Shown: positions 1-64,000 of the stretch, piece after piece
How positions within the stretch are numbered: the stretch's first letter is position 1
Layout: each line of letters opens with the position of its first letter
Assembly: GCA_964392305.1 (NCBI GenBank)
Contig: CAYMPV010000029.1
Location: 3,171-67,170, forward strand
Direction of reading: 5' to 3'
Length of the DNA stretch: 64,000 bases
Source: an uncultured candidatus Brocadiaceae bacterium
Lineage (GTDB): Bacteria; Planctomycetota; UBA1135; UBA2386
Position numbers and translations under genes: made by a program
The notes under the pieces: model-generated
What the model saw: the letters and a program-made list of their open reading frames with translations, nothing else
What the model was told of the DNA's origin: nothing
Databases searched by the model: none

Positions 1-1319
1 CGCAGCGAACTGCGCACATCGGCAGCGATCTGGTCCTCGCTCTGTTCGCGGTTGCGCACCGCCAGATCGAACGCGATCAGCGACGACCGGTAGGCGTTGC
101 GTTCGACCAGCTTGTCGAGCGCCAGGTCGAGTTCGAAGCCGGCCGACCAGTTGACGCGCGACCAGTCGAGGTTGAGGTCCTTGCCCGACTCCGAGGGCAC
201 GTTCAGCGCCGCGGTGAAGTCCAGCGACATCTCGAGGGCATCTTCGCTGACCAGGATGCGGCGGCCGGCGTCCTCGACCGAGTCGACCACCGTCTGGTGG
301 TCGTAGCGACGTTGCAGGGCCAGGGCGATCGCCGTCGTCTCCTCGAGTTCGATGGTCTCGACCCCGATCGCCACCAGTCGCTGCAGTTCATCCGGGTCCA
401 GGTCGACGTGAGCGGTGACCGGCAGGCCCAGCGTGATCTTGAACCGGTCCATCGCCACTTCCAGGCGGTTCTTGGCGTCGACGCGGGCGACGTCGGCCGA
501 GTATTCGCTCTGCATGGCGCGGCCGAGGTCGGTCACGGTCTTGCGACCGGCCTTGTAGAGTTCCTCGATCTGCTCGCGCGACTGGTTCTGGCTGCGGTAG
601 TTGGCTTCGACGTTGACCAGGTCGGTCATCTGGCGGACCACGTTCCAGTATTCGCTGACCACCACGATCGAGAAGTCGGCGCGGAAGCGTTCGAAGTCCC
701 GTACCGCGTAGACCACGTCACGTTCGGCCTGGGTCAGCGGTTCGCGCACGATGCGCTCACCGGCGCCTCGGAGCAGCGGCTGGGTCAGCGTCAGGTTGAG
801 GATCGAACCGCCGTCGAACCCACCGCCGTGGATCAGCGACCGCATGAAGGTGTTGAAGAAGCTCGCGACGACGCGCGTGCCGGCCACGGTGTTGACCGAT
901 GCCGACAGGTTGTTGCTGAGATCCGCGTCGGCGGTGTCGTCGCTTTCACCCGAGACCTCGCCGGAGGCCACGTCGGAGAAGCGCAACGCGAAGTTGTGCT
1001 GCTCGCGGGTCAGGCTCAGCGCCGCGAGGTAGAGCGACTCCTTCTGGCGCTGGAATTCGCGACTGTTCTCGGCGGCGACGTCCAGGGCCTGGAACAGGTC
1101 GAGCCGGACCGGTTCCTTGCCGTTCAGCAGCCGGTTGCGCAGGGTGTCGATCGGCCGATCGAGCTGGTGCGTGGTCGGTGCGCCGGTGACCTGCTCTGCG
1201 ACCTTGGCGAGGATGCCGTAGACCTGCTCGTCAGCAGAGTCGCGGCTCGTCGAGGGTGACCAACAGGCGGTCAACAGGATGACGGCGGAGAGGACGGGGA
1301 CGAAAGCTCGTGAAGACAC
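1..1319 (-). CDS. TolC-family outer-membrane efflux protein, lipoprotein-type signal; C-terminus runs off the left edge
   Basis: Absent from the ORF track because no stop lies inside the window. My reverse-strand translation from GTG at 1319 reads VSSRAFVPVLSAVILLTAC (lipobox). It continues LDLFQALDVAAENSREFQRQKESLYLAALSLTREQHNF and later EANYRSQNQSREQIEELYKAGRKTVTDLGRAMQSEY, a duplicated OEP/TolC-like pattern. The opposite 297..1259 + ORF is Arg/Gly/Asp-rich antisense noise. Start codon uncertain. Confidence 0.7.
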   Translation of the reverse strand, partial: MSSRAFVPVLSAVILLTACWSPSTSRDSADEQVYGILAKVAEQVTGAPTTHQLDRPIDTLRNRLLNGKEPVRLDLFQALDVAAENSREFQRQKESLYLAALSLTREQHNFALRFSDVASGEVSGESDDTADADLSNNLSASVNTVAGTRVVASFFNTFMRSLIHGGGFDGGSILNLTLTQPLLRGAGERIVREPLTQAERDVVYAVRDFERFRADFSIVVVSEYWNVVRQMTDLVNVEANYRSQNQSREQIEELYKAGRKTVTDLGRAMQSEYSADVARVDAKNRLEVAMDRFKITLGLPVTAHVDLDPDELQRLVAIGVETIELEETTAIALALQRRYDHQTVVDSVEDAGRRILVSEDALEMSLDFTAALNVPSESGKDLNLDWSRVNWSAGFELDLALDKLVERNAYRSSLIAFDLAVRNREQSEDQIAADVRSSL

Positions 1320-1479
1320 GCGGGGGGCAGGCAATGGGTCGCAGGCAGAGGGCTACTGACGTTCGTTGTGACGATCGGTGTAGACGCAGACCCGTATTTT
1401 TTCTCCCCCACGGAAGGACTGTTACTACCATAGGACGCGTGGCGGTTGCTGGATACGAAGCCCGAGGGTCGGCGAGGGC

Positions 1480-2151
1480 ATGGTCTCCATCTTGATCACC
1501 GCGGGCCCCACCCGCGAGTACCTCGACGACGTGCGTTACCTGAGCAATGGCAGCTCGGGCCGCATGGGGTGCGCCCTCGCTGCGGCGGCGTTGGCATCGG
1601 GCCATGCCGCCACCCTCGTGCTCGGCCCAGTCGATGTTTCGCCGCCGGCAGGTGCCCTGGTGCACGAAGTGGTTTCGGCGCTGGCGATGCAAGCTGCGGC
1701 CGAACGCGCATTCGCGACCGCGGATGTCGTGCTGGCCGCGGCGGCAGTGGCCGATTGGCGTCCGGCGCAGCGGTTGCCCGGCAAACCGGCTCGCGCGGCC
1801 GGCTCCTGGCAGCTCGAGCTCGTGCCCAACCCCGACATCGTCGCCGGCCTGGCCGCACACAAGGGCGGCCGCGTCGTCGCCGGCTTCGCGCTCGAGTCGA
1901 CCGCCGCGGGTTTGTCCGCGGCAATCGCTCGCGGTCGCGACAAGCTGGTCCGCAAGGGCCTGGATCTCGTCGTCGTCAACCTGCACGACGCGATCGGCAG
2001 CGACGACAGCGAGGTGGTGCTCTGTTTCGCCGATGGCCGCGACGAAGCGTTGCCGCGGCAGGACAAGTCGACGACCGCGGGGCGCATCGTCGCGGCCGCG
2101 GTCGAGCTCTGGCGCGAGCAGCCGGGGCGACCAGGAACGACCAACCGATGA
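1480..2151 (+). CDS. coaB: phosphopantothenate-cysteine ligase, stand-alone CoaB domain (no CoaC half)
   Basis: ATG at 1480. ILITAGPTREYLDDVRYLSNGSSGRMG matches the CoaB signature of Dfp/CoaBC. AAAVADWRP and LVPNPDIV match further on. At 223 aa there is no flavoprotein decarboxylase domain. Confidence 0.85.
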   Translation: MVSILITAGPTREYLDDVRYLSNGSSGRMGCALAAAALASGHAATLVLGPVDVSPPAGALVHEVVSALAMQAAAERAFATADVVLAAAAVADWRPAQRLPGKPARAAGSWQLELVPNPDIVAGLAAHKGGRVVAGFALESTAAGLSAAIARGRDKLVRKGLDLVVVNLHDAIGSDDSEVVLCFADGRDEALPRQDKSTTAGRIVAAAVELWREQPGRPGTTNR

Positions 2152-2176
2152 AAGGCAGCAACTTGAAGGCAGCACC

Positions 2177-4942
2177 GTGAGCAAGGCCGTTACCGTGGAA
2201 TCCGAACCGAAGCCGCGCAAGCGGGGCACCCGCTTCGTGCCCCTCGAAGACGTGCCCGGGCCGGGCCTGTCGCAGCGCGCGCGTGAGGTCGTCGCCCTGG
2301 CGCTGTGCGGCGTGGCGCTCTACGCGATGCTGTGCCTGGCGACGTTCCGGCTCGCCGGCCTCGACGCCCCGGTGCCGACCGGCGGCATGCAGAACCTCGG
2401 CGGCGCCGTCGGCTACTACCTCGCGCACGGCTTCGCACGCACGCTGGGGTTGGCCGGCTGGGTGCCGTGGTTGCTGCTGCTCGGCGGCGCGATGGCGCTG
2501 TTCCTCGGTCGCTCGGTCAACCGCCTCGTGATCAAGGTGCTGGGCGCGGTGGTGTTCTCGGCGATGTTGGCGATCTTGTTCGCCGGCGCCGACGGCCGCG
2601 CCGGCGTCCGTGAGATCACTCCTTGGGGTGCGGGCGGCGTCTTCGGCGCCTTCCTGTCGCCGCGGCTCGAGGCCGCGTTCGGCGGCACCGGCCGCCTGCT
2701 GCTCGTCGGCTTCGGTTCGCTGGTGTCGTTCCTGCTCGCGACCGAGTGGATGTTCTCGCAGTTGCTGTTGCGCGCCGTCGCCGCGCTCGAGGTGCTGTGG
2801 CGGCGGTTGCGTCGGCAGCCTCGGGCCCTGGCTGTCGGTGGCGAGGTCGGTGCCGATGTCGCCGCGTTGCTCGACGAGGTCGAAGAGGAGGCGCCGCGGC
2901 GATCCCGTCGTGTGCGCAGCAAGGAGCTGCCATGGGTCGACGACGCGGTCGATGCGGCAAGCGCCGGCGACGATGGCGAGACCGCGGCGGTGAGTGTCGA
3001 CGACGAGGACGACGAGTCGAACACGACGTTGCCGACCAGGCGTCGGCGTCGCGGCAAGCGGGCCGCGACAGCGGGCGCAGACGACGAGTCCGATGGCAAC
3101 ACCACGGGCCAGGATGACGAAGACGTCGCCGCGCCCACCGAGCCGGAAGCCGGTGAGGTCGCCGATGCGGAAGATCCCCCGGCACCCGCGCGCGAACCTT
3201 CGGCCCCCGAAGTGCCGATCGTCATTCGGGCGCGCCCCAAGCCCAAGCCGCGGCCGCGCAAGGCGGCGCAGTCGACGCTGCCGTTCGACGAGGCCTATCC
3301 GTTCCCGCCGATCGAGCTGTTCCAGGAGTCGTTGCAGAACGACGTCACCGAAACCTCCGAGGTGCTGCAGCGGGGCGGCGAGGCGATCGTCAGCAAGCTG
3401 GCCAACTTCAACATGAAGTGCGAGATCGTCGCCGCTTCGGTCGGGCCGGCGGTGACGCAGTACGAACTCCGCCTCGAGGAAGGCATCCGGGTCAACAAGC
3501 TGCAGGGCTTCGAACTCGACCTCGCGGCCGCGCTCAAGGCGGTGTCGGTGCGCGTCGTCGCGCCGATCCCGGGCCGGGACACGATCGGCATCGAAGTGCC
3601 CAACAGCTCGCGGCAGAAGGTGTTCATGCGCGACCTGCTCGAGCAGTTCGGGCGCAGCGAGGACAAGGCCATTCCCCTGTTCCTGGGCAAGGACGTCGCC
3701 GGCAATCCGATCGTCGAGGACCTGGCGCGCATGCCGCACCTGTTGATCGCCGGCACGACGGGTTCGGGCAAGTCGGTCTGCATCAACACGATCCTGCTGT
3801 CGATCCTGATGACGCGCACGCCGCGGCAGGTGCAGCTGATCCTGGTCGATCCGAAGATGGTCGAGCTGCAGGCCTACAAGCAGGTGCCGCACCTGTGTTG
3901 CGACGTCGTCACCAACATGAAGAAGGCGCCGGCGGTGCTGCAGTGGGCCGTCGACGAGATGGAGAACCGCTACGCGATGTTGTCGGCCGCCGGCGTCAAC
4001 CACATCAAGAACTACAACCGCCTCGGCGAGCAGGAGCTCAAGAAGCGGTTGCAGCGCGATCCGCCGCCCGAGCGCATCCATCTGCCCTACATCGTGATCG
4101 TCATCGACGAGTTCGCCGATCTGATGAACGTGGCGCAGAACGAGGTCGAGGAGTCGATCCAGCGCCTGGCGCAGAAGTCTCGCGCCGTCGGCATGCACGT
4201 GATCCTGGCGACCCAACGCCCCAGCAGCGACGTGATCACGGGCATCATCAAGGCCAACCTGCCGTGCCAGGTCGCCTTCAAGGTCAACCGCAAGATCGAC
4301 TCGCGCGTGATCCTCGACAGCAACGGCGCCGAGAAGTTGCTCGGCCACGGCGACATGCTCTACATGCCGCCGGGCGGCGCGGCGCTGATTCGCGCCCAGG
4401 GCACGTTCGTCGCCGACGACGAACAGCAGTCGGTGGTCCGGTTCCTCGAGGAACACGGTCAGCGGCCGAGCTTCAATCCCGCGTTGGTGCAGACGCAGAC
4501 CAGTTCGCGCTCGTCGGGCGCCAGCCGCGACGAGCTCTATCCCAAGGCAGTCGAGGTCATTCTTGGGCAGCAGCGCGGTTCGGCGACGCTGATCCAGCGC
4601 GCGCTCGGCGTCGGTTACACGCGGGCCACGCGGCTGCTCGAGCTGATGGAGGAGGACGGCCTGGTCGGCGCGTTCGTGGGCGCCAAGGCCCGCGAGGTGC
4701 TGATGACCCTCGAGGAGTACCAGCAGCGTGAGATGCTGCTCGAGGAAGAACTCGCGGCGATCGACGCCGGCGAAGCGCCTTTCGACGTCGAGGAAGCCGA
4801 CGGCGCGGCCGCGACCGCGGTCCTCGAGGAAGGTGACGAGGTCGACGAACCGGGTGAGCTGGCCGACCCGGCTGACGACACCGCGGGTGACGAGGCGCCC
4901 GGTGACGACGACGAGCGGGTCGTGTCCGGGGGCTCCGCGTGA
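2177..4942 (+). CDS. ftsK: DNA translocase FtsK/SpoIIIE
   Basis: In-frame GTG at 2177 inside the longer 1547..4942 track ORF, whose upstream part is Arg-rich noise overlapping coaB. N-terminal TM segments and an acidic/Pro-rich linker. Motor motifs HLLIAGTTGSGKSV (Walker A), YIVIVIDEFADL (Walker B), ILATQRPS. C-terminal gamma wHTH: RGSATLIQRALGVGYTRATRLLELMEEDGLVG. Confidence 0.95.
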   Translation: MSKAVTVESEPKPRKRGTRFVPLEDVPGPGLSQRAREVVALALCGVALYAMLCLATFRLAGLDAPVPTGGMQNLGGAVGYYLAHGFARTLGLAGWVPWLLLLGGAMALFLGRSVNRLVIKVLGAVVFSAMLAILFAGADGRAGVREITPWGAGGVFGAFLSPRLEAAFGGTGRLLLVGFGSLVSFLLATEWMFSQLLLRAVAALEVLWRRLRRQPRALAVGGEVGADVAALLDEVEEEAPRRSRRVRSKELPWVDDAVDAASAGDDGETAAVSVDDEDDESNTTLPTRRRRRGKRAATAGADDESDGNTTGQDDEDVAAPTEPEAGEVADAEDPPAPAREPSAPEVPIVIRARPKPKPRPRKAAQSTLPFDEAYPFPPIELFQESLQNDVTETSEVLQRGGEAIVSKLANFNMKCEIVAASVGPAVTQYELRLEEGIRVNKLQGFELDLAAALKAVSVRVVAPIPGRDTIGIEVPNSSRQKVFMRDLLEQFGRSEDKAIPLFLGKDVAGNPIVEDLARMPHLLIAGTTGSGKSVCINTILLSILMTRTPRQVQLILVDPKMVELQAYKQVPHLCCDVVTNMKKAPAVLQWAVDEMENRYAMLSAAGVNHIKNYNRLGEQELKKRLQRDPPPERIHLPYIVIVIDEFADLMNVAQNEVEESIQRLAQKSRAVGMHVILATQRPSSDVITGIIKANLPCQVAFKVNRKIDSRVILDSNGAEKLLGHGDMLYMPPGGAALIRAQGTFVADDEQQSVVRFLEEHGQRPSFNPALVQTQTSSRSSGASRDELYPKAVEVILGQQRGSATLIQRALGVGYTRATRLLELMEEDGLVGAFVGAKAREVLMTLEEYQQREMLLEEELAAIDAGEAPFDVEEADGAAATAVLEEGDEVDEPGELADPADDTAGDEAPGDDDERVVSGGSA

Positions 4943-5097
4943 GGCGCGGGGGCTCTCGATGGCGTGCCCTTCAGGCACCCATTGCGGTCGTGCATGTTGC
5001 CGGCCGCAGTTGCTTGTAGGTCGGCGGCGACCTCGTTAGAGTCCGCCCGGTCGTCCGATGTGACCGGACGGTTGGGACCGACGCCCGTGGAGGGGCC

Positions 5098-6876
5098 ATG
5101 ACCGTGAATCTGCCGGGCCAGCAAGAGAGCGATAGTTCGTCGCGCACCGTCGCCGAGCGGCTGATGCCGTTGCTGCCCATCGGGCTGGCGATGTTCACGT
5201 TGTCGGCGCTGCTCTACTACCACCTGCGCCACGACGCCCTCGATGTGCAGTCGCCGCTGCAGTTGCTGGTCGCCTGGGTCTACCGCAGTTTCGGCTTCGC
5301 CCCGGCGTTCCTCGGGTTCCTGCTGCTGCTGACCTGGGGTTCGATCTGGTTCGTCACCGGGGCCTGCGAGCGACCGCTCGCGCGGCTGGGCCGTCTGTTC
5401 GCGATGGTGGTCATGCTCGGCGTGTTCTTGAACCTCGGCGACGGGGGCGTCAGCCCGGCGTTCCACAAGGGTGAGTTGGGCGCGTGGCTGGGTGGCGTTC
5501 TGGTGGCGACCATCGGCTATTACCCGAGCCTGATCGCGGTCTGGGCGATCACGGTCGCAGCGCTGTTGCTGGCGACCGACTTCTTCTTCCGCGACGCGTT
5601 CGAGAGGTTGCGCGAGTCGGGCCGCGGCGAGGCGGGCGTCGAGGCGGAAGTCACCGATCACCTCAAGGGTCTTGCGGCCAGTTCTCTGCAGCCGCGCCCG
5701 TCCTCCGCCACCGCCATGCCGAGAACCGTGGCCGGCGATGCCGCGGCAGGCGTCGGTGGCCGCGATCGCGCCCAGTGGGGTGCCGCGGCGGTGGCTGGTG
5801 CTGCGGCGAACGATGCCGCGGACGTTGGTGACGAGGTCGTGCCCGAGGTGTTCGTCGGCGTCGACGACGACGAGGTCGAGGTGCAGCCTGAAGTCGAGGA
5901 TGTCGAGGCGCAGCTGCCGGCGAGTCCGTCGCGCCGTGTCTCCTACTTCGAGCGCCGCCGCGAAGCGCCGCCGCTCGACGAGGAGGACGGTGGCTGGGTG
6001 CCTCGCGCGCCCGAGAATCAGGACATCGACAATCCCGAGATCGAGACCGAAGCGCCCACTGCGACGGCCGGGGCCGACGCGGTCGTTGCCGACGAAGTTG
6101 ACGACGAACAGGAGATCTTCGTCGTCGATGAACAGGTCGACGAAGTCGATGAACAGGTCGACGAACACGTTGGGCGAGGTGATCCGGGCGTGCCGCGTTC
6201 GTTGGCGGCCGACTGGTTCGGTGAGGGGCTCCGGCAGGGCCGCGAGGAGTCGATCCAGCCCGGGGCGGAAGACGTTCGCGGCGACGTCGAGGACGACGAG
6301 GCGCGGGCGGAGCCGGCGCCCGAAACGGACGCGAACGCCGCGTCGGTTGGCGACCTTGTTCCCGAGTCGACCTCCGAGTCCTGGGAGCCACCGGTTGCCC
6401 TGTCGCGGCCAGAACCTCTTGCGGCGATCGACGGCCCGGGGAGCGCGTGGGGCGAGCGGGCAGCAGACGCCGCTGATGAGCAGTTCGCCGACGAAGATGC
6501 GTTGGAGGAAGCGCTCGACGAAGATGCGTTGGACGAAGAGCCTGACGCCGGCAAGGACCCCGTGGATGTGCCACGCACGGCACGTGTGACCGACGAGTCC
6601 GATCGCGAGGTCGAGCCCACGGTTTCCATTCCGCGGTTGTCGACCCCGCCGCAGGTGCCCGCCCGCCAGCAGCGCCTGTTCGGTGAGCAACTCGACGAGA
6701 CGCTCGTCGAAGACGCGACGCGGCTCGTGCTCGAATCGCGTCGTGCCACGGCCGCGATGCTGCAGCGCAAGCTGCGTGTCGAGTTCGACACGGCGCGGCA
6801 GCTGCTGGCCGAGCTGGCGAGACGGGGCATCCTCGAACTCGACGAGGACGCCGTGCAGGGTCGTCTGCTGCGCTAG
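5098..6876 (+). CDS. FtsK-like membrane protein lacking the ATPase motor (FtsK-type N-terminal TM domain, acidic linker, gamma-like wHTH)
   Basis: ATG at 5098 preceded by GGAGGGG. The N-terminus has about 4-5 hydrophobic segments arranged like the FtsK N-domain. A long Asp/Glu-rich linker carries in-frame tandem duplications. The C-terminus RRATAAMLQRKLRVEFDTARQLLAELARRGIL parallels the FtsK gamma domain. No Walker A/B motif. Confidence 0.7.
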   Translation: MTVNLPGQQESDSSSRTVAERLMPLLPIGLAMFTLSALLYYHLRHDALDVQSPLQLLVAWVYRSFGFAPAFLGFLLLLTWGSIWFVTGACERPLARLGRLFAMVVMLGVFLNLGDGGVSPAFHKGELGAWLGGVLVATIGYYPSLIAVWAITVAALLLATDFFFRDAFERLRESGRGEAGVEAEVTDHLKGLAASSLQPRPSSATAMPRTVAGDAAAGVGGRDRAQWGAAAVAGAAANDAADVGDEVVPEVFVGVDDDEVEVQPEVEDVEAQLPASPSRRVSYFERRREAPPLDEEDGGWVPRAPENQDIDNPEIETEAPTATAGADAVVADEVDDEQEIFVVDEQVDEVDEQVDEHVGRGDPGVPRSLAADWFGEGLRQGREESIQPGAEDVRGDVEDDEARAEPAPETDANAASVGDLVPESTSESWEPPVALSRPEPLAAIDGPGSAWGERAADAADEQFADEDALEEALDEDALDEEPDAGKDPVDVPRTARVTDESDREVEPTVSIPRLSTPPQVPARQQRLFGEQLDETLVEDATRLVLESRRATAAMLQRKLRVEFDTARQLLAELARRGILELDEDAVQGRLLR

Positions 6877-6938
6877 CTGGGTCGTCTGCTGCGCCAGCGG
6901 GCCGCCTGCTGCGCCAGCGGGTCGTCTGCTGCGTTGGC
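6858..6938 (+). repeat. four tandem 20-21 bp direct repeats (GGGTCGTCTGCTGCGCYAGC-like) spanning the stop codon of the FtsK-like gene
   Basis: Copies at 6858-6878, 6879-6898, 6899-6918 and 6919-6938. Copy 1 contains the last codons (GRLLR) and the TAG stop. Copies 2-4 are non-coding and lie upstream of dnaB. Confidence 0.9.
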
Positions 6939-7062
6939 GATTCACCGGCTGGCCCGTGGCGCCCGCTGGTTTTCCCCAGGACTCCACTCAAACTCACAAC
7001 CACTACACCGGCTCGCGGCTTGCGCGTGCGGTGCCGGCGGCTACAGAAGTGTGCCGCGTTCC

Positions 7063-8412
7063 ATGGTCGACCTCCGGCAGACGTTCGATGGGCGGGGTGT
7101 GCCCCAGAATCTCGAGGCAGAGCGCTCCGTGCTGGGCGCGCTGCTGCTGCATTCCGACGCCGTCGCCGACGTGACGTTCCTCAAGGCCGAGGACTTCTAC
7201 CTGCCGCGGCACCAGCTGATCTTCGAATCGATCATCGAGACGTTCAATCGCAAGAACGCCACCGACCCGATCGCGGTCGGCGAGCAGTTGCAGCGCATGG
7301 GGCGGTTCGACGAGGTGGGTGGGCATCCGCAGCTGCTCGACCTGATGGAGAGCGTGGTCACGGCCGCAGGTGTCCTGCACCACGCCGAGATCGTGCGCGA
7401 GAAGGCGATCAGCCGGCGCCTGCTCGAGACCTGCCTGGACGTGGCCCGGCGCGCCTACCAGAACGAGGAGGAGGCCAAGACCCTGCTCGACGAGGCCGAG
7501 CGGCAGATCTTCGAGATCTCGCGCATGGACAAGAGCGGCGAGGCGATCAGCATCAGCGACGTGCTGCAGTCGACCTTCGAACGCATCGACCGGCTGCGTG
7601 AACGCGAAGGCCGCCTCACCGGCCTGGGCACCGATTACTACGACTTCGACGACATGACCGGGGGCCTGCAGCCCGGGGAACTGATCATCGTCGCGGCGCG
7701 CCCGTCGATGGGCAAGACGAGCTTCGCGCTCAACCTCACCGAACGCGTCGCCAATCACCGCGCCGCGGTGGCGTTCTTCTCGCTCGAAATGTCGAACCAG
7801 CAGGTGATCCAGAACATGCTGTGCTGCCGCTCGCAGATCGACGGTCAGGCGATGCGCAAGGGTCGGATCACGGACCAGCAGTACCGGCGGCTGCAGGAGG
7901 AGGCGGCGCGGCTCTACGAGGTGCCGATCTACGTCGACGACACGCCGGGTCTGTCGATCACACAACTGCGCGCCAAGTGCCGGCGCCTCAAGCAGAAGCA
8001 CGGCATCGACATGGTCGTGGTCGACTACCTGCAGCTGATGTCCGCGGGTGGCCGCGTCGAGAGCCGTCAGCAGGAGATCTCGACGATCTCGCGCGGTCTG
8101 AAAGGCATCGCGCGCGAGCTGTCGGTGCCCGTGATCGCGCTCTCGCAGCTCAACCGCGACGTCGAGAACCGCGACGATCACCGGCCGCGCATGAGCGACC
8201 TGCGTGAGTCGGGTGCGATCGAACAGGACGCGGACGTGATCATCCTGCTGCACCGCGACGAGTACTTCAAACCGACCGAGCAGAACGCCGGTCTCGCCCA
8301 GATCATCATCGCCAAGCAACGCAACGGCCCGACCGGCGAGGTCGTGCTGCGCTTCTTTCGCGAGTACATGCGCTTCGAGAACTTCACGCGTCGCGCCGAG
8401 CCGATGCAGTGA
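7063..8412 (+). CDS. dnaB: replicative DNA helicase DnaB
   Basis: Internal ATG at 7063 gives MVDLRQTFDGRGVPQNLEAERSVLGALLL, a typical DnaB N-terminus. PSMGKTSFALN (Walker A), VVVDYLQLM, EISRGLKGIARELSVPVIALSQLNR and IIAKQRNGPTG follow. No intein. Confidence 0.95.
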   Translation: MVDLRQTFDGRGVPQNLEAERSVLGALLLHSDAVADVTFLKAEDFYLPRHQLIFESIIETFNRKNATDPIAVGEQLQRMGRFDEVGGHPQLLDLMESVVTAAGVLHHAEIVREKAISRRLLETCLDVARRAYQNEEEAKTLLDEAERQIFEISRMDKSGEAISISDVLQSTFERIDRLREREGRLTGLGTDYYDFDDMTGGLQPGELIIVAARPSMGKTSFALNLTERVANHRAAVAFFSLEMSNQQVIQNMLCCRSQIDGQAMRKGRITDQQYRRLQEEAARLYEVPIYVDDTPGLSITQLRAKCRRLKQKHGIDMVVVDYLQLMSAGGRVESRQQEISTISRGLKGIARELSVPVIALSQLNRDVENRDDHRPRMSDLRESGAIEQDADVIILLHRDEYFKPTEQNAGLAQIIIAKQRNGPTGEVVLRFFREYMRFENFTRRAEPMQ

Positions 8413-8509
8413 GCCGGAGCAATGACGTGACTCCACAGGTTGACGCAAGACCGGTTGCAGCGAGTCAGGTCGACCAGACGCCACGGGCCGTTGTCGTGAG
8501 CCGACCATC

Positions 8510-11167
8510 GTGAACAAACAGCTTGCGGCCTTGATGCTGTGCCAGCTCGCCGCCGCGGCCGCGGTCCTGCGTGCGCAGCAGGAGCCGCCGGCGAAACAGG
8601 ACCCGTCCGCCCAGGGTGTGCCAGGCGCGCGCGTCGACACCCAGGGCGAAGTGCAACTCGACGACGCCGTTCGGGCCTTGCAGGGGCGCACGGTGCGCTC
8701 GATCCAGTTCGCTCGTGCGGAGGGGCGCGGTGACCCCAAGATGCTCGACGAGGCGGCGAGCGAGCCGTTGGTGCGCAGCCTGATGACCCGGGTCGGGCAG
8801 CCGTTCGAGGCTCGTAAGGTCACCAACGACTGCACCAACCTGTGGGAGGAGCGGCGGCTGGTGGTCAGTGCCTACGCGCTCGCCGTCGACGCCGACGTGC
8901 AGATCACCTACGTCGTCGAGCAGGAGGTCGAGGTCTACTCGTCGATCGACTTCAAGGGGCTCGACAAGCTCGACCGGCGCACCGTCAACGATCTGCTCGG
9001 CATCGACGTCGGCCGGCAGGTCACCGCCACCGAGTCGCAGGCGATGCGCAAGGTGCTGTTGGCCCGCTACGCGCGCGACGGCTTCCCCTTCGCGAGCATC
9101 GACCTCGTGGTGCAGCCGGTGCCGGCGCCGCCGTCGGGCGTGGTGCCGGGCGCGCGCGCCGACAAGTCGCTGTTGTTCCGCATCGACGAAGGCCCGCGCG
9201 TCACCGTGCGTTCGCTCGAGTTCTTCGGCAACCACTCGTTTCCGGGTGAGCCGCCGTTGGGCTTCCTGGGCACCTCCGACTACCTGGCGCGCGACGCGCG
9301 CATCCAGAGCGATCCGGCGTGGGGCCTGGTCAGCGGTGGCTACTACAGCCGCGAGATCCTGGACGAGGACCTCGACCGCCTGCGGTTGTTCTACCGCAGC
9401 CGCGGGTTCCTCGACGCCACCGTCGACGTCGCCGACGTGCGCTACAGCGACGACCGCACCAAGGTGGACATCAAGCTGGTGATCGACGAGGGCGTGCGTT
9501 ACCGGATCAAGTCGGTGCGCATCGAGCATCTCGACGAGGAAGGCGCGCCGATCGCCGGTGCCCCGCTCTACTCGCCCGAAGTGATCGCCAAGGAGCTCAA
9601 GGTGCAGCCCGGCGAGTTCTACGACTTCGGGCGGCTGCAACGCGATTGGCTGGCGATCCAGGAGTTCTACGGCGAACGTGGTCACCCGCCGTCGTCGTTC
9701 CCGGGCATGATCGACGTCTCCAAGCCGTGTCGCGTGATCTGGCCGGCGAAGGAGATCTACGCCGACGGCGCCGAGGTCGAGGTCGTCTTCCAGGTGATCG
9801 AGGGCTTGCCGAAGAAGCTGCAGGACGTGGTGATCCGCGGCAACCGGTTCACGCGCGACCCCGTGATCCGGCGCCGCATCCGAGTCTTGCCGGGTGAACG
9901 CATCGACATGCGCGAGGTGCAGCGGTCGCTGCGCAACCTCGAACAGACGCGCTACTTCCAGGATCCGGTGACGCTGCGCGGGCCGCGTATGCAACTCGAG
10001 CCCGTCGCCGGCGGGTCGGAAGACTTCGTCAACCTGGGGGTCGACCTCGCCGATGCTCCGACCGGCGAACTGCGCTGGGGCGTGGGCATCAGCACGGGCC
10101 AGGGCGCGCAGGCGTCGTTGACGTTCAACAAGCGCAACTTCGACCTGTGGGACCCGCCGAGCACCTGGAACCCCGGCGACGCGATCGGCGAGGTGCTCGA
10201 CAACGAAGCGTTCCACGGCGGTGGTCAGACGTTCGCGATGTTGTTGGCCCCCGGCAGCAAGTACAGCCAGTTTCGCGTCAGCTGGACCGAGCCCGACATC
10301 TTCAACGAGCACTTCGAAACCCACGAGCTGCGCGTCGCTGGCGAACGCCTGATCCGGCGCCTGCCCGACGGATACACCTCCGACACGCTGCAGGGTGAGG
10401 TCGGTCTGTCGCGTTACTTCACCGACGAGTTCAACGTCGGCGTGTCGGTGCGGGACTCGTCCGTCGAGATCAAGGACCTCGCGCCCGATGCGACCTCGAT
10501 CGCCTACGACGCCGAGGGCACCACCGAACTGCGCGGTATCCGCCTGGGTGCGCGATACCGCGACTTCGACGACTTCCGTCGCCCCTCCAAGGGCTTCGAG
10601 GCGTCGGTCTCGGTCGAGTTGATCGGCGGCTTCCTCGGTGGCGAGGAAGACATGGTCAAGTTCGACCACGCGATGCACATCTACCTGCCGATCCGCGAGA
10701 ACGAGATGGGGCACCGCACCGTGCTGCACCTCGAGCACCGCTTCGGTCTGGGCGATCCGTTCGGCAGCAGCAACGACGTGTTCCTGACCGAACGTTTCTA
10801 CATGGGCGGCGCCAATCTGCGCGGTTTCGACTACCGGCGCGCCGGGCCGAGCCAGTTCGGGCGGCCGTTCGGCGGCGAGGCCATCTACACGGCCACGGCC
10901 GAGATCTACGTGCCCCTGGTGGCGACGCGTCTCGACGGTGAGGTCCGCGACCGCGAACTGTTGCGCGGGGTCGTGTTCACCGACATCGGCCTGCTCGGTC
11001 TGTCGATCGAGGATCCGACCTTCCGCGAACTGCGCGGCAGCTGGGGCGTCGGCCTGCGCATCGAGGTGCCGGTGCTGGAGCTGCCGATCGCGCTCGACGT
11101 CGGCTGGCCCTGGGCGTACGAAGAGACCGACGATCGTCGTCAGTTCTACTTCTCGATCGCCCGTTGA
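8510..11167 (+). CDS. bamA: outer membrane protein assembly factor BamA (POTRA repeats plus Omp85 barrel)
   Basis: GTG start and signal peptide ending LRAQQ. Repeated POTRA-like segments (e.g. IRGNRFTRDPVIRRRIRVLPGERIDM). C-terminal barrel with FYMGGANLRGFDY, ending QFYFSIAR. Confidence 0.9.
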   Translation: MNKQLAALMLCQLAAAAAVLRAQQEPPAKQDPSAQGVPGARVDTQGEVQLDDAVRALQGRTVRSIQFARAEGRGDPKMLDEAASEPLVRSLMTRVGQPFEARKVTNDCTNLWEERRLVVSAYALAVDADVQITYVVEQEVEVYSSIDFKGLDKLDRRTVNDLLGIDVGRQVTATESQAMRKVLLARYARDGFPFASIDLVVQPVPAPPSGVVPGARADKSLLFRIDEGPRVTVRSLEFFGNHSFPGEPPLGFLGTSDYLARDARIQSDPAWGLVSGGYYSREILDEDLDRLRLFYRSRGFLDATVDVADVRYSDDRTKVDIKLVIDEGVRYRIKSVRIEHLDEEGAPIAGAPLYSPEVIAKELKVQPGEFYDFGRLQRDWLAIQEFYGERGHPPSSFPGMIDVSKPCRVIWPAKEIYADGAEVEVVFQVIEGLPKKLQDVVIRGNRFTRDPVIRRRIRVLPGERIDMREVQRSLRNLEQTRYFQDPVTLRGPRMQLEPVAGGSEDFVNLGVDLADAPTGELRWGVGISTGQGAQASLTFNKRNFDLWDPPSTWNPGDAIGEVLDNEAFHGGGQTFAMLLAPGSKYSQFRVSWTEPDIFNEHFETHELRVAGERLIRRLPDGYTSDTLQGEVGLSRYFTDEFNVGVSVRDSSVEIKDLAPDATSIAYDAEGTTELRGIRLGARYRDFDDFRRPSKGFEASVSVELIGGFLGGEEDMVKFDHAMHIYLPIRENEMGHRTVLHLEHRFGLGDPFGSSNDVFLTERFYMGGANLRGFDYRRAGPSQFGRPFGGEAIYTATAEIYVPLVATRLDGEVRDRELLRGVVFTDIGLLGLSIEDPTFRELRGSWGVGLRIEVPVLELPIALDVGWPWAYEETDDRRQFYFSIAR

Positions 11168-11742
11168 GTCAGGTGAACACCGGCAACCCAGGTTCCCAAC
11201 CGCCGTTCACGCGCTTGTCGCGTGAGGTGCTCGTCGGCAACACCTGGCACCGCTACTGCCGCGACCGCTACGTGCAGCGCGACGGCAGCGAGGGCGTCTA
11301 CTACTACGTCGACATGCCGGGCTCGTGCGCCGCGATCCCGGTGTTCGACGACGGCAGCACGATGTTGTTGCGGGTGCACCGCTATCTGCTCGGCATCGAT
11401 CTGTGGGAGTTCCCGATCGGTGGCATGCAGCCTGGCGAGGACCCGTTGGCCGTGGCCAAGAAGGAACTGCGTGAGGAGGCCGGCCTGCAGGCCGGTGTCT
11501 GGCAGCCGCTCGGGCGTTTTGCTCCCTACAAGGGCGTGTCCAACGAGGTCTGCCACTACTGGCTGGCGCGCCAGCTGGTGGTGACGCCGCAGGAACTCGA
11601 ACCCAGCGAGCAGATCACCGTGCATCGCATGCCGCTGGCGGAGGCGCGGGCGCGGCTGCTCGACCAGGACCCCGGCGACGGTCAGTCGATGGTCGGCTTG
11701 CTGCTGCTCGACCGTTGGCTGGCCGAGGGGAACACGCTGTGA
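11164..11742 (+). CDS. NUDIX hydrolase
   Basis: Nudix box GGMQPGEDPLAVAKKELREEAGL. The TTG start overlaps the bamA stop (TTGA); an alternative GTG lies at 11173. Confidence 0.85.
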   Translation: MSQVNTGNPGSQPPFTRLSREVLVGNTWHRYCRDRYVQRDGSEGVYYYVDMPGSCAAIPVFDDGSTMLLRVHRYLLGIDLWEFPIGGMQPGEDPLAVAKKELREEAGLQAGVWQPLGRFAPYKGVSNEVCHYWLARQLVVTPQELEPSEQITVHRMPLAEARARLLDQDPGDGQSMVGLLLLDRWLAEGNTL

Positions 11743-12356
11743 GCCGTCCGCTGCGGGTCACGGTCTACGCGTCGTCGAGTGAGCGCATCGATCCGGCGTT
11801 CGCGGTCGTCGCCGAAGAACTCGGCCGGCGCATCGCCGAGCGCGGCTGGGACCTCGTTTGGGGCGGAGGTAGATACGGCCTGATGGGCGCGGTCTCCCGC
11901 GGCGCGCGCGCGGCGGGCGGTCGCACGATCGGCGTGATCCTGCAGCAGTTCGTCGACAAGAACGTGCACTGCGAGCAGGCGCATGCGATGCAGACGGTGC
12001 AGGACATGCGCAGCCGCAAGCGGGGCCTGGACGAATCGGGTGACGCCTACGTGGCGTTGCCGGGCGGGCTGGGCACGCTCGAGGAACTGCTCGAGATCCT
12101 GTCGTTCAAGCAGCTGGGCCTGCACGACAAGCCGGTCGTGGTGCTCGATGCGTTGGGCTACTGGGCACCGTTGCTGGCGATGCTCGAGAAGGGCTTCGTC
12201 GAGGGCTTCATCCAGCCGCACTTCCGCGGCATCTATCGCGTCGCCACCACGGCCGAAGAGGCCGTCGAGCTGATCGCGACCACGCCGCCATGGCGGGTCG
12301 CGACCCCGGACCGCGCGGACGCCGTGCTCGACCCCCGGGGCGGCGGCACCGCTTGA
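11739..12356 (+). CDS. LOG-family (TIGR00730) nucleotide phosphoribohydrolase
   Basis: VTVYASS, GWDLVWGGGRYGLMGAVS and ALPGGLGTLEELLEI (PGGxGTxxE motif). GTG at 11739 overlaps the Nudix stop (GTGA). Confidence 0.85.
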   Translation: MSRPLRVTVYASSSERIDPAFAVVAEELGRRIAERGWDLVWGGGRYGLMGAVSRGARAAGGRTIGVILQQFVDKNVHCEQAHAMQTVQDMRSRKRGLDESGDAYVALPGGLGTLEELLEILSFKQLGLHDKPVVVLDALGYWAPLLAMLEKGFVEGFIQPHFRGIYRVATTAEEAVELIATTPPWRVATPDRADAVLDPRGGGTA

Positions 12357-13123
12357 AGATCGGCTCCGAGGACCTGGCGCACGCCCGGCAAGCGTTGCTG
12401 CAGGCGATGGCCGTGCTGCGGCGACACGCGGCCACCGACGTGCCGTTCGAGCTCAAGGAAGGCAACAGTCCGGTCACGGCCGCCGACCGCGAGGTCGACG
12501 ACCTGCTGCGCGCGCGGCTGCCCCGCAGTGGCGAGGGTTGGCTGTCCGAGGAGAGCGACGACGATGCGGCGCGGCTGTCGTGTGGTCGGGTGTGGGTCGT
12601 CGACCCGCTCGACGGCACCCGTTCGTTCGTCGCCGGGCGTCCGGACTACTCGACGTCGATCGCCCTGTTGCAGGACGGCGAGCCCGTGCTCGGCGCGATC
12701 GGCAACCCGGCCACGGGCGTCGTCGTCGTCGGGGCCGTCGGGCTCGGCGTCACGACCGAAGGCGATCCGCGGTTGCCCTGGCCGGAGCCGCGGCGCGACC
12801 TGCGCCTGCTGGCCAGCCGCAGTGAGATGAAGCGCGGCGAGTGGGCGCCGTGGAGCAACTCCTGCGACCTGCTGCCGATGGGATCGGTCGCCTACAAACT
12901 TGCCCTGGTCGCGGCGGGGTTCGCCGACGCGACCTGGACGCTGTTGCCCAAGCACGAATGGGACGTCGCCGCGGGCGCAGCGTTGGTGCGCGCCGCCGGC
13001 GGCGAGGTCTGGCTGCCGCGCGGCGGCCACCTGCTGTGGAACCGCGCCCGGCCGCGCTTCCTGAGTTTCGCCGCCGCGGCTGCGGGCCGGCGGGTGGCAG
13101 TGGAAAGCCTGCTGCGGCGCTGA
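12353..13123 (+). CDS. inositol monophosphatase family protein (CysQ-like 3'(2'),5'-bisphosphate nucleotidase)
   Basis: SPVTAADREVD, WLSEES, VWVVDPLDGTRSF and HEWDVAAGAALV motifs. TTG at 12353 overlaps the LOG stop (TTGA). The longer track start at 12290 is also possible. Confidence 0.8.
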   Translation: MKIGSEDLAHARQALLQAMAVLRRHAATDVPFELKEGNSPVTAADREVDDLLRARLPRSGEGWLSEESDDDAARLSCGRVWVVDPLDGTRSFVAGRPDYSTSIALLQDGEPVLGAIGNPATGVVVVGAVGLGVTTEGDPRLPWPEPRRDLRLLASRSEMKRGEWAPWSNSCDLLPMGSVAYKLALVAAGFADATWTLLPKHEWDVAAGAALVRAAGGEVWLPRGGHLLWNRARPRFLSFAAAAAGRRVAVESLLRR

Positions 13124-13130
13124 TCGCGGG

Positions 13131-13535
13131 TCAGTCCTTGAGCATGCGCGTGAACACGTCGCTCATGCTCAGGATGCCGATCACCGCGGTGCCGTCCAGC
13201 ACGGGCATGCGCCGCACGCCGGCCATGCGCATCAGGTTGACGCAGTCGAGCAGGTTCGCCTGCATCGGAATGCAGATCGCGGGTTTGGTCATCACGTCGC
13301 GCACCTGCAGCTGATCGAGGACCTCCGCCGACTGCGTGCCGAGCACGTTGACGATGTCCTTGCTGGTGACCACGCCGGGCAGGTCCGACGGTGACTGCCC
13401 GGCGACCAGCAGTGCGCGGATGCCGTGGTTGGCCATGCGCTGACCCGCGGCGCGCAGGTTCTCGTGCGGCGCGGCCCAGTGCACGGTCTTGCTCATCGCC
13501 TCGGCGGCGTGGATCTCATGCAGGTCGACGGTCAT
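13131..13535 (-). CDS. CBS-pair domain protein
   Basis: Two CBS motifs: GIRALLVAG..GVVTSKDIV and GVRRMPVLDGTAVIGILSMSDVF. 134 aa. Confidence 0.85.
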   Translation of the reverse strand: MTVDLHEIHAAEAMSKTVHWAAPHENLRAAGQRMANHGIRALLVAGQSPSDLPGVVTSKDIVNVLGTQSAEVLDQLQVRDVMTKPAICIPMQANLLDCVNLMRMAGVRRMPVLDGTAVIGILSMSDVFTRMLKD

Positions 13536-14845
13536 GGCAGGTACTCCTCGAGGATCTGGTTCTGGTCACGGTCGTAGCGGTAACGAACGGCGTGGCGCGG
13601 CGCGTCGATGCGCAGCACGAGGTCGCCGAGTTGGATGCGCACGCCGACGTGCGCGACGTCATGGATCACGACGCTGGCGTTGTCGAGCAGTTCGCGTTGG
13701 CGGGCGATCAGGCGCAGCCGTTCGGTCTCGCTGCGGTCCTCGGCGCGCACGGCCAAGCGTGTGCCCTTGCCCTTGGAGATGCGGCCGTTGGTGTTGTCGC
13801 CGCGCGTGGCGACACGCGCGACGCGCGCTGCTTCGCTGCTCAGCTGCGCGAGTTCGTTGCGTTCGTCGAGCAGGTCGGCGATCGCGAGCAGCGTCGCCGC
13901 GCCTTCCTTGGTGCCGGCAGCGCTGACTTCGATCGAGATCTGTGCACGCAGTTCACCGCCGAACGCCTGGCCGCGACCTTCGACCAGCAGGATGCGTTCG
14001 CCGCGGGCCCGGCAATGCGCCAGCTGGTCGTGCACGAGGATCGTGCCGCCCGCCTGCAGCTGGGCGGCGGTGGCATGGCGGCAGCTCAGGTCGACGCCGG
14101 CGGTCACCTCGCTCTGCGTGCCGAGGATGCCCTGGTCGACGTGCACGCTGCCGCCGGCGGTGACCTTCGCCGACTGCACCACGCCGCGCACCATGACGTC
14201 GCCGGTCGCCGTCGCGGCGAAACCGTCGCCGACGTCGCCGGTGACCTCGAGCGACCCCTCGCTGTGCAGGTTGCCGGACTTCAGGTCGACGTCGCCGCGG
14301 TGTTGGTAGAGCGGCACGACGTCGATGGTCTTGTCGTCGGCCAGCACCACGCCGCCGCGGCTCGCGAGGATCTTGTCGTCGGCGAGGCGGGCGCCGGGGC
14401 CCAGGCGGAACTTCGCTGCGGCGCCCGGCCTGGCCGGCAGCGGCCGGCCGCGCACGTCCTTGCCGGCGGTTCCCGCGGTCGGCGCATGCACGCTGGCGAT
14501 GTGCTCGTCGGGACCGATCGGCTGCAGCAGGCGCCGTTCGCGGAAGTCGACGTGCCCGTCCTTGCACACCTCACCGATGGTCTGGCCGAGCGTGAACTGC
14601 GGATCGAGACGACCGTTGGCGCCGTGTTGCGGCGCGACGCCGTTGGCCACGACGTGCTCACCGGCGTGATCGGGGTCGAGCAGCAGCTCGGCCAGCGCGC
14701 GCAGCGCGGCTTCGTCATGGCCGAAGACCACGCCGGCGCGTTGCAGTTCGGCGTCGAGCTCGGCGCGCGACGCCGCCGCGCCGGCGCTGACCTTGGCCAC
14801 GGCGGACAGACCATCCGCGGCGATGTTGACGACCAGCCGATTCAC
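13532..14845 (-). CDS. DUF342 / FapA (flagellar assembly protein A-like) family protein
   Basis: Central beta-helix-like repeats: GDVDLKSGNLHSEGSLEVTGDVGDGFAATATGDVMVRGVVQSAKVTAGGSVHV. C-terminal coiled-coil region. 4-nt overlap with the downstream CBS gene. Confidence 0.8.
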   Translation of the reverse strand: MNRLVVNIAADGLSAVAKVSAGAAASRAELDAELQRAGVVFGHDEAALRALAELLLDPDHAGEHVVANGVAPQHGANGRLDPQFTLGQTIGEVCKDGHVDFRERRLLQPIGPDEHIASVHAPTAGTAGKDVRGRPLPARPGAAAKFRLGPGARLADDKILASRGGVVLADDKTIDVVPLYQHRGDVDLKSGNLHSEGSLEVTGDVGDGFAATATGDVMVRGVVQSAKVTAGGSVHVDQGILGTQSEVTAGVDLSCRHATAAQLQAGGTILVHDQLAHCRARGERILLVEGRGQAFGGELRAQISIEVSAAGTKEGAATLLAIADLLDERNELAQLSSEAARVARVATRGDNTNGRISKGKGTRLAVRAEDRSETERLRLIARQRELLDNASVVIHDVAHVGVRIQLGDLVLRIDAPRHAVRYRYDRDQNQILEEYLP

Positions 14846-14890
14846 GTCATGTCATCGTCGCTTGTCGGCTCGCGGCTGTGGTCGCCGTGA

Positions 14891-15754
14891 TCAGCGCAGG
14901 TCGAGAACCACCGGGTCGGCGCGTTTGCGCACCGGCAGCTGCACCTCGAAGTAACGCTGATCGCGCGGTACCATCGGGCTGTTGTAGCCCATCGTGCGCA
15001 GCGGGCCGGCGACCTCGTAGGCGCAGTCGGGGACCGCGAGGAACGTGAGCAGCCGCTGCTGCAGCGCTTCGACACGGTCCTGGCGATCGTCGCCGATCGC
15101 GCCGATGCTGAGCACGGTCATGGCCTCCACCGCCACGACCTCGACGCCCTTGGCGGTGTGCTCGGGCTGGACCATCGGGTCGCCGTAGAGGAACGCCATC
15201 TGCACCGGGCGGCTACGTTCGTCCTGTTCCTGCCAGTCCATCTGCACCGGCGTGGTCATCGCGATGCCATTGCTCTCGATGTGCCGGAACAGGGGCCAGA
15301 AGGCGGTGAAGCTGCCGCCGCGCATGGCGGTGCGCACCATGCGGTAGGCCGGGTAGTGGCGCAGTTCGATCTCGTCGACGGCGGCTGGCGCGGGGAAACC
15401 CTTCGGCAACCCGGCTTCCAGGCGCGGTCGGAACACCAGCGTCTCGACCACGTCCTCGAGGTCACCGCGCAACCTGGTCAGTGTCCTGTCCGTCGTCGCG
15501 TCGGTGTTGGCGCGTTGCAGCGCAGCCTGCAGCTGCGACTTCGCCGCCGAATCGTCGGCCAGCTGCACCGCAGCGGTGGCTGCGAGCGCAACCGTGGTCG
15601 GCAGGTCGGGGCGGCTGCGCAACACGCCGAGGAGTTCGTTGGCCGCGGCGCTGCGGCCGGCCTGGTCCTCGGCGCGGAACAGGCGCTCCTGGGCGAAGCC
15701 AGGAGCGATCAGGACGAGCGGCAACAGGCAGGTGAGCAGGTCGACGTGGCGCAT
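14891..15754 (-). CDS. SOUL heme-binding family protein, secreted, with an extra N-terminal helical region
   Basis: Signal peptide ending GFAQ. SOUL-like core: IELRHYPAYRMVRT, AFWPLFRHIESNGIAMTTPVQM, MGYNSPMVPRDQRYFEV. Confidence 0.7.
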   Translation of the reverse strand: MRHVDLLTCLLPLVLIAPGFAQERLFRAEDQAGRSAAANELLGVLRSRPDLPTTVALAATAAVQLADDSAAKSQLQAALQRANTDATTDRTLTRLRGDLEDVVETLVFRPRLEAGLPKGFPAPAAVDEIELRHYPAYRMVRTAMRGGSFTAFWPLFRHIESNGIAMTTPVQMDWQEQDERSRPVQMAFLYGDPMVQPEHTAKGVEVVAVEAMTVLSIGAIGDDRQDRVEALQQRLLTFLAVPDCAYEVAGPLRTMGYNSPMVPRDQRYFEVQLPVRKRADPVVLDLR

Positions 15755-15805
15755 GGGTGACCGTTCGATCGACCTCGGGGCGCGGATGCAGGCGACCCCT
15801 GACGG

Positions 15806-17686
15806 TCACCAGATCGACAGCACCGTGAGGTCACCGAGGTACGGCAGCCGCCCGCTGCGCAGCAGCAGCGGCTGCAGGCCCAGTTCGGCGCCGACCAGCA
15901 GCGGGGTGTTGGGCAGCGGCAGGTCGAAGCGGCGCACGGCTTCGCCCGGAGTTGGCAGCAGCAGCACGGTGACCATCGTCGCGGGATCGAGCAGCAGTTC
16001 GCCGAACCCCGTCACCGCGGTGGGGGGCGCGAGCCAGCCGAGCGCAAGCAGCCCGAAGTCGCCGGCGCCCAACGGCAGCGACATGCGGGCGGTGGCGCCC
16101 GTGGTCAGCACGCGCCGGAACGCCGGGAACTGGGGCCAGCCCGACACCTCGGGCAACGGTGAATAGCCGAGCAACCGGGTGTTGGTCAGCAGCTGGCCGC
16201 TCTCCGAGTTGGCGCGACCGGTCGCGAACGCTTCCGGCAGCGGTGTGGTCGTCCACTCGCCGCTCTGCGCACCGAAGCCGTAGGCCTGGCCGCCGTCGGT
16301 GGCCTGCAGCGTCGTGCGCCAGATCTGCACCACGGGCGGCGTCGCGCCGCCGGCGCGCGGCACGCTGCGCCAGCGTTCGGTGCGCGTGTCGAAGGCGTGC
16401 AGGTGGGTGTTGTCGTAGGCGGCAGCGATCGCGCTGCTCGGGTTGCCGAGGCTCTGCAGGCCGTTGCTCACCAGCGGCACGAAGCCACCCGAACGCGGCG
16501 CGAAGTGGCGCAGGCCCCAGGCCGTGTCGAACACCGCGCCGGTGGTCGTCAGCAGGGGCGGCGCCGGCAACACGTCGCCAGGCGCTGTGTGCCACTGCCC
16601 GGTGATGGCGCTGTAGGCGTGCCACTGGTTGCTGATCGCGTCCTGGGTCACCGCGACGATGCCCGCGGCGCCTTCCGAGGTGCTGTTCGAAGCGATGGTG
16701 GCGACGGTGTTGCGCAGCGCGCTGTAGCAGAGCGCGGTGCCGGGCGTGGTGACGAGCGCGACCGTGGTGCTCGTCGTCAACGGCGCGCCCGATGGGCCGA
16801 TCGGGGGGCCGAAGCTGCCGCGCACCGCCGAGAACGGGACCAGCCCGAACATCGTGTCGAACACGCCGAAGTGGTCTTCGCTGGCGACGACGGCCGTGGC
16901 CCCCAGCGGCGCCTGTTCGAAGCGGCCTTGCTGGCCGCTGAAGGCGAGCATCTCGGTCGCCGACCAGAACACGACCCAGTCGTCGTCGCGCGTCATCGTC
17001 GCTCCGGGTGGCAGTGGCGCCGTATGCCAGCTGCCGTGGTTGGCCGAGAACGCGTGCACGAAGGGCGGCGCGATCGCGATGCCGACGGCGCCGTCGGCGT
17101 CCAGACTCGTCGCCGTATTGCTGATGGTCAGGTCGTGCCACTGGCCCGTGTAGGCGTCCATGCCCGACAGCACGTTGCCGTCGGCCAACACGGCGACGTT
17201 GCGTTTGGTCGCAACGCTCGCGTTCGTGCTCACCGGGCGCGTCGACCATGTGCCGACGAAACCGCTGAACGTGTGCAGGGCAGGTCCGTCGCGCACCAGC
17301 AGGATCTCGTCGTTGTTCTGGCTGGTGGGATTGAGCAGCACCGCCTGCGCCGACACCGCGAGTGGTGCGAACACGCCGCGTGTGGCCGAGAACGCGTTGC
17401 AGGTGCTCGCGTCCGAAAGCAGCAGGCAGTCGTTGGTCAAGAACTGTGTCGCCGTCGGCCCGACGGTGGTCGCCAACCAGCGGCGCGTGACCGCCGAGTA
17501 CGCGTAGACCGTGCCGCCTTCGCGGTAGACGTCGATCTTGCCCAGGCTGGTCGCCTGGTTCGGATTCACGCCGCCCGGGAAGACCAACTCGGCCCAGGCT
17601 GATGGAGCCTGCGACGCCGCGGTCACGCCCAGGGCGAGCGCCAACAGGCCGGTGAGAACACAGGAAGGGGCAGGGGCACGGCGCAT
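15806..17686 (-). CDS. secreted protein with about 13 tandem degenerate repeats (propeller-like); no family recognised
   Basis: ATG at 17686 gives MRRAPAPSCVLTGLLALALGVTAASQAPSAWA. The longer track ORF to 18589 is antisense to the HDOD gene. The motif (A/Y/F)-(F/Y)-S-(A/G)-x-x-G-x-(W/F) recurs: VYAYSAVTRRW, NAFSATRGVF, HTFSGFVGTW, MDAYTGQW, HAFSANHGSW, LAFSGQQGRF, VPFSAVRGSF, CYSALRN, HAYSAITGQW, RHFAPRSGGF, HAFDTRTERW, YGFGAQSGEW. Confidence 0.7.
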   Translation of the reverse strand: MRRAPAPSCVLTGLLALALGVTAASQAPSAWAELVFPGGVNPNQATSLGKIDVYREGGTVYAYSAVTRRWLATTVGPTATQFLTNDCLLLSDASTCNAFSATRGVFAPLAVSAQAVLLNPTSQNNDEILLVRDGPALHTFSGFVGTWSTRPVSTNASVATKRNVAVLADGNVLSGMDAYTGQWHDLTISNTATSLDADGAVGIAIAPPFVHAFSANHGSWHTAPLPPGATMTRDDDWVVFWSATEMLAFSGQQGRFEQAPLGATAVVASEDHFGVFDTMFGLVPFSAVRGSFGPPIGPSGAPLTTSTTVALVTTPGTALCYSALRNTVATIASNSTSEGAAGIVAVTQDAISNQWHAYSAITGQWHTAPGDVLPAPPLLTTTGAVFDTAWGLRHFAPRSGGFVPLVSNGLQSLGNPSSAIAAAYDNTHLHAFDTRTERWRSVPRAGGATPPVVQIWRTTLQATDGGQAYGFGAQSGEWTTTPLPEAFATGRANSESGQLLTNTRLLGYSPLPEVSGWPQFPAFRRVLTTGATARMSLPLGAGDFGLLALGWLAPPTAVTGFGELLLDPATMVTVLLLPTPGEAVRRFDLPLPNTPLLVGAELGLQPLLLRSGRLPYLGDLTVLSIW

Positions 17687-17836
17687 CGCGGGAGGCGCAC
17701 GATACGGATCCGGGCTGCGGTCGGCAGCCGTGCCCGTGCTTCTTACGTTCTCGCGACAGCGTGCGTGCCGGCCGTGCCAAGGGCGCTTGCCGCGCCACTC
17801 ATCCTCACCACCGGGAGCGTCGATGAGACCGGGGCA

Positions 17837-18685
17837 ATGACTACCGCGACCTCCGACCTGTCCAGGTTGTTCGCCCGCAAGATCGACGAGAAGAAGCTCA
17901 GTCTGCCCACCATGCCCGGCACCGCCGCGGAAGTGATGGAGCTGTGTCAACTCGAGGACACCGACGCGGCCAAGCTGTCGGCGGTCATCCATCGCGACCA
18001 GACGATCGCCTCGCACGTGTTGCGCGTGGCCAACTCGGCGGCCTACGCCGGCCAGATGCCGTGTGCCTCGCTGCAGCAGGCGGTCAGCCGCCTCGGCCTG
18101 CAGTTGATCACCGAGATCGCCATGGCGGTGTCGGTGAAGGGCCGCATCTTCGGCAACCAGACCTGCGCCGAGCTGCTGGCGGCGCTGTGGAAACACTCGG
18201 TGCTGACCGGCTTCTACACCAAGGAGATCGCGCGGTTGCGGCGGCGCAACGTCGAGATCGCGTTCCTGTGCGGGCTGCTGCACGACGTCGGCAAGGCCGT
18301 GCTGCTCGACAACGTCGATCGCGTGCTCGGCAAGAACGAGCTGACGGTGCCGGTCGGCTACCTGCTCAACGCCGTGCACGAACAGCACATCGAGGCCGGC
18401 GTCTTGCTTGCCGTCGAGTGGAAGCTGCCCGAGCAGATCGCCGAGGCGATCGGCCACCACCACGACTACGTCACCGCGCCGCGTTTCGCCGACATGGCGA
18501 TGACGGTGTGCCTCGCCGACCAGTTGAGCCACCTGGTCGCGCCCAGTCCGTTCGGCGCCGCGCCCGACGAGGAAGAGCTGCGTGCGCATCCGGTGCTCGC
18601 CGGGCTCAACCTGTATCCCGACCAGCTCGACGAACTGATCCGACAGCGCGACCGCGCCCTCTTGGTCACGGAGAGCATGCGATGA
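17837..18685 (+). CDS. HDOD domain signalling protein
   Basis: ATG at 17837. LPTMPGTAAEVMELC, VLRVANSAAY, SLQQAVSRLGL, GLLHDVGKAVLL. Confidence 0.85.
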   Translation: MTTATSDLSRLFARKIDEKKLSLPTMPGTAAEVMELCQLEDTDAAKLSAVIHRDQTIASHVLRVANSAAYAGQMPCASLQQAVSRLGLQLITEIAMAVSVKGRIFGNQTCAELLAALWKHSVLTGFYTKEIARLRRRNVEIAFLCGLLHDVGKAVLLDNVDRVLGKNELTVPVGYLLNAVHEQHIEAGVLLAVEWKLPEQIAEAIGHHHDYVTAPRFADMAMTVCLADQLSHLVAPSPFGAAPDEEELRAHPVLAGLNLYPDQLDELIRQRDRALLVTESMR

Positions 18686-20133
18686 GCGGCTGCAGCGAAC
18701 GCGGCGGCGTCGAACGCTGGGACGTGGTCGTGATCGGCAGCGGCCCCGCCGGTCAGAAGGCCGCGGTGCAGGCGGCCAAAGCCGGCAGGAAGGTCTGCGT
18801 GATCGAGCGTGAGGTCGGCGTCGGCGGCGCGTGTGTGCACCGCGGCACGATCCCGAGCAAGACGCTGCGTGAGACGGCCGTGCACATGGCAGGGTTCCGC
18901 ACCCGGCTGGGGCGCCACGTGCGTGTCGAGCTGCCGCCCGACCTGCAGCTGGCCAGCCTGATGGACCGCATGCAGAAGGTCATCGACGCGCACGTCGCCT
19001 ACCAGAGCGCGCAGATGCGTCGCAACGGCATCGAGCAGATCCACGGTCGCGCGCGTTTCGTCGACGCCAACACGGTCGCCGTCGAATCGGTCTACGGCGA
19101 GCGCCGGCTGCTCACCGGCGAGTTCGTCGTCATCGCCACCGGGTCGCGCCCGCGCACGCCGCCGGAGATCCCGGTCGATCACGAGCACGTGCTCGACAGC
19201 GACTCGATCCTGAGCATGGCCTACCTGCCGAGGTCGCTGACCGTGCTCGGCGCGGGCGTCATCGCCACCGAGTACGCGACCATCTTCGCGGCGCTCGGTG
19301 TGCACGTGACCATGATCGATCGCGGCCAGCGGCCGCTGTCGTTCCTCGATCCCGAGATCATCGCCAAGTTCGTCGAGGACTTCGAAGGCCACCCGGGCTG
19401 CGTGTTCGTCGGCAACGCCAAGGTCAGCGACGTGTCTTGGAACGGCATCGACGCCGTGGTCACGCGCCTGGACAACGGCTGGGAGGTCAAGTCCGACAAG
19501 CTGCTGTGCACGCTGGGTCGGGTCGCCAACATCGAGGGGCTGGACATCGAGGCGGCCGGTCTGGCGACCAACGCGCGTGGCCACATCCCGGTCGATGCGG
19601 AGTGTCGGACCTCGGTGCCGCACATCTTCGCGGTCGGCGACGTGATCGGGCCGCCGTCTTTGGCGTCGACGTCGATGGAGCAGGGGCGCCGCGCGATGCG
19701 TTGCGCGCTCGGTCTGCCGCTCGGCGCCGGCAGCGAGGTGATCCCCAGCGGCATCTACACGATCCCGGAGATCGCCTCGGTCGGCATCAGCGAACAGGAG
19801 GCCGTCGAACGCCACGGCAGCTGCTTGGTCGGTCGGGCCCAGTTCCGCGAACTCGCGCGCGGGCAGATCTCGAGTTCCGCCGACGGCATGCTCAAGCTGG
19901 TCGTCGCGACCGGCACGCTGCGCATCCTCGGTTGCCAGATCGTTGGCGAAGGCGCGACCGAACTGATCCACCTGGCGCAGATGGCGCTGATGACGGGCTT
20001 CGACGTCGGCATGTTCGTCGAGAAGATCTTCAACTTCCCGACGCTGGCCGAGGCCTATCGCGTCGCCGCGCTCGACGTGCTCGAACAGGTCGGGCAGGGC
20101 GCCTGCTCACGAACGCCGGTGCCGGTCACCTGA
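18682..20133 (+). CDS. sthA: soluble pyridine nucleotide transhydrogenase (SthA-type flavoprotein disulfide-reductase family)
   Basis: ATG at 18682 overlaps the HDOD stop (ATGA). VVVIGSGPAGQKAA, then GGACVHRGTIPSKTLRE with a single Cys (Thr in place of the second redox Cys, as in SthA). Second Rossmann motif VLGAGVIATEYA. FAVGDVIG. Confidence 0.8.
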   Translation: MSGCSERGGVERWDVVVIGSGPAGQKAAVQAAKAGRKVCVIEREVGVGGACVHRGTIPSKTLRETAVHMAGFRTRLGRHVRVELPPDLQLASLMDRMQKVIDAHVAYQSAQMRRNGIEQIHGRARFVDANTVAVESVYGERRLLTGEFVVIATGSRPRTPPEIPVDHEHVLDSDSILSMAYLPRSLTVLGAGVIATEYATIFAALGVHVTMIDRGQRPLSFLDPEIIAKFVEDFEGHPGCVFVGNAKVSDVSWNGIDAVVTRLDNGWEVKSDKLLCTLGRVANIEGLDIEAAGLATNARGHIPVDAECRTSVPHIFAVGDVIGPPSLASTSMEQGRRAMRCALGLPLGAGSEVIPSGIYTIPEIASVGISEQEAVERHGSCLVGRAQFRELARGQISSSADGMLKLVVATGTLRILGCQIVGEGATELIHLAQMALMTGFDVGMFVEKIFNFPTLAEAYRVAALDVLEQVGQGACSRTPVPVT

Positions 20134-20902
20134 GCGCGTCGTCGCCGAACAGTTCGGCGAACCACCACAGATCGCCGCCGCGCAGCAAGCGGTCGCGCCC
20201 GCGCGGCGCGGCGGCGGCCAGCGCTGCCGGCGGTTCCCCGCCGATCGCGACCGCGGGCAGTCCCGTGCGGCGCACGAGGTCGCCCTCGCCGAGCAGGTGC
20301 GCCTGACCGACGACGACGACGATCAGCGCCTGGGGGTGCTGCGCGGCCAGTTCACGCACGTGTTCCGCCATCGCCGCGTCGCGCTGCGGCAACGGTGGCC
20401 GCGGCGTCGGTTCGAGAGCCACGAGGCGCCAGTCGTGGCGGCGCGCGGTCGCACACAGGCTGCGGTAGTACCACGGATCGAGTTCGCGGTCGTCGAGCCA
20501 CGAACCGGGCCAACGTTGCCGGATGCGATCGGCCAGTTCCTGCAGCGTCAGCCGGTCGTCGAGGAACGCGTCGACGTCGGGTTGGTCCTGCACGCCGAGC
20601 GCCTCGAGCACCAGCACCACGCGCCGCGGCGAGCGCGCGAGGCGTTCGAGCAGCGCCGCGTGCAGCGCGTGCAGGCGGCTGCTGCGATGGTGGTCGCCGA
20701 GCCACAGCACGCGCGCGGCCTTCACGGCAGCGAGCAGTTGATCGTGGCTGCACTCCCCGTCGACGCGGTCGCCGACGGCTTCGTCGAAGGCGCGACGGTA
20801 GTTCGCCAGGGCCTCGGGCACCGGCTGTTGCCAGACGAATTCCGCCGGGGAACAGGACGCCGCGAGCAGCAGCCACGGCATGATGTTCGGTCGCGATGTC
20901 AT
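20126..20902 (-). CDS. ChaN-like (Cofac_haem_bdg / Tiki superfamily) protein
   Basis: VLWLGDHHRSSRLHALHAALLERL, VLVLEALGVQDQP and WYYRSLCATARRHDWRLVALEP fit the ChaN pattern. Possible lipoprotein signal LLLAASC. Start is 20902 or 20881. Confidence 0.65.
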   Translation of the reverse strand: MTSRPNIMPWLLLAASCSPAEFVWQQPVPEALANYRRAFDEAVGDRVDGECSHDQLLAAVKAARVLWLGDHHRSSRLHALHAALLERLARSPRRVVLVLEALGVQDQPDVDAFLDDRLTLQELADRIRQRWPGSWLDDRELDPWYYRSLCATARRHDWRLVALEPTPRPPLPQRDAAMAEHVRELAAQHPQALIVVVVGQAHLLGEGDLVRRTGLPAVAIGGEPPAALAAAAPRGRDRLLRGGDLWWFAELFGDDALR

Positions 20903-20918
20903 GAACGAGGCCAGGAGT

Positions 20919-21590
20919 ATGAACAAGCGAGTCGGCGTGATCTTGTCCGGATGCGGTTTCCTCGACGGTTCGGAGGTGCACGAGTCGGTGCTGACCCTGA
21001 TGCATCTCGACCGCCACGGTGTCGAGATCGTTTGCACGGCCCCTGACGGTCACCAGCACGACGTGGTCGATCACGTTGCCAAGAAGCCCATCGAGGGGGC
21101 CACGCGCGCGATGCTGAGCGAGGCCGCGCGCATCGCCCGCGGCCGGATCACGCCGCTGAGCAAGATCGATCCGGAAACCCTGGACGCCGTGGTGATGCCC
21201 GGCGGTTTCGGCGCGGCCAAGAGCCTGTCGAACTTCGCGGTGCGCGGCGCGGCAGGTTCGGCCAACCCCGAGGTGGCGCGGTTGCTGGTCACGATGCACG
21301 CGGCCGGCAAGCCGATCGGTGCGATCTGCATCGCCCCGGCGGTGGTGGCCCTGGTGCTGGGCAAGGAACACCCCAAGCTGACCATCGGCAACGACGCGGG
21401 CACCGCCAAGGCGCTCGAACAGCTCGGCGCCGCGCACGTCGACTGCGCCGTCACCGATTGCGTGATCGACGCCGACCGACGGATCGTCAGCACACCCGCC
21501 TACATGTACGACGCGCGGGTGCACGAGGTCGCCCAGGGCATCGGCAAACTCGTCGACGCCGTCGTGGCGATGATGGGAGCGACTCCGTGA
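20919..21590 (+). CDS. elbB: ElbB-type DJ-1/PfpI family glyoxalase
   Basis: ATG at 20919 preceded by AGGAG. MNKRVGVILSGCGFLDGSEVHESVL, VMPGGFGAAK, GAICIAP, STPAYM. Confidence 0.85.
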   Translation: MNKRVGVILSGCGFLDGSEVHESVLTLMHLDRHGVEIVCTAPDGHQHDVVDHVAKKPIEGATRAMLSEAARIARGRITPLSKIDPETLDAVVMPGGFGAAKSLSNFAVRGAAGSANPEVARLLVTMHAAGKPIGAICIAPAVVALVLGKEHPKLTIGNDAGTAKALEQLGAAHVDCAVTDCVIDADRRIVSTPAYMYDARVHEVAQGIGKLVDAVVAMMGATP

Positions 21591-22396
21591 AGCGGGCCGT
21601 CCCGGCCAAGGGCTCACTGCACGACAAGTCACTGCGCGGCAAGAAGGCTCTGGTGACCGGCGGCGGCACGGGCATCGGCGCGGGCATCGCCCTGGCCCTG
21701 GCCGAGGCGGGCGCCGACGTGGCGGTGCTCGGTCGGCGGCGCGCGCCGCTGCAGAAGACGGTGACCGCGATCGGCAAGCTGCGCCGCAAGGCCGTCGCCG
21801 TCACCGCCGACGTCACCGACCGCGACGCCGTGGCTCGCGCCGTCGCACGCGCCGCCAAGGCGCTCGGCGGCCTCGACATTCTCGTCAACAACGCCGGCGT
21901 CGGCGGCCCGAACGGCAACGGCGTACCGGGCCCCGACCGCTGGGATCAGATCGTGCGCACCAACCTCGACGGCGTCTACTTCGCCACCGCGGCGGCGCTC
22001 GCGCACGTTCCCGACGGCGGCCGCATCGTCAACATCAGCTCCGTGCTCGGCCGCTTCGGCGTGCCCGGCTACACGGCCTACTGCGCCAGCAAGCACGGCG
22101 TGGTCGGGTTCGGCAAGGCGCTCGCGCTCGAACTGGCGCCGCGCGAGATCACCGTCAACACGATCTGTCCCGGCTGGGTCGACACCGAGATGGCGCACGC
22201 GGGGCTGCAGCTGATGGCCGACGGCATGGGCGTGTCGTTCGACGAGGCGATGAAGACCGCGATGGCGGCGGTGCCGCTCGGTCGCATCCTGCAGCCCGAC
22301 GAGATCGGCGGTCTCGTCGTGTGGTTGTGTTCGCCCGCAGCGCGCGGCATGACCGGGCAGGCGATCAGCCACTGCGGCGGTCAGGTCATGTGGTGA
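21587..22396 (+). CDS. SDR-family oxidoreductase (FabG-like)
   Basis: GTG at 21587 overlaps the elbB stop (GTGA). ALVTGGGTGIG, NNAG, YCASKHG (YxxxK), ICPGWVDTEM. Confidence 0.9.
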   Translation: MKRAVPAKGSLHDKSLRGKKALVTGGGTGIGAGIALALAEAGADVAVLGRRRAPLQKTVTAIGKLRRKAVAVTADVTDRDAVARAVARAAKALGGLDILVNNAGVGGPNGNGVPGPDRWDQIVRTNLDGVYFATAAALAHVPDGGRIVNISSVLGRFGVPGYTAYCASKHGVVGFGKALALELAPREITVNTICPGWVDTEMAHAGLQLMADGMGVSFDEAMKTAMAAVPLGRILQPDEIGGLVVWLCSPAARGMTGQAISHCGGQVMW

Positions 22397-22481
22397 GGGT
22401 GGTCGGCGCGGCGGCAGCGAGGCGCATGCGCGCCGATGTAGTGGTCTCCGCGTCCTGCGCGACCGGCCGGCACTCTCGCCG

Positions 22482-24116
22482 CTACCGGTATCGAAGTGTG
22501 TGCTCACCATGGTCGACCGCCTCGGTGGCCGGCTGACCGTCGACAAGCACCTGCACCGTGGCCGTGCGCCATGCTTCGAGCGTGACGAGCGTTGCGCCGA
22601 CCAGCAGCAGCGTGCGCGGTCTCGGCAGACGCGAGCAACACGCGGCCAGCCCGATCGCGACGAACGGCACGAGCAGCGCGCCTTGGCGCGCGTAGCCGAA
22701 GAACGCGGCGATCACGACGACCTTGGTCGACGCGATCACCAGCCACGGCCACAGCCACGGCTGCCGGCGCAGGCGCCACAGGCCGAACGCGGCGGCGGCG
22801 AAGACGAGCGCGCGCCAGACCTGTGGCCACCAGCCCGTGGCGACGACCATGTCCACGGGTCGGCGTTCGCCCGACAGGCCGATCGGCAGGTTGTAGCCAC
22901 CGAGACCCGGCAGCGCGCCGGCGGCCGCGTGGTGCAGCTTCTTCGCGATCCGGCCGGCGCCGCCGAGCGGGTCGGCGCCGAGTTCGTGCAGGCCGAGCGC
23001 GTAGCCGTGTTCGAGGGCGTGCAGGTGCGGCGGATAGCTCAATGCGAGCTGGCCGCCGCGCGGCAGCACGTTGCGCAGGCCCGGTGGGTATCGTTCGTCG
23101 CCGCCGATGAGCGGCGGCGGACGGTCGAGCGCGGCGTTCGAGAAGCCGCCGGCCGCTTCGGGCGTGTTGGCGAGGAAGAAGTTGAGGCCGCCGTAGAGGC
23201 AGACGAACGGCGTGGGCAGCGGCTGTGGCCAGCAGCCGTAGGCCTGCACGACGACGTCGAGATCCTCTGCGGTGACCTCGCGCGCGCCGCGCACGCGCAT
23301 CGTGTCCTGCACGAAACCGAACACGGGACCTTGCTGGAACGCGGGCAAGGTGTGCAGTCGCGCCAGCGCGTCGGCGGTCCACGGCAGACCGCCCGGTGTC
23401 GCCCGGCCGGCGGGCGGCAGCTGCGGGGCGCCCGCGGTGTTGTAGTCGGCGACGAGGGCCGCGGCGCGCAGCTGCCAGGGCAGCAGCGCGACGAGCGCGG
23501 CGCCGAGCGCGAGCGAGAGGCTGCGGGTCCGTCGCGGCGCGCGCTGCAGCGCCAGCACCAAGAGCAGCGCCGCGAACGTCAGCGTGTGTTCGGCGCGCAG
23601 CAGCACCATGGCCGCGTGCAGCAGGCCCCAGCGCAGGGCCGCGGCCGCGGTGGGGGATGTGCGCAGGCGTTCCTGGTCGAACAGCGAGAGCAACAGCAGC
23701 ACGAGGTACGGCAGCTCGGAGTGCAGGCCGCTGCCCAGCAGCAAGAGCGGGGTCGCGGCGGCGCAGAGCCCGCCGGCGAGCGCGGCGCGTTGTTCAACCT
23801 GGTGGTGGCGCAGCAGCAGGAACATCAGCGGCGCGATCGTCGCGCCGAGCACGGCGAACAACAGGCGCAGACGCCACGCGGTCGCCGGGTCGCCGTTCCA
23901 CAAGCTCGACACCAGCCAGTGCATGCCGGGCGGGCGCAGCGGCAGTCGCAGCAGTTCGTCGGGAACGCCGTGAGCTTGCTTGGCCGCGAGCTCTTGCCAC
24001 AGAGGCGCATCGCCCTGGAAGGCGACGTCCCACGCCGGTGTCGACGCGGCGCCGCCGAGCCAGAAGCACAGCCGCAGGGCGAGCCCGAACAGCAGCAGGA
24101 CCAGGGCCGTGCGCAC
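22482..24116 (-). CDS. polytopic membrane protein, possibly GT-C (family 39/ArnT-like) glycosyltransferase
   Basis: More than 10 hydrophobic segments with a soluble loop or C-terminal region. The overall architecture resembles ArnT/PMT enzymes, but I recognise no diagnostic motif with certainty. Confidence 0.45.
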   Translation of the reverse strand: MRTALVLLLFGLALRLCFWLGGAASTPAWDVAFQGDAPLWQELAAKQAHGVPDELLRLPLRPPGMHWLVSSLWNGDPATAWRLRLLFAVLGATIAPLMFLLLRHHQVEQRAALAGGLCAAATPLLLLGSGLHSELPYLVLLLLSLFDQERLRTSPTAAAALRWGLLHAAMVLLRAEHTLTFAALLLVLALQRAPRRTRSLSLALGAALVALLPWQLRAAALVADYNTAGAPQLPPAGRATPGGLPWTADALARLHTLPAFQQGPVFGFVQDTMRVRGAREVTAEDLDVVVQAYGCWPQPLPTPFVCLYGGLNFFLANTPEAAGGFSNAALDRPPPLIGGDERYPPGLRNVLPRGGQLALSYPPHLHALEHGYALGLHELGADPLGGAGRIAKKLHHAAAGALPGLGGYNLPIGLSGERRPVDMVVATGWWPQVWRALVFAAAAFGLWRLRRQPWLWPWLVIASTKVVVIAAFFGYARQGALLVPFVAIGLAACCSRLPRPRTLLLVGATLVTLEAWRTATVQVLVDGQPATEAVDHGEHTLRYR

Positions 24117-24135
24117 GCGCGCACCATAACGAAGC

Positions 24136-24166
24136 GGGGCAGCCGGGCCAAAGGCGCGGCTGCCCC
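24136..24166 (-). terminator. hairpin downstream of the metalloprotease gene
   Basis: Perfect 10-bp stem GGGGCAGCCG / CGGCTGCCCC with an 11-nt loop. On the minus strand it is followed by GCTTCGTTAT (weak U-tract). Confidence 0.45.
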
Positions 24167-24197
24167 ACGGGTGGCACTGCGAGGCCGTGTCAGGCGA

Positions 24198-27100
24198 TCA
24201 CGGCGTCTGCGTGAACAGGTTGAACCACTGGTTCGACGTGATCAGGTTGGTGTAGGTCGCGTCGAACGTGACCACCTGGCTGTACCAGGTCAGGCCCACC
24301 GCGGTGCTGATCAGCGGCGCGCCGAACGACGCGGCGTAGTCACCGGTGGCGTTGCTGACGTCACCGAGCACGAAGTAGTTGCCGCCGACGAACACGGGCG
24401 GAACGTTCGGGATCAGCGTCGGGCCGATCGCGTCGCCGATCGCGAGCGCGAAGATCGTCGTCGGACCCGGGGTGTGGATCGCGATGTTGATCGGCGTGCT
24501 CTGTGCAGCCTGCTCGGGCAGCATCGTCAGGGTCGCGTCGAGCGGCGGCGTGAAGCGCGTGCCGAGTTCGACATCGTCGATGTTCCAGCCGCCCAGCTGC
24601 AATCCGGCGTCGCTCTTGAGGCGCCACTCGATCTGCACCGCGGGGTTGTTGTCGGCCATCGGGATCGCGTACTCGACCGACTGCCACGAGGTGTCGACGA
24701 GGTGGCCGGATTGCGGGTTCTGCCAGACCTGGATGCCGTTCACGAACAGCGTCGCCTGATCGTACGCGCCCTCCTCGACGGTCAGCCAGCGCCGAAAGCG
24801 CAGGGTCATGCCGAAGCGGCCCGAGCAGTTGACCACCGGCGAGCGCAGGTAGTTCTCGACGTTGGCGGCGTAGGCGCCGTTCCAGTTTGTAGTGCCGATC
24901 GTGTTGCCGAGGTCGTTGCCGTAGACGTTCGTGCCCGAGTAGGCGGTCTGCGGGTCGGCCCAGAAGACGCTCGAACTGGTGCCCGAGCGGCCCGCCGGAT
25001 CCCCGACCTGCCAGTCGTTCTGGGCCAGCACCTGCGCGTTGGTCCAGCCCGACAGGGCGCCGTCGAAGTTCTCGAGCCAGAAGCCCGTGAACGGTCCGGT
25101 CGGGGGCACACTGACGATGTAGGAGTTCTCGCCGGTCTCGGGCAGGCGCACGGTGACGTTGCTGCTGTGCACGGCCTCGATGTGGTAGCTGACGGAGCCG
25201 CTCATGACCGCGGGCAGCACGGCCTCGTAACCGTTGGTGAAGCCGTTCGGCTTCATGTTGCGCACCTGCGCACCGCTGCCGGCGTTGTAGTGCAAGCGCA
25301 CCGCGGTAATGGTGCCGCCGGAGGTCGGCGCCACGGTCGCCGCGACCTTGCGGGGCACGAGGCGGGCCGCCGTGTTGCCGAGCGGCGTGTGCGCGATCGA
25401 CGCGACCTGGATCTGCGGGTACGGGATGCCCTTGATCACAGCCGCCGCGCTGAGTTCGGCGTAGTGCGGTACGCCGTTGAGCAGGTTGCCGTCGTTGTCG
25501 TCGGCGATGAACACCTCACGCACCGCGTCGACGCGCGTCGTGGCGTCGGCGACGATCGAGCCGACGACGATGTCGTCGGAGACGGCGATGGCCTGGGTCG
25601 TGCCGAGCGAGGTGCGCAACTGCTGCCGCAGCTGCCAGGCAAAACCCATCCACACCTGACCCGCCGCGTGCGGCGACGTGCTCGAGTACGGATAGACGCG
25701 CGTGTTGTCACCGCGGCGCAGCGCGACGCCGGCCGACTGGAAGCCGCTGCCGAGCAGCGGGCTGTCGACGAGATACATGCCGAGGATGTCGCCCCAGCCT
25801 TCGCTCACACCTTCAGCGTTGCTGTTGGCGATGCCGCCGTAGCGATCGTCGAGGCCGTGGCCCCACTCGTGGGCGATGACGGTCGAGAACGCCGTATTCG
25901 CGCAGCCGCCGCCGGCGTTGTAGAAGTTGATCGAGTTGCCGGTGTAGTAGGCGTTGCAAGTCGAGGCGATGTTGACCGTCGGCCGCACCGTGCTCGCGGT
26001 GTTGAGCTGGGAGCTGTTGCCCAGGATCGTGCGGCACCACTCGTTGACGCGGTCGGTCCAGTAGTGCGTGGCGGCGTGCGCGGCTTCGTTCGTGCTCGCG
26101 GCGGCCGTCGACAACTGCAGCGTCGCGGCCACACCCGGCGTCACGGTGACGTTGCCGGTCGGCGAGTTGGCGCCCGCGATCGGTTGGTAATGGCTGCCGT
26201 CGAACTGGCTGAACGAGATCGTGACCGGCGCGTTGATGTCGATCGTGATCTGGCCGTTCTGGTCGGTCGTGTAGGTGCCGAGGCCGGGCACGTTGAGCAC
26301 CACGCCCTGCAAGGCCGTGTTCACGAGCGCGCTGTAGGCGTCGTCGCCCGAACGCGTCCAGCACATCAGCGTGACCGTCGTCGGCACCGGCGCGGCGAGC
26401 GGGGCCGGTCCCACACGCTCGGTGCGGGCGAGACCGTGGTGGGCGTTGTTGCACTCGGCGTAACCGCACTCGTGCTTGTCGCTCACGTAGTGCAGCAGGG
26501 CGCCGGTCTGGGCGTCGACGTAGTGGCGACCGATGGGGCCCTGGCCCTCGCGGTCGACGTTGCTGACCGGCACTTCCCAGGCCAGGAAGAACGGTGCGCT
26601 CTCGCCGGCCTCGATGTCGCCCCAGATCACCAGGCGCGGCTGCCGCGCGTCACCGGGCTGCGCGACGCCGGTCGGCGTGCCCGCTGCGTTCCAGGCGATC
26701 GCCACGGCGACCTGCTCGGCGACGGCGGGCTGGGTGTTGAAGTTGGCCGGGATCGGCCAGGCGCGGCTGCCCAGCATCGCGATCACCCCGCTCATGTTGA
26801 TGCGCACGTCGGCGCGGCCCTCGATCACGGGCAGGCCGTTGAAGAACTGGTCGAACGTGAACGACCAGGTGCGGCCCATGCGCGCGCCGATCACTTCGCG
26901 GAACTCCGAGGTCCCCAGACCCAGCATCGCGCGGTGTGTCTGCAGTGCCGCCAGCGCGTGGCGGCGTGCCTCGACCAGCGTGTTCTCGCGCCAGTCGACG
27001 AGGCGCAGGCCGGTGCCGTAGATGGCGCTCGGCGTCACCGTTGCCGGGTGCCACTGCGCGATCCAGCGACCGCCTTCCGCCTCTTGTGCGGTGACGAAGT

Positions 27101-27251
27101 CGCGGAAGGCCGACTTCGTGGTCGTGGCCTTCGCTGGCGCCTGCTGCGCTGCGTCTTGCCGCGACCCGCCGGCTGGTTCCTGCTGTGCGGTGGTGAAAAA
27201 GGCGAGAGAGGTAACGGCGAGCGAGAAGCTCGCGAGGGCGAACGAACGCAT
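24198..27251 (-). CDS. secreted multidomain zinc metalloprotease (HEXXH; FTP/PepSY-like propeptide, fungalysin M36-like core, MAM/jelly-roll-like domain, C-terminal beta module)
   Basis: ATG at 27251 gives MRSFALASFSLAVTSLAFFTTAQQ. Propeptide-like FDQFFNGLPVIEGRADVRI. Catalytic VIAHEWGHGLDD, followed by AEGVSEGWGDILG (compare the GEGWSD motif of M36). A later domain reads WLENFDGALSGWTNAQVL..WQVGDP..YLRSPVV. Assignment to M36 rather than M4 or M6 is tentative. Confidence 0.8.
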   Translation of the reverse strand: MRSFALASFSLAVTSLAFFTTAQQEPAGGSRQDAAQQAPAKATTTKSAFRDFVTAQEAEGGRWIAQWHPATVTPSAIYGTGLRLVDWRENTLVEARRHALAALQTHRAMLGLGTSEFREVIGARMGRTWSFTFDQFFNGLPVIEGRADVRINMSGVIAMLGSRAWPIPANFNTQPAVAEQVAVAIAWNAAGTPTGVAQPGDARQPRLVIWGDIEAGESAPFFLAWEVPVSNVDREGQGPIGRHYVDAQTGALLHYVSDKHECGYAECNNAHHGLARTERVGPAPLAAPVPTTVTLMCWTRSGDDAYSALVNTALQGVVLNVPGLGTYTTDQNGQITIDINAPVTISFSQFDGSHYQPIAGANSPTGNVTVTPGVAATLQLSTAAASTNEAAHAATHYWTDRVNEWCRTILGNSSQLNTASTVRPTVNIASTCNAYYTGNSINFYNAGGGCANTAFSTVIAHEWGHGLDDRYGGIANSNAEGVSEGWGDILGMYLVDSPLLGSGFQSAGVALRRGDNTRVYPYSSTSPHAAGQVWMGFAWQLRQQLRTSLGTTQAIAVSDDIVVGSIVADATTRVDAVREVFIADDNDGNLLNGVPHYAELSAAAVIKGIPYPQIQVASIAHTPLGNTAARLVPRKVAATVAPTSGGTITAVRLHYNAGSGAQVRNMKPNGFTNGYEAVLPAVMSGSVSYHIEAVHSSNVTVRLPETGENSYIVSVPPTGPFTGFWLENFDGALSGWTNAQVLAQNDWQVGDPAGRSGTSSSVFWADPQTAYSGTNVYGNDLGNTIGTTNWNGAYAANVENYLRSPVVNCSGRFGMTLRFRRWLTVEEGAYDQATLFVNGIQVWQNPQSGHLVDTSWQSVEYAIPMADNNPAVQIEWRLKSDAGLQLGGWNIDDVELGTRFTPPLDATLTMLPEQAAQSTPINIAIHTPGPTTIFALAIGDAIGPTLIPNVPPVFVGGNYFVLGDVSNATGDYAASFGAPLISTAVGLTWYSQVVTFDATYTNLITSNQWFNLFTQTP

Positions 27252-27500
27252 GAGGGGTTGCCTTTCGGGGACTGGCGGAACGGCGCCGTGGGGAGCGGCG
27301 CACCGGTCCGGACGCAGGTCCATTCCGGAGGGCAGGCCAGGGAAGTATTGGGTGATTCGACGCACTGTCAACTGCTCGGTGTTCCCCGCGGTCCCGATTA
27401 GAGGCCGGCGCGGACTGCATCCGTCCAGGCGTAAGCACTGTGGCTGCAGCGGTTGGAGTGCGGCTCAACACCGAAGGCGCGGTTTGCCGACAAACTGCCC

Positions 27501-28535
27501 ATGAGGTCGGACCTTCGCGTCGTCGTCGTCGTGCCGAGCATCCGCCAGGAGCATCTCGAACAGTTCCTCGCGGCCTGGCGGCATGAGTTCGCGGCGGCGA
27601 CCGTGCTGGTCGTCGAGGATCACGCCGAGCGTGAGTTCGACCTGCGCCACCACGACAACGTCGTGCACCTGTGCTGGCAGGACATCGACCGCGAGATGGG
27701 TGAGGCGTCCTGGATCGTGCCGCGCATGACCGACTGCGTGCGCAGCTACGGCTATCTGCGAGCCTGGCGCATGTTGCCCGACATGATCGTGACGCTCGAC
27801 GACGATTGCCTGCCGGGGCCCGAGGGCGCCGACGGATTCCTGATGCGTCATTGGCAACGGTTGCAGGCCGGCGGCACCGACAATGCCTGGGTGTCGACCA
27901 TCGGCGGCACGGTGCCGCGCGGCGTGCCCTACTACGCCCAGCAGCGGCAACGTCGCTGTGTGGTCAACCACGGGCTGTGGACCAACGTGCCCGACTACGA
28001 CGCCGCGACGCAGTTGCTGCAGGCGCGCACGCCGACGCCGAGCACGATGATCGACCAGACGATCCCGGTCGGCAGCTACTTCCCGATGTGCGGCATGAAC
28101 CTCGCCTTCCGCCCCGAGGTGGTGCCGGCGCTGTACTTCCTGCTGATGGGGCGCAGCCACCCCGTGGATCGCTTCGGCGACATCTGGTGCGGCCTGTTCG
28201 TCAAACGCATCTGCGATCACCTGGGGCTCGCCGTCAACAGCGGCGGCCCGGCGATCGAACACCAACGCGCCTCGAACGTGTTCGCGAACCTGCGTAAGGA
28301 AGCGCCGGGCATGGAGTGGAACGAGACCCTGTGGCGCTGCATCGACGACGCGCGATTGACCGAGACCACGTTCGTGGGCTGCTATCGGCAACTGGCCGCA
28401 GCGATCGCCACTCACGGCGGCGACTACTTCGCCCGCCTGTCGGTGGCGATGCAGCTGTGGGCCGACCAGTTCGGTCCCGTGTTGCAGCCGCAGCCGCGCC
28501 CGGTGGGCAGTGTCCCGGCCACGGTCTGCGTATGA
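27501..28535 (+). CDS. reversibly glycosylated polypeptide / UDP-L-arabinopyranose mutase homologue (GT75, PF03214-like)
   Basis: ATG at 27501. Motif-by-motif match to plant RGP as I remember it. VVVPSIRQEHLEQF (plant IVIPTIRNLDFLE), TLDDDC (TIDDDC), PRGVPY (VRGYPF). NHGLWTNVPDYDAATQL (SHGLWLNIPDYDAPTQL), PMCGMNLAF (identical), YFLLMG (YFGLMG). RFGDIWCGLFVKRICDHLGL (RYDDMWAGWCIKVICDHL), HQRASNVFANLRKE (HSKASNPFVNLKKE). Confidence 0.85.
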   Translation: MRSDLRVVVVVPSIRQEHLEQFLAAWRHEFAAATVLVVEDHAEREFDLRHHDNVVHLCWQDIDREMGEASWIVPRMTDCVRSYGYLRAWRMLPDMIVTLDDDCLPGPEGADGFLMRHWQRLQAGGTDNAWVSTIGGTVPRGVPYYAQQRQRRCVVNHGLWTNVPDYDAATQLLQARTPTPSTMIDQTIPVGSYFPMCGMNLAFRPEVVPALYFLLMGRSHPVDRFGDIWCGLFVKRICDHLGLAVNSGGPAIEHQRASNVFANLRKEAPGMEWNETLWRCIDDARLTETTFVGCYRQLAAAIATHGGDYFARLSVAMQLWADQFGPVLQPQPRPVGSVPATVCV

Positions 28536-31500
28536 GTCTGCCTCCGGTCACGGTGGTGGTCGCCAGCTATCGCAAGGCGGCGACGTTGCGGGCTTGCCTC
28601 GACGCGGTGCTCGCCAGCGATCATCCCGACTTCCAGGTCCTGGTCGTCGACTCCGGCTCTGCCGACGGCACGCTCGAAGTCCTCGCGCGTCACTTCCCCA
28701 GGGTGCGTGTCGAGCACCTGCCCGGTTCCAGCCTGCCGGCGGCACTCAACCGCGGCATTGCGCTCGCCGGGCGTCGCGACGTCGTGCGCCTGCACGGCGA
28801 CGTGGTGCCGCAGCGGCGGGACTGGCTGACGCGGATGGCGACGACCGCCAACGCCACGGCATCGGTCGGCGTCGTCGGCGTCAAGCTCGTGCACGCCAAC
28901 GGCCGGATCCAGTCGCTGGGCCGCGACCTCGTCACCGGCCTGGGCTTCGGCCGCCCCGGCGACGACCGGCGCGCGTTCGAGTTCGACGACGGTCAGGGTG
29001 GCGAACCGATCGAGGTCGACGCCGTTCGCGGCGCCTGCGCCTACTATCGCCGGCAGGTGCTCGATCGCGTCGGCCTCGACGAGGCCTATGCGCCCGCGCA
29101 CGGTGACGACGACGACTTCTGCCTCGCGGCCCGCTATCACGGTTTCTCGGTGTTCGTCGACCCCGCCGTCACCGCCGTGCACCACACGCCGCACCTGTCG
29201 CGCATGACCGCGTTCGCGGGCATGCCGCAACAGGCCGATCTGGTGGCCGCCTTGTCCAGTGGCGCAGACTGTCGCGCGCGCACGTTCGCCTACTTCGCGG
29301 CCAAGTGGGGTTTCGATCCGCTGGGCCCCGATCTGCACGAGATCCGCCGGCGTTACGGGCACACGGCGATCTGCTGGCGCATCGGTGAGGCGCTGCGCTA
29401 CCCGAACGACACGCCGCAGCCGTGTGTCGACATCGCCTTCGTCACCTGCAACAGCGCCCGCGTGTTGCCGCAGATGCTCGCGGCGTTGGCTGCCACGCGG
29501 TGGCCGCACCTGCGCGCCTACGCCGTCGACAACGGCAGCACCGATGGGACGTTGTCGATCCTCGAGGACTGGGCCGGCCGGTTGCCGTTCGGGTTGCAGA
29601 TCCACCGCCTGCCGCTCAACGTCGGGGTGGCACCGGCGATGAACCTGGCGTTCACGCTGGGCTCGTCACCGCTGGTGGCGCGGCTCGACGACGACGCGAT
29701 CGTCACGCCCGATTGGCTCGAGCGTCTGGTGCCCAGGTTCGCGCAACGGCCCTTCGCGGGCGTGGTCGCGCCGCGCGTGCTGCACGCCGGTGCCGCCGAA
29801 GTGCTGCAGGCGCGACCCGGTCGTGCCTGGCCGATGGCGCTGCCGCGCGGCACGGAGCCCGTGCGTTACGACGGGTTGATGCGCCTGGGTTCGTTGTGCG
29901 GCTGCTGCAACCTGTACCGCCGCGACGTTCTCGAACGAGCCGGGTTGCTCGACATCCGCTACGCGCCGACGCAGTACGACGACACCGACCACCACATCGC
30001 CATCGCCAACCGCGGTTACGAAGTGTTGCACGACGGCACGGCGACGGTGCGCCACCTGCTCAACCAGGGACGTTCGCAGACCAGCGCTGCGATGAGCAGC
30101 GCCGTCGCCAACCAGGGCAAGCTCGTCGGCAAGTGGGGTGGTGACGTGTTGCGGCGTCTCGATCGCGGCATCGACCTGTCGAACGAAGGCCGGTTCCTGC
30201 CCGCCGATGGCGATACGAGCGCATTCCTGGCCCGGTTGCCGGCGGGCTCACCGCCGACGCCAACGCCGCACCGGCCGGATCCGCAGGTCGCGCAGTTGCT
30301 CGCCACGCGCGCCGATGGTTTTGCCGACGGCGGAGCCTTCGACGTCTACGGCCGAACCCTGCTGGCCAGCGCCGAACACGCGTTGGCCCGAGGGGATCTG
30401 GACCTGTGCAGCAGTTGCCTGTGGTTCTTGATCGACGCGTTCCCACATCTGCCCGAGGTCCTGTCGCTGCACGCGCGCCGCACCGCCGCCGAGGGTGACC
30501 TGGACGCGGCGCGTCGGCTCATGAAACGCGCCATCAACCTGCGGCCGGACGACACCACTTTACGCGCCCAGGCCGCCGCGTTGGTTGCGCCTTCGATCGC
30601 GCCGGCCAGCGCGAACCAGGCACTCGACCGGGCCGTCGTGCTGCCGCCCTACGGTGGCGGCCCGGACACGCGCCACGACCTGGCGCACGCCCTGGCCGAG
30701 GCGTCTTCGGGTCGCGTCGTGACGGAGCCCGGTAGCGTGAATGCGGCCGTCGTGCACGTGCATGCCTTCGATCTCGACGACGCGCTGCTGTTGCTCGATC
30801 AGGTCAAGGCCGCGCGCGTCGCGGCCCCCGGCGCGCACATCGTGTTGTCGCCGTGGACCTGCGACCCCGAACCCGGTGCGTGGGCAACGTACGTGCTGCC
30901 GACCCTGTTCCGGCAGGCCGAGGGCGCGGCGCTCGATGACCTGTTGGCGCAAGCCGCGATGCAGCGTCTGGTCGTCGACGGCCGCACCGACCGGCGTCGC
31001 GCGGTCGCTCCCGCGGAGTGGCTGCAGCCTTACCAGCAGCGGGTGCTCGACAACGTCGACGAAGTGGCGCCGTTCAGCGCTCACGAGGTGCGTTGGCTGC
31101 GACGACGCTTCGCCAGGCTGCCGCCCATGCGCGATCCTGCCTGGCCCGAGTGTGTTGCTGACGGTGACGACGGCGCCGCGTTCCGCCATGAGTTCGGTCA
31201 GCGTGATTTCGTCCTGGTGCCCGGGCCGTTGCAGCCCGAACACAACCAACTGCTCGCGCTGTACGCCCTGCGCGACTGGCCTTGCGTCGTGATCGGCGCC
31301 CACCCGGACCCCGGCTACGCGGAGTTGTGCCGTCGCTTCGCGGGGCCGCGCACCACCTTCCTGCCACCGGTGTCGGCGAGGATGCTGCGTTCGGCGGTCG
31401 CCGCGGCGCGCCTGGTCGCCTTGCCGACGTTCCTCGATCGGCCGACCGCCTCGCACCTCTACGCACGGGCCGCCGGCACGCCGGTGCTGTGCACCATCGG

Positions 31501-31645
31501 CAGTTCGCTGGCGCAGTGCCTGGGCAGCCTCGCGTGCCCCGTCGATCCCTGCGACGTGACGGGCATGCGCGCCGCGGCACGAGAGCAGTTCGTCGATCTC
31601 CCGGTCTTCGAACGGCAACTCGCCGCACCGAGCGGCGCGGTCTGA
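28532..31645 (+). CDS. three-domain glycosyltransferase (GT2 + GT2 + helical/TPR-like region + GT4-like C-terminal half)
   Basis: ATG at 28532 overlaps the RGP stop (ATGA). First GT2: VTVVVASYRKAATLRACLDAVLAS..VVDSGSADGT. Second GT2: VDIAFVTCNSARVLPQML..AVDNGSTDGT..ARLDDDA. Helical segment: ALARGDLDLCSSCLWFLIDAFPHLPEVLSLHARRTAAEGDLDAARRLMKRAINLRPDD. C-terminus: FVLVPGPLQPEHNQLL..LPTFLDRPTASHLYARAAGTPVLC. Confidence 0.85.
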   Translation: MSLPPVTVVVASYRKAATLRACLDAVLASDHPDFQVLVVDSGSADGTLEVLARHFPRVRVEHLPGSSLPAALNRGIALAGRRDVVRLHGDVVPQRRDWLTRMATTANATASVGVVGVKLVHANGRIQSLGRDLVTGLGFGRPGDDRRAFEFDDGQGGEPIEVDAVRGACAYYRRQVLDRVGLDEAYAPAHGDDDDFCLAARYHGFSVFVDPAVTAVHHTPHLSRMTAFAGMPQQADLVAALSSGADCRARTFAYFAAKWGFDPLGPDLHEIRRRYGHTAICWRIGEALRYPNDTPQPCVDIAFVTCNSARVLPQMLAALAATRWPHLRAYAVDNGSTDGTLSILEDWAGRLPFGLQIHRLPLNVGVAPAMNLAFTLGSSPLVARLDDDAIVTPDWLERLVPRFAQRPFAGVVAPRVLHAGAAEVLQARPGRAWPMALPRGTEPVRYDGLMRLGSLCGCCNLYRRDVLERAGLLDIRYAPTQYDDTDHHIAIANRGYEVLHDGTATVRHLLNQGRSQTSAAMSSAVANQGKLVGKWGGDVLRRLDRGIDLSNEGRFLPADGDTSAFLARLPAGSPPTPTPHRPDPQVAQLLATRADGFADGGAFDVYGRTLLASAEHALARGDLDLCSSCLWFLIDAFPHLPEVLSLHARRTAAEGDLDAARRLMKRAINLRPDDTTLRAQAAALVAPSIAPASANQALDRAVVLPPYGGGPDTRHDLAHALAEASSGRVVTEPGSVNAAVVHVHAFDLDDALLLLDQVKAARVAAPGAHIVLSPWTCDPEPGAWATYVLPTLFRQAEGAALDDLLAQAAMQRLVVDGRTDRRRAVAPAEWLQPYQQRVLDNVDEVAPFSAHEVRWLRRRFARLPPMRDPAWPECVADGDDGAAFRHEFGQRDFVLVPGPLQPEHNQLLALYALRDWPCVVIGAHPDPGYAELCRRFAGPRTTFLPPVSARMLRSAVAAARLVALPTFLDRPTASHLYARAAGTPVLCTIGSSLAQCLGSLACPVDPCDVTGMRAAAREQFVDLPVFERQLAAPSGAV

Positions 31646-31691
31646 CCGCGTTGCCTGGCAGCCCGCCGAGCAGCCCGGCGAGCAGCGCCGA

Positions 31692-32501
31692 TCAGCCCAG
31701 CAGATCGACGGCGCGACGCGCGGATTGCCCCGAGATCCGGATGCCGGTGATCTGCAGGCTGTGCAGGATGCGATCGCGCGTGATGTTGGCGATCTCCTGG
31801 GCGACGTCGGCGTCTTCGATGCGCGACTGGGCCGCGGCCAGGTTCTCGCGGGTCGCGGCGGACGCCGACGACGAACGCTCCAACGACGACTCGACCGCGC
31901 CGAGCTTGCTGCGCACCGACGAGACCTGGTCGATCGCCTGGTCGAGTTTGCTCAGGGTCTGCGCATCGCCGACATCGAGATCGGCGACACCGATCGCCTG
32001 ACTGCGCACGTCGGGCAGGTCCAGCGTCGTCTGTTGGCCCTGGCCGTCGACGATGGTGCGCGCCGCGGCGCCGCTCTGCGAGCCGTCGAGCAGCGACTGC
32101 TGATCGCCGAACCGCGCACCGGCGGCGTTCTGGTCGATCTGCTCGGCGAGCTGGTCGTACTCGGCCTGGATCACGTTGCGATCCTCGGCCGACAGCGTGC
32201 CGTTCTGCGCCTGCACGGTCAGCTCACGCATGCGCGCCAGTGATTCGTGGGTGTTGGCGAGCGAACCCTCGGCGGTGCGCGCCATGCTGACGCCGTCGGC
32301 GAGATTGCGTTCGCCCTGTGCCAGACCGCGCACCTCGGCGCCGAGCCGGGTCGCGATCGCCAAACCCGCGGCGTCGTCGGCGGCGCTGTTGATGCGCTTC
32401 TGCGTCGACAGGCGCGCCATGCTGGTCTGCAGGCGTTGCTGCGTCTGGTGCAGGCCGCGTTGGCCCGGATTGGCGCCGCCGCCGTGGATCGAAAGGCTCA
32501 T
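31692..32501 (-). CDS. fliC: flagellin (short, 269 aa)
   Basis: ATG at 32501. N-domain MARLSTQKRINSAADDAAGLAIATRL and MRELTVQAQNGT. C-domain VRSKLGAVESSLE, AQSRIEDADVAQEIANITRDRIL, ending VDLLG. Confidence 0.9.
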   Translation of the reverse strand: MSLSIHGGGANPGQRGLHQTQQRLQTSMARLSTQKRINSAADDAAGLAIATRLGAEVRGLAQGERNLADGVSMARTAEGSLANTHESLARMRELTVQAQNGTLSAEDRNVIQAEYDQLAEQIDQNAAGARFGDQQSLLDGSQSGAAARTIVDGQGQQTTLDLPDVRSQAIGVADLDVGDAQTLSKLDQAIDQVSSVRSKLGAVESSLERSSSASAATRENLAAAQSRIEDADVAQEIANITRDRILHSLQITGIRISGQSARRAVDLLG

Positions 32502-32530
32502 CGTGTGGTTGCTCCGCTGTTCCCCGGGAG

Positions 32531-32558
32531 CTTTCGACGTCAATTGTGCAAGCCTTGA
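32531..32558 (-). promoter_or_regulatory. possible sigma-28 (FliA)-type promoter for the flagellin gene
   Basis: On the minus strand: TCAAGG, about 15-16 nt, then GTCGAAAG, compared with the TAAA-N15-GCCGATAA consensus (5 of 8 in the -10 element). It lies about 30 nt upstream of the ATG and overlaps the 3' end of the upstream pseudouridine synthase gene. Confidence 0.35.
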
Positions 32559-33544
32559 ACACCGTGTCCCGGAACGGGACGCAGGCCGGCCAGGAACCGG
32601 GCGAAGTGTTGTGGCATGGCGGCGCGCACGGTGAGGCGTTCCGCGGCATCGGGTGGTGTGAATGACAGTGCCGCGGCGTGCAGCAGGTGGTGGTCGATGC
32701 CGGTGCTCGCGACCCACGGCGAATCGTCGCGCCGCACGGCGTCGAGATCGGCCAGGTACGCGTCGTCATCGCGCCCGTAGAGCTTGTCGCCGACCAGCGG
32801 GTGGCCGAGGTGTTCGAGGTGGGCGCGGATCTGGTGGGTGCGGCCGGTGCGTGGCGCAGCGCGCACCAGCGTGTGGCGCGGGGTGCGCAGCAGCACCACG
32901 AAGTCGGTGATGGCCGGTGACGCGCCGCGGGCGTCGGCGGCGACGACGGCGCGCCGCGAACGAACGCGGCTGCCGGCGGCGGGGCCGAGCGGCGCGTCGA
33001 CGCACAGCGCGGCCGGTTCCCAAGTGCCGTGCGTCAAGGCAAGGTAGACCTTGTCGACGGCGCGCGTCGCGAACTGCTTCTGCAGCACGGCCATCGCTGC
33101 GGCGTCCTTGGCGAGCAGCAGCGCACCGCTGGTGTCGCGATCGAGGCGGTGCACGGCGTGCAGTTCGGCGACGCCGACGCGCGCCGACAGCGCGCGCAGG
33201 AAGGTGCGGCCGGGGAACACGCTCGCCGCGTGCACGACGCTGCCGGCGGGCTTGTCGACGACGAGGCAACGTTCGTCTTCGAACAGGATCGGCACGTGCA
33301 ACTCGTCGCGGGCGACCGCGACTGTGACGAGGTCGCCGGCGTGCACGTGGTCCCGCGGGTTCAGGATCGTGTCGTCACGCCACACGCGACCGGCGACGAT
33401 TGCATCGACCCACCCGGCCGTTGTGAGGTAGGTGAAGTGACGCGCCAACCAGTCGACCACCGGCGTCGGCGGGGTTCCGATGGGCACGCGGGAGCGCAAC
33501 GCCGCACCGGTGCCCGCGCCGCTGGGTTCGTCGTGATGCGCCAC
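32540..33544 (-). CDS. RluA-family pseudouridine synthase
   Basis: LVVDKPAG, HRLDRDTSGALLLAKD, KVYLALTHG, PRTGRTHQIRAHLEHLGHPLVGDKLYG. The start is uncertain; GTG at 33544 was chosen. The track ORF to 34123 runs antisense into the PKD gene. Confidence 0.85.
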   Translation of the reverse strand: MAHHDEPSGAGTGAALRSRVPIGTPPTPVVDWLARHFTYLTTAGWVDAIVAGRVWRDDTILNPRDHVHAGDLVTVAVARDELHVPILFEDERCLVVDKPAGSVVHAASVFPGRTFLRALSARVGVAELHAVHRLDRDTSGALLLAKDAAAMAVLQKQFATRAVDKVYLALTHGTWEPAALCVDAPLGPAAGSRVRSRRAVVAADARGASPAITDFVVLLRTPRHTLVRAAPRTGRTHQIRAHLEHLGHPLVGDKLYGRDDDAYLADLDAVRRDDSPWVASTGIDHHLLHAAALSFTPPDAAERLTVRAAMPQHFARFLAGLRPVPGHGVQGLHN

Positions 33545-33740
33545 GTCGGCATGGTCGCCGCGGCCGGTCGCCCGACCAAGGCGTCGTTGCCGAATGCGGA
33601 TCCTCGCCGCCCGATTCCATGCGAGCGTCGCGCACAGGCGGGATTGTCGGGTCTTCGCGAACTGGCATAGTTTCGCGGATCGCCGCCGATCACCGCGCAA
33701 TTCGCCGCGGGTCGCGCGGCGACTGACCCCTTCTTCATCG

Positions 33741-35765
33741 ATGCACAAGCTACTCGCCATCTGTCTGCTCGCCGCCTCGCTGGCCGCGCAGTCACCAGTC
33801 ACTGCCGGCGTCCAACCGAACACGACCAACTTCGTCGGGGGCCTCGTCGTCACCAACACGGCACCGCCGCCGGTGACGCAGCTCTTCGACCTGACCGTCA
33901 CGGATCCGAACGGCATCACCGTGACGCGTTTCGACTGCAACGTCAACACCAGCGCTGGCACGACCGGCACGCTCGGCGTGTGGATCACCGCCCCGAGCGG
34001 CACACATGTCGGCAACCACATGAACAATGCGGCCTGGACCCAGGTCGCGACGCAGACGATCACCCACGCCGGCGGGCGCGTCACGTTCACGCTGCCGACG
34101 CCGTTCTTCATGGCCGCCGGCACCTATGGCATGGCGCTGCATTACCAGGGCGCCAACCCGGTGTACACCAACCCGGCGACGCCGGTGCCGCCGCTGCCGA
34201 CGACCTACAGCACCAACGAAGTCACGCTCGACCTGAGCGTGGCGCGGGTGCGCGCCTCGGATCCGATCGATCCGTTCGGCGGCACCGCGGCCGGCTTCTC
34301 GCCGCGCCACGCCAACGTTGCGATGTACTACACGGTCGGCGCGGTGTCGGTCGACTTCGGCGGCACGCCGCTGCGCGGTGCCTCTCCGCTGCCGGTGCAG
34401 TTCACGAGCTTCGCCAACTCGGGCAACCCCGGTGGCATCCTCGCCTACGCGTGGGACCTCGACGGTGACCAGGTCATCGACTCGACGCTGCAGAATCCCT
34501 TGTTCGTCTACAACCAGTGCGGCAACTACACGGTGTCGCTCACGGTCGTCGACGCGCTCGGTGCGGCCACCGCGACCAAGGTCAACTACGTGCAGACCGA
34601 CATCATCGTGCCGAGCTTCACCAACCAGCTGCTCGCGCCCAACACGGTGCAGTTCACCGACACTTCGTCGCCGACGCCGGCGACCTGGGCGTGGGACCTC
34701 GACGGGGACACCGTCGTCGATTCGACGCTGCAGAACCCGATCTTCCTGTACGCCAACGCGTGCAGTGAGGTCACGGTCTCGGTGACCATGACGTTGGCCT
34801 GCCAGCCGGCGGTGACGTTGACCAAGAAGATCGCCGTCGCGTCGGCGCTGGAGACCACCTTCCAGGGCGGCCTGGTGACGACCACGACCGCGACCGGCGG
34901 GGTCAACTACATCGACGTCGACGTCACCAACCCCGACGGCGTCACCGTCTGCGGCATGCACGTCAACAGCGGTCTCGCTGCCAACAACCCGCTGACCGTG
35001 AACGTCTACCAGAAGCAGGGCACCTACGTCGGCGCGGTCGAGACCGCCGGGGACTGGCGACTGGTCGGCACCAACACGGTGACCTCGCTCGGTGGCGGTC
35101 AGCGCACCTTCGTGTCGTTCAGCCCGCCGATCTACCTGGCGCCCGGCGTCAGCGGCCTGGCGATCGAGCACGTCGGCGCGTCTCCGGTCTACACCAACAT
35201 GGGTGGCACGCGGGTTTTCGCCAACGCCGACCTGACGATCACCGCGGGCCTGACCCAGGCCGCGCCGATCTTCGGCCCGGCCGCGACGTCGACGCAGTTC
35301 TCGCCGCGCATCTGGAACGGGGCGCTGCACTACTCGACCAGCAGCAGCAACGCCGCACCCGGCTACGGCTACATCGGCGCGGGTTGCGCCGGCACGCTCG
35401 GCGTGCCGGGCAACGTCGCGACCAGCCAGCCGACGCTCGGAGGCACCGCGGTGTTCAACGTCGACAACGTGCCGCTCAACGCCGCGTTCTTCCTGGTCGG
35501 CCTCAGCCGCACCACCGCCGCGATCGGCGCGCTGCCGTTCGACCTGGCGCCGTTCGGCGCGGCAGGTTGCATGGCGCGCGTCTCGCCCGACGCCGTCAAC
35601 GTCGTGATCGGCGCCAACAACGCCATCAGCGTCAACTTCACGATCCCCAGCGCCACGGCGTTCGTGGGCGTGAAGTTGTTCACCCAGGCGCTGGTGCTCG
35701 ACCCCGCCGCGAACGCGCTCGGCGGCGTCACCTCGGACGCTGCGGCGATGATCGTCGGCCAGTGA
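33741..35765 (+). CDS. secreted PKD-domain protein with a duplicated flanking beta domain and a C-terminal beta module
   Basis: ATG at 33741 gives MHKLLAICLLAASLAAQSP. Two PKD units (PLPVQFTSFA..YAWDLDGDQVIDSTLQNPLFVY..YTVSLTVVD and NTVQFTDTS..WAWDLDGDTVVDSTLQNPIFLY). The duplicated domain starts at FVGGLVVTNT and at FQGGLVTTTT. Confidence 0.8.
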   Translation: MHKLLAICLLAASLAAQSPVTAGVQPNTTNFVGGLVVTNTAPPPVTQLFDLTVTDPNGITVTRFDCNVNTSAGTTGTLGVWITAPSGTHVGNHMNNAAWTQVATQTITHAGGRVTFTLPTPFFMAAGTYGMALHYQGANPVYTNPATPVPPLPTTYSTNEVTLDLSVARVRASDPIDPFGGTAAGFSPRHANVAMYYTVGAVSVDFGGTPLRGASPLPVQFTSFANSGNPGGILAYAWDLDGDQVIDSTLQNPLFVYNQCGNYTVSLTVVDALGAATATKVNYVQTDIIVPSFTNQLLAPNTVQFTDTSSPTPATWAWDLDGDTVVDSTLQNPIFLYANACSEVTVSVTMTLACQPAVTLTKKIAVASALETTFQGGLVTTTTATGGVNYIDVDVTNPDGVTVCGMHVNSGLAANNPLTVNVYQKQGTYVGAVETAGDWRLVGTNTVTSLGGGQRTFVSFSPPIYLAPGVSGLAIEHVGASPVYTNMGGTRVFANADLTITAGLTQAAPIFGPAATSTQFSPRIWNGALHYSTSSSNAAPGYGYIGAGCAGTLGVPGNVATSQPTLGGTAVFNVDNVPLNAAFFLVGLSRTTAAIGALPFDLAPFGAAGCMARVSPDAVNVVIGANNAISVNFTIPSATAFVGVKLFTQALVLDPAANALGGVTSDAAAMIVGQ

Positions 35766-35810
35766 GTCGATGATGGCGGTGGTGCGCGCCGGGCGTAGAG
35801 TCCGGTGCGC

Positions 35811-38579
35811 ATGACTCCGCCCGCCGCGCGCTCGTTGCTCCCGTTGTTGTTGCTGCTGGCGCCGCTCGCGGCGCAGGTGCCCGATCCCGCGCCGGTGGCG
35901 CCGCTGGTGTTGATGCCCGGGGTCACCTACGACCCGGCCATCCCGACGTTGCAGCAGGTGGTCGGTCACGCGACGGGTGAGGAGATCACGGCGCACGCGC
36001 AGGTCGAGAAGTACCTGCAGGCGCTGGTCGCCGCGTCGCGGCGCATGCGCCTGGTCGAGTTCGGGCAGAGCTGGCAGGGGCGCAAGCTCTACTACGCGGT
36101 CGTCGCCAGCGAGGCCAACCTGGCGCGCCTGCCGCAGATCCAGGTCGGCATGCAACGGCTCGCCGACCCGCGCGGTCTCGCCGACGATGAGGCCGAACGG
36201 CTGCTCGGTGGGTTGCCGGCCGTGGGCTGGCTCGCCAACTGCGTGCACGGGGACGAGCCGTCGGGCACCGATGCGGCGCTGCAGGTGCTCTATCATCTGC
36301 TCGCGGCGCAGAACGATCCGGTCGTCGACAAGGTGTTCGCCGAATGTGTGGTGCTGGTCGACCCGCTGCAGAACCCGGACGGTCGTGATCGGTTCGTTCA
36401 CTACACGCGGCAGGCGCGCGGCCGTTGGGCCGATGCGACGCCGCTCGGCGCCGAACACAGCCAGCCGTGGCCCACCGGCCGCAGCAACCACGCGTTGTTC
36501 GACATGAACCGCGACTGGTTCGCGCAGACCCAACCCGAGTCGCAGGCGCGCATCCGGGCGTTCATGGACTTCTGGCCGCTGGTCTACGTCGACCTGCACG
36601 AGATGGGCGGCAACTCGACCTACTACTTCCCGCCGCCCGCGGCACCCGTGCACAGCGAGGTCAGTGCCGGACAACGCAGCTGGCTGCAGCGTTACGGCCG
36701 CAACAACGCGCGCTGGTTCGATCGTTACGGGTTCTCGTACTTCACGCGCGAAGCCTACGACTCGTTCTATCCGGGTTATGGCGACAGCTGGCCGGCCTTC
36801 CACGGCAGCATCGGCATGACCTTCGAGATGGCCAGCGCGCGCGGCCTGGTCTACCGCCGCAACGACGACAGCCTGCTGCGTTACCGCGACGGGGTACTGC
36901 GTCACTTCGTGGCGTCGATGGCGACCTTGCAGACGCTCGCCGAAGGGCGCGCCGAGGCGTTGCGTTCGTTCTACGAACACCGCCGCGCCGGCGTGGCGCG
37001 GGGCGAACGCGGGCCGGTGCGTGAGTACGTGTTTCCCGCCCAGGGTGACCGCACCCGCCTGGCCAGGTTGGCCAACCTGCTGCTGCAGCAGGGCATCGAA
37101 GTGCACGAGGCGACCGGCGAACTGCGCGCGGCGGCGGCGAGCCCGGTCGGCGGTGGTGAGCCGCAGCAGATGGTGTTCCCCGCGGGTTCGTTCGTGGTGT
37201 CGCTGACGCAGCCGGCCAGCACGCTGGCGCACGTGCTGATCGAACCGCATTTCGACATGGACCCCGAGTTCCTCGCCGAGCAGAAGCGGCGTGAGGCGCG
37301 GCGCCTGGACACCGAGTTCTACGACCTGACCGCGTGGTCGCTGCCGCTGCTGTTCGGCGTACCGGTCTGGCAGACCGCGCAGTCGTGCAGCGGCGACCGG
37401 CGCCTGCTGCGGCCCGGTGAGGCGAGGGCCGGTCAGGAAGCGCTGCGTGAGCAGCCACCCGCGGTCGCGTACCTGATCGCGTGGGGCGACAACGGCGCCG
37501 CGGCGCTGCTCGCCGACCTGCTGCGCGGCGGCGTCAAGGTGCGTTGCATCGATCGCAAGTTCGTGCACGAGGGACGTGAGTATCCGGCCGGCTCGCTGGT
37601 GGTGCGGGTCGGTGGCCAACCGCCCGAGCTGCATGCCCGTCTGCGCGAACTCGCGACCGCGCATGGCGTCACGGTGCGCTGCGCCGACTCGTCGTGGGTC
37701 GACAGCGGTCCCGACTTCGGCAGCAACCGCTCGAACGTGCTCATGGTGCCGCGCGTGCTGATGTTGTGGGACCGCCCCGTCAACGCCTACTCCGCCGGCT
37801 GGGTGCGGTACCTGCTCGAGCAGCGTTATGGCGTGCCGGTGACGCCGGTGCGCACCCACGACCTGGCGCGGGTCGAACTCGACCGCTTCACGGTGATGAT
37901 CCTGCCCGAAGGCAGCGGCTACGGCGACGTGCTCGGCGAGCGTGGCACCAAGGCGATCGTCGGCTTCGTCGAACGCGGCGGTGTGTTGATCACGCTCGGC
38001 AGCGCGACGCGGTGGCTCACCGGCAAGGACGTCGGCTTGTTGGCGAGCGAGGAGGAGCCGCGGCGCAAGGCGGGCAAGGGGCAGGCTGCTGACGGGCCCA
38101 AGGGAGAGGCCGCTGACCAGCCGGCGACCGAGCCCGAACGCAAAGCCGAGCCGGGCGAGAAGAAGGTCGCGAACGCGGACGCGCCGTTCGACTACGACGC
38201 CGCCATCCGCCCCGAGAAGGAGTCACCGCCGGCGGTGCCGGGTGCGATCCTCGAAGTGAAGGTCGATCCCGATCACTGGCTCGGCTTCGGTTACCACGGC
38301 AGCGCGTTCGTCGTGCACGACTCGTCCAACATCCTGACGCCGGTCAAGCTCGATCGCGGCACCAACGTCGCGATCTACGCGCCCGAAGCCGAGCTGGTGC
38401 GCGCCGGCTTCGTCTGGGACGAAACGAAGAAGCAGCTGCCGCAGAAGGCCTATCTCGTGCACCAGCCGCGCGGTCGCGGCCACGTCGTCGCGTTCGCCGA
38501 AGACCCCAACGTGCGCGCATTCGCCGACGGGCTCAATCTGTTGTTGCTCAACGCCGTGTTGCTGACCGCAGGCCGGTGA
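35811..38579 (+). CDS. M14-family zinc carboxypeptidase, secreted, with a long C-terminal extension
   Basis: Signal MTPPAARSLLPLLLLLAPLAAQ (ATG at 35811; GTG at 35805 is also possible). LANCVHGDEPSG (HxxE zinc site), DPLQNPDGRD, DLHEMGG. Confidence 0.85.
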   Translation: MTPPAARSLLPLLLLLAPLAAQVPDPAPVAPLVLMPGVTYDPAIPTLQQVVGHATGEEITAHAQVEKYLQALVAASRRMRLVEFGQSWQGRKLYYAVVASEANLARLPQIQVGMQRLADPRGLADDEAERLLGGLPAVGWLANCVHGDEPSGTDAALQVLYHLLAAQNDPVVDKVFAECVVLVDPLQNPDGRDRFVHYTRQARGRWADATPLGAEHSQPWPTGRSNHALFDMNRDWFAQTQPESQARIRAFMDFWPLVYVDLHEMGGNSTYYFPPPAAPVHSEVSAGQRSWLQRYGRNNARWFDRYGFSYFTREAYDSFYPGYGDSWPAFHGSIGMTFEMASARGLVYRRNDDSLLRYRDGVLRHFVASMATLQTLAEGRAEALRSFYEHRRAGVARGERGPVREYVFPAQGDRTRLARLANLLLQQGIEVHEATGELRAAAASPVGGGEPQQMVFPAGSFVVSLTQPASTLAHVLIEPHFDMDPEFLAEQKRREARRLDTEFYDLTAWSLPLLFGVPVWQTAQSCSGDRRLLRPGEARAGQEALREQPPAVAYLIAWGDNGAAALLADLLRGGVKVRCIDRKFVHEGREYPAGSLVVRVGGQPPELHARLRELATAHGVTVRCADSSWVDSGPDFGSNRSNVLMVPRVLMLWDRPVNAYSAGWVRYLLEQRYGVPVTPVRTHDLARVELDRFTVMILPEGSGYGDVLGERGTKAIVGFVERGGVLITLGSATRWLTGKDVGLLASEEEPRRKAGKGQAADGPKGEAADQPATEPERKAEPGEKKVANADAPFDYDAAIRPEKESPPAVPGAILEVKVDPDHWLGFGYHGSAFVVHDSSNILTPVKLDRGTNVAIYAPEAELVRAGFVWDETKKQLPQKAYLVHQPRGRGHVVAFAEDPNVRAFADGLNLLLLNAVLLTAGR

Positions 38580-39325
38580 CCGCGGCGCTGCAGTTCGAAG
38601 GGATCTCGTTCGCGCCGCCACACCGCCGCGGCGGAGACCGGTTCGCGATCGCAGCGCTGGATCTCGCGGTGGCCCGCGGCGAGTGGCTGGCGCTGCTCGG
38701 CCCGAGCGGCAGCGGCAAGACCACCCTGCTGCGCCTGGCGCTGCGACTGCTCGAACCGACGTCCGGCACGATCCGGCTCGGTGGTGCACTTGCCGCGCAA
38801 CTCGATCCGGTGTCGTGGCGCAGGCGGCTGGGTTACGTGCCGCAGTCCGGCGGTCTGTTCCCCAACTTGTCGGTGCGCGACAACGTCGGGTTGGTCGCTG
38901 CGGTGCGCGGCGACGATCGAACGTCGCTGCGGGCGCGCAGCGACGAACTGCTCGAGCGGGTGCGGCTGCCGGCGGCCCAGTTCGGCGAACGGCGCCCGCA
39001 GACGCTGTCGGGTGGTCAGCGGCAGCGCGTCGCGTTGGCCCGCGCGCTGCAACTCGATCCCGAGGTGCTGCTGTTCGACGAGCCGTTCGGGGCGCTCGAT
39101 CCGGTGACGCGCACCGAGCTGCGCCGCGAGCTGCGGCAGCTGCCGGCGCTGGCGGGTCGCACCGCCGTGCTGGTCACGCACGACCTCGACGAGGCCTTCG
39201 AGCTGGCCGACCGCATCGCCCTGCTCGACGCCGGCTCGATCGTGCAGGTCGGCACCGGAGCCGAGCTGCGGGCTCGACCCGCGACGCCGTGGGTGACGCG
39301 GTTCCTGTCGGGAGGGGCGCGATGA
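38576..39325 (+). CDS. ABC transporter ATP-binding protein (osmoprotectant/Opu-type by context)
   Basis: The GTG start overlaps the M14 stop (GTGA). LLGPSGSGKTT, LSGGQRQRVALARAL, LLFDEPFGALD, VTHD. Confidence 0.9.
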   Translation: MTAALQFEGISFAPPHRRGGDRFAIAALDLAVARGEWLALLGPSGSGKTTLLRLALRLLEPTSGTIRLGGALAAQLDPVSWRRRLGYVPQSGGLFPNLSVRDNVGLVAAVRGDDRTSLRARSDELLERVRLPAAQFGERRPQTLSGGQRQRVALARALQLDPEVLLFDEPFGALDPVTRTELRRELRQLPALAGRTAVLVTHDLDEAFELADRIALLDAGSIVQVGTGAELRARPATPWVTRFLSGGAR

Positions 39326-40914
39326 ACGCACGCCGTCTCGCCGTGGTGCCGGCGCTGCTGCTGCTGTCGGTCTGGTGTGCGGCGCAACAACCCGGCCGCT
39401 TCGTGGTCGGCAGCAAGGACTTCACCGAATCGCACGTGCTCGCCGAACTGATGGCCAGGGTGATCGCCGCGCACACCGACCTGCAGGTCGAGGTGAGGGC
39501 CGGCCTCGGCGGCACCATGACCTGCCTCGCGGCGCTGCGCAGCGGCGAGATCGACGCCTACGCGGAATACACGGGCACGGGCTGGGCGGTGGTGCTCGGG
39601 CAGCAAGGCGTTCCCGGCGGCGCGCTGCAGACGTTCCTGCGCGTGCAGCAGGCGACCCGCGAACGACACGACCTCGAATGGCTCACGCCGTTCGGCTTCG
39701 CCAACGGCTACGCGCTGGCGATGCGTGAAGCGCACGCCGAAGTGCTCGGCGTACGTTCGATGTCCGACCTCGCGCGGGTCGCCAAGGAGCTGCGCGCGGC
39801 GTTGAGCATCGAGTTCCACGAACGCGCCGACGGCTGGCCGGGGCTGCGCGAACGCTACGCGATGGCGTTCGCCGAGGTGCGCACGATCGAACACGCACTG
39901 GCCTATCAGGCGATCACCGCCGAGGCCGTCGACGTCATCGATGTCTACACCACGGACGGCAAGCTGCTCGGCCTGCCGCTGCGGGTGCTCGTCGACGACC
40001 TGCAGTTCTTTCCGCCCTACGACGCCGCGCCGGTGGTGCGCGGTCCGGCCCTGCGCACGCACCCCGAGGTGGGCACCGCGCTGCAGCGATTGGCTTTCGC
40101 GCTGACCGATCGTGACATGATCGAACTCAACCACCGGGCCGAGGCTTCGGGTGGGCGCATCGGCGACGTCGCCGCGGCCTGGCTCGAACAGCGGGGGTTG
40201 CTCGGCGCGGCGGCGGCGGCGCGCGATGAGGTGCAGCGGCGGTCGCTGGCCGAGTTCCTGCAGGCGCGGGCCGGTGGCCTGCTCGCGCGCTGTCTCGAAC
40301 ACCTGTTGTTGGCGTTGTCGGCGGTGCTGTTGGCGACGCTGGCCGCCGTGCCGCTGGCGATCTGGGCGCGACATCGGCCGCGCGCGGAGCGGTTGCTGCT
40401 CGGCTTCGCCGGGGTGATGCAGACCGTGCCGAGCCTGGCGCTGCTCGCGTTCCTGGTGGCGGTGCCGGGGCTGGGGCTGTCGCTGCGTTCCGCGGTGCTG
40501 GCGCTGTTCCTGTACGCGCTGCTGCCGATCGTGCGCAACACGCTCGCCGGCCTGCGGTCGGTGTCACCCGAGTTGCGTGAGACGGCGATGGCGATCGGTC
40601 TGTCGCCGGCGCAGAGCCTGCGACGGGTCGAGCTGCCGTTGGCGATGCCGACGATCGCCGCGGGTGTGCGCATCGCCACGGTGACCAGCATCGGTGTGGC
40701 GACGCTGGCCGCGTTCCTGGGCGCCGGGGGCCTGGGCGAGCCGATCCTGCAAGGGCTGTATCTCGCCGACGTGCGTCTGGTGCTGCTCGGTGCGGTGCCG
40801 GCGGCGGCGCTGGCGCTGCTCGCCGACGCGTGGCTGGGTCGCGTCGCGCGGCGGCTGTCGCCGACCGACGGTGACGCGCACGCCGATCAGGAACGCGACC
40901 AGCGCAGCGCGTAG
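39322..40914 (+). CDS. fused substrate-binding protein and permease of a glycine betaine/choline-type ABC transporter
   Basis: ATG overlaps the ATPase stop (ATGA). Signal ending CAAQQ. OpuAC-like SBP motifs (VVGSKDFTESHVLAELMA, GEIDAYAEYTGTGW, FFPPYDAAPVV). BPD permease half with the EAA-like motif RETAMAIGLSPAQSLRRVELPLAMPTI. Confidence 0.85.
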   Translation: MNARRLAVVPALLLLSVWCAAQQPGRFVVGSKDFTESHVLAELMARVIAAHTDLQVEVRAGLGGTMTCLAALRSGEIDAYAEYTGTGWAVVLGQQGVPGGALQTFLRVQQATRERHDLEWLTPFGFANGYALAMREAHAEVLGVRSMSDLARVAKELRAALSIEFHERADGWPGLRERYAMAFAEVRTIEHALAYQAITAEAVDVIDVYTTDGKLLGLPLRVLVDDLQFFPPYDAAPVVRGPALRTHPEVGTALQRLAFALTDRDMIELNHRAEASGGRIGDVAAAWLEQRGLLGAAAAARDEVQRRSLAEFLQARAGGLLARCLEHLLLALSAVLLATLAAVPLAIWARHRPRAERLLLGFAGVMQTVPSLALLAFLVAVPGLGLSLRSAVLALFLYALLPIVRNTLAGLRSVSPELRETAMAIGLSPAQSLRRVELPLAMPTIAAGVRIATVTSIGVATLAAFLGAGGLGEPILQGLYLADVRLVLLGAVPAAALALLADAWLGRVARRLSPTDGDAHADQERDQRSA

Positions 40915-41507
40915 TTCTCGGTCAGGCCGAGGGCGCATTCCTCGCGCAGCACGAACCCGGCGGCGGCGATCTCGGCGCAGACCGTGGCCTTGTCGGCGCG
41001 CACGTGCTCGACGATGAACTCTCGACTGACTCCGGGGATGCGCTCGAAGTCGACCACGAACAGTTCGCCGCCGGGTCGCAGCACCGAGTGCAGGTCGATG
41101 AGCATCGCCTGCGGAAACTCGAGGTGATGGTAGGTGTCGCAGATCAGCACCCGATCGGCGCATCCGGCCGGCAGGCCGGTGGTCTGCATGCTGCATCGCC
41201 GCGCGCTGATGTTCGGCAACCGCAGCGCCGCCGTCAGCCGCTGCAGCTGCGCGACGAAGGCCGGCACGGGATCGAGCGCCAAGACCTCGCCGGTGGGCCC
41301 GACGGCGCGCGCCAGCAGTTCGGTGAACACGCCGGTGCCGGCGCCGAGATCGACCACCGTCTCCCCGGCCCGCGCGCCGAACGCCGAGACGATCGCGTCG
41401 CGGTGCACGTAGACGTCGCGGGTGTCGGCGGTGAAGCGCGCCTGCATGTTCGCCACGTCGAGATCCGGCGCCAGGAAGTCGCGGTTGATGTCCGGGCGGA
41501 TACTCAT
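40887..41507 (-). CDS. class I SAM-dependent methyltransferase
   Basis: ATG at 41507. VVDLGAGTGVFT (motif I), VLALDP, VLICDTYHH, LRPGGELFVVD. The 3' end overlaps the convergent permease gene by 28 nt. Confidence 0.8.
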   Translation of the reverse strand: MSIRPDINRDFLAPDLDVANMQARFTADTRDVYVHRDAIVSAFGARAGETVVDLGAGTGVFTELLARAVGPTGEVLALDPVPAFVAQLQRLTAALRLPNISARRCSMQTTGLPAGCADRVLICDTYHHLEFPQAMLIDLHSVLRPGGELFVVDFERIPGVSREFIVEHVRADKATVCAEIAAAGFVLREECALGLTENYALRWSRS

Positions 41508-41565
41508 GGTCCGGTGGGCACGCGAGGCGTGCAGTCGTCGTGTCGCGTCGGCATCATGCGGGCCC

Positions 41566-42600
41566 GTGTCCTCGCCGCCAACCGATCCTTCGCCGCGCTC
41601 CCACGTCGGCATCGCGCTGACCTCGCTGGTGGTGGCCGTGCTGCTGCTCGGGGTGAAGTTCTGGGCCTACTACCTGACCGGGTCGCAGGCGGTGCTCGGC
41701 GATGCGCTCGAGTCGATCGTCAACGTGATCGCGGCGGCGTTCGCGCTGACCGTCGTGGCCTACGCCGGCCGACCCGCGGACCGCGACCACCCGTTCGGGC
41801 ACGGCAAGGTCGAGTTCTTCTCGGCGTTCCTCGAAGGCAGCCTGGTGGCGATCGCGGCGGTGCTGATCCTGTGGCAGGCCACGTCGGCGCTGTTGCGCGG
41901 CGTGCAGCTCGAGCAGCTCGACCTGGGCCTTGCCCTGACGTTCGGCGCCGGCGTGGCCAACGGCTTGCTCGGCCTGTGGCTGGTGCGCTACGGCAAGCGT
42001 CATCACTCGGCGGCGATCGAAGCCGACGGCCACCACGTGCTGTCCGACTTCTGGACCAGCGTCGCAGTGGTGCTCGGCCTGGGCCTGGTGCGTCTCACCG
42101 GGCTGGCCTGGCTCGATCCGGCGGTGGCCGCGTTGATGGCGTTCTGGCTGCTCTACACCGGGTACCGGATCGTGCGCCGCGCGGCCGGCGCGTTGCTCGA
42201 CGAAGAGGACCCGGTTCTGTTGCAGCAACTGGTCGCCGTGCTCGCGCCGCGCGTGCGCGACGGCGTGATCCGCATCCATCACCTGCGGGCGATCCGCTCG
42301 GGCCGGTTCCGCCACGTCAGCGCGCACCTCGTCGTGCCCGAGTTCTGGACCGTCGAGCGTGCCCACGACGCCGCCGAAGCGCTCGCCGCGGAAGTGCTCG
42401 CCGAGCTGCCGGGCGAAGGCGACATCGACTTCCACACCGACCCGTGTGAACGCGCCTACTGCGCGATGTGTGACTTCGAGCCGTGTTCGGTGCGGCGCGA
42501 GGCGTTCACCGGCATGCGGCCGTTGACGGTCGACGAGGCCGTGTTGCCCGATCCCGATGTGCACGCGCAGCCGTCGCTGCGGCCGCGCGAGCGGGCCTGA
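41566..42600 (+). CDS. cation diffusion facilitator (CDF) family transporter
   Basis: KFWAYYLTGSQAVLGDALESIVNV, DRDHPFGHGKVEFFSA, HVLSDFWTS, plus a C-terminal cytoplasmic domain. The start is uncertain: GTG at 41566, or ATG at 41506, which would overlap the divergent methyltransferase start. Confidence 0.85.
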   Translation: MSSPPTDPSPRSHVGIALTSLVVAVLLLGVKFWAYYLTGSQAVLGDALESIVNVIAAAFALTVVAYAGRPADRDHPFGHGKVEFFSAFLEGSLVAIAAVLILWQATSALLRGVQLEQLDLGLALTFGAGVANGLLGLWLVRYGKRHHSAAIEADGHHVLSDFWTSVAVVLGLGLVRLTGLAWLDPAVAALMAFWLLYTGYRIVRRAAGALLDEEDPVLLQQLVAVLAPRVRDGVIRIHHLRAIRSGRFRHVSAHLVVPEFWTVERAHDAAEALAAEVLAELPGEGDIDFHTDPCERAYCAMCDFEPCSVRREAFTGMRPLTVDEAVLPDPDVHAQPSLRPRERA

Positions 42601-42604
42601 CGGC

Positions 42605-44155
42605 TCACCAGCGCAGCGTCTCGATCGTGGTCAGCGTCGCGCTCGCGCCCTGGCCGCCGAGCAGCAGCACCGTGCCGTCGGGCAGCAGCGCGCTGTTGTG
42701 GCCGCTGCGCGGCGAGGTCAGGTTGGGCAACGGCGACCAGCTGTTGGTGTTCGGGTCGAACAGTTCGACGCCGTCGATGCTGGCGGGGGTCGTCAACGTG
42801 CCCTGCGCGCCGCCGCAGACGACGACGCGGCCGTCGGCGAGTCGGGTGGCCGAGTGCAGCGCCCGCGCCGTGCTCATGTTCGCGGTCGACCAGCTGTTGG
42901 TGGTCGGGTTGTAGAGCTCGGCGCCGACGATCGGCGCCGCGTTGGCGGCGCCGGCGAGGTTGGGCACGTTGGTGCCGCCCGTCATCAGCACGCGGCCGTC
43001 GTTCAGCGTCACCTGGTTGTACTGATGGCCGGCGCGTCCCTGGCTCATGTTCGGGCCGTTGCTCCAGGCGTTGGTGTTGGGGTTCCAGCGCTGCACGTTG
43101 GGCGTGCTCACCGCCGAGATCGGGATGCCGAACAGCAGGCCGACCTCGACGCCGCCACTGACCATCACCTGGTTGTTGCTCAGCAGCGTCAGCGCCGGCG
43201 CCAGGCGGCGACCGCCGATGTTGGGTGCGCTGCTCCACGTGCCCGTAGCCGGGTTGAAGATCTCGGCCGAGTTCAGCGTGCTGGTGATCGCGGTGACCGT
43301 GTCGACCAGGCTCGAAGTGCCACCCGCGACCATGACGCGGCCGTCGGCGAGCAGGCAGGCGGCGTGCAGCACGCGCGCCGTCGCCATGCTGCCGGTGTTG
43401 CTGAAGCTGTTGGTCGCCGGGTTGTAGATCTCACACGAAGACAACACGGTGCCGGTGTCGTCGGCGCCGCCGATGACCAGCACGCGGCCGTCGTTGAGCG
43501 TGACCGGCAGGTGCAACGCGCGCGCCGTGCCCATCGTCGCGCCCGCGCTCACCGTCATCGTGCGGAAGTTCCAGCGTTCGCTGGTGGCCAGGCCGGTCGC
43601 CGAGGTCAGGCTGCCCGAGCCACCGCCCGCGACGAGGAAGTCACCGGCGCCCGCGTCGTTGTCGCGATCGAAGAAGCCGGCGCCGAACGCGCGGCCCGCG
43701 AGCAGTGCCGCCGGCGCGAGCAGGCCCTGGCCGGCGATGCTGGCCTGGGTGCGCACGGCGTTGGAGATCTGCCCGATCACCGGCCCGCTGCTGTTCAGCA
43801 TCAGCGTCTGCCAGGAGAACCGCAGGTCGTGGTAGGCGGGATCGACCGGCAGGTTGAGGTTGAAGGTCGCCGCGCCGCTGCCGTTGGTGGCGTAGACGTA
43901 CCAGGCGCCGAGCAGTTCGGTGCCGACCTGCACGCTGCGCGTTTCCCCAGGCACGTAGTTGGACAGGTTGGTCGGGCCGGAGAAGAACGAGACCATCGCC
44001 ACGCCGAGGTTGTTCGCGGGTGCGTTGCTCACCGCCAGGGTCAAGGTGCTGCCGAGTGCGCCGGCGGTGCGCTTGTCGAGGTCGAAGTCGTTCTGCGCGA
44101 CGAGGATCCCGGGGAACGAACCGAGGAGGAGGAGCAGGTGCTGGCGAAGACGCAT
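42605..44155 (-). CDS. secreted Kelch-repeat beta-propeller protein with an N-terminal beta module
   Basis: Signal MRLRQHLLLLLGSFPGILVAQ. Six or more Kelch units (e.g. ARALHLPVTLNDGRVLVIGG, ARVLHAACLLADGRVMVAGG, GRAGHQYNQVTLNDGRVLMTGG, ARALHSATRLADGRVVVCGG, PRSGHNSALLPDGTVLLLGG), each followed by E(I/L)(Y/F)NP. Confidence 0.85.
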   Translation of the reverse strand: MRLRQHLLLLLGSFPGILVAQNDFDLDKRTAGALGSTLTLAVSNAPANNLGVAMVSFFSGPTNLSNYVPGETRSVQVGTELLGAWYVYATNGSGAATFNLNLPVDPAYHDLRFSWQTLMLNSSGPVIGQISNAVRTQASIAGQGLLAPAALLAGRAFGAGFFDRDNDAGAGDFLVAGGGSGSLTSATGLATSERWNFRTMTVSAGATMGTARALHLPVTLNDGRVLVIGGADDTGTVLSSCEIYNPATNSFSNTGSMATARVLHAACLLADGRVMVAGGTSSLVDTVTAITSTLNSAEIFNPATGTWSSAPNIGGRRLAPALTLLSNNQVMVSGGVEVGLLFGIPISAVSTPNVQRWNPNTNAWSNGPNMSQGRAGHQYNQVTLNDGRVLMTGGTNVPNLAGAANAAPIVGAELYNPTTNSWSTANMSTARALHSATRLADGRVVVCGGAQGTLTTPASIDGVELFDPNTNSWSPLPNLTSPRSGHNSALLPDGTVLLLGGQGASATLTTIETLRW

Positions 44156-44323
44156 GATGACTGCCTGTGGCGAGAAGTGGGGGGCGCAAGCCTAGCCGCT
44201 GGTTACGTTCGGGGTAACCGGGCAAAGCCGCGCGATGCTGCGGACCTGCACAATGGCCGCAGCGCCCGGCAATTTGGGGCTCAAGGTGGGCGCGCCGCGT
44301 CCGAGAATGAGACGGAGGTGCCG

Positions 44324-44836
44324 ATGCCAGACGATTCGGTGCACAGTGCAAGTCCGATTCCAGGGCTGGCCGGCTTCGGCGGGCGAGCGCCCATGCCAGC
44401 GGTGCGTCCCAAGGAGCATCCGCCAGAACAGCCGCCGCCCCAGGCCGGTGACGAGGTGTCTCTGCGCCACGGTCGCACGCTGGGGTTGCGCCTGCTGCGC
44501 GAACGGGTGTTGGCCAAGACCCGCGCGCGCTTGGGCCTGTCCGAGCAGGCGCATGGCCCGACCTTCGCCGAGGTGACGCAGGGCGAGCCCGTCGGCGCGT
44601 TCCTCGGCCGGCTGTTGTCGGCGCAGAACCAACTGGCCGCGCAGCGAGCGGCATCGTGGGCCGGCGCGCGGTTGCGCCAGGCGCTCGCCGACGCGCTTCA
44701 GGACGGCGCTGCCGAAACGCTCGAACTGCTGGCCGCCGAAGAAGTGCCCGACGAGGCCGCGGTGACGGTCGTGGTCGAGGTGCTCGCCGAGTTCGGTCGT
44801 CGCCTCGACGCGCTGGTCGCCGAGCTGCGACGTTGA
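44324..44836 (+). CDS. hypothetical protein (170 aa), no family recognised
   Basis: ATG at 44324 preceded by GGAGGTG. Pro-rich N-terminus and helical C-terminus. It forms the last part of the otherwise spurious 42557..44836 track ORF. Confidence 0.5.
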   Translation: MPDDSVHSASPIPGLAGFGGRAPMPAVRPKEHPPEQPPPQAGDEVSLRHGRTLGLRLLRERVLAKTRARLGLSEQAHGPTFAEVTQGEPVGAFLGRLLSAQNQLAAQRAASWAGARLRQALADALQDGAAETLELLAAEEVPDEAAVTVVVEVLAEFGRRLDALVAELRR

Positions 44837-44837
44837 T

Positions 44838-45791
44838 TCAGGTGGCCGCGTCGGCCAGCCATGCGGCCAGCGCGATGGCGACGGCGTAGAGCACGAAGAC
44901 GAGCAGGGCGAGCGGCTGGGCGGGGCGGGTGCGATGGAAGGTCGTCGGCGCCCGCCAGATCATGGCGGTGACTGCGATGGCGAGCGGGGCGGGCAACAAC
45001 CCCAACAGGAACCACGGTGAGTAGCCCATCGACGGCAGCGCGACCAACAGGCCGAACGCCAGCGCGTAGGTGAGCGCGACGAGCTTGCTGGCCCGCTCGC
45101 GACCCAGCTGCACGACCAGGTTGCGTTTGCCGGCGCCGACGTCGGCGCGGTAGTCGGGGAACTCGTTGGCGAGCAGGAACGCGGCGGTGCACAGGCCCAG
45201 GGGCATGGCCAACCAGAACACCTCCCAGCTCCACGTGCCGCGCTGCACGACGTAGGTCGCCATCGCGATCAGCGGGCCGTAGCAGAGCACGACGTCCAGT
45301 TCCCCGAGGCCGCGGTAGGCCAGACGCAGCGGCGGGCCGTGGTACGACCAGCCGAACAACAGTCCCACGAGGCCGAGCCACAGCGCCTGCGGTGCGCGGC
45401 CGAACACGATGGCCGCACCGAGCGCGCAGCCGACGGCGGCGAAACCCAGCGCCAGGCCCCAGGTCTGCGCGCGGGTCAGCAGCGCGTCGACGAGCACGCG
45501 TTTGCCACCCGAGAACCCGGTGCGGTCCTCGGGCAGGACCGCGAGATCGGTGCCCGAGTCGAAGTCGAAGACGTCGCCCCAGGCGTTCTTGGCGACCTCC
45601 ATGCAGAACAGGGCCGTGCCGGTGACCGCGAGCCAGCCCCAGTGCAGCGGCGCTTCGGCCGCGGCGACGCTGCCGCCGACCAACATGCAGGCCAGCGAGG
45701 TGATGCTGATCTTGGGGTCGGCGAGGCGCCAGAAGCCGCGCCAGACGTCGCCGCGCCGCCCGGCTGTCGCCGCGTCGTGATGCACGACCAT
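44838..45791 (-). CDS. UbiA-family prenyltransferase (MenA-like)
   Basis: ATG at 45791. About 8 TM segments. NAWGDVFDFDSGTD (NxxxDxxxD-like), LANEFPDYRADVGAGKRNLVV (second Asp-rich motif). Confidence 0.8.
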   Translation of the reverse strand: MVVHHDAATAGRRGDVWRGFWRLADPKISITSLACMLVGGSVAAAEAPLHWGWLAVTGTALFCMEVAKNAWGDVFDFDSGTDLAVLPEDRTGFSGGKRVLVDALLTRAQTWGLALGFAAVGCALGAAIVFGRAPQALWLGLVGLLFGWSYHGPPLRLAYRGLGELDVVLCYGPLIAMATYVVQRGTWSWEVFWLAMPLGLCTAAFLLANEFPDYRADVGAGKRNLVVQLGRERASKLVALTYALAFGLLVALPSMGYSPWFLLGLLPAPLAIAVTAMIWRAPTTFHRTRPAQPLALLVFVLYAVAIALAAWLADAAT

Positions 45792-45817
45792 GTCCCGCAG
45801 TCTACTGTGCTCGGCCG

Positions 45818-46441
45818 ATGTCGCGTCTCTTCGACTTGTGCGTAGGTAGCGTGCTGTTGGTGTTGACGGCGCCGCTGCAGGCGGCCATCGCACTCGCCGT
45901 GCGCTTCGACCTGGGCGCGCCGGTGCTGTTCACGCAGACGCGGCTCGGTCGCGGCGGCGTGCCGTTCTCGCTGCACAAGTTCCGCACGCTGCGCGAAGGC
46001 GAAGTCGCGCCCGCGACGCCGTTCGGGCGTTGGTTGCGGCAACTGCATCTCGACGAACTGCCACAGCTGTGCGACGTGTTGCGCGGCCGCATGGCACTCG
46101 TCGGTCCGCGGCCCGAGGTGCCCGCCAACCTCGAAGCGATCGACGGCGCGAGCCGCGCGCGGTTGTGGCGCGTCCGTCCCGGCATCACGGGACCGACGCA
46201 GTTGCGGTTCGTCGCCGAGGACGAGGTTCTCGCCGAACTGGCCGAGCCGCTCGACGTCTACCGAAGGGTGCTCGTGCCCACGAAGGTGCAGCACGATCTC
46301 GTCTGGCTCGAACAGCGCACCTGGTGGCGCGATCTGCTGGTGCTGTTGCGCACGCCGTTGGTGTTGCTGTCGCCGTTCGCGCGGCGGCGGTCGAAGTCGA
46401 TGGTGCGCGCGCTGCTCGGCTGCGGTCGGCCCGCGCCGTAG
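45818..46441 (+). CDS. small monotopic sugar phosphotransferase (bacterial sugar transferase, PglC/WbaP C-terminal type)
   Basis: RLFDLCVGSVLLVLTAPL, FTQTRLGRGGVPFSLHKFRTL, LDELPQLCDVLRGRMALVGPRP, RPGITGPTQL. Confidence 0.9.
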   Translation: MSRLFDLCVGSVLLVLTAPLQAAIALAVRFDLGAPVLFTQTRLGRGGVPFSLHKFRTLREGEVAPATPFGRWLRQLHLDELPQLCDVLRGRMALVGPRPEVPANLEAIDGASRARLWRVRPGITGPTQLRFVAEDEVLAELAEPLDVYRRVLVPTKVQHDLVWLEQRTWWRDLLVLLRTPLVLLSPFARRRSKSMVRALLGCGRPAP

Positions 46442-46442
46442 A

Positions 46443-47681
46443 TCAGCCGCCGTCGATGTGCTCGGGATCGTCGAGCACCAGGTCTTCGTCGCGCGCCTGC
46501 AGGAAACCCTCGGGCAAGGACACCTGCTGCGTGCCGCCGTCCTTGCAACGCCGTGCGCGCAGGGCCACCTCCGGGAACGGCAGGTCGCGCGGCAACACCG
46601 CGAGCAGCGCTTCGAGCTCGGCGCTGGTCTTGACCAGGTGCAGCGCCGGCAGGTGGCGCTTCATGCCGGGGAAACCCTTGAGGTACCAGCCGGTCCACTT
46701 GCGGATCTGCAGCATGCCGGTCTTCTCGCCGAAGAACCCGACCAGGAGGCGCGCGTGTTCGCGCAGCGTGTCGAGCACCTCGCCGCTGCCGGGCGGCGGC
46801 GCCGGCTCCTGGCCGGTGAGCACCGCGCACAGCTCGCCGAACAACCACGGCCGGCCCAGGCACCCGCGGCCGACGACGACGCCGTCGCAGCCGGTCTGCC
46901 GCAGCATGCGCAGGGCGTCCCAGCATTCGAACACGTCGCCGTTGCCGAGCACCGGGATCGTCTTGACGTGCTGCTTGAGGGTCGCGATCGCGTTCCAGTC
47001 GGCCTGACCCGCATAGAGCTGGGCGGCGGTGCGCGCGTGCAGTGCCACCGCCTTGGCGCCTTCGGTCTCGCCGATGTGGCCCGCGTCGAGGTAGGTCAGC
47101 AGGTCCTCGTCGATGCCCTTGCGGAACTTGATCGTCACCGGCACCTCGCCGGCGCCCTGCACCACGCTGCGCACGATCTTGGCGAGCAGGCGCGGCTTGA
47201 GCGGGATCGCCGCGCCGCCGCCGTTGCCGGTGACCTTGCGCACCGGGCAGCCGAAGTTCATGTCGATGTGGTGCACACCCCACTCGGCGACCAGGATGCG
47301 CGTCGCCTCGGCCAGCGTCGCCGGGTTGGCGCCGTAGAGCTGGATGCTCTTGAGCCCCTGTTCGTCGGCGCCGAACGACGCCAGTTGCAGCGTGCGCGAG
47401 TGCCCTTCGATGAAGGCGCGCGCCGTGATCATCTCGCTGACGTAGAGGCAGCGGTCGTCGGAGAAGCGGCGGCACAGCGTGCGGAACGGCGCGTTGGTCA
47501 CTCCGGCCATTGGCGCCAGCACGACCGGCGGGAACACCGCCAGCGGCCCGATCTGCAGCGGCTTGATCTCGCCAATCTGCGCGACCGGAACGTCGCGGTT
47601 CAGTTCGCTGCGCAGCGCGGTCGAGGTCACAGCAATGGGAGGAGGGCGGATGAGGCTAGGAGGAGGGTCGGCACGTGCCAC
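46443..47681 (-). CDS. dus: tRNA-dihydrouridine synthase
   Basis: VLAPMAGVTNAPFR, IDMNFGCPVRKV, VTIKFRKG, VALHARTAAQLY, GNGD. The N-terminal extension makes the start uncertain. Confidence 0.9.
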   Translation of the reverse strand: MARADPPPSLIRPPPIAVTSTALRSELNRDVPVAQIGEIKPLQIGPLAVFPPVVLAPMAGVTNAPFRTLCRRFSDDRCLYVSEMITARAFIEGHSRTLQLASFGADEQGLKSIQLYGANPATLAEATRILVAEWGVHHIDMNFGCPVRKVTGNGGGAAIPLKPRLLAKIVRSVVQGAGEVPVTIKFRKGIDEDLLTYLDAGHIGETEGAKAVALHARTAAQLYAGQADWNAIATLKQHVKTIPVLGNGDVFECWDALRMLRQTGCDGVVVGRGCLGRPWLFGELCAVLTGQEPAPPPGSGEVLDTLREHARLLVGFFGEKTGMLQIRKWTGWYLKGFPGMKRHLPALHLVKTSAELEALLAVLPRDLPFPEVALRARRCKDGGTQQVSLPEGFLQARDEDLVLDDPEHIDGG

Positions 47682-47817
47682 ATGGGTTCACTCCCCGCGG
47701 CTGCGTCTTGCGGCGTCACCGGCGGACCCGCAGCACCGCCATCGGCTCCAATCCGCCCGCCGCCGCCCAGTGCGTTGCGGGGCCCGCCCCACCAATCGCC
47801 AGTTCAGCAATCGCCAG

Positions 47818-47878
47818 TTTCTTCGGGCCTGCTCGTCCCTTCGGGCTCCGCCCGAAAGGACGAGCAGGCCCGAAGAAA
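47818..47878 (-). terminator. long perfect hairpin immediately 3' of tRNA-Leu
   Basis: 21-bp perfect arms TTTCTTCGGGCCTGCTCGTCC (47818-47838) and GGACGAGCAGGCCCGAAGAAA (47858-47878), with an inner mini-hairpin in the loop. There is no clean U-tract after the stem on either strand. Confidence 0.5.
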
Positions 47879-47879
47879 C

Positions 47880-47968
47880 TGGTGCCCAGGAGAGGACTTG
47901 AACCTCCATGGGATGTTACTCCCGCTAGGACCTGAACCTAGTGCGTCTGCCAATTCCGCCACCTGGGC
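47880..47968 (-). tRNA. tRNA-Leu (anticodon CAG), CCA encoded
   Basis: Reverse complement: GCCCAGGTGGCGGAATTGGCAGACGCACTAGGTTCAGGTCCTAGCGGGAGTAACATCCCATGGAGGTTCAAGTCCTCTCCTGGGCACCA. 7-bp acceptor stem GCCCAGG/CCTGGGC. Anticodon arm CTAGG-TTCAGGT-CCTAG. Long variable arm. T-loop TTCAAGT. Confidence 0.9.
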
Positions 47969-48089
47969 ACAAGTGGGGACGGAGGACGTTAGCGAGCGCC
48001 CGGTGACTTGCAAGAGGCGTGGCGACGTTTCTGCGCTGCCGTTGGCGTCGGGTTGGCTTGCGCTTTGCGGAACGATCCCGTAGCCAAGC

Positions 48090-48593
48090 ATGGCCATGGC
48101 CAAGCAGGGCAAGTCCAACAGCGCCGCCAAGCCCTCCGGCAAGAACGACCAGCCCGAGGTCCTGATCGGCGACAACCGCAAGGCGCGGTTCCGCTACGAG
48201 ATCCTCGAGACCGTCGAAGCCGGGCTGGTGCTGCGCGGCACCGAGGTCAAGGTGCTGCGCCAGGGGCACATCAGCCTCGACGAGGCCTACGCGCGCGTCG
48301 AGGTCGACGCGATCTGGCTGATCGGCGCCAACATCCCCGAATACAGCCACGGCAACCTGCAGAACCACGAGCCCAAGCGCAAGCGCAAGTGCCTGCTGCA
48401 CCGCAAGGAGGTGCGCAAGCTGCGCGTGCTGACCCAGCAGCAGGGGCTGACGCTGGTGCCGCTGCGCGTCTACTTCGGCAGCCGCGGTTTCGCCAAGGTC
48501 ACGATCGGCGTCGGCAAGGGCCGCAAGACGCACGACAAGCGTGAGCACCTCAAGGCCAAGGATGCCAAGCGCGAGATCCGCGAGTCGCGCTGA
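48090..48593 (+). CDS. smpB: SsrA-binding protein SmpB
   Basis: NRKARFRYEILETVEAGLVLRGTEVK, PEYSHGN, EPKRKRKCLLHRKEVRKL, GLTLVPLRVYF, GKGRKTHDKRE. Confidence 0.95.
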   Translation: MAMAKQGKSNSAAKPSGKNDQPEVLIGDNRKARFRYEILETVEAGLVLRGTEVKVLRQGHISLDEAYARVEVDAIWLIGANIPEYSHGNLQNHEPKRKRKCLLHRKEVRKLRVLTQQQGLTLVPLRVYFGSRGFAKVTIGVGKGRKTHDKREHLKAKDAKREIRESR

Positions 48594-48620
48594 ACGGCGC
48601 GCATTGGGCATGATGGCGGC

Positions 48621-49133
48621 ATGAGCCAGTCGATCCTGATCCTCGCCGGTGACGACTACGAAGACCTCGAACTGCAGTATCCGCGGCTGCGTCTGCGCGA
48701 AGCCGGTCTGCGCCCGCTGCTGCTCGGCATGACCGCCGGCGTCACGCACCGCGGCAAACACGGGTATCCGTGCCTCACCGATCTGGGGCTCGCCGACGTC
48801 GAGCCCGATGACCACGCCGGCATCCTGCTGCCCGGCGGATGGATGCCCGACAAACTGCGTCGCGTGCCCGCGATCCTCGACTTCGTGCGCCACTTCGACG
48901 CCGCCGGCAAGCTCGTCGCGAGCATCTGCCACGGCGGTTGGATCGCGATCTCGGCCGGCGTCGTGAAGGGACGTCGCTACACGGGCTCACCGGGCATCAA
49001 GGACGACCTCGTCAACGCGGGCGCGACGTTCGAGGACGCCGAGGTGGTGGTCGACGGGCACCACGTGTCGTCGCGCAAGCCCGACGACCTGCCGGCGTTC
49101 GTCGTGGCGATGCTGGCGGTGGTGGGCGGGTGA
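48621..49133 (+). CDS. DJ-1/PfpI family protein
   Basis: ILILAGDDYEDLELQYP, LLPGG, nucleophile elbow ASICHGGW, VVDGHHVSSRKPDDLPAF. Confidence 0.85.
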   Translation: MSQSILILAGDDYEDLELQYPRLRLREAGLRPLLLGMTAGVTHRGKHGYPCLTDLGLADVEPDDHAGILLPGGWMPDKLRRVPAILDFVRHFDAAGKLVASICHGGWIAISAGVVKGRRYTGSPGIKDDLVNAGATFEDAEVVVDGHHVSSRKPDDLPAFVVAMLAVVGG

Positions 49134-49137
49134 CCGC

Positions 49138-49707
49138 TCACTGGCGCGGCGTCACCACCAGGTCCTCGAGGAAGAACGCCGCGAGTTCGTGGCGGCCGGC
49201 GACGCCGGCCTTCTGGTAGATCGCGCGCGACTGTTGTCGCACCGTCGCCTCGCCGACGCTGCGCAGAACGGCGATCTCCTTGTGGCTCATCCCTTTGAGC
49301 AGCAGCATGGCGATCTCGCGCTCGGCCGCGGTCAGATGCCAGCGCGTCAGTTGGCGTTCGATCGCGGCGCCCAGGCCCTGCAGCAGATCCCGCGCTTCGG
49401 TGCGCCATTGCTCCGCTTCGGCTCGCACGCGGTGCAGTGTGGCGTCGAGGGCGACGAGGGCCGAAGCCGCGTTACGTTCGGCGTTCGCCAGGTTCTGCAT
49501 CCGGCGCCAACCCAGCCACAGTCCGAAGAGGCCGGCGAGGATCACCGTGGCTTCGAAAACGACATGAAAGAAGGTCGTGCCTTCGCCGAAGTCCGCGACC
49601 AGGTCGCTGGCGGCGAGCGCCGCGACGGCCCCGAACAGCAACACGACGGCGAGCAGGACGCGCCGTTCGGATCCGTCATCGGTGTGGTCGTCTCGTCGTA
49701 AGCCCAT
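49138..49707 (-). CDS. membrane-anchored LuxR/GerE-type HTH regulator
   Basis: Two N-terminal hydrophobic segments and a coiled region. C-terminal LTAAEREIAMLLLKGMSHKEIAVLRSVGEATVRQQSRAIYQKAGV. Confidence 0.8.
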   Translation of the reverse strand: MGLRRDDHTDDGSERRVLLAVVLLFGAVAALAASDLVADFGEGTTFFHVVFEATVILAGLFGLWLGWRRMQNLANAERNAASALVALDATLHRVRAEAEQWRTEARDLLQGLGAAIERQLTRWHLTAAEREIAMLLLKGMSHKEIAVLRSVGEATVRQQSRAIYQKAGVAGRHELAAFFLEDLVVTPRQ

Positions 49708-49822
49708 TGTTGGTGGAGCCTATCACGCATGACGGATGGAACGCGGTGGCTCACTGGCCGACCTTGCCTGGGCACGAGGCGTAGTGCCGAGTTGCAAGCA
49801 ACCCCAAACCCTGGAGCTACCC

Positions 49823-50338
49823 GTGGACCTTCCCCTGCATCCCAAAATCGTTCATCTGCCGATCGCCCTCGCCGTGCTGATGCCGCTGCTGACCAGCGGT
49901 CTGCTGCTTGCGATCTGGCGTGACTGGTTGCCCAAGAGGGCGTGGCTGGTCGCCGGCATCGGCCAGTTGCTGCTCGTCGGCAGCGGTTGGCTGGCCCTGC
50001 GCAGCGGCGAAGCCGATGAGCACCGGGTCGAGCGGCTCGTGCCCGAGGCGGTGCTCGAACAGCACGAAGAGGCGGGCGAGCGGTTCGTCTGGGGCGCCGC
50101 GTTCGTGCTCGCGCTGGTCGGCCTGCCGCTGCTGATGGGTGGTCGGCGGCCGCTGCGCGCGACTCTCGGTCTGGCCACCGTCGGCACGCTCGGCGTGCTC
50201 TATCTCGGTTACGACGTGGGGCAGCGCGGCGGCGAACTGGTCTACGGCCACCTCGTCGGCGACGCTCCGGCAAGTGCGTCAGCTGTCGACGCCCCGCCGT
50301 TCGCAAAGCTCCGACACGACGACGACGACGACCGCTAG
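49823..50338 (+). CDS. membrane protein, DUF2231-like
   Basis: LHPKIVHLPIALAVLMPLL resembles the DUF2231 N-terminus. 4 hydrophobic segments. GTG at 49823 follows CTGGAG. The track start at 49736 is also possible. The tail is DDDDDR. Confidence 0.5.
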   Translation: MDLPLHPKIVHLPIALAVLMPLLTSGLLLAIWRDWLPKRAWLVAGIGQLLLVGSGWLALRSGEADEHRVERLVPEAVLEQHEEAGERFVWGAAFVLALVGLPLLMGGRRPLRATLGLATVGTLGVLYLGYDVGQRGGELVYGHLVGDAPASASAVDAPPFAKLRHDDDDDR

Positions 50339-50992
50339 CTAGTCGTCAGCCGGCCTGGCCAGGGCACGCAACTTGACGACGAGTTCGCGTCGGAACGCAT
50401 CCAGTTCGGCTGCGGTCACGCCGGGTAGTCGGACCTCGTCGCCGATGCGCAGTTCGTCGAGGATCCATGCCAGGGTGCCCGCTGCGACGCCTCCGTCCTT
50501 GCGTTCGGCATCGGCCAGGATGCTGCTCAACTCCATTCCTTGCAGCAGGATCATGCGCAGATCGATCAGATCCCTGATCTCCGCGCGACCGAGCAGAGCA
50601 CAGACCTTGTTGGCTGCGATCTCGCGCAAGGAGTGCATGCGGATCCCGTCGGCGCTCTCCACGACCGTGTCGACCTCCGGCGCGCGGTCGATGACGAGAT
50701 CGACCACGGCCGACTCGTCCCCGCGTTGCACCATGAAGCGGTGGAACTCCGGATGGGAACGCAGCGAATGTAGCGTCCCGCCAACGGCCGCAGCGGCGCC
50801 CACGAGTGCGAGATGTCCTTCCTCGAGCGTCACTGGCGGTTTGGAGAACAGGTCGAGGTCATCGCTGGTCCGGTGTTGGAGGTGATAACCGACGAGGGCG
50901 CCACCGCCGGTCAGGACGAAACGACGTTCCCGCGCGAAGAACTCACGCAGCAGATCGGCTTGCAGCCGACTAAGTCCGGGGTAGGAGTCCAT
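50339..50992 (-). CDS. AbiEii/AbiGii-like nucleotidyltransferase (DUF1814-type putative toxin)
   Basis: ATG at 50992. FVLTGGGALVGYHLQHRTSDDLDLFS (NTase GS..DxD-like core), then IAANKVCALLGRAEIRDLIDL. Confidence 0.7.
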   Translation of the reverse strand: MDSYPGLSRLQADLLREFFARERRFVLTGGGALVGYHLQHRTSDDLDLFSKPPVTLEEGHLALVGAAAAVGGTLHSLRSHPEFHRFMVQRGDESAVVDLVIDRAPEVDTVVESADGIRMHSLREIAANKVCALLGRAEIRDLIDLRMILLQGMELSSILADAERKDGGVAAGTLAWILDELRIGDEVRLPGVTAAELDAFRRELVVKLRALARPADD

Positions 50993-51272
50993 CGATGCGC
51001 CATCCTTCGATGATCCAATGCCAGAACTTCCGCGACCTGCCGAGGTGACGATCGATGCGTGGCAGCAGTTCGAGCACGTCACGCAGTCGGAGCAGCTTCC
51101 ACACGTCTTGATAACGTGCTTCGCGCATCACGCGGCCCATCCACAACGCACGCTCGTCCAGGTCCGGTGAGGCGAGCTTCTGCCGCAATTCGGCGAACGT
51201 CACGTCCTCACTCCACAGGAAGTAGGGGCGCGCGTCGGGGTCGTCAAGGTTGGTGGACAGGGGTTTGTCCAT
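50970..51272 (-). CDS. small protein upstream of and overlapping the AbiEii-like gene (putative cognate antitoxin); family not recognised
   Basis: ATG at 51272 gives MDKPLSTNLDDPDARPYFLWSEDVTFAELRQKL..RSRKFWHWIIEGW. 23-nt overlap with the downstream gene. It is not an AbiEi-type wHTH as far as I can tell. Confidence 0.5.
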   Translation of the reverse strand: MDKPLSTNLDDPDARPYFLWSEDVTFAELRQKLASPDLDERALWMGRVMREARYQDVWKLLRLRDVLELLPRIDRHLGRSRKFWHWIIEGWRIDGLLPRT

Positions 51273-51722
51273 GGTGCGAGTCTCACCCCGGTTCGGGGGA
51301 CTGGGTTTCATGGTAGACACTCTCGGCCATTATCGGCTCGAGAGGGGGTTTGGCCATTTCGGATCGGTTCCTTCCCGAAGAGGCCAGTCGCCGCGACCGA
51401 TCGCCTTGTCGTGGCGAGCAGCTGTCGTCGCGCGCAAGTGGGCAGCGCGGCCTGCTCGCGGCAGATCCCGCATGCCATGGCCGGGGCGCGACGCGCTGCC
51501 GAGTTCGCACGCGACATCATGCTGACCGCTGATGACGGTGAGTGTCGTGCACGACGTGCTGTCGGGTCAGGCGGTGAGCGGCATCGGCATGCAGTTCGCG
51601 TTTGTCGGCGAGTTCGTGTTTCGCGAAGACCATCATCGCCGCGCGCTGCGTAACGGAGGCCACGGTTGCGGAGCGTGTCCCTTGCATCGAGCGCGGACAG
51701 GTCGCTGTCGACCGCAATCACG

Positions 51723-51792
51723 CGACGACATTCCGACGACGACATTCCGACGACGACATCGAGAAGGCGACACTCCGAAGGGCGACATGAAA
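51723..51792 (+). repeat. five tandem 14-bp direct repeats running into the start codon of the next gene
   Basis: Units: CGACGACATTCCGA (51723), CGACGACATTCCGA (51737), CGACGACATCGAGA (51751), AGGCGACACTCCGA (51765), AGGGCGACATGAAA (51779). The last unit contains the ATG at 51787. Confidence 0.85.
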
Positions 51793-53643
51793 GGGCAAGT
51801 ACTGGCAGCGAAGTTCGTGTGGTTGTTTCTCCTGACTGCGTCACTCCTGGTCGCAGCGGCGTTGCCGGCGCAGCAACTGCACGTCACCAACTTCAGCAGT
51901 ACGACGCGGTTCGAAGGTTGGATCCGGCGCGGCATCGACTGGTCGCCGGCTGCGCCGCGCGGCGCGGTGCAAGGCAACGCATTCGCCGTCGGCCGCGACC
52001 TCGGCATCGGCACGCGGGTGCTCGACGTGCACGTGCATCTCGCACCCGGCGCCAACCTCACGCTCGACTTCACGCAGCTCGATCCCAATCCGCCGGCCGG
52101 GCCGGCGGCGCCGTTCGTGGTGCCGTCGCCGACGATCGCCGGGGTGCCGTTCGTGCTGCGCTCTGCGCACGCCGACGGCGCGGGGCTCGACGTGCACTGG
52201 CGAACGCGCCTCGGCGACCTCGTCGTCGACCTGTGGTGCGTGCTCTATCCGGGGCAGACGTGGACCGCAGGCGAACTGCAGGTGACCGCTCACGGCCCGG
52301 CGCGCACGGCCACCGTTCCGGCCGGCATGGTGCTGCGCGGCGGCGGCGGTTTCGCCGTGTGCTCGCCGGGCGCGCCGAACGGCAGCGAGATCATTCCCGC
52401 CGGCACGACGATCGCCGCGGGACAGGGCTTCTCGACCTTGCCGGTCCTGTTGACCTCGATCAGCGGTGACCTCGAGTCGGCTGCCGTCGCCGGCCACCAC
52501 GCGTTGGGTGCCGTCGGCCTGCGCAACGTGTGGCCCATCGGCAATCCCTCGTGGCGCGCGTCGCGCGGTTCGCCGCTGGCATGGACCGCCGACAACTACG
52601 CCCGCACGCGCGCCAATCTGCGGGGCTGGAACGCCGATCCGCTCGGTGTGCGCGCCAACGCCAATACGTCGGGTGGCGAGGGCGACCAGGTGTTCGTCGG
52701 CGCCGAGTGTGGTCGCGGTGCGTCGAGCGCCGGCGCCGAACTGCCCAATCTGTTCGTCGCCTACGGCTACGCGCGGCGGCCGGGCAAGTGGCGTGAAGCG
52801 AACGGCGACGGGCTGTCGCCGTCCACGCATCAGGGGCTGGCGATGTTCGAGGCCTACCCCTTCGAGCGCGGCGGCACCCAGGAGATGCTCGGCCTCGCCG
52901 AGCTTCCCGATCGCGCCGACACGCACGACTGGTGGGAGTGGCGTGAGCACTGGTTCCGCAACCGGCTGTTCGTCTCCTATCGCCTGACGGGATCCTTGGC
53001 GCTGCAGTGGCAGATCGACCAGCTGGCGCGGCAGTATCTCTACGAACACACGCTCGACCCGGGCTTCAGCACCACCACCTACACCGGCGCGCTGCGTGGC
53101 TACGGCTGGTCCTCGCTGATGGTCTGGTGGTTGCACCACACGCTCGAGGACCGGCAACTCGCGAGCACCGTGCGCACGCGTTGGCTGACCCGCTGGCGCA
53201 CGATCGTCGCGCCGCGTTACGCCGGCACCGACTACTGGGACGTCCGACGCGACGACCGCCTCGGGCCGGGCCTGCAATGGCTCGCCTACCAGCAGGCCGC
53301 CGCGGTCATGTTCCTCGACATGGCCGGCCAGGTCTGTGATGCGCCCGATGCGCGCGATGCCGCGCTGCAGGGCGCGCTCGCCGTCGTCGATCGGGCGTTC
53401 ACCTACAACGGCCAGCGTTGGGTCGGCTACGGCTGGGTGCAGATGGCGGGCGGTGCACCGATGTCGCTGCCCGCGGGCGGCACCTTCGGCCCCGGCATCG
53501 AGTCGTGGATGACCGGCGCGGTCACAGTCGTGTTGCGGCGGCTGCCGCAGCATCAGGTGGCGCGCTGGATCCTGGACCAGTTCGTCGTCGAGAACAACGT
53601 CAACGGGCAGTGGATCGCGCCGGACGTGTTGCCGCCGCAGTAG
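51787..53643 (+). CDS. secreted hypothetical protein (618 aa), Trp-rich C-terminal half; no family recognised
   Basis: ATG at 51787 gives MKGQVLAAKFVWLFLLTASLLVAAALPAQQ. The C-terminal half has THDWWEWREHWFRNRLF, GYGWSSLMVWWLHHTLE and RTRWLTRWRT. Codon usage looks native (high GC3). Confidence 0.65.
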   Translation: MKGQVLAAKFVWLFLLTASLLVAAALPAQQLHVTNFSSTTRFEGWIRRGIDWSPAAPRGAVQGNAFAVGRDLGIGTRVLDVHVHLAPGANLTLDFTQLDPNPPAGPAAPFVVPSPTIAGVPFVLRSAHADGAGLDVHWRTRLGDLVVDLWCVLYPGQTWTAGELQVTAHGPARTATVPAGMVLRGGGGFAVCSPGAPNGSEIIPAGTTIAAGQGFSTLPVLLTSISGDLESAAVAGHHALGAVGLRNVWPIGNPSWRASRGSPLAWTADNYARTRANLRGWNADPLGVRANANTSGGEGDQVFVGAECGRGASSAGAELPNLFVAYGYARRPGKWREANGDGLSPSTHQGLAMFEAYPFERGGTQEMLGLAELPDRADTHDWWEWREHWFRNRLFVSYRLTGSLALQWQIDQLARQYLYEHTLDPGFSTTTYTGALRGYGWSSLMVWWLHHTLEDRQLASTVRTRWLTRWRTIVAPRYAGTDYWDVRRDDRLGPGLQWLAYQQAAAVMFLDMAGQVCDAPDARDAALQGALAVVDRAFTYNGQRWVGYGWVQMAGGAPMSLPAGGTFGPGIESWMTGAVTVVLRRLPQHQVARWILDQFVVENNVNGQWIAPDVLPPQ

Positions 53644-53649
53644 GTCGGT

Positions 53650-54317
53650 TTGGGCTTCGGCAGGTGTAGCGGTGCCGGCGAACGGCGACCCTTCCTCGTT
53701 CTCGGCATCGAACTCGAGTTCACCGCGCAGCATCGAGTAGAGCCGCTGGATCGTCGTGATGACGACCTTCGTCGAGGCTCCGATGGTCTGCGTCGTCAGG
53801 CGCTGGACGTTGTAGAATTCGGTGAACTTGCGGTTGTCGTCCGGCGACCTGACGCCCTGGAACTCTTTCTCCGCCTGCTCGCCGAGGTTGGTGCGGTCGA
53901 CGAGGAAACGCACACGCCGGGCACCGTCGAACCTGATCAGCCGGTAGGTCGCCGAGACGGCGGTGATCGTCTTGCCCGGGCCGGCCGCCATCTGCACGAG
54001 CGCAGCGGCCGGTTGTCGCGGAACGAGCGATCGAGGTTGGTGATCGCCCGGATCTGGTTGGGGTAGAGGCTGCCTTTGTGCAGGTCCGGCATTGCGCGCA
54101 GGGTCGAGGGTCTCTAGTCGTTGGCGGTATTGTGGGTGCCGGTCGCCTGCACCCAGCGGTGAAGCGTGTCGGCCTTGAGCCACTCGGCCAAGGTCTCGGG
54201 CTGGTGCAGCGCGAACACCTCGCGCGTGCGCGTGTCCGGGTCGAAGCCGGCGGTGCGCAGGTTGCCGTCGATCGTCTGGCGAGCTTGCTGCTCTGGGGTG
54301 AGGCCGGATGGGGACAT
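53650..54317 (-). pseudogene. decayed, 3'-truncated SF2 helicase / restriction-enzyme R-subunit-like gene
   Basis: The N-terminal frame runs MSPSGLTPEQQARQTIDGNLRTAGF..FALHQPETLAEWL to an in-frame TAG at 54114-54116. The same frame then continues LRAMPDLHKGSLYPNQIRAITNLDRSFRDNRP. A 1-nt frameshift near 54003-54010 leads to ALVQMAAGPGKTITAV (Walker A), RFLVDRTNLGEQAEKEF and ITTIQRLYSMLRG. Homology stops at about 220 aa, where such proteins usually run to 800 aa or more. Confidence 0.65.
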
Positions 54318-54487
54318 GCGCGTGGGAGAAGGAGCGCCTCCCAAGCCAGCGGTCATCGGCCCGCCAGGGTGGTTCCCATCGGCGGAATGATGCAGCGACC
54401 GTAAACGTTTGCGCTACGAATTGTTGACGGTCGGCGACCTGGTCGGGCGGCCGAAGCGGCGGCGGCGCCTCGGCTTGTCGCGATCGA

Positions 54488-55228
54488 CTACGCTTGCTCG
54501 ACGAGTTCGCCGCCACGGCCGGCGGGCATCTCGTTCCAAGTTCGGCCGTCGAGCTCGCGCCCCGTTTTGGCCTTGTTCACCCCGCCCCACTGCTTGAAGA
54601 AGAAGGGCACGTGTGCGCGCCGGCACTGGTTGCGGATCACTCGGACCCACTCCGGCTCCATCGGCCGCGCACCGTGGCCCGACTCACCGCCGACGATCGC
54701 CCAGTGGATGCCGTCGAGATTCAGCGACGGCAGTTGCCCGATCAGCGGCTCCAGCGACAGGAAGCGAACGGCCGCCGGCACCTGCCGCAGCTCGTCGATG
54801 CGCCACGCGACGTCTTCGTTCTCGACGCTGACGCCCATCCACACGTTGTCCGGCCACGGCAGGTCGCCAGCGATCTCGCGCAAGCGGTCGGCGCGCTTCG
54901 TGAGCACTTGGAAGGTGTGGTTTGAAGCGCGCTCCATCACGGTGAAAACGCGCTGGATGTACTCGGTGGGCACCTTCACGTGGAACAGGTCGCTCATCGA
55001 GTTCACGAAGACGAGCTTCGGCTTCTTCCAGCTCAACGGCAGGTCGAGCATGTGCTCCTGCAACGTGACCCGGAAGCCGTTGCGGTAGTTCGGCTGGCCC
55101 ATCGCCTGCAACCGGACCGCCATGCGCTCGGCGTAGCAGTTCTTGCAGCCCTGGCTGATCTTGGTGCACCCGGTCACCGGGTTCCAAGTCGCGTTCGTCC
55201 ATTCGATCGAGGAGCCTGCACCCATCAC
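54488..55228 (-). CDS. Gp37/Gp68 family protein (PF07505 / DUF5131), three-Cys motif
   Basis: [78 protein letters not shown]. Confidence 0.85.
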
Positions 55229-56355
55229 GTCACCTTCGGGAAGATTGCGACCACGTCGTCGGCGAAGCCCTTCTTGGACTTCCGTCCGTCCGTCTGGATC
55301 TTGCCTTCGTCCTCCAGGGCGCGGAGCACGTCCCTGTAGTTCTTCGCAGTGTAGGGGCGATCGACGCTGTGCGCCTCGTAGATCTGCCGCATGGTCGCGC
55401 GCCTTCCGGAGTACGCCTTCAACAGCATGTCGCGCAGGTCATCGAGCGGGCGGCTCAGGTTGAACAGCAACTGCTGCCTCGAACTGGCGGCCGGGAAGTA
55501 GGAGAGCGAGGCGACTCCTTGGTTCGACTCGGCGCTGGCCTTCGCCATCACATCCTTCATCACTCCGTAACCACGGAAGTGCTTCGTGACGAAGACCAAG
55601 TGGTGCGTCGTTCGCTTGTCCTCGCCCGACTTGAAGCAGAACGGCAGGACGAACGGAGCCACGTTCTTGCTGGCACCGTACTCCTTCAACGCCCTGGCGA
55701 GCGCTTCGACGATCGCCGCTTCACGCTCCGACGGATCAAGCTGCTCCAGCTCGGTCTTCAGCGACGCAGCTCGCTCGGATCCGAACAGCGCCTCCATGTG
55801 CTTCTGCACCATCGGGTTCGTCAGGCCCATGTTGATGCGCTGGTAGTTGAAGAACACGATGCAGTCGCACCCCCAGTCCTTCAGAAACGCCTGGATCAGC
55901 CGCAGCGACAGGCCCTTGTAGCCCCACGGATCGATGAAGGCCAAGACCGGGATCGTGCGCATCGTCTCCCACTGCTTCGCAATCTCGTCGCCGATCTCCT
56001 TGCTGTCGACGACGGGTTGGTGCTTCAGCTTCGCGATGTCCGGCAGCTTGGCGATCTCGTCCTTCAGGTTGTTCGCGTTCGAGAGTTCCTTGTCGTTGAA
56101 GAACGTCAGCAGACGATCCCGGTAGATCGGGTTCGCGATGGCCTTCTCCAGGACCATCAGCGGCGTCGACTTTGCGCCGTCCTTGTAGCGACCCGGGCCG
56201 GAGAACAAGTCGATGTAGGCGATCCGCTGGTCAGCACGCGGGTTCCGCTTCTGCGCGCTCGTGATGATCGTCGCCCAGGCGTCGAAGTACTTGGCGACGA
56301 TCTCGGCCTTCACCAGCGACTGCTCCCGCTGCTCGTCGAAGAAGTTCTCGACCAT
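55225..56355 (-). CDS. tcmP: three-Cys-motif partner protein TcmP (TIGR04474-like)
   Basis: ATG at 56355 gives [95 protein letters not shown] overlap with the DUF5131 gene. Family assignment is from memory of the motifs. Confidence 0.75.
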
Positions 56356-57033
56356 CCCGTTCCCGATTCCTGGCGCCGCACGCCGTAGAACGTCTAGCTT
56401 CGCGGTGCCGAACCACCGACACACGCACCTGCCGACATTCTGACCCGGCAGCGACTCGGACTCCAGGAGGCAGTTACTCGCAGCGAGTTGGGGTGGCGAG
56501 TCAAAGGCCGGCGGCCCACGAAGAGAGGCGGAGCCGTGCTGGGCGTCCGACTTGCCGACCTGATTGCCGAGCGTGATGCGAAGGTGACAGTGGGCAACCC
56601 GCTCGACCGGCCTCGCGACCATCCCATGTTGGATCCGACGCCCGTCGATTCGACAGGCCCGAGGTCATGGCCGCGATGCGTGCCGAAGCCGCGACCGATG
56701 CGGCACGAGCGTTGGTCGTGACCGCCGCAGGCGCAAAGAGCATGGCCAAGCATCTCGCGAAGGAATGGCCGCTTGCGGCTCGACGTGATCGATGCTCATC
56801 GCCGGTGCCTCGACCTGCACGCTATGCGACGTCAGCGGCGACACTGAGAGCTGATGCGCAAGGGCGCGTTGGGGGCGATCTCGCGGCAGACCTGTTCCGG
56901 CGGGTGGGCGCGAGAGTGCAGGCAACAGCTAACGAACTGGGAGCGAACTCAACCGAACGAGACGAAGCGAGAAACGTCCCGAGGCGGAAAACCGATGCAA
57001 GCTGAACGCGCGCACGACGATGCGGGACGAAAC

Positions 57034-57063
57034 GCGGCGCTCCGACGTGAATCGGAGCGCCGC
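57034..57063 (-). terminator. hairpin terminator just downstream of tmRNA
   Basis: 12-bp perfect arms GCGGCGCTCCGA / TCGGAGCGCCGC with a 6-nt loop. On the minus strand it starts 5 nt after the CCA end and is followed by GTTTCGT. Confidence 0.55.
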
Positions 57064-57068
57064 ATGAA

Positions 57069-57421
57069 TGGTGGAGGCGGCGGGAATCGAACCCGCGTCC
57101 CGAGATGCTCCGTCCTGGGCCTCTACGCGCGTAGTCCGTCGTTTGGTGTCGCCGCCAGTGCTCCGACGAACAGGATCACCGGCGGCCAGCTCGACGTTGT
57201 CTCGCCGCGGGCAGGCCGAGCAGCCACCCAACGACCAGCCTGCTGTGTGTCGCCTTGGCCTCCCGCAGGCGAGGAGACCTCGGCGCTCGATACCTAGTTC
57301 TTAGGCAGCGAGGGAGTAGTGCGTGTTGGCACTTGAGTTTTTCCGGTGGGATTTACGAGGTCCCCGGCCCTCGGCGCGCCACCCAGGTCGAGTCGGCATC
57401 CGGTCGAAGCCGATCGCCCCC
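57069..57421 (-). ncRNA. ssrA: tmRNA (ssrA), tag peptide ANTHYSLAA
   Basis: The reverse complement starts GGGGGCGATCGGCTTCGACCGG and ends GGACGCGGGTTCGATTCCCGCCGCCTCCACCA. The acceptor stem carries a G3:U pair. The tag ORF GCC AAC ACG CAC TAC TCC CTC GCT GCC TAA lies at 57301-57330. Confidence 0.9.
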
Positions 57422-57435
57422 ATGTGGACCCGCGC

Positions 57436-57464
57436 GTTATCGGCTGATGGCCGAGGTTGCGCAA
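57436..57464 (-). promoter_or_regulatory. possible sigma-70-type promoter for ssrA
   Basis: On the minus strand: TTGCGC, 17 nt, GATAAC, ending 14 nt upstream of the mature 5' end. Weak matches only. Confidence 0.3.
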
Positions 57465-57529
57465 GCACCAACAGCGATCCGCGGGCGCGGTATCATGCGC
57501 GCCCCCCTCTCCTTCGCGCTTGCCCGAAG

Positions 57530-59218
57530 ATGCCTGTAACCAAGCCGATCCCGCTGCTCGTGGGCTGTCTGTTCGCGTTCACCTGTGGCAGCGCGCGCGC
57601 CCAGGCCGAAGAGGATCCCGTGCTCGTCGCGCAGGCGATCACCGAGTGGGCGAGCACCTATGCGGCCGGCCGGCTGGGGCCGCGCGGGCCGCTCCGTGGT
57701 GGTGGGGGCGCGCAACTCGACTACGTGCGCACGGCCAGCAAAGCCGGGTTCGTCGGGCCCGACGACTACGACCGGCTCAACCACCTCGACGTGCTGCAGA
57801 AGCTGCTGTTCTTCGCCGAGAAGCACCCCTCGGCGGAACTGGCCGAAGCCGTGCTCGGCATCGCCGGTGCGGGACTCGACGGCGAGTTCCTCGATCCGAC
57901 CTCGGTGCTGCTGCGTGAGCTCGGCGTGTGGACGTTGATGCGCATGGACCACCGCGGCGCCTGGTTCGTCGTGCTGCGCACCGCCGCGGGCACGCCGCGA
58001 AGCGAGAACGCCGAACCGCCCGACATCGCCCGCCGCATCGCCGCGCTGCGCCTGCTCGGCCTCAAGGGGGACGCGGTGTTCCGGACCACGCTCGAGGCCG
58101 CGCTGCACGATCTCGAGCCGCGTGTGCGCATCGCCGCCGCCGAGGCGCTCGGTCTGCAGCGGTCGCCGCAGACCCTGGCCCTGGTGCTGCAGATGCTGCC
58201 GATGGAGCGGCATCCGGTGGTCGCCCAGGCGCTGGCCCAGCTGCTCTTGGCCCTGCTGCGCAGCAACCCGGACGCCGTCGATCCGGCGATGCGCGAACAG
58301 GTCGTGCGCGTCGCGTTGTCACGCTTCGGCGAGGCCGGTTGGCGCACCGACATGGAACTGCTCGATCTCGTCGAACAGTTCCCGCACAAGGCCGCCGTGC
58401 CGCTGCTGATCGAGGCGCTGGTCAAGGCCGCGGCGCCGCCCGACCGCCTGGTCAAGGCCGTCAACGCCAAGGCTTCACCGCGCCGCAAGCAGCGCGTCGT
58501 CGAACTGCTGCGGCGCATGACCGGCGCGCTGATCGCGCCCGAGGATCTCGCCGGGTGGCGCAAGTTCTGGAACGACGAGGGACCGCGGCTGGTGTTGCCC
58601 GAGACCTTGGGCAAGCCCGTGGAGGGGGCGACGCGCGCCGAGTTCTTCGGCGTGCCGGTGACCGGCGGCGCGATCGGTTTCCTGATCGACACCAGCGGCA
58701 GCATGGAGCGCGCGATTGCGGGCACGGCAGCGGGTGGGCCGCGCAATCAGGACCTGACCCGACTCGGCGCGGCCAAGGAGCAGCTCGGGCTCGCCGTGCA
58801 GGCGATGGACCCCGAGGCCACGTTCCTGCTGATCTCGTTCGCCGCCGACTCGCACCTGTGGACGCGCACGCCGATCAAGGCAGGCACCGGCGCGCTGCGG
58901 TCGTTGACCGAGTTGACCAGTCGCATGAAGCCCGAAGGTGGCACCAACCTCTACGCCGGTCTGGTCGCGGCGCTGCGTATGCAGGAGGCGCGCTTCGGCC
59001 AGCAGACCCCGGCCGAGATCGACGAGTTGTTCGTGCTCAGCGACGGCCTGCCGACCACCGGTGAGGTGCGTGACCAGGAAGGGTTGCTCGAGATGGTGCG
59101 TGAGGCCAACAAGTTCGCGAAGGTGCGCATCCACACCGTGTTCACGGGCGTGGGCGAGGGTGGCGAACTGTTGCGGCGCCTCGCCGACGAGAGTGGCGGG
59201 GTGTTCGTGCAGCGCTAG
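57530..59218 (+). CDS. secreted HEAT-repeat plus von Willebrand factor A (VWA) domain protein
   Basis: ATG at 57530 gives MPVTKPIPLLVGCLFAFTCGSARAQA. HEAT/PBS-lyase-like units (EPRVRIAAAEALGL). VWA MIDAS motif FLIDTSGSM, later GGTNLYAGL and VLSDGLPT. Confidence 0.8.
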   Translation: MPVTKPIPLLVGCLFAFTCGSARAQAEEDPVLVAQAITEWASTYAAGRLGPRGPLRGGGGAQLDYVRTASKAGFVGPDDYDRLNHLDVLQKLLFFAEKHPSAELAEAVLGIAGAGLDGEFLDPTSVLLRELGVWTLMRMDHRGAWFVVLRTAAGTPRSENAEPPDIARRIAALRLLGLKGDAVFRTTLEAALHDLEPRVRIAAAEALGLQRSPQTLALVLQMLPMERHPVVAQALAQLLLALLRSNPDAVDPAMREQVVRVALSRFGEAGWRTDMELLDLVEQFPHKAAVPLLIEALVKAAAPPDRLVKAVNAKASPRRKQRVVELLRRMTGALIAPEDLAGWRKFWNDEGPRLVLPETLGKPVEGATRAEFFGVPVTGGAIGFLIDTSGSMERAIAGTAAGGPRNQDLTRLGAAKEQLGLAVQAMDPEATFLLISFAADSHLWTRTPIKAGTGALRSLTELTSRMKPEGGTNLYAGLVAALRMQEARFGQQTPAEIDELFVLSDGLPTTGEVRDQEGLLEMVREANKFAKVRIHTVFTGVGEGGELLRRLADESGGVFVQR

Positions 59219-59282
59219 CCCGTCGCTGACATTTTTGCCCCAGGTAGAAACTTCTGGCAGACGATTGGGACTATGGTCCAAT

Positions 59283-60401
59283 ATGTCTGTGCAGCCACGC
59301 TACCTCGTTCCCCAGGTCCTGGCCGATCTGCAGCGCAAGATGGTGTTCGTCGCCGGGCCGCGTCAGGTCGGCAAGACGACGCTGTCGATGGCGCTACCCG
59401 GTGCCGCGGCGGGTTACCGCAACTGGGACGTCGTTGCCCATCGTACGCAGCTGTTGGCCGACGAACTGCCGGTCGCAGACCTGTGGATCTTCGACGAGAT
59501 CCACAAGTACCATCGCTGGCGCAACTGGCTGAAAGGCTTGTGGGACGGCCGTCGTAAGGGCCAGCAGATCCTGGTGACGGGCAGCGCTCGACTCGACTAC
59601 TACCGTCGTGCAGGAGACTCGCTGCAGGGGCGTTATCACCTGTTGCGCTTGCACCCGCTCTCGTTTGCCGAACTCGGCATGTCCACGCCGGAGCAACTGG
59701 CGCAGCTGGTGACCCTGGGCGGCTTTCCCGAACCCTTCCTGAGCGGCTCGGAACGGCAGGCGCGTCGCTGGTCGCGTGAGTACCGGACGCGGCTCGTGCG
59801 CGACGAGGTCATCGACCTCGAACGTGTGCAGGACATCGGCGGCCTCGAGCTGTTGATGCAGCGACTGCCCGACCTGGTCGGATCCCCGCTGTCCGTCAAT
59901 GGGCTGCGTGAGGATTTGCAGATCGCGCACAAGACCATGTCGCGATGGCTCGACATCCTCGAACGCTTCTACGCCATCTTCCGGTTGTCGCCATTCGGGT
60001 CGACCAAGATCAGGGCGATCAAGAAGGCCAACAAGCACTACCACTGGGATTGGTCGCTGGTGTCCGCGCCTGGCCCCCGGTTCGAGAACGTCGTCGGCAG
60101 TCACCTGCTCAAGTGGGTGCATTGGCAGCAGGATGTCGAGGGCCGCGATCTCGATCTGCGCTACTTCCGCGACACCGATGGCCGCGAAGTCGACTTCGTC
60201 GTGATCGAGGGCAAGAAGCCGGTGTTGATGGTCGAGTGCAAACTCGGCGACGATGGGCTCGACAAGAGCCTGCGATACCTGCGCGAGCGCTTTCCCGCTG
60301 CCGCCGCGTGGCAGGTTTCGCTGCATGGCGCGAAGGACTACGTGTCGCCCGAGGGCATCCGAGTCGCGCCTGCGGGCAAGCTGCTGGCGACCTTGGTCTG
60401 A
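59283..60401 (+). CDS. AAA-family ATPase with DUF4143 C-terminal domain (AAA_14 type)
   Basis: ATG at 59283. VAGPRQVGKTT (Walker A), LWIFDEIHKY (Walker B), LVTGSARLD, LQGRYHLLRLHPLSFAE. C-terminal RYFRDTDGREVDFVV..VECK (restriction-endonuclease-like fold typical of DUF4143). The upstream 60 nt are noticeably AT-richer. Confidence 0.85.
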   Translation: MSVQPRYLVPQVLADLQRKMVFVAGPRQVGKTTLSMALPGAAAGYRNWDVVAHRTQLLADELPVADLWIFDEIHKYHRWRNWLKGLWDGRRKGQQILVTGSARLDYYRRAGDSLQGRYHLLRLHPLSFAELGMSTPEQLAQLVTLGGFPEPFLSGSERQARRWSREYRTRLVRDEVIDLERVQDIGGLELLMQRLPDLVGSPLSVNGLREDLQIAHKTMSRWLDILERFYAIFRLSPFGSTKIRAIKKANKHYHWDWSLVSAPGPRFENVVGSHLLKWVHWQQDVEGRDLDLRYFRDTDGREVDFVVIEGKKPVLMVECKLGDDGLDKSLRYLRERFPAAAAWQVSLHGAKDYVSPEGIRVAPAGKLLATLV

Positions 60402-60561
60402 GGTGAACCCGGTCTGGTACGAATGCGGCGCGAAGGCCCGCTTGGCGCCGGCCGTCGGTCATTTTTCCTGCGATCCGATCCGTCCGGCGCCGGCCGTCGT
60501 CAGTTGCGTCGTGGCAACCGTCACCTGCCTGACCGCAGCACCGTCGAGGAACTGATCACCG

Positions 60562-61722
60562 ATGCCCACCAGCTTCACCGCGCTCCTATCCTGCGGCCTG
60601 TTCGCCGTCGCCGCGTTTCCCGCGCTGCCGTCGATCAAGCCACATCCGTCGGCCTACCGCATGGCCAACGAGGCCGTGTGCATCGTCGAGGGGCGCGTCG
60701 TCGCGGCCGACACGGTGGTTGTGGTCCAGCGGCACTTCGTGTCGCCGTCGGTGCAGGTGCCAGACCGCCTCGTCGTGCGCGGACTGTCGGCGATGTCGCT
60801 GCGGCCGTTCGAGTTCGGGCAGGTGAACGAAGCCGTCGAGCCGGACCGCGTGCTGTTGTTCCTCGACGTGGATGACGCCGGTGGCTTCGTGCCGTTGTAT
60901 CTGCTCGAGGGCACCGCTCGCGGCGTGTTGTGGTTGTGCGGCGAGCAGGTCTTCGGTTACCGGCAGTTCATCAATCCGGGCTGTTACGAACTGGCGCCGT
61001 GGCCGCACGTCGTGGCCGGCAAGGTCGACGGCGACGCGACGCCGGCGCACGTGCGCGCCGAGATCGAGCAGGGGCTCGTCGCGCGGGCGTCGTGGCAAGC
61101 GACGTTGGCCATCGACGACGTGCAGGCGCGCGCCGCCGCCGTGGCGCGTTGGTGTTCGCCCGCGACTTCACCGGACGGCTGGCGCTGGCAAGAGCGCTGT
61201 TGGCCCGACCTGCGGGAGCAGGGCCGTCGGCTCGGCGAGCCGCTCGTGGCGCCGCTCGCGCGTCTGGTCGCCACCGAAGCCGACGCCAGCGCCGTCGGGT
61301 TCGCGTTGTCGCTGCTGGCCGACATGGGCGAACGGGCGCGCGCCGCCGCGCCGATGGCGATCGCCCGCCTGCGCGGGCCCGGCGCTGCCAACCGCGTCGA
61401 GCTGGTGCGTGCGCTGGCCGCGTTCCGCGATCCGCGCGCGATCGACGTCTTGCGCGATCACCTCGCCGACGAGGACGACTTCCTCGCGGCCGAAGTGGCT
61501 CTGGGCTTGCTGCGCTGCGGTGACCCCCAGGCCGGGGATCGCGTGGCAGCCCGGGTGCCCACGTTCGTCGACGACGATCATCCCGAGGCGGGCGTGGTCG
61601 CGCTGCTCGACGCCTTGCACGAGATCGACGCCGAACGCGCCGTGGCGCTGTATCACGCGCGTTTTGGCGCCGTGAAGGAGATGCGGACGGCGCGGCGCTG
61701 GCTGCGTGAGCTGCCGCGCTGA
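60562..61722 (+). CDS. hypothetical protein with C-terminal HEAT-like repeats
   Basis: Hydrophobic N-terminus. C-terminal ARLRGPGAANRVELVRALAAFRDPRAIDVLRDHLADEDDFLAAEVALGLLRCGDPQAG. The N-terminal two thirds are unrecognised. Confidence 0.55.
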   Translation: MPTSFTALLSCGLFAVAAFPALPSIKPHPSAYRMANEAVCIVEGRVVAADTVVVVQRHFVSPSVQVPDRLVVRGLSAMSLRPFEFGQVNEAVEPDRVLLFLDVDDAGGFVPLYLLEGTARGVLWLCGEQVFGYRQFINPGCYELAPWPHVVAGKVDGDATPAHVRAEIEQGLVARASWQATLAIDDVQARAAAVARWCSPATSPDGWRWQERCWPDLREQGRRLGEPLVAPLARLVATEADASAVGFALSLLADMGERARAAAPMAIARLRGPGAANRVELVRALAAFRDPRAIDVLRDHLADEDDFLAAEVALGLLRCGDPQAGDRVAARVPTFVDDDHPEAGVVALLDALHEIDAERAVALYHARFGAVKEMRTARRWLRELPR

Positions 61723-61761
61723 CGGTGGCTTTGCGCACCACCGCCCGGCACGATCGCGCGC

Positions 61762-62961
61762 GTGTCGGCCCCGACCGCGACCCGCACCTGGCTCGGCCTC
61801 GCCGCGTTCTACGCGGCGTTGTTCGCGGTGTTGGGCGTGTTCATGCAGTACTTCCCGCTGTGGCTGCACGACGAACGCGGCCTGGACGAGGCGCAGATCG
61901 CGGTGGTGCTGTCGAGCATGACCGTGGCGCGCACGTTGGCGGGGCCGCTGTGGGCGCAGCAGGTCGATCGTTCGGGGCGGCCCAGGCGGGTGCTGATGCT
62001 GCTGTGCGCGCTGAGCCTCGCCGCGTTCCTGATCTATCGCTTCGCCGATTCGGTGCTCGGGCTCGCGACCGCGTCGTTCGTGTTCGGCTGCTGCTACCCG
62101 CCGATGCACCCGATCGTCGATGCGTTCGCGAGTGCCGCCGCGCGCCGCGAAGGGTTCGCCTACGGCCGGCTGCGCATGGTCGGGTCGGTGACCTTCCTGG
62201 CGATGGTGCTCGGCGTCGGTTACTGGCTCGAGCACAACTCGTCGGCGTCGCTGTTCGTGCTGTTGCTCGTCGGTCTGGTGGTGTTGCTGTTGGCGGCGTT
62301 CGGGCTGCCGGGCGGACCGCCGCCGCCGCCGCCGACCGTCGGCAAGGCGCCGATGCTCGAACTGCTGCGCAGCAAGCCGTTCCTGCTGTTGATGCTCGCC
62401 GCGGCGATCGTGCAGGGCAGCCACGCGCCCTACTACAACCTGTCGACGCTGCACTGGCAGGCGCACGGCATCGCCAAGTCGACCGCCGGCGTGTTGTGGG
62501 CCGAAGGGGTGCTCGCCGAGATCGTGTTGTTCTGGTTCGCGCGCGGCTCGACCGATCGGTTGCGACCGACGACGTTGCTGGCGCTCGGTGGCGGCGCGGC
62601 GGCGGTGCGTTGGACGGTGCTCGGCGTGACCACCGACGTCGGCTGGCTGTTCGCGACCAACTGGCTGCACGCGCTGACGTTCACGTGCACCTACCTGGGT
62701 TCGCTGCGCGCGCTCGACCGGCGTGTGCATGCGTCGCAACGCGCCACGGCGCAGGGCTTGCTCGGCGCCGCGACCTCCGGAGTCGGCATGGTCGCCGGAT
62801 CGCTGCTCGGCGGCTTCCTCTACGACCGCTTCGCGGGCGGTGCCTTCTTCGCCATGGCCCTGTGGGGCTTGATCGGGATCATGCTGGCCCTGCGTCTGCG
62901 CAGGCTCGCCGACAGCAGCCAGATGGACGTCGACGCGAGCACCGAGAACAGGCCCGCGTAG
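61762..62961 (+). CDS. MFS transporter (MFS_1_like / HcaT-like)
   Basis: GTG start and 12 predicted TM segments. LGLAAFYAALFAVLGVFMQYFPLWL, ARTLAGPLWAQQVDRSGRPRR. Confidence 0.85.
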   Translation: MSAPTATRTWLGLAAFYAALFAVLGVFMQYFPLWLHDERGLDEAQIAVVLSSMTVARTLAGPLWAQQVDRSGRPRRVLMLLCALSLAAFLIYRFADSVLGLATASFVFGCCYPPMHPIVDAFASAAARREGFAYGRLRMVGSVTFLAMVLGVGYWLEHNSSASLFVLLLVGLVVLLLAAFGLPGGPPPPPPTVGKAPMLELLRSKPFLLLMLAAAIVQGSHAPYYNLSTLHWQAHGIAKSTAGVLWAEGVLAEIVLFWFARGSTDRLRPTTLLALGGGAAAVRWTVLGVTTDVGWLFATNWLHALTFTCTYLGSLRALDRRVHASQRATAQGLLGAATSGVGMVAGSLLGGFLYDRFAGGAFFAMALWGLIGIMLALRLRRLADSSQMDVDASTENRPA

Positions 62962-63992
62962 TGCCACCACGGCCGCCCGCTCAGGATCTGCAGGTCGCGC
63001 ACGTAGGACTGCAGCGCGGTCTCCGCGAACGGCATCGCCGGCATCGCCGCGCCGGGGCCGGTGGGCAGCACCTGCAACACGGGCACCGCGACGGCCAGGA
63101 GGGCGACCACGGTCAGCACGTTCTTGAAGCGCAGGATGCCGACGCGGCGCCACGTCGGCAGCAGCAGGGCGAACACCAGGAACGTCGCCGTCAGCGGCCA
63201 CTCCTGACGTGGTGCGTGTGAGCCGAACGCCGGGATCAGCGGCGCGCCGGTGACCGCGAATGCGAGCAGCCACGGCAGCGCCGTGCGGCGGCGCAGCGGC
63301 AGTTCGAGGAAGTCGTCGAGGCCGGCGGCGCCGAGCACGACGCAGGCCAGCAGGGTCAACCAGAACGCGGCGCTCTGCAGCGCGACCGGGATCGGCAGCT
63401 GGTCGAGGCCGAACCACTGCGGGTCGCACAACGTCGCGGCGATGGCGGGCAGCGCGCCCAACGTGCCGAGCGCCAGCCAGGTGAGGATGCCCGCGTGGCG
63501 CTGACGGCGCAGGATGCCGAGCGCCGCGAACAGCAGCAACACCGGGCCCGGCAGGCGCAGCAGCGCGGCGGTGTCCAACCCCAGGTTGCTGGCGCGGTGC
63601 GCGGCGAGCACCTCGGCCGGCAGCGGCGTCACCGACTGGAACAACGCACCCGCGAACGGATCGATCAGCACGAACGAGATCGCCGCGGTCGTTGCCAGCG
63701 CGACGACGCAGGCCAGCTGCAGGAGCAGCCGTTTGCGGCCGTCGCGTTCTTCGCAGCGCATCGCGTAGGCCAGGCCGGCGACCGCGAGCACCGCGGTGAT
63801 GCCGCCGACGACGGTCATGCCGGCGACGAACGGCAGCGCCAGGCACGGCGCCAGGATCGGCATCCACAGCCAGCGCTGGGACGGGCGCGACACGCGGTAG
63901 GACGCCTCGAGCGCGAGCGGCGCCAGGGCGGCTGCGACCTGTTCCTTGGGCATCACCGCCATCGACACGAACCACGGCGACAGCGCGTACAT
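62820..63992 (-). CDS. polytopic membrane protein, unknown family; may start beyond the right edge
   Basis: About 10 hydrophobic segments. There is no in-frame stop between 63992 and the window end. The 3' end overlaps the convergent MFS gene by 142 nt, so one of the two ends may be miscalled. Confidence 0.45.
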   Translation of the reverse strand: MYALSPWFVSMAVMPKEQVAAALAPLALEASYRVSRPSQRWLWMPILAPCLALPFVAGMTVVGGITAVLAVAGLAYAMRCEERDGRKRLLLQLACVVALATTAAISFVLIDPFAGALFQSVTPLPAEVLAAHRASNLGLDTAALLRLPGPVLLLFAALGILRRQRHAGILTWLALGTLGALPAIAATLCDPQWFGLDQLPIPVALQSAAFWLTLLACVVLGAAGLDDFLELPLRRRTALPWLLAFAVTGAPLIPAFGSHAPRQEWPLTATFLVFALLLPTWRRVGILRFKNVLTVVALLAVAVPVLQVLPTGPGAAMPAMPFAETALQSYVRDLQILSGRPWWHYAGLFSVLASTSIWLLSASLRRRRASMIPIKPHRAMAKKAPPAKRS

Positions 63993-64000
63993 CGTGCCGA

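Follow-up and report, generated by a model that had tools for sequence, protein, structure and literature searches.

A planctomycetal GT75 protein, a predicted pyranose–furanose mutase, is encoded in overlap with a giant multi-domain glycosyltransferase

To our knowledge, mammals lack furanose sugars, and only a few types of enzyme make them. Their NDP-linked donors are scarce and thermodynamically disfavoured, and the textbook bacterial route to them is the flavoenzyme Glf, which in mycobacteria is paired with the galactofuranosyltransferase GlfT2. A metal-dependent route is provided by the GT75 family, work on which has so far been limited to plants and two antibiotic pathways. The characterised bacterial members are MtdL from Marinactinospora thermotolerans (A201A pathway) and Hyg20 from Streptomyces hygroscopicus, GDP-L-galactose/GDP-L-fucose pyranose–furanose mutases with crystal structures (PDB 7xpr and 7yua) (PMC9937993). 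MtdL uses T13, N42 and S86 for guanine recognition and D87, S228 and Q229 for sugar binding, and Q229 is essential for the enzyme (PMC9937993). The plant and algal class-1 RGP/UAM proteins (OsUAM1, AtRGP1-3; EC 5.4.99.30) are about 80% identical among themselves and are partnered by Golgi arabinosyltransferases. Catalysis in both groups involves an autoglycosylated arginine, R158 in OsUAM1 and R159 in MtdL (PMC6861824, PMC9937993).

We analysed a 64-kb stretch of DNA (the window) from an uncultured member of the Planctomycetota. An intact open reading frame at 27501–28535 on the forward strand (ATG start, TGA stop, no internal stops in the translation) encodes a protein of 344 aa, and an independent gene caller gave the same 344-aa product on two other metagenome contigs. 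The PF03214 (RGP) profile search suggested in a preliminary description of this DNA returned a significant match of 155.7 bits (E 2.4e-45; gathering cut-off 23.8), covering protein residues 7–323 and model positions 6–336 of 342; this score is far beyond chance. Every sequence block named in that description was found in the translation, and all are collinear: LDDDC (D100-D102, C103), PRGVPYY (R140), HGLWTNVPDYDAATQL, PMCGMNLAF, YFLLMG, RFGDIWCGLFVKRICDHLGL and ASNVFANLRKE. None of the NCBIfam models matched the protein, and because NCBIfam has no model for it, NCBI metagenome-assembled genomes (MAGs) carry the label 'hypothetical protein'; IMG labels on relatives read 'reversibly glycosylated polypeptide/UDP-arabinopyranose mutase'. 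The relationship of this bacterial protein to the plant RGP/UDP-arabinopyranose mutases is genuine, and we predict that the protein acts as a Mn2+-dependent NDP-sugar pyranose–furanose mutase.

Alignment with MtdL (phmmer E 9e-25; about 34% identity over 228 aligned residues, the N-terminal 70 residues having no sequence alignment) revealed that the Mn2+ ligands, the nucleophilic Arg, the general-base Asp and the phosphate-binding Arg and His are all kept. MtdL D87, R90, D109-111, R159 and D195 correspond to D78, R81, D100-102, R140 and D167, while R257 (β-phosphate/sugar binding), D260 (general base), H287 (second metal ligand) and R289 correspond to R224, D227, H254 and R256. Mutation of most of these residues kills the mutase activity of MtdL (PMC9937993). 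The DDD codons (27798–27806, forward strand), predicted to specify metal and nucleotide-sugar binding, align with MtdL D109-D111 and with the plant DDD; the triad is invariant in 18 clade members and kept in at least 128 of the 137 prokaryotic representatives. The R140 codon (27918–27920, forward strand) is the equivalent of the autoglycosylated Arg, a position invariant within the clade and occupied by Arg in 134 of the 137. In general, the counterparts of MtdL catalytic residues are near-invariant across these diverse representatives. The HMM match and the alignments thus agree on a GT75 homologue with a DDD motif and the catalytic Arg; loss of either, which had been raised as a possible objection, was not seen on alignment with MtdL and the plant proteins.

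The predicted fold is consistent with this assignment. The AlphaFold2 model of the protein (pLDDT 83.4, pTM 0.86) gave MtdL (Foldseek E 4e-23, TM 0.70) and OsUAM2 (TM 0.73) as top matches, with E values from 1e-21 to 1e-23, and these matches fit the GT75 architecture of a GT-A Rossmann-like N-terminal region, a GT75-specific core and a C-terminal helical region. The next-best folds, other GT-A proteins, reached E of about 1e-6 and TM of about 0.4 or lower, so that good matches to the model are confined to GT75 structures.

In contrast to the catalytic residues, the specificity positions are chimeric. Relative to the guanine and sugar positions of MtdL, T77-D78 resembles S86-D87, whereas P12, G198 and M199 do not match, with T13 replaced by Pro and S228-Q229 by G198-M199 (followed by N200). 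Relative to the plant class-1 states (P at MtdL position 13, D at 42, D-S at 86-87, G-M at 228-229), P12, G198-M199 and the D-Y-D triad (D165-Y166-D167) are plant-like, whereas H41 and T77-D78 are not; position 41 is Asn in most clade members, as in MtdL. The plant Asp of the D-S pair, where our protein has T-D, is thought to exclude guanine, and the plant DGD motif is ED(H/N) here. Because plant-like and MtdL-like states are mixed in this way, the substrate is not readable from sequence.

Genomic context was also consulted for the substrate. Two loci (L039 and L063) have a GDP-mannose 3,5-epimerase gene clustered with a GT75 relative, and UXS, GalE and GH43 lie near a relative in one (L069); these contexts conflict. 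The L039 and L069 proteins share the active-site signature of the 344-aa protein (T-D at 77-78, R81); in the L063 protein, positions 77-78 are T-S and position 81 is K. An attempt to predict the substrate by comparing residues 12, 41, 77, 78, 198 and 199 with neighbour genes failed, since the GME-linked L039 and the UXS/GalE-linked L069 share one signature. Throughout the 64-kb window no precursor-sugar genes were found, including those of a UXS/UDP-xylose 4-epimerase supply route, a point against the mutase model favoured below. Two candidates in the window were rejected, an SDR at 21458–22396 as an NDP-sugar enzyme (it is FabG-like) and a UbiA protein at 44838–45893 as a decaprenyl-phosphoribose (DPA-pathway) enzyme (it is MenA-like). 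The SDR genes adjoining the GT75 gene in other phyla differ from one another, and none reached an NCBIfam equivalog cut-off. UDP-L-arabinofuranose or UDP-D-galactofuranose is the most likely donor, with GDP-L-galactofuranose and GDP-L-fucofuranose as alternative candidates.

The plant-like blocks naturally raise the possibility that the gene was recently acquired from a plant or green alga and encodes a plant-type UDP-L-arabinopyranose mutase sensu stricto. The match to class-1 UAMs is full-length and collinear, and PMCGMNLAF, DYD, ICDHLGL, ASNxFxNL(K/R)KE, DDDC, the autoglycosylated Arg and the Pro at the T13 position are common to both; moreover, a 2019 review assigned DYD to plant sequences and DLD to the handful of bacterial entries available at that time (PMC6861824). 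However, the prokaryotic clade itself includes DYD, DFD and DLD, and the plant D-S pair is T-D in our protein. It shares only 32-34% identity with class-1 UAMs of plants and algae but 54-80% with over 100 MAG proteins, and the 137 prokaryotic representatives all fall at 25-41% identity to plants. In a neighbour-joining tree (built on 226 columns, with a partial MtdL sequence as root), the plant clade (100% bootstrap) excluded the 100%-supported Planctomycetota clade that holds the 344-aa protein, a result enough to reject a recent plant origin but not to settle donor and recipient in deep time. The GC content of the gene (0.68) is close to that of the window (0.69), and its GC3 of 0.89 is neighbour-like. 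Judged from these sequence comparisons, a recent plant origin is already contradicted by the data, and we regard it as extremely improbable; the horizontal transfer from plants or algae that the preliminary description wished to see checked by phylogeny found no support.

That description had also taken the family to be known mainly from plants and green algae. Instead, MtdL and Hyg20 are characterised bacterial members, bacterial and archaeal entries are already in CAZy (PMC6861824, PMC9937993), and over 1000 prokaryotic homologues are present in databases. In a library clustered at 50%, 845 clusters matched GT75 at E<=1e-10, and of 85 genome matches found, 80 were kept, every one a MAG. A literature search found no publication on RGP in Planctomycetes, nor on PDB entry 8CID. 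Within this known enzyme family, the 344-aa protein falls in a prokaryotic branch that is large, old and unstudied, and the plants seem to be one long branch inside a deep prokaryotic PF03214 radiation.

MtdL and Hyg20 reside in actinomycete antibiotic gene clusters, whereas the GT75 gene here has a housekeeping chromosomal context and a bacterial multi-domain glycosyltransferase (GT) as its partner rather than the Golgi enzymes of plants. The 4-nt overlap with a giant glycosyltransferase was confirmed at 28532–28535 on the forward strand. At the junction gcgtATGAgtc, the TGA stop of the mutase gene occupies 28533-28535, and the ATG at 28532 opens a 1037-aa reading frame (28532–31645, forward strand), an ATGA stop/start arrangement that suggests translational coupling. 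Pfam, AlphaFold2, Foldseek and profile searches divide the product, on the same strand, into GT-A (GT2), GT-A (GT2), a TPR-like helical repeat and GT-B (GT4-like); both GT2 domains are Pfam matches. GT-A domain 1 (about aa 1-260; 28532–29311) has H88-G89-D90 at the usual DxD place, and GT-A domain 2 (about aa 295-550; 29414–30181) contains R384-L-D386-D387-D388. The linker (about aa 580-685; 30269–30586) was assigned from the helix pattern of the model and from profile matches to consensus TPR proteins and OGT TPRs. The C-terminal domain (about aa 700-1031; 30629–31624) matched PF13692 weakly; its GT4-like assignment is supported by PF00534/PF13692 annotations in many homologues, by profile matches to MshA/PimA-type GT4 structures and by an alternating strand-helix pattern in the AlphaFold2 model.

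We compared the giant GT with solved structures, to any of which it has 11-18% sequence identity. In Foldseek searches, its model (pLDDT 87) best matched K4 chondroitin polymerase (E 4e-20) and heparosan synthase 2, both two-GT-A polymerases, and among K4CP, PmHS2 and LARGE1 the N-terminal half superposes best on K4CP/PmHS2. Dual GT-A polymerases carry a DxD in each domain and add sugars alternately, whereas the giant GT has DDD in domain 2 and HGD in domain 1. This departure from the canonical DxD in domain 1 counts against the explanation of the locus that we favour below, in which the enzyme builds a furanose-containing glycan. The order of TPR and GT-B in the C-terminal half is common to FlmG and OGT. 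We know of no enzyme that joins all four modules. No transmembrane segment was predicted in the giant GT (maximum KD hydropathy 1.37), nor in the GT75 protein.

The surroundings of the pair were inspected for further components. A 1633-aa forward-strand reading frame upstream (22500–27401) was dismissed as a shadow ORF, as third-position GC favours two minus-strand genes in its place; for that reason, the RGP gene is read as divergent from its upstream neighbour. Two upstream candidates, a PMT_2-like GT-C protein (22482–24116, minus strand) and a weak M36-like protein, were rejected as parts of the system because they are not syntenic in relatives. The 249-nt intergenic region (27252–27500) separating the mutase gene from its divergent upstream neighbour, delimited by sister-contig gene calls and GC3, would be the promoter region of the two-gene unit; its lone sigma-70-like match serves the minus-strand gene. 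A search downstream of the giant GT gene found no terminator.

We further looked for the gene pair in other genomes. The mutase and giant GT genes recur together in 15 Planctomycetota-type loci with differing other flanking genes, and the junction is an overlapping (A/G)TGA in 12 of the 15 and TAATG in one more. In seven relatives a DegT gene follows the giant GT; it is closest to ArnB, with an approximately equal PseC score and below both cut-offs, and no DegT gene is present in the 64-kb window. In Verrucomicrobiota-type MAGs, the GT75 gene is replaced. Directly upstream of the giant-GT homologue in six of seven sampled loci, we found Glf, the flavin UDP-galactopyranose mutase (PF03275), separated by a gap of 36-123 nt from a full-length giant GT that is 34-37% identical to ours. 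Glf is an unrelated FAD enzyme, in contrast to the metal-dependent, GT-A-fold chemistry of GT75; nevertheless, it occupies the identical genomic slot, and the logic is the same, a ring-contracting mutase encoded directly upstream of a furanose-using GT. Here a single function in a single slot has undergone non-orthologous displacement, which is strong evidence from genomic context that the GT75 protein supplies a furanose.

The coupling could also be read in another way, namely that the GT75 protein serves mainly as a self-glycosylating primer or an obligatory subunit of the giant GT, resembling glycogenin or class-2 RGPs and releasing little or no free NDP-furanose. GT75 proteins do autoglycosylate the conserved Arg, plant RGPs hetero-oligomerise (PMC6861824, PMC9937993), and translational coupling favours fixed stoichiometry. 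On the other hand, the inactive plant class-2 protein OsUAM2 deviates at three catalytic positions (DDN, T, R), whereas the residues lost in such proteins (the third Asp of DDD, R224 and H254) are all kept in ours. Glf, a pure mutase without a primer function, fills the same slot in relatives. In other phyla, the same GT75 clade occurs without the giant GT. We consider a mainly priming role quite unlikely. The clade members of those phyla lie in ordinary polysaccharide clusters that also carry GT4, GT2, Wzx, Bac_transf, Wzz, DegT and NDP-sugar SDR genes, a context in favour of the mutase model. Autoglycosylation within the family leaves room for a primer or scaffold role of the 344-aa protein.

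Taken together, we think it likely that the GT75 protein is an active mutase feeding an NDP-furanose to the coupled giant GT, which builds a furanose-containing glycan. In this model, the 344-aa protein would be a cytosolic, metal-dependent enzyme of the RGP/UAM/MtdL type, predicted to supply a glycosyltransferase as do the bacterial, cytosolic MtdL and Hyg20. It would open the pyranose ring of an NDP-sugar via a transient arginine-sugar adduct on R140, reclose the ring as a furanose and release the NDP-furanose. The soluble giant GT (GT2-GT2-TPR-GT4), translationally coupled by ATGA, would then use the furanose donor and other donors, with one of its GT domains presumably transferring the furanose, and build an oligo- or polysaccharide on an acceptor. 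The earlier proposal that a furanose is made here and passed to the overlapping giant GT is strengthened by the conserved pair and by Glf in the same slot; the label 'UDP-L-arabinopyranose mutase' is a putative one.

A candidate acceptor lies immediately downstream. A convergent flagellin gene (31692–32501, minus strand; Flagellin_N and Flagellin_C domains) has its stop 46 nt past that of the giant GT; it encodes 269 aa from an internal ATG, a start read from the translation, with the NCBIfam flagellin models aligning from residue 73-86 of the long reading frame. The pair might accordingly form a flagellin O-glycosylation module, in which the TPR binds flagellin and the GT domains build a short furanose-containing glycan. 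Flagellin is also linked in two of the seven sampled Glf-linked loci: L089 has two flagellin genes and a CMP-sugar synthase-type gene at 3-4 kb, and P0323 has two flagellins, FliD and FliS at 2.4-8 kb. The linkage in 3 of about 23 giant-GT loci compares with about 1% per locus expected by our own rough estimate, but the two Verrucomicrobiota-type cases may share their arrangement by descent, and no flagellin gene lies within 8 kb in any of the 15 other GT75-linked loci or in L088 and L090-L093. TPR and GT-B are combined as in the flagellin glycosyltransferase FlmG, whose TPR binds flagellins (PMC7591256), and in Geobacillus the flagellin glycosylation islands include glf genes (PMC5109656); the lack of transmembrane segments in both proteins also fits cytoplasmic glycosylation. 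However, TPR repeats are generic protein-binding modules, and the tandem GT-A half resembles polysaccharide polymerases. We therefore entertain a flagellin-directed function as possible but doubtful. It names an acceptor and refines the mutase-to-glycosyltransferase model without contradicting it. The broader proposal, that a self-contained cytoplasmic GT75–giant GT module decorates flagellin or another TPR-recognised protein with a furanose glycan and that GT75 displaced Glf in Planctomycetota, is a speculation that we rate as rather improbable.

If that proposal is true, it would give GT75 its first role beyond the cell walls of plants and the antibiotics of actinomycetes, and would be the first system with arabino- or galactofuranosylated flagellin. 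More generally, the view of PF03214 as a plant family is corrected by the prokaryotic radiation, and the distribution of homologues suggests that a second, metal-dependent furanose route is common among uncultured bacteria from many phyla. The planctomycetal GT75 gene is firmly tied to a large multi-domain GT, at a genomic position where GT75 and Glf genes can stand in for one another. The two-gene system would be useful for learning the substrate rules of prokaryotic GT75 enzymes and for obtaining NDP-furanose-forming biocatalysts, and it offers a handle on a glycan that would contain a furanose and may be attached to flagellin, in a phylum about which little is understood.

Translation of the GT75 gene (27501–28535, plus strand; ATG start, TGA stop) gives an uninterrupted ORF of 344 aa, in which all of the conserved reversibly glycosylated polypeptide (RGP) blocks quoted in the preliminary description were found in the same, collinear order: LDDDC, PRGVPYY, HGLWTNVPDYDAATQL, PMCGMNLAF, YFLLMG, RFGDIWCGLFVKRICDHLGL and ASNVFANLRKE. 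The PF03214 (reversibly glycosylated polypeptide) HMM matched the protein significantly, with 155.7 bits against a gathering score of 23.8 (E 2.4e-45, model positions 6–336 of 342), and a PDB sequence search returned only GT75 proteins (MtdL, a bacterial mutase acting on GDP-L-galactose and GDP-L-fucose, E 9e-25; rice UAM2, a class-2 RGP, E 2e-22). An AlphaFold2 model built with 18 homologues as input (pLDDT 83, pTM 0.86) superposed on MtdL and OsUAM2 with TM 0.70–0.73 and E ~1e-22; the remaining GT-A folds gave E values of at least 1e-6 and TM ~0.4. In MtdL, D111 and H287 are Mn2+ ligands, R159 is the likely nucleophile, forming an arginine–sugar adduct, D260 is the general base, and D195, R257, D87, D109 and Q229 are essential (PMC9937993). 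Alignment placed functional positions of MtdL at D100–D102, H254, R140, D227, D167, R224 and D78 of the window protein, with the catalytic DxD (D100–D102) and arginine (R140) retained. None of these catalytic positions varies among 18 clade members, and they are near-invariant in 137 wider prokaryotic representatives. The catalytically inactive rice UAM2 deviates at three of them (DDN, T and R), and the window protein carries none of these changes. The homology claimed in the preliminary description is thus correct, and the protein is a GT75 family member.

The overlap with a giant glycosyltransferase gene was borne out by the junction gcgtATGAgtc, in which the GT75 stop codon overlaps the ATG of the 1037-aa ORF (28532–31645, plus strand), and gene callers gave the identical two products on two sister metagenome contigs. 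Upstream, a plus-strand ORF of 1633 aa (22500–27401, no Pfam match) was rejected as a shadow ORF, since third-position GC favours two minus-strand genes, one at 24198–27251/27371 (~1017–1057 aa, weak sub-threshold M36 fungalysin match) and one at 22482–24116 (544 aa, weak PMT/PMT_2 GT-C matches). The mutase–glycosyltransferase unit is therefore divergent from its upstream neighbour, from which it is separated by 249 nt. The window is ordinary chromosomal DNA of roughly 69% GC encoding FtsK, DnaB, BamA, SmpB, Dus, flagellin and FapA, the last a flagellar assembly protein near the locus (13532–14845, minus strand). Its nearest genome is a Planctomycetota MAG, and metagenome runs contain its sequence, with more distant relatives from sludge, soil and pond samples. 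An HDOD protein is also encoded nearby (17765–18685, plus strand); HDOD genes lie two to three genes upstream of two distant giant-GT homologues as well (L088 and L092). A small Bac_transf polyprenyl-phosphate sugar phosphotransferase (45710–46441, plus strand), encoded 14 kb downstream, has no evident connection to the locus; a six-bladed Kelch-repeat protein (42605–44155, minus strand) is encoded near it. Between 54000 and 60400 the GC content drops to 0.65–0.67, and this stretch, with a GMT-like wHTH protein (55225–56622, minus strand) and an AAA_14/DUF4143 ATPase (58938–60401), is a candidate islet of mobile or defence-related genes.

The view of GT75 as mainly a plant and green-algal family proved outdated, given the characterised bacterial enzymes MtdL and Hyg20, the bacterial and archaeal entries in CAZy (PMC9937993, PMC6861824) and more than 1000 database relatives. 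At E <= 1e-5, 1166 relatives were present in a 90%-clustered protein collection; the top 120 share 54–80% identity with the window protein, and the named ones among them come from Planctomycetota, Chloroflexota and Gemmatimonadota MAGs. An exhaustive HMMER scan over 1.84 billion 50%-cluster representatives found 1377 clusters at E <= 1e-3, 845 at <= 1e-10 and 359 at <= 1e-30. A scan of GTDB in which each species was represented by a single genome gave 85 loci, and the best 80 of these span more than 12 phyla and one Thermoplasmata archaeon. All 80 are from MAGs with no cultured isolate seen among them, which may be why the clade is unstudied. Against plant and green-algal class-1 UAMs taken from the database (an Arabidopsis sequence served as bait only), the window protein showed 32–34% identity, and plant identity across all prokaryotic representatives was 25–41%. 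Neighbour-joining analysis (62 taxa, 226 columns, 100 bootstraps) united plant class 1 and 2 sequences in a single clade on a long branch (100/100) and placed the Planctomycetota group of the window in a separate 100/100 clade within the prokaryotic radiation. Together with the GC (0.68) and GC3 (0.89) of the gene, the same as in its neighbours, the low plant identity and separate clade argue against a recent import from plants. The enzyme family is a known one, and the prokaryotic clade to which the window protein belongs is large and uncharacterised.

Pfam detects two GT2 domains in the giant GT and, at the C terminus, a weak GT1/4 signal, and its structural model (pLDDT 87) has four parts: two GT-A domains (~aa 1–260 and ~295–550), a helical TPR-like repeat (~580–685) and a GT-B domain (~700–1031). 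No segment of transmembrane-strength hydrophobicity was found in it or in the GT75 protein. Its top Foldseek matches were bifunctional two-GT-A polymerases, namely K4 chondroitin polymerase (E 4e-20), heparosan synthase 2 and LARGE1, and a 30-homologue profile also matched consensus TPR proteins, the TPRs of O-GlcNAc transferase and the GT4 enzymes MshA and PimA. At the usual DxD site, GT-A domain 1 carries H-G-D (residues 88–90; 28793–28801); most homologues have H-A-D, with H88 invariant and D90 nearly invariant in 30 sequences, so that the deviation from the canonical GT2 motif is itself conserved. About 95 full-length homologues of ~1100 aa were found, chiefly in Planctomycetota and Verrucomicrobiota. 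The order GT75–giant GT is kept in 55–78%-identical relatives, while the remaining flanking genes all differ. A full-length homologue lies directly downstream of GT75 in 15 of the best 80 loci, all Planctomycetota-type; none was found there in other phyla among the best 80 of 85 genome loci. Twelve of the 15 junctions are (A/G)TGA overlaps, one is TAATG and two have gaps of ~20–50 nt; this conserved overlap argues for co-translation and a common function. Seven Planctomycetota loci (L007, L008, L009, L012, L013, L015 and L018) also have a sodium/solute symporter, nearest PutP but below the equivalog cut-off, upstream of GT75 on the same strand, at 49–131 nt in six and ~1.5 kb in L015; the window has no symporter gene.

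We sampled seven loci with distant giant-GT homologues (34–37% identity over 93–100% of the query). Directly upstream of the giant GT, six of them (L088, L089, L091, L092, L093 and P0323) encode a flavin-dependent UDP-galactopyranose mutase (Glf; PF03275 GLF) of 370–400 aa, 36–123 nt away, and the seventh a methyltransferase. Two unrelated families whose sole shared property is contraction of the pyranose ring of a nucleotide sugar to a furanose thus occupy one slot, which is strong genomic evidence that the GT75 protein acts here as a mutase, not as a primer or scaffold, and that the giant GT uses a furanose donor. The proposal that a furanose is made and transferred at this locus is accordingly well supported by comparative genomics.

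The presence of Glf in the GT75 slot also makes a substrate of the galacto/arabino series more likely; UDP-L-Ara and UDP-Gal are both converted to some degree by plant UAMs as well as by Glf (PMC6861824, PMC9937993). The specificity positions of the window protein are chimeric: Pro12 and G198–M199 are plant-like, unlike T13 and S228–Q229 of MtdL, whereas T77–D78 resembles S86–D87 of MtdL rather than the D-S of plants. The S86D mutation abolishes GDP binding by MtdL. His41 matches neither Asp of plants nor Asn of MtdL, the latter being found in most of the clade. In other phyla the clade occurs in ordinary polysaccharide clusters, where neighbour-ORF clustering found NDP-sugar SDRs (~20 loci), DegT (16), GT4 (~14–16) and small GT2 (12), and Wzx, Bac_transf and Wzz genes were likewise among the neighbours. 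Two loci point to GDP-L-galactose, the substrate of MtdL. One, from Acidobacteriota (L039), has the order GT75–GT2–GDP-mannose 3,5-epimerase (GME)–GT4, its epimerase scoring 322 bits against GME structures. The other, a WOR-3 MAG operon (L063, 291–4196), has GME followed after 11 nt by a divergent 311-aa GT75-like paralogue (no Pfam match at E<1e-4, tied to GT75 by BLAST clustering only), an unknown 299-aa ORF and a second GT75; the two GT75 genes may have arisen by tandem duplication followed by specialisation. A Kofleriaceae locus (L069) points instead to UDP-L-arabinose: within 4 kb it encodes UDP-glucuronate decarboxylase (UXS; 402 bits to human UXS1), a GH43 hydrolase and a true GalE (377 bits, cut-off 262). 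Despite their conflicting contexts, the proteins from L039 and L069 share the active-site signature of the window protein, so gene context does not discriminate between the candidate substrates; T-S at 77–78 and K at 81 set the L063 protein apart. In seven loci the giant GT is followed by an aminotransferase nearest ArnB (291 bits to 8sng) and tied with PseC in NCBIfam, of which the window has no counterpart. ArnB is the UDP-4-keto-L-arabinose aminotransferase. The preliminary label of UDP-arabinopyranose mutase homologue is therefore established for GT75 homology but not for UDP-arabinose specifically, given the chimeric positions and conflicting contexts. By our own estimate, UDP-L-arabinose or UDP-galactose is somewhat favoured for this subclade, GDP-L-galactose or L-fucose is a distinctly weaker candidate, and another substrate is a little less probable still.

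A flagellin gene (31692–32501, minus strand; 269 aa from an internal ATG) is convergent with the giant GT gene, their stops 46 nt apart, raising the possibility that flagellin is the glycan acceptor. Two Glf-linked loci have two flagellins nearby, together with a CTP_transf_3 gene in L089 and with FliD and FliS in P0323. FlmG, whose TPR domain binds flagellins, shares the TPR and GT-B order of the C-terminal half of the giant GT (PMC7591256), and Geobacillus flagellin glycosylation islands contain glf genes (PMC5109656). However, no flagellin gene lies within 8 kb in any of the 15 other GT75-linked loci, and we therefore consider a flagellin acceptor unlikely. By default, the product would be an undefined glycan assembled in the cytoplasm. 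The conserved partnership of GT75 with a four-module glycosyltransferase is newly documented.

Follow-up and report, generated by a model that had tools for sequence, protein, structure and literature searches.

Genes and features at the locus

Two adjoining genes on the minus strand of the window (the whole stretch of 64,000 nucleotides that was analysed), tcmP and duf5131, lie between ssrA and a remnant of hsdR (Table 1). Their positions, and every motif quoted from their translations, agree with those given in an earlier, sequence-only reading of this DNA. The family assignments made there also held. The 246-aa product matched the Pfam HMM PF07505 with an E-value of 4.1e-105 (351.1 bits; gathering cut-off, 28.9) over profile positions 2-243 of 243, and the 376-aa product matched the NCBIfam HMM TIGR04474 with an E-value of 2.1e-56 (191.8 bits; curated cut-off, 53) over profile positions 1-262 of 263. 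The C-terminus of TcmP was further matched by PF22560 (GMT-wHTH; E 2.7e-18); a tie of this family name to Gamma-Mobile-Trio elements was considered.

Table 1. Features of the tcmP-duf5131 locus (positions in the window)
Feature	Position	Strand	Description
tcmP	55225..56355	-	376 aa; predicted class I methyltransferase-like domain (residues ~45-260) and C-terminal winged helix-turn-helix (wHTH; residues 292-359)
duf5131 (Gp37/Gp68)	54488..55225	-	putative radical-SAM-like enzyme, 245 aa; 246 aa with the GTG start at 55228
ssrA (tmRNA)	57069..57421	-	ARAGORN; Rfam RF00023, 171 bits; neighbouring landmark outside the cassette
hsdR pseudogene	53674..54317	-	remnant of a type I restriction endonuclease/helicase subunit; spans residues 1-314 of a protein of 948 aa
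5' leader of the cassette	56356..56490	-	conserved; contains the short palindrome CGGTGgtccggCACCG, also conserved

The start of tcmP was placed at Met90 of a 465-aa stop-to-start ORF, the start that is also used by 30 homologues. An ATGA overlap had been read at 55225-55228; the junction in fact reads GTGATG, with the TGA stop of tcmP at 55227-55225. Translation of duf5131 may thus begin at the ATG at 55225-55223 (245 aa, the length of close homologues, with a 1-nt overlap) or at the GTG at 55228-55226 (246 aa, with a GTGA overlap). The leader upstream of tcmP probably holds the promoter and ribosome-binding site of the cassette, and a scan of it detected no sigma-70 consensus promoter. Terminator-like sites were no commoner than in shuffled sequence, and tmRNA was the sole match in an Rfam search.

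Cys21, Cys28 and Cys31 of DUF5131 (CX6CX2C) were invariant across 32 sequences, as was its GGESG motif. The dN/dS ratio was 0.13 for tcmP (against locus L006) and 0.07 for duf5131. Both genes are real, intact and under purifying selection. The pair is a typical member of the TcmP/DUF5131 'three-Cys-motif protein and partner' family, from which no difference was found, with 52-67% (TcmP) and 50-96% (DUF5131) identity to copies in other phyla.

Relation to PADLOC candidate systems

Both component HMMs of PADLOC PDC-M30 matched the adjacent, co-oriented genes of the window (TcmP with PDC-M30A, E 1.6e-28; DUF5131 with PDC-M30B, E about 9e-117). DUF5131 also matched PDC-M41B (E about 2.4e-122), and PDC-M41A, a shorter TcmP-like protein, matched the TcmP of the window weakly (E 1e-6). 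PDC-M30 and PDC-M41 were described as 'guilt-by-embedding' phage defence candidates; the cassettes used to define such systems lie inside BREX, DISARM and type I restriction-modification (R-M) loci (Payne et al., bioRxiv 10.1101/2024.01.29.577857). Close relatives occupy a type I R-M locus, as in the logic of that discovery. The window cassette shows no structural difference from PDC-M30; what sets it apart is the destroyed R-M system at its side. In a P. aeruginosa diversity panel, PDC-M30 was reportedly carried by 32 of 100 strains, 68.8% of them in resistant classes, which is a correlation only (PMC10855318).

The locus is an ordinary member of an already catalogued, widespread candidate phage-defence family, PDC-M30: one more copy of a cassette whose family has neither a known function nor a solved structure. 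The pair had been described beforehand as an uncharacterised candidate module whose two families lack an experimentally established function. The latter part stands, as no experimental function for TcmP or DUF5131 was found in the literature or the PDB, no functional study was found under DUF5131, TcmP, PF07505, TIGR04474, Gp37/Gp68, PDC-M30 or PDC-M41, and no published test of phage protection by PDC-M30 was found; the module was, on the other hand, already catalogued. As a literature term, 'TcmP' retrieves mostly unrelated acronyms.

Predicted folds and conserved motifs

Sequence and profile searches of TcmP and DUF5131 against the PDB gave nothing meaningful, and fold comparison alone was informative; the fold matches of the pair are remote (TM 0.35-0.5, <15% identity). 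The AF2 model of TcmP (pLDDT 83) has the seven-stranded topology of class I methyltransferases, with a beta6-beta7 hairpin (strands at residues 45-49, 82-87, 115-117, 137-141, 164-170, 235-242 and 248-257). When this model was compared with the PDB using Foldseek, all 22 matches at E <= 1e-3 were SAM methyltransferases, as were all significant matches but one in BFVD. The best PDB folds were Trm1 (3axs), RlmJ (7p9o, 6qe5) and DUF519 (2oo3), with E-values of 4e-5 to 1e-4, and fibrillarin was also among the structural neighbours.

Motif I (D49-L-F-x-G53-P-G55), motif II (F86-N-D88) and motif IV (D142-P-W-G-Y146) of TcmP varied little or not at all among 31 sequences. In the model each of them follows the expected strand. 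Conservation was 86-93% in the motif regions versus 61-68% for residues 91-135, residues 181-232 and the wHTH. TcmP shares with Trm1 (tRNA m2,2G26) and RlmJ (23S rRNA m6A2030) the same predicted topology, the motif I G-loop, an acidic residue after beta2 and a D-P-aromatic-G/Y motif IV after beta4; Trm1 has DPFG and RlmJ a DPxY-type motif. Identity to these enzymes is, however, about 10% (TM 0.35-0.47), with no sequence or profile match, and TcmP is set apart from them by a 60-residue helical insertion, the wHTH, the conserved motifs WGCDC and HHL and the radical-SAM-like protein that is its obligatory neighbour. On the strength of the model, TcmP appears to be a class I SAM-dependent methyltransferase-like protein that would bind SAM and may transfer methyl groups.

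For the AF2 model of DUF5131 (pLDDT 86), the best PDB fold found by Foldseek was spore photoproduct lyase (TMq 0.51, probability 1.0, E 2e-3, 13% identity), and LIAS and MiaB were the next radical-SAM entries. The likeness to spore photoproduct lyase and to radical-SAM enzymes lies in a partial beta/alpha barrel and, near the N-terminus, a loop with three Cys that follows the first strand; spore photoproduct lyase is the longer protein, by about 100 residues. The canonical radical-SAM motif CX3CX2C is absent, the motif being CX6CX2C. DUF5131 was not matched by PF04055 at E <= 0.01, and its match to TIGR04471 (rSAM_mob_pairA) was sub-threshold (87.6 bits; cut-off, 355). At RadicalSAM.org, DUF5131 forms megacluster 5-2, beside spore photoproduct lyase in 5-3 (PMC9477430). 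DUF5131 is modelled as a spore-photoproduct-lyase-like, radical-SAM-like enzyme, for which a [4Fe-4S] cluster and reductive cleavage of SAM would be expected.

The ssrA setting and base composition

The 3' end of tmRNA, a gene outside the cassette, had been estimated to lie about 0.7 kb away and is 713 bp from the start of tcmP. The tag peptide encoded by ssrA is ANTHYSLAA. The GC content across the pair (0.61-0.66) is below that of the window (0.69), so that the lower-GC islet described earlier is present in overall composition. Contrary to what had also been said, its codons are not less GC-saturated than those around it: GC3 is 0.907 for duf5131 and 0.902 for tcmP, versus 0.83-0.96 (median 0.89) for flanking genes, and the sole low value (0.75) is that of an AbiEii pair. 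The dip lies wholly in codon positions 1 and 2 and is therefore due to amino-acid composition. Codon usage was rejected as an argument for recent acquisition, GC3 being at the level of the flanks.

The sequence-only reading had pointed to the tmRNA 3' end as a classic integration site of islands; an island integrated there cannot be demonstrated. No second copy of the ssrA 3' end was found in the window with up to 3 mismatches allowed, and no significant direct repeats were found. ORFs in the 713-bp spacer gave no Pfam match and no integrase remnant, and the integrase of locus L009 has no homologue in the window. Among 60 other loci, a tRNA gene lies within 10 kb in only four and a tmRNA gene in none; adjacency to ssrA is unique to the window locus among those surveyed.

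The hsdR remnant

A decayed SF2 helicase gene had been noted directly downstream on the same strand, and it proved to be a pseudogene. In tblastn with the intact HsdR of L006 as query, the match covers residues 1-25 and is then broken by an in-frame deletion of 285 bp at 54244/54245. Further on come an in-frame stop near 54114 and a frameshift near 54004, and homology is lost after 53674. Over residues 205-314 of the intact protein the remnant shows 85% identity, and the ResIII, hsdR and PRK11448 HMMs match it at the motif I region only. It belongs to the EcoEI-like HsdR family of type I R-M systems, and the locus of the intact protein also encodes HsdS and HsdM. The close relatives L006 and L009 carry such an intact, canonical system (hsdR-hsdS-x-hsdM), with a gap of about 165 bp between duf5131 and hsdR; in the window, hsdR is deleted in part, interrupted, frameshifted and truncated, and homologues of hsdS and hsdM are absent. 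Of the 80 loci surveyed besides the window, only 2 have a homologue of the L006 hsdR at a distance of up to 10 kb from the pair. The helicase remnant is a neighbour from an ordinary type I R-M system and not a third component of the cassette.

Distribution, pairing and neighbourhoods

The recurrent adjacency of the two families, as stated in the sequence-only reading, was confirmed: in a survey of 80 loci that represent more than 15 phyla, DUF5131 adjoins TcmP in 76, with the genes on the same strand, in reversed order or convergent. At least 481 matches were obtained in 185,579 species genomes scanned, a patchy and mobile distribution, and TcmP forms 4,140 clusters at 50% identity. The family ranges over bacteria, archaea and temperate phages; in Gordonia temperate phages the pair sits between the immunity repressor and the integrase. 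Among phage records, DUF5131 occurs in 180 and TcmP of the window's subfamily in five (Gordonia), which suggests that DUF5131 may work without TcmP. The same TcmP subfamily was found in 10 of 2.9 million viral contigs (IMG/VR); with these 10 contigs and five records, a phage origin of the subfamily as a general rule is unsupported.

Trees of TcmP and DUF5131 were correlated (mirror-tree r = 0.45, Mantel p = 0.001), and the two are co-inherited, with shuffling. No fusion of TcmP to a nuclease or to DUF5131 was found among the top 150 representatives. The sites that the cassette occupies in L001, L009 and the window are unrelated, which attests to its mobility, and decayed copies occur in L001, L018 and L059. 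A putative circular element of 12.3 kb, 12,302 bp in length, carries both the cassette and a type I R-M system that is complete.

Within two genes of the pair, 268 neighbour ORFs contained ResIII (11), DEAD (8), phage integrase (8), N6_N4 methylase (7), HTH_3 (5), M78 peptidase (4), PIN (3) and Uma2 (3) families. On these raw counts, and in a qualitative sense only, integrases, DNA methylases, restriction helicases and toxins are over-represented around the pair. A defence or mobile-element context, proposed earlier as a check, was seen in the flavour of these ORFs, but several pairs stand alone among housekeeping genes, which counts against a defence reading. Co-occurrence with SF2 helicases, proposed alongside it, failed as a rule: ResIII accounts for the 11 ORFs above, and most pairs have no helicase nearby.

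Replacement and duplication of tcmP

When the window was compared with L009, dS was 0.97 for tcmP and amino-acid identity 67%, versus 0.16 and 96% for duf5131, and both flanks are 83-100% identical. The leader has 83-90% nucleotide identity, and adjoining tcmP just about 70%. Positive selection was rejected as the source of the divergence of tcmP, since dS itself is six times that of duf5131; the divergence is instead due to recombination. The tcmP allele has been replaced between near-identical flanks. In four loci a single DUF5131 is accompanied by two paralogues of TcmP, and a further arrangement, two full pairs, was seen in two loci. From these comparisons TcmP would be the exchangeable partner, DUF5131 being much more conserved.

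Discussion

Our favoured reading, which we hold to be probable rather than assured, is that the intact, translationally coupled TcmP-DUF5131 cassette of PDC-M30 type is a SAM-dependent, two-enzyme nucleic-acid-modification module acting in conflicts among mobile elements, phages and hosts. The cassette would have survived in a decayed defence islet beside ssrA, with its former type I R-M neighbour reduced to an hsdR stub. The two proteins would form a complex and act together on nucleic acid, most likely DNA. TcmP may recognize the target by means of its variable regions and its C-terminal wHTH, and provide a base-binding methyltransferase pocket of the Trm1/RlmJ type (motif I DLFSGPG, motif II FND, motif IV DPWGY); DUF5131, with its CX6CX2C cluster motif, may then modify the base so presented by radical chemistry. 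The product would be a candidate defence or self-marking modification. The hypothesis is in this way narrowed to a methyltransferase-fold specificity subunit and a radical-SAM enzyme resembling spore photoproduct lyase. A sharper version is possible, if on the unlikely side: a nuclease-free, sequence-specific modification system of a new kind, in which an exchangeable TcmP (wHTH and base-flipping pocket) presents a DNA base to a radical-SAM DUF5131 that installs an undescribed modification, alleles or paralogues of TcmP being swapped to change specificity, like HsdS.

No nuclease or other effector was found to be consistently linked to the pair, so that defence by a modification-only pair is hard to explain. 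The remoteness of the fold matches, the non-canonical CX6CX2C motif without a PF04055 match, the many phage records of DUF5131 beside the few of this TcmP, the pairs among housekeeping genes and the decayed copies also count against the favoured reading. The lack of an effector nuclease would suit a module by which mobile elements counter defence or mark themselves, and which modifies its own or host DNA to escape restriction (orphan hypermodification) and does not attack invaders. The presence of the pair on mobile elements, including the Gordonia phages and the 12.3-kb putative circular element, the frequency of DUF5131 in phage genomes and the proximity of R-M systems, whose specificity the pair could complement, are consistent with this. 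The Gordonia pair, however, sits in the lysogeny/immunity region, where prophage-expressed defence genes of actinophages usually sit, the viral contigs with this TcmP subfamily are as few as given above, and most copies are chromosomal; we judge escape from restriction as the sole role rather improbable. Joining TcmP, DUF5131 and the downstream SF2 helicase into one three-component modification-plus-effector system, with the helicase or nuclease arm decayed, as had been hypothesized, is very unlikely. The order tcmP-duf5131-hsdR is kept on one strand in the window, L005/L006 and L009, ResIII/DEAD helicases are the commonest neighbour family, and in S. meliloti a TcmP gene adjoins, and is induced together with, the defence gene for the Hna helicase (PMC12445080). 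Against this, the helicase of the relatives is a complete HsdR with its own HsdS and HsdM, a self-sufficient type I R-M system set apart by the gap before hsdR; its homologue is near so few other loci, a helicase is lacking within two ORFs of most pairs, some pairs are alone among housekeeping genes, and both genes are still under purifying selection in the window despite the destroyed hsdR.

The closest folds of TcmP, RlmJ and Trm1, belong to RNA methyltransferases, and RNA is therefore a live alternative substrate. The pair would then modify tRNA, rRNA or tmRNA, with TcmP as an RNA base methyltransferase of the RlmJ/Trm1 type and DUF5131 as an RNA-directed radical-SAM enzyme like RlmN, Cfr or MiaB. 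Fibrillarin, also an RNA methyltransferase, among the neighbours of TcmP, MiaB among the fold matches of DUF5131, and the label 'RNA methyltransferase' given to DUF5131 in some phage records fit such an activity. We nevertheless consider it unlikely, since the best DUF5131 match is a DNA-repair enzyme, TcmP has a wHTH and variable regions of the kind typical for proteins that recognize DNA targets, the pair is patchily distributed and mobile with R-M-type neighbours, and adjacency to ssrA is confined to the window locus. The likeness to spore photoproduct lyase, together with the adjacent megaclusters and one phage record that labels the DUF5131 gene as spore photoproduct lyase, would also suit a DNA-repair lyase reversing a lesion or adduct in a maintenance role, with TcmP as damage-recognition or regulatory partner. 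That match is remote (13% identity, TM 0.5), however, the invariant methyltransferase motifs of TcmP point to an enzyme and not a sensor, the replacement and duplication of TcmP resemble specificity diversification, and the context consists mostly of mobile-element and defence genes; a repair function is very unlikely.

The favoured modification module can be likened, by analogy only, to Dnd/Ssp phosphorothioation and Dpd 7-deazaguanine systems, which are multi-enzyme, mobile and island-borne and modify base or backbone. To our knowledge they share no homologous components with TcmP-DUF5131. Dnd/Ssp and Dpd systems include restriction partners, whereas none is linked to this pair. A new radical-SAM-dependent modification of DNA or RNA, if found, would be of importance to epigenetics, to the biology of phages and their hosts and to enzyme chemistry. 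New here are the tcmP allele replacement, the loci with one DUF5131 and two TcmP proteins, and the compact 12.3-kb putative circular element with the cassette, each of which offers a natural experiment.

The gene pair in the window

Two overlapping minus-strand ORFs lie in the window where the sequence-only reading had placed them, and every motif that it had quoted was recovered from their translations. Both products were matched, well above the cut-offs, by profiles of the two families that it had proposed, TcmP (three-Cys-motif partner protein) and DUF5131 (Gp37/Gp68). A Pfam search identified TcmP residues 292-359 as a C-terminal 'GMT-like wHTH' domain (PF22560). The tcmP reading begins at Met90 of a longer open frame, the same methionine being the start in 30 homologues. 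The junction of the two genes is GTGATG, with the tcmP stop codon TGA at 55227-55225, and not the ATGA overlap described earlier; the genes are nevertheless translationally coupled. The start of duf5131 is most likely the ATG at 55225-55223, since it gives 245 aa, the length of close homologues; the GTG at 55228 is an alternative. The palindrome upstream of tcmP is identical in L009, a Planctomycetota MAG, and keeps 14 of 16 positions in contig L006, where the stem is weakened; it may serve the wHTH protein as an operator, or form a small hairpin.

Features of the locus and its surroundings, by position in the window
Feature	Position	Strand	Remarks
smpB	48090-48593	+	8.5 kb from ssrA, convergent
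AbiEii-type nucleotidyltransferase toxin gene	50339-51320	-	PF08843, E 2e-14
618-aa ORF	51787-53643	+	N-terminal signal-like hydrophobic segment; no Pfam match; GC3 0.885, host-like
hsdR pseudogene	54317 to 53674	-	Met at 54317; residues 1-25 kept
duf5131	54488-55228	-	Full-length DUF5131/Gp37-Gp68; PF07505, E 4.1e-105, 351 bits (cut-off 28.9)
tcmP	55225-56355	-	Full-length, 376 aa; TIGR04474, E 2.1e-56, 191.8 bits (cut-off 53)
Palindrome CGGTGgtccggCACCG	56385-56400	-	About 35 nt upstream of the tcmP start
tmRNA gene (ssrA)	57069-57421	-	713 bp from the tcmP start
AAA_14/DUF4143 ATPase gene	59283-60401	+	PADLOC candidate PDC-S01, E 4e-50; far side of ssrA

The pair had also been described as having less GC-saturated codons than its surroundings. 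Overall GC does dip (0.61-0.65 across the pair vs 0.69 for the window), but GC3 shows no dip (0.907 and 0.902; flanking genes 0.83-0.96, median 0.89). The dip is confined to codon positions 1 and 2, and so stems from the amino acids of which these two strongly conserved proteins consist. A GC/GC3 profile without a dip had been named beforehand as grounds for refutation, and on its GC3 half the result went against the earlier reading. The observation otherwise stood, apart from this codon claim and the overlap detail.

Pairing and neighbourhood across genomes

The TcmP subfamily gave at least 481 confirmed matches among 185,579 genomes, and 80 loci encoding it were surveyed from species-representative genomes (Planctomycetota, Myxococcota, Desulfobacterota, Cyanobacteria, Chloroflexota, Gammaproteobacteria, Bacteroidota, Acidobacteriota and others). 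The recurrent adjacency of the two families was borne out, DUF5131 adjoining tcmP in 76/80 loci. It usually follows tcmP on the same strand after a gap of 5-25 bp, sometimes lies upstream, and is convergent with tcmP in cyanobacterial loci; pairing kept through such changes of gene order is good evidence of a functional link. The wider TcmP family forms 4,140 clusters at 50% identity (E <= 1e-3), nearly all ~370 aa long; the top 150 include no fusion.

Pfam scans of the neighbours covered the two nearest ORFs on either side, 268 in all from 76 loci. ResIII (11), DEAD (8), phage integrase (8), N6_N4 DNA methylase (7), HTH_3 (5), M78 peptidase (4), PIN (3), Uma2 (3) and HerA, Eco57I, MmeI and SNF2 (2 each) were found, together with plain housekeeping genes; at single loci the pair lies beside an alpha-2-macroglobulin/PBP1C operon or sialic-acid genes. 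The context is thus MGE- and defence-flavoured, as had been expected.

Distant TcmP members occur on actinobacterial and haloarchaeal plasmids. The bona fide pair is carried by Gordonia temperate phages between the immunity repressor and the integrase, the usual place of prophage-expressed defence genes; in phage ThankyouJordi, genes 41 and 42 are convergent and encode TcmP (annotated 'methyltransferase') and a DUF5131 protein 56% identical to that of the window. DUF5131 without TcmP is much commoner in phages (180 records). Contigs L005 (1-12281) and L006 (1-11233), from JGI 3300048597 and Logan SRR29362564, which may be one dataset, are 100% identical circular permutations that jointly close a putative 12,302-bp circle. 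It encodes tcmP, duf5131, a complete type I R-M system (hsdR, hsdS, a 229-aa ORF, hsdM), a HIRAN protein, an HTH_3/M78 peptidase protein and small ORFs. Neither a replication gene nor an integrase gene was recognised on the circle, perhaps a small plasmid or else an excised element of defence genes only.

The decayed hsdR gene

The decay that had been read in the downstream helicase gene was mapped by tblastn with the intact HsdR of a relative. Most of the N-terminal nuclease domain has been lost to an in-frame deletion of 285 bp at 54244/54245, beyond which come an in-frame stop (near 54114) and a frameshift (near 54004). The stretch with helicase motif I, residues 205-314, is still 85% identical to the relative; residues 315-948 are missing, and homology stops at 53674. 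This end point is met, in convergent orientation, by the 3' end of the 618-aa ORF, which marks the rearrangement that removed the remaining R-M locus; no homologue of hsdS or hsdM was found in the window.

The earlier proposal was a three-component modification-plus-effector system whose helicase arm had decayed. At the same position the closest relatives carry a complete type I system: L005 and L006 have tcmP-duf5131-hsdR(948 aa)-hsdS-x-hsdM, and L009 likewise has one next to the pair; there a tyrosine integrase is encoded 1.7 kb upstream of tcmP, and a TIR gene lies downstream. By this comparison the window helicase belonged to a type I R-M system that was ordinary and self-sufficient. Only 2/80 loci have an L006 HsdR homologue within 10 kb of the pair, and with ResIII in 11 of the 268 neighbour ORFs, restriction-type helicases are frequent yet optional neighbours. 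No effector nuclease is consistently linked to the pair. The families, synteny, context and decayed helicase of that interpretation were upheld; its third component was not, nor was its argument for an ssrA island.

On the circle, a small ORF directly upstream of tcmP (L006 438-830; L005 7143-7502) resembles the N-terminal ~110 residues of HsdR, with 53% identity to the HsdR of locus L012. The resemblance suggests that an hsdR 5' end was either the insertion site of the cassette or its partner in a recombination.

Evolution and mobility of the pair

The dN/dS values against L006 (tcmP 0.13, duf5131 0.07) show purifying selection on both genes, and hence a core that stayed functional though the adjacent hsdR was wrecked. 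Between the window and L009, identity is 83-90% over the 135 bp upstream of tcmP, only 56-85% in tcmP (window 55228-56355, L009 10001-11113; 67% aa, dS 0.97) and 92-100% in duf5131 from its first codon (96% aa, dS 0.16), and it stays at ~90% into hsdR. Such a mosaic, low in tcmP and high on both sides, means that tcmP alone was swapped for a divergent allele. No other of the 2,701 locus pairs is as discordant. TcmP and DUF5131 distances over 74 loci were only moderately correlated (r = 0.45, Mantel p = 0.001), the strongest outlier in that comparison being the window/L012 pair.

In four gammaproteobacterial MAG loci (L025, L027, L032 and L033, about 7900-11100) one DUF5131 is followed by two TcmP paralogues, the second matching TIGR04474 at 242.8 bits; L022 and L038 each hold two complete pairs within about 5 kb. 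Frameshifts interrupt tcmP in L018 (9896-11113) and duf5131 in L059 (11112-11958). In L001 (9460-10738; Planctomycetota UBA2386) an internal 548-bp deletion leaves tcmP as a 178-aa wHTH-only ORF, while duf5131 is still open and 90% identical, amid housekeeping genes.

The cassette occupies unrelated chromosomal positions in L001 and L009, which shows its mobility directly; homology of the window to relatives is restricted to 53652-56490. Integration at ssrA had been inferred from a distance of about 0.7 kb, which the measured spacing confirmed. In the window there is no second copy of the ssrA 3' end, no direct repeat of note and no integrase, and the ORFs of the spacer have no Pfam match. A tRNA gene of any kind lies within 10 kb in 4/60 loci and a tmRNA gene in none of the 60, so that the ssrA adjacency is peculiar to this locus, with only a remnant of an island here, if that.

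Predicted structures and candidate function

TcmP was modelled with AF2 from a 31-sequence alignment (pLDDT 83, pTM 0.81). The model shows the seven-stranded class I methyltransferase topology, in which ~60 helical residues are inserted between strands beta5 and beta6, and a wHTH follows at the C-terminus. The significant PDB fold matches, 22 in all, are SAM methyltransferases without exception, the best being Trm1, RlmJ and a DUF519 protein (E 4e-5 to 1.4e-4, TM 0.35-0.47); BFVD matches agree, a chromo-domain protein being the sole significant non-methyltransferase annotation. Invariant residues (D49-L-F-x-G-P-G55 after beta1, F86-N-D88 after beta2, D142-P-W-G-Y146 after beta4) coincide with the expected motif sites, the last having the amino-methyltransferase motif IV form. 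Conservation is 86-93% in the motif regions and 61-68% in residues 91-135, 181-232 and the wHTH.

The DUF5131 model (pLDDT 86, pTM 0.85) is a partial beta/alpha barrel with an invariant C21-x6-C28-x2-C31 loop after the first strand. Its best PDB fold is spore photoproduct lyase (TMq 0.51, probability 1.0, E 2e-3), a radical-SAM enzyme acting on DNA, with lipoyl synthase and MiaB lower in the list. With matches this remote and a non-canonical Cys spacing, radical-SAM chemistry is inferred rather than shown. RadicalSAM.org assigns DUF5131 to the radical SAM superfamily as megacluster 5-2, with spore photoproduct lyase in the adjacent 5-3 (PMC9477430).

The pair would most likely act as a stoichiometric two-enzyme SAM-dependent module. 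TcmP would be the variable, exchangeable subunit, using its wHTH and variable regions for target recognition and holding a base in a Trm1/RlmJ-type pocket, and the highly conserved DUF5131 would perform radical chemistry on the base so held. As substrate DNA is the likelier, in view of the wHTH, the R-M neighbourhood and the resemblance to spore photoproduct lyase; RNA is a real alternative, the closest folds of TcmP being RNA methyltransferases. Defence, self-marking and anti-restriction are candidate outcomes, among which sequence alone does not choose.

PADLOC models PDC-M30A/B, and M41B, match the pair. PDC are 145 candidate systems predicted by 'guilt-by-embedding', their source being cassettes of genes that lie inside BREX, DISARM and type I R-M loci (bioRxiv 10.1101/2024.01.29.577857). 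PDC-M30 was reported in 32/100 P. aeruginosa strains, where its association with phage resistance is weak and correlative (PMC10855318), and was absent from the set tested in a later study of candidates (PMC12881386). The Hna helicase defence gene of S. meliloti has a TcmP gene beside it (PMC12445080). For neither family did the literature or the PDB yield a functional or structural study. The locus is an ordinary member of a known, uncharacterised candidate family, and its interest lies in that family-level question and in the leads found here.

Surroundings of ssrA

The gene for SmpB, the protein partner of tmRNA, lies 8.5 kb from ssrA. Between them are DJ-1/PfpI, GerE and DUF2231 genes and defence remnants (annotation from the twin assembly L103). 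The AAA_14/DUF4143 ATPase gene has a GC of 0.64 and a GC3 of 0.83; one published test of a PDC-S01 representative saw no protection from T4, T5 or T7 (PMC12881386). The AbiEii-type toxin gene, whose codon usage (GC3 0.75) stands out clearly as the most atypical nearby, is overlapped by an upstream ORF of 113-116 aa that may encode its antitoxin.
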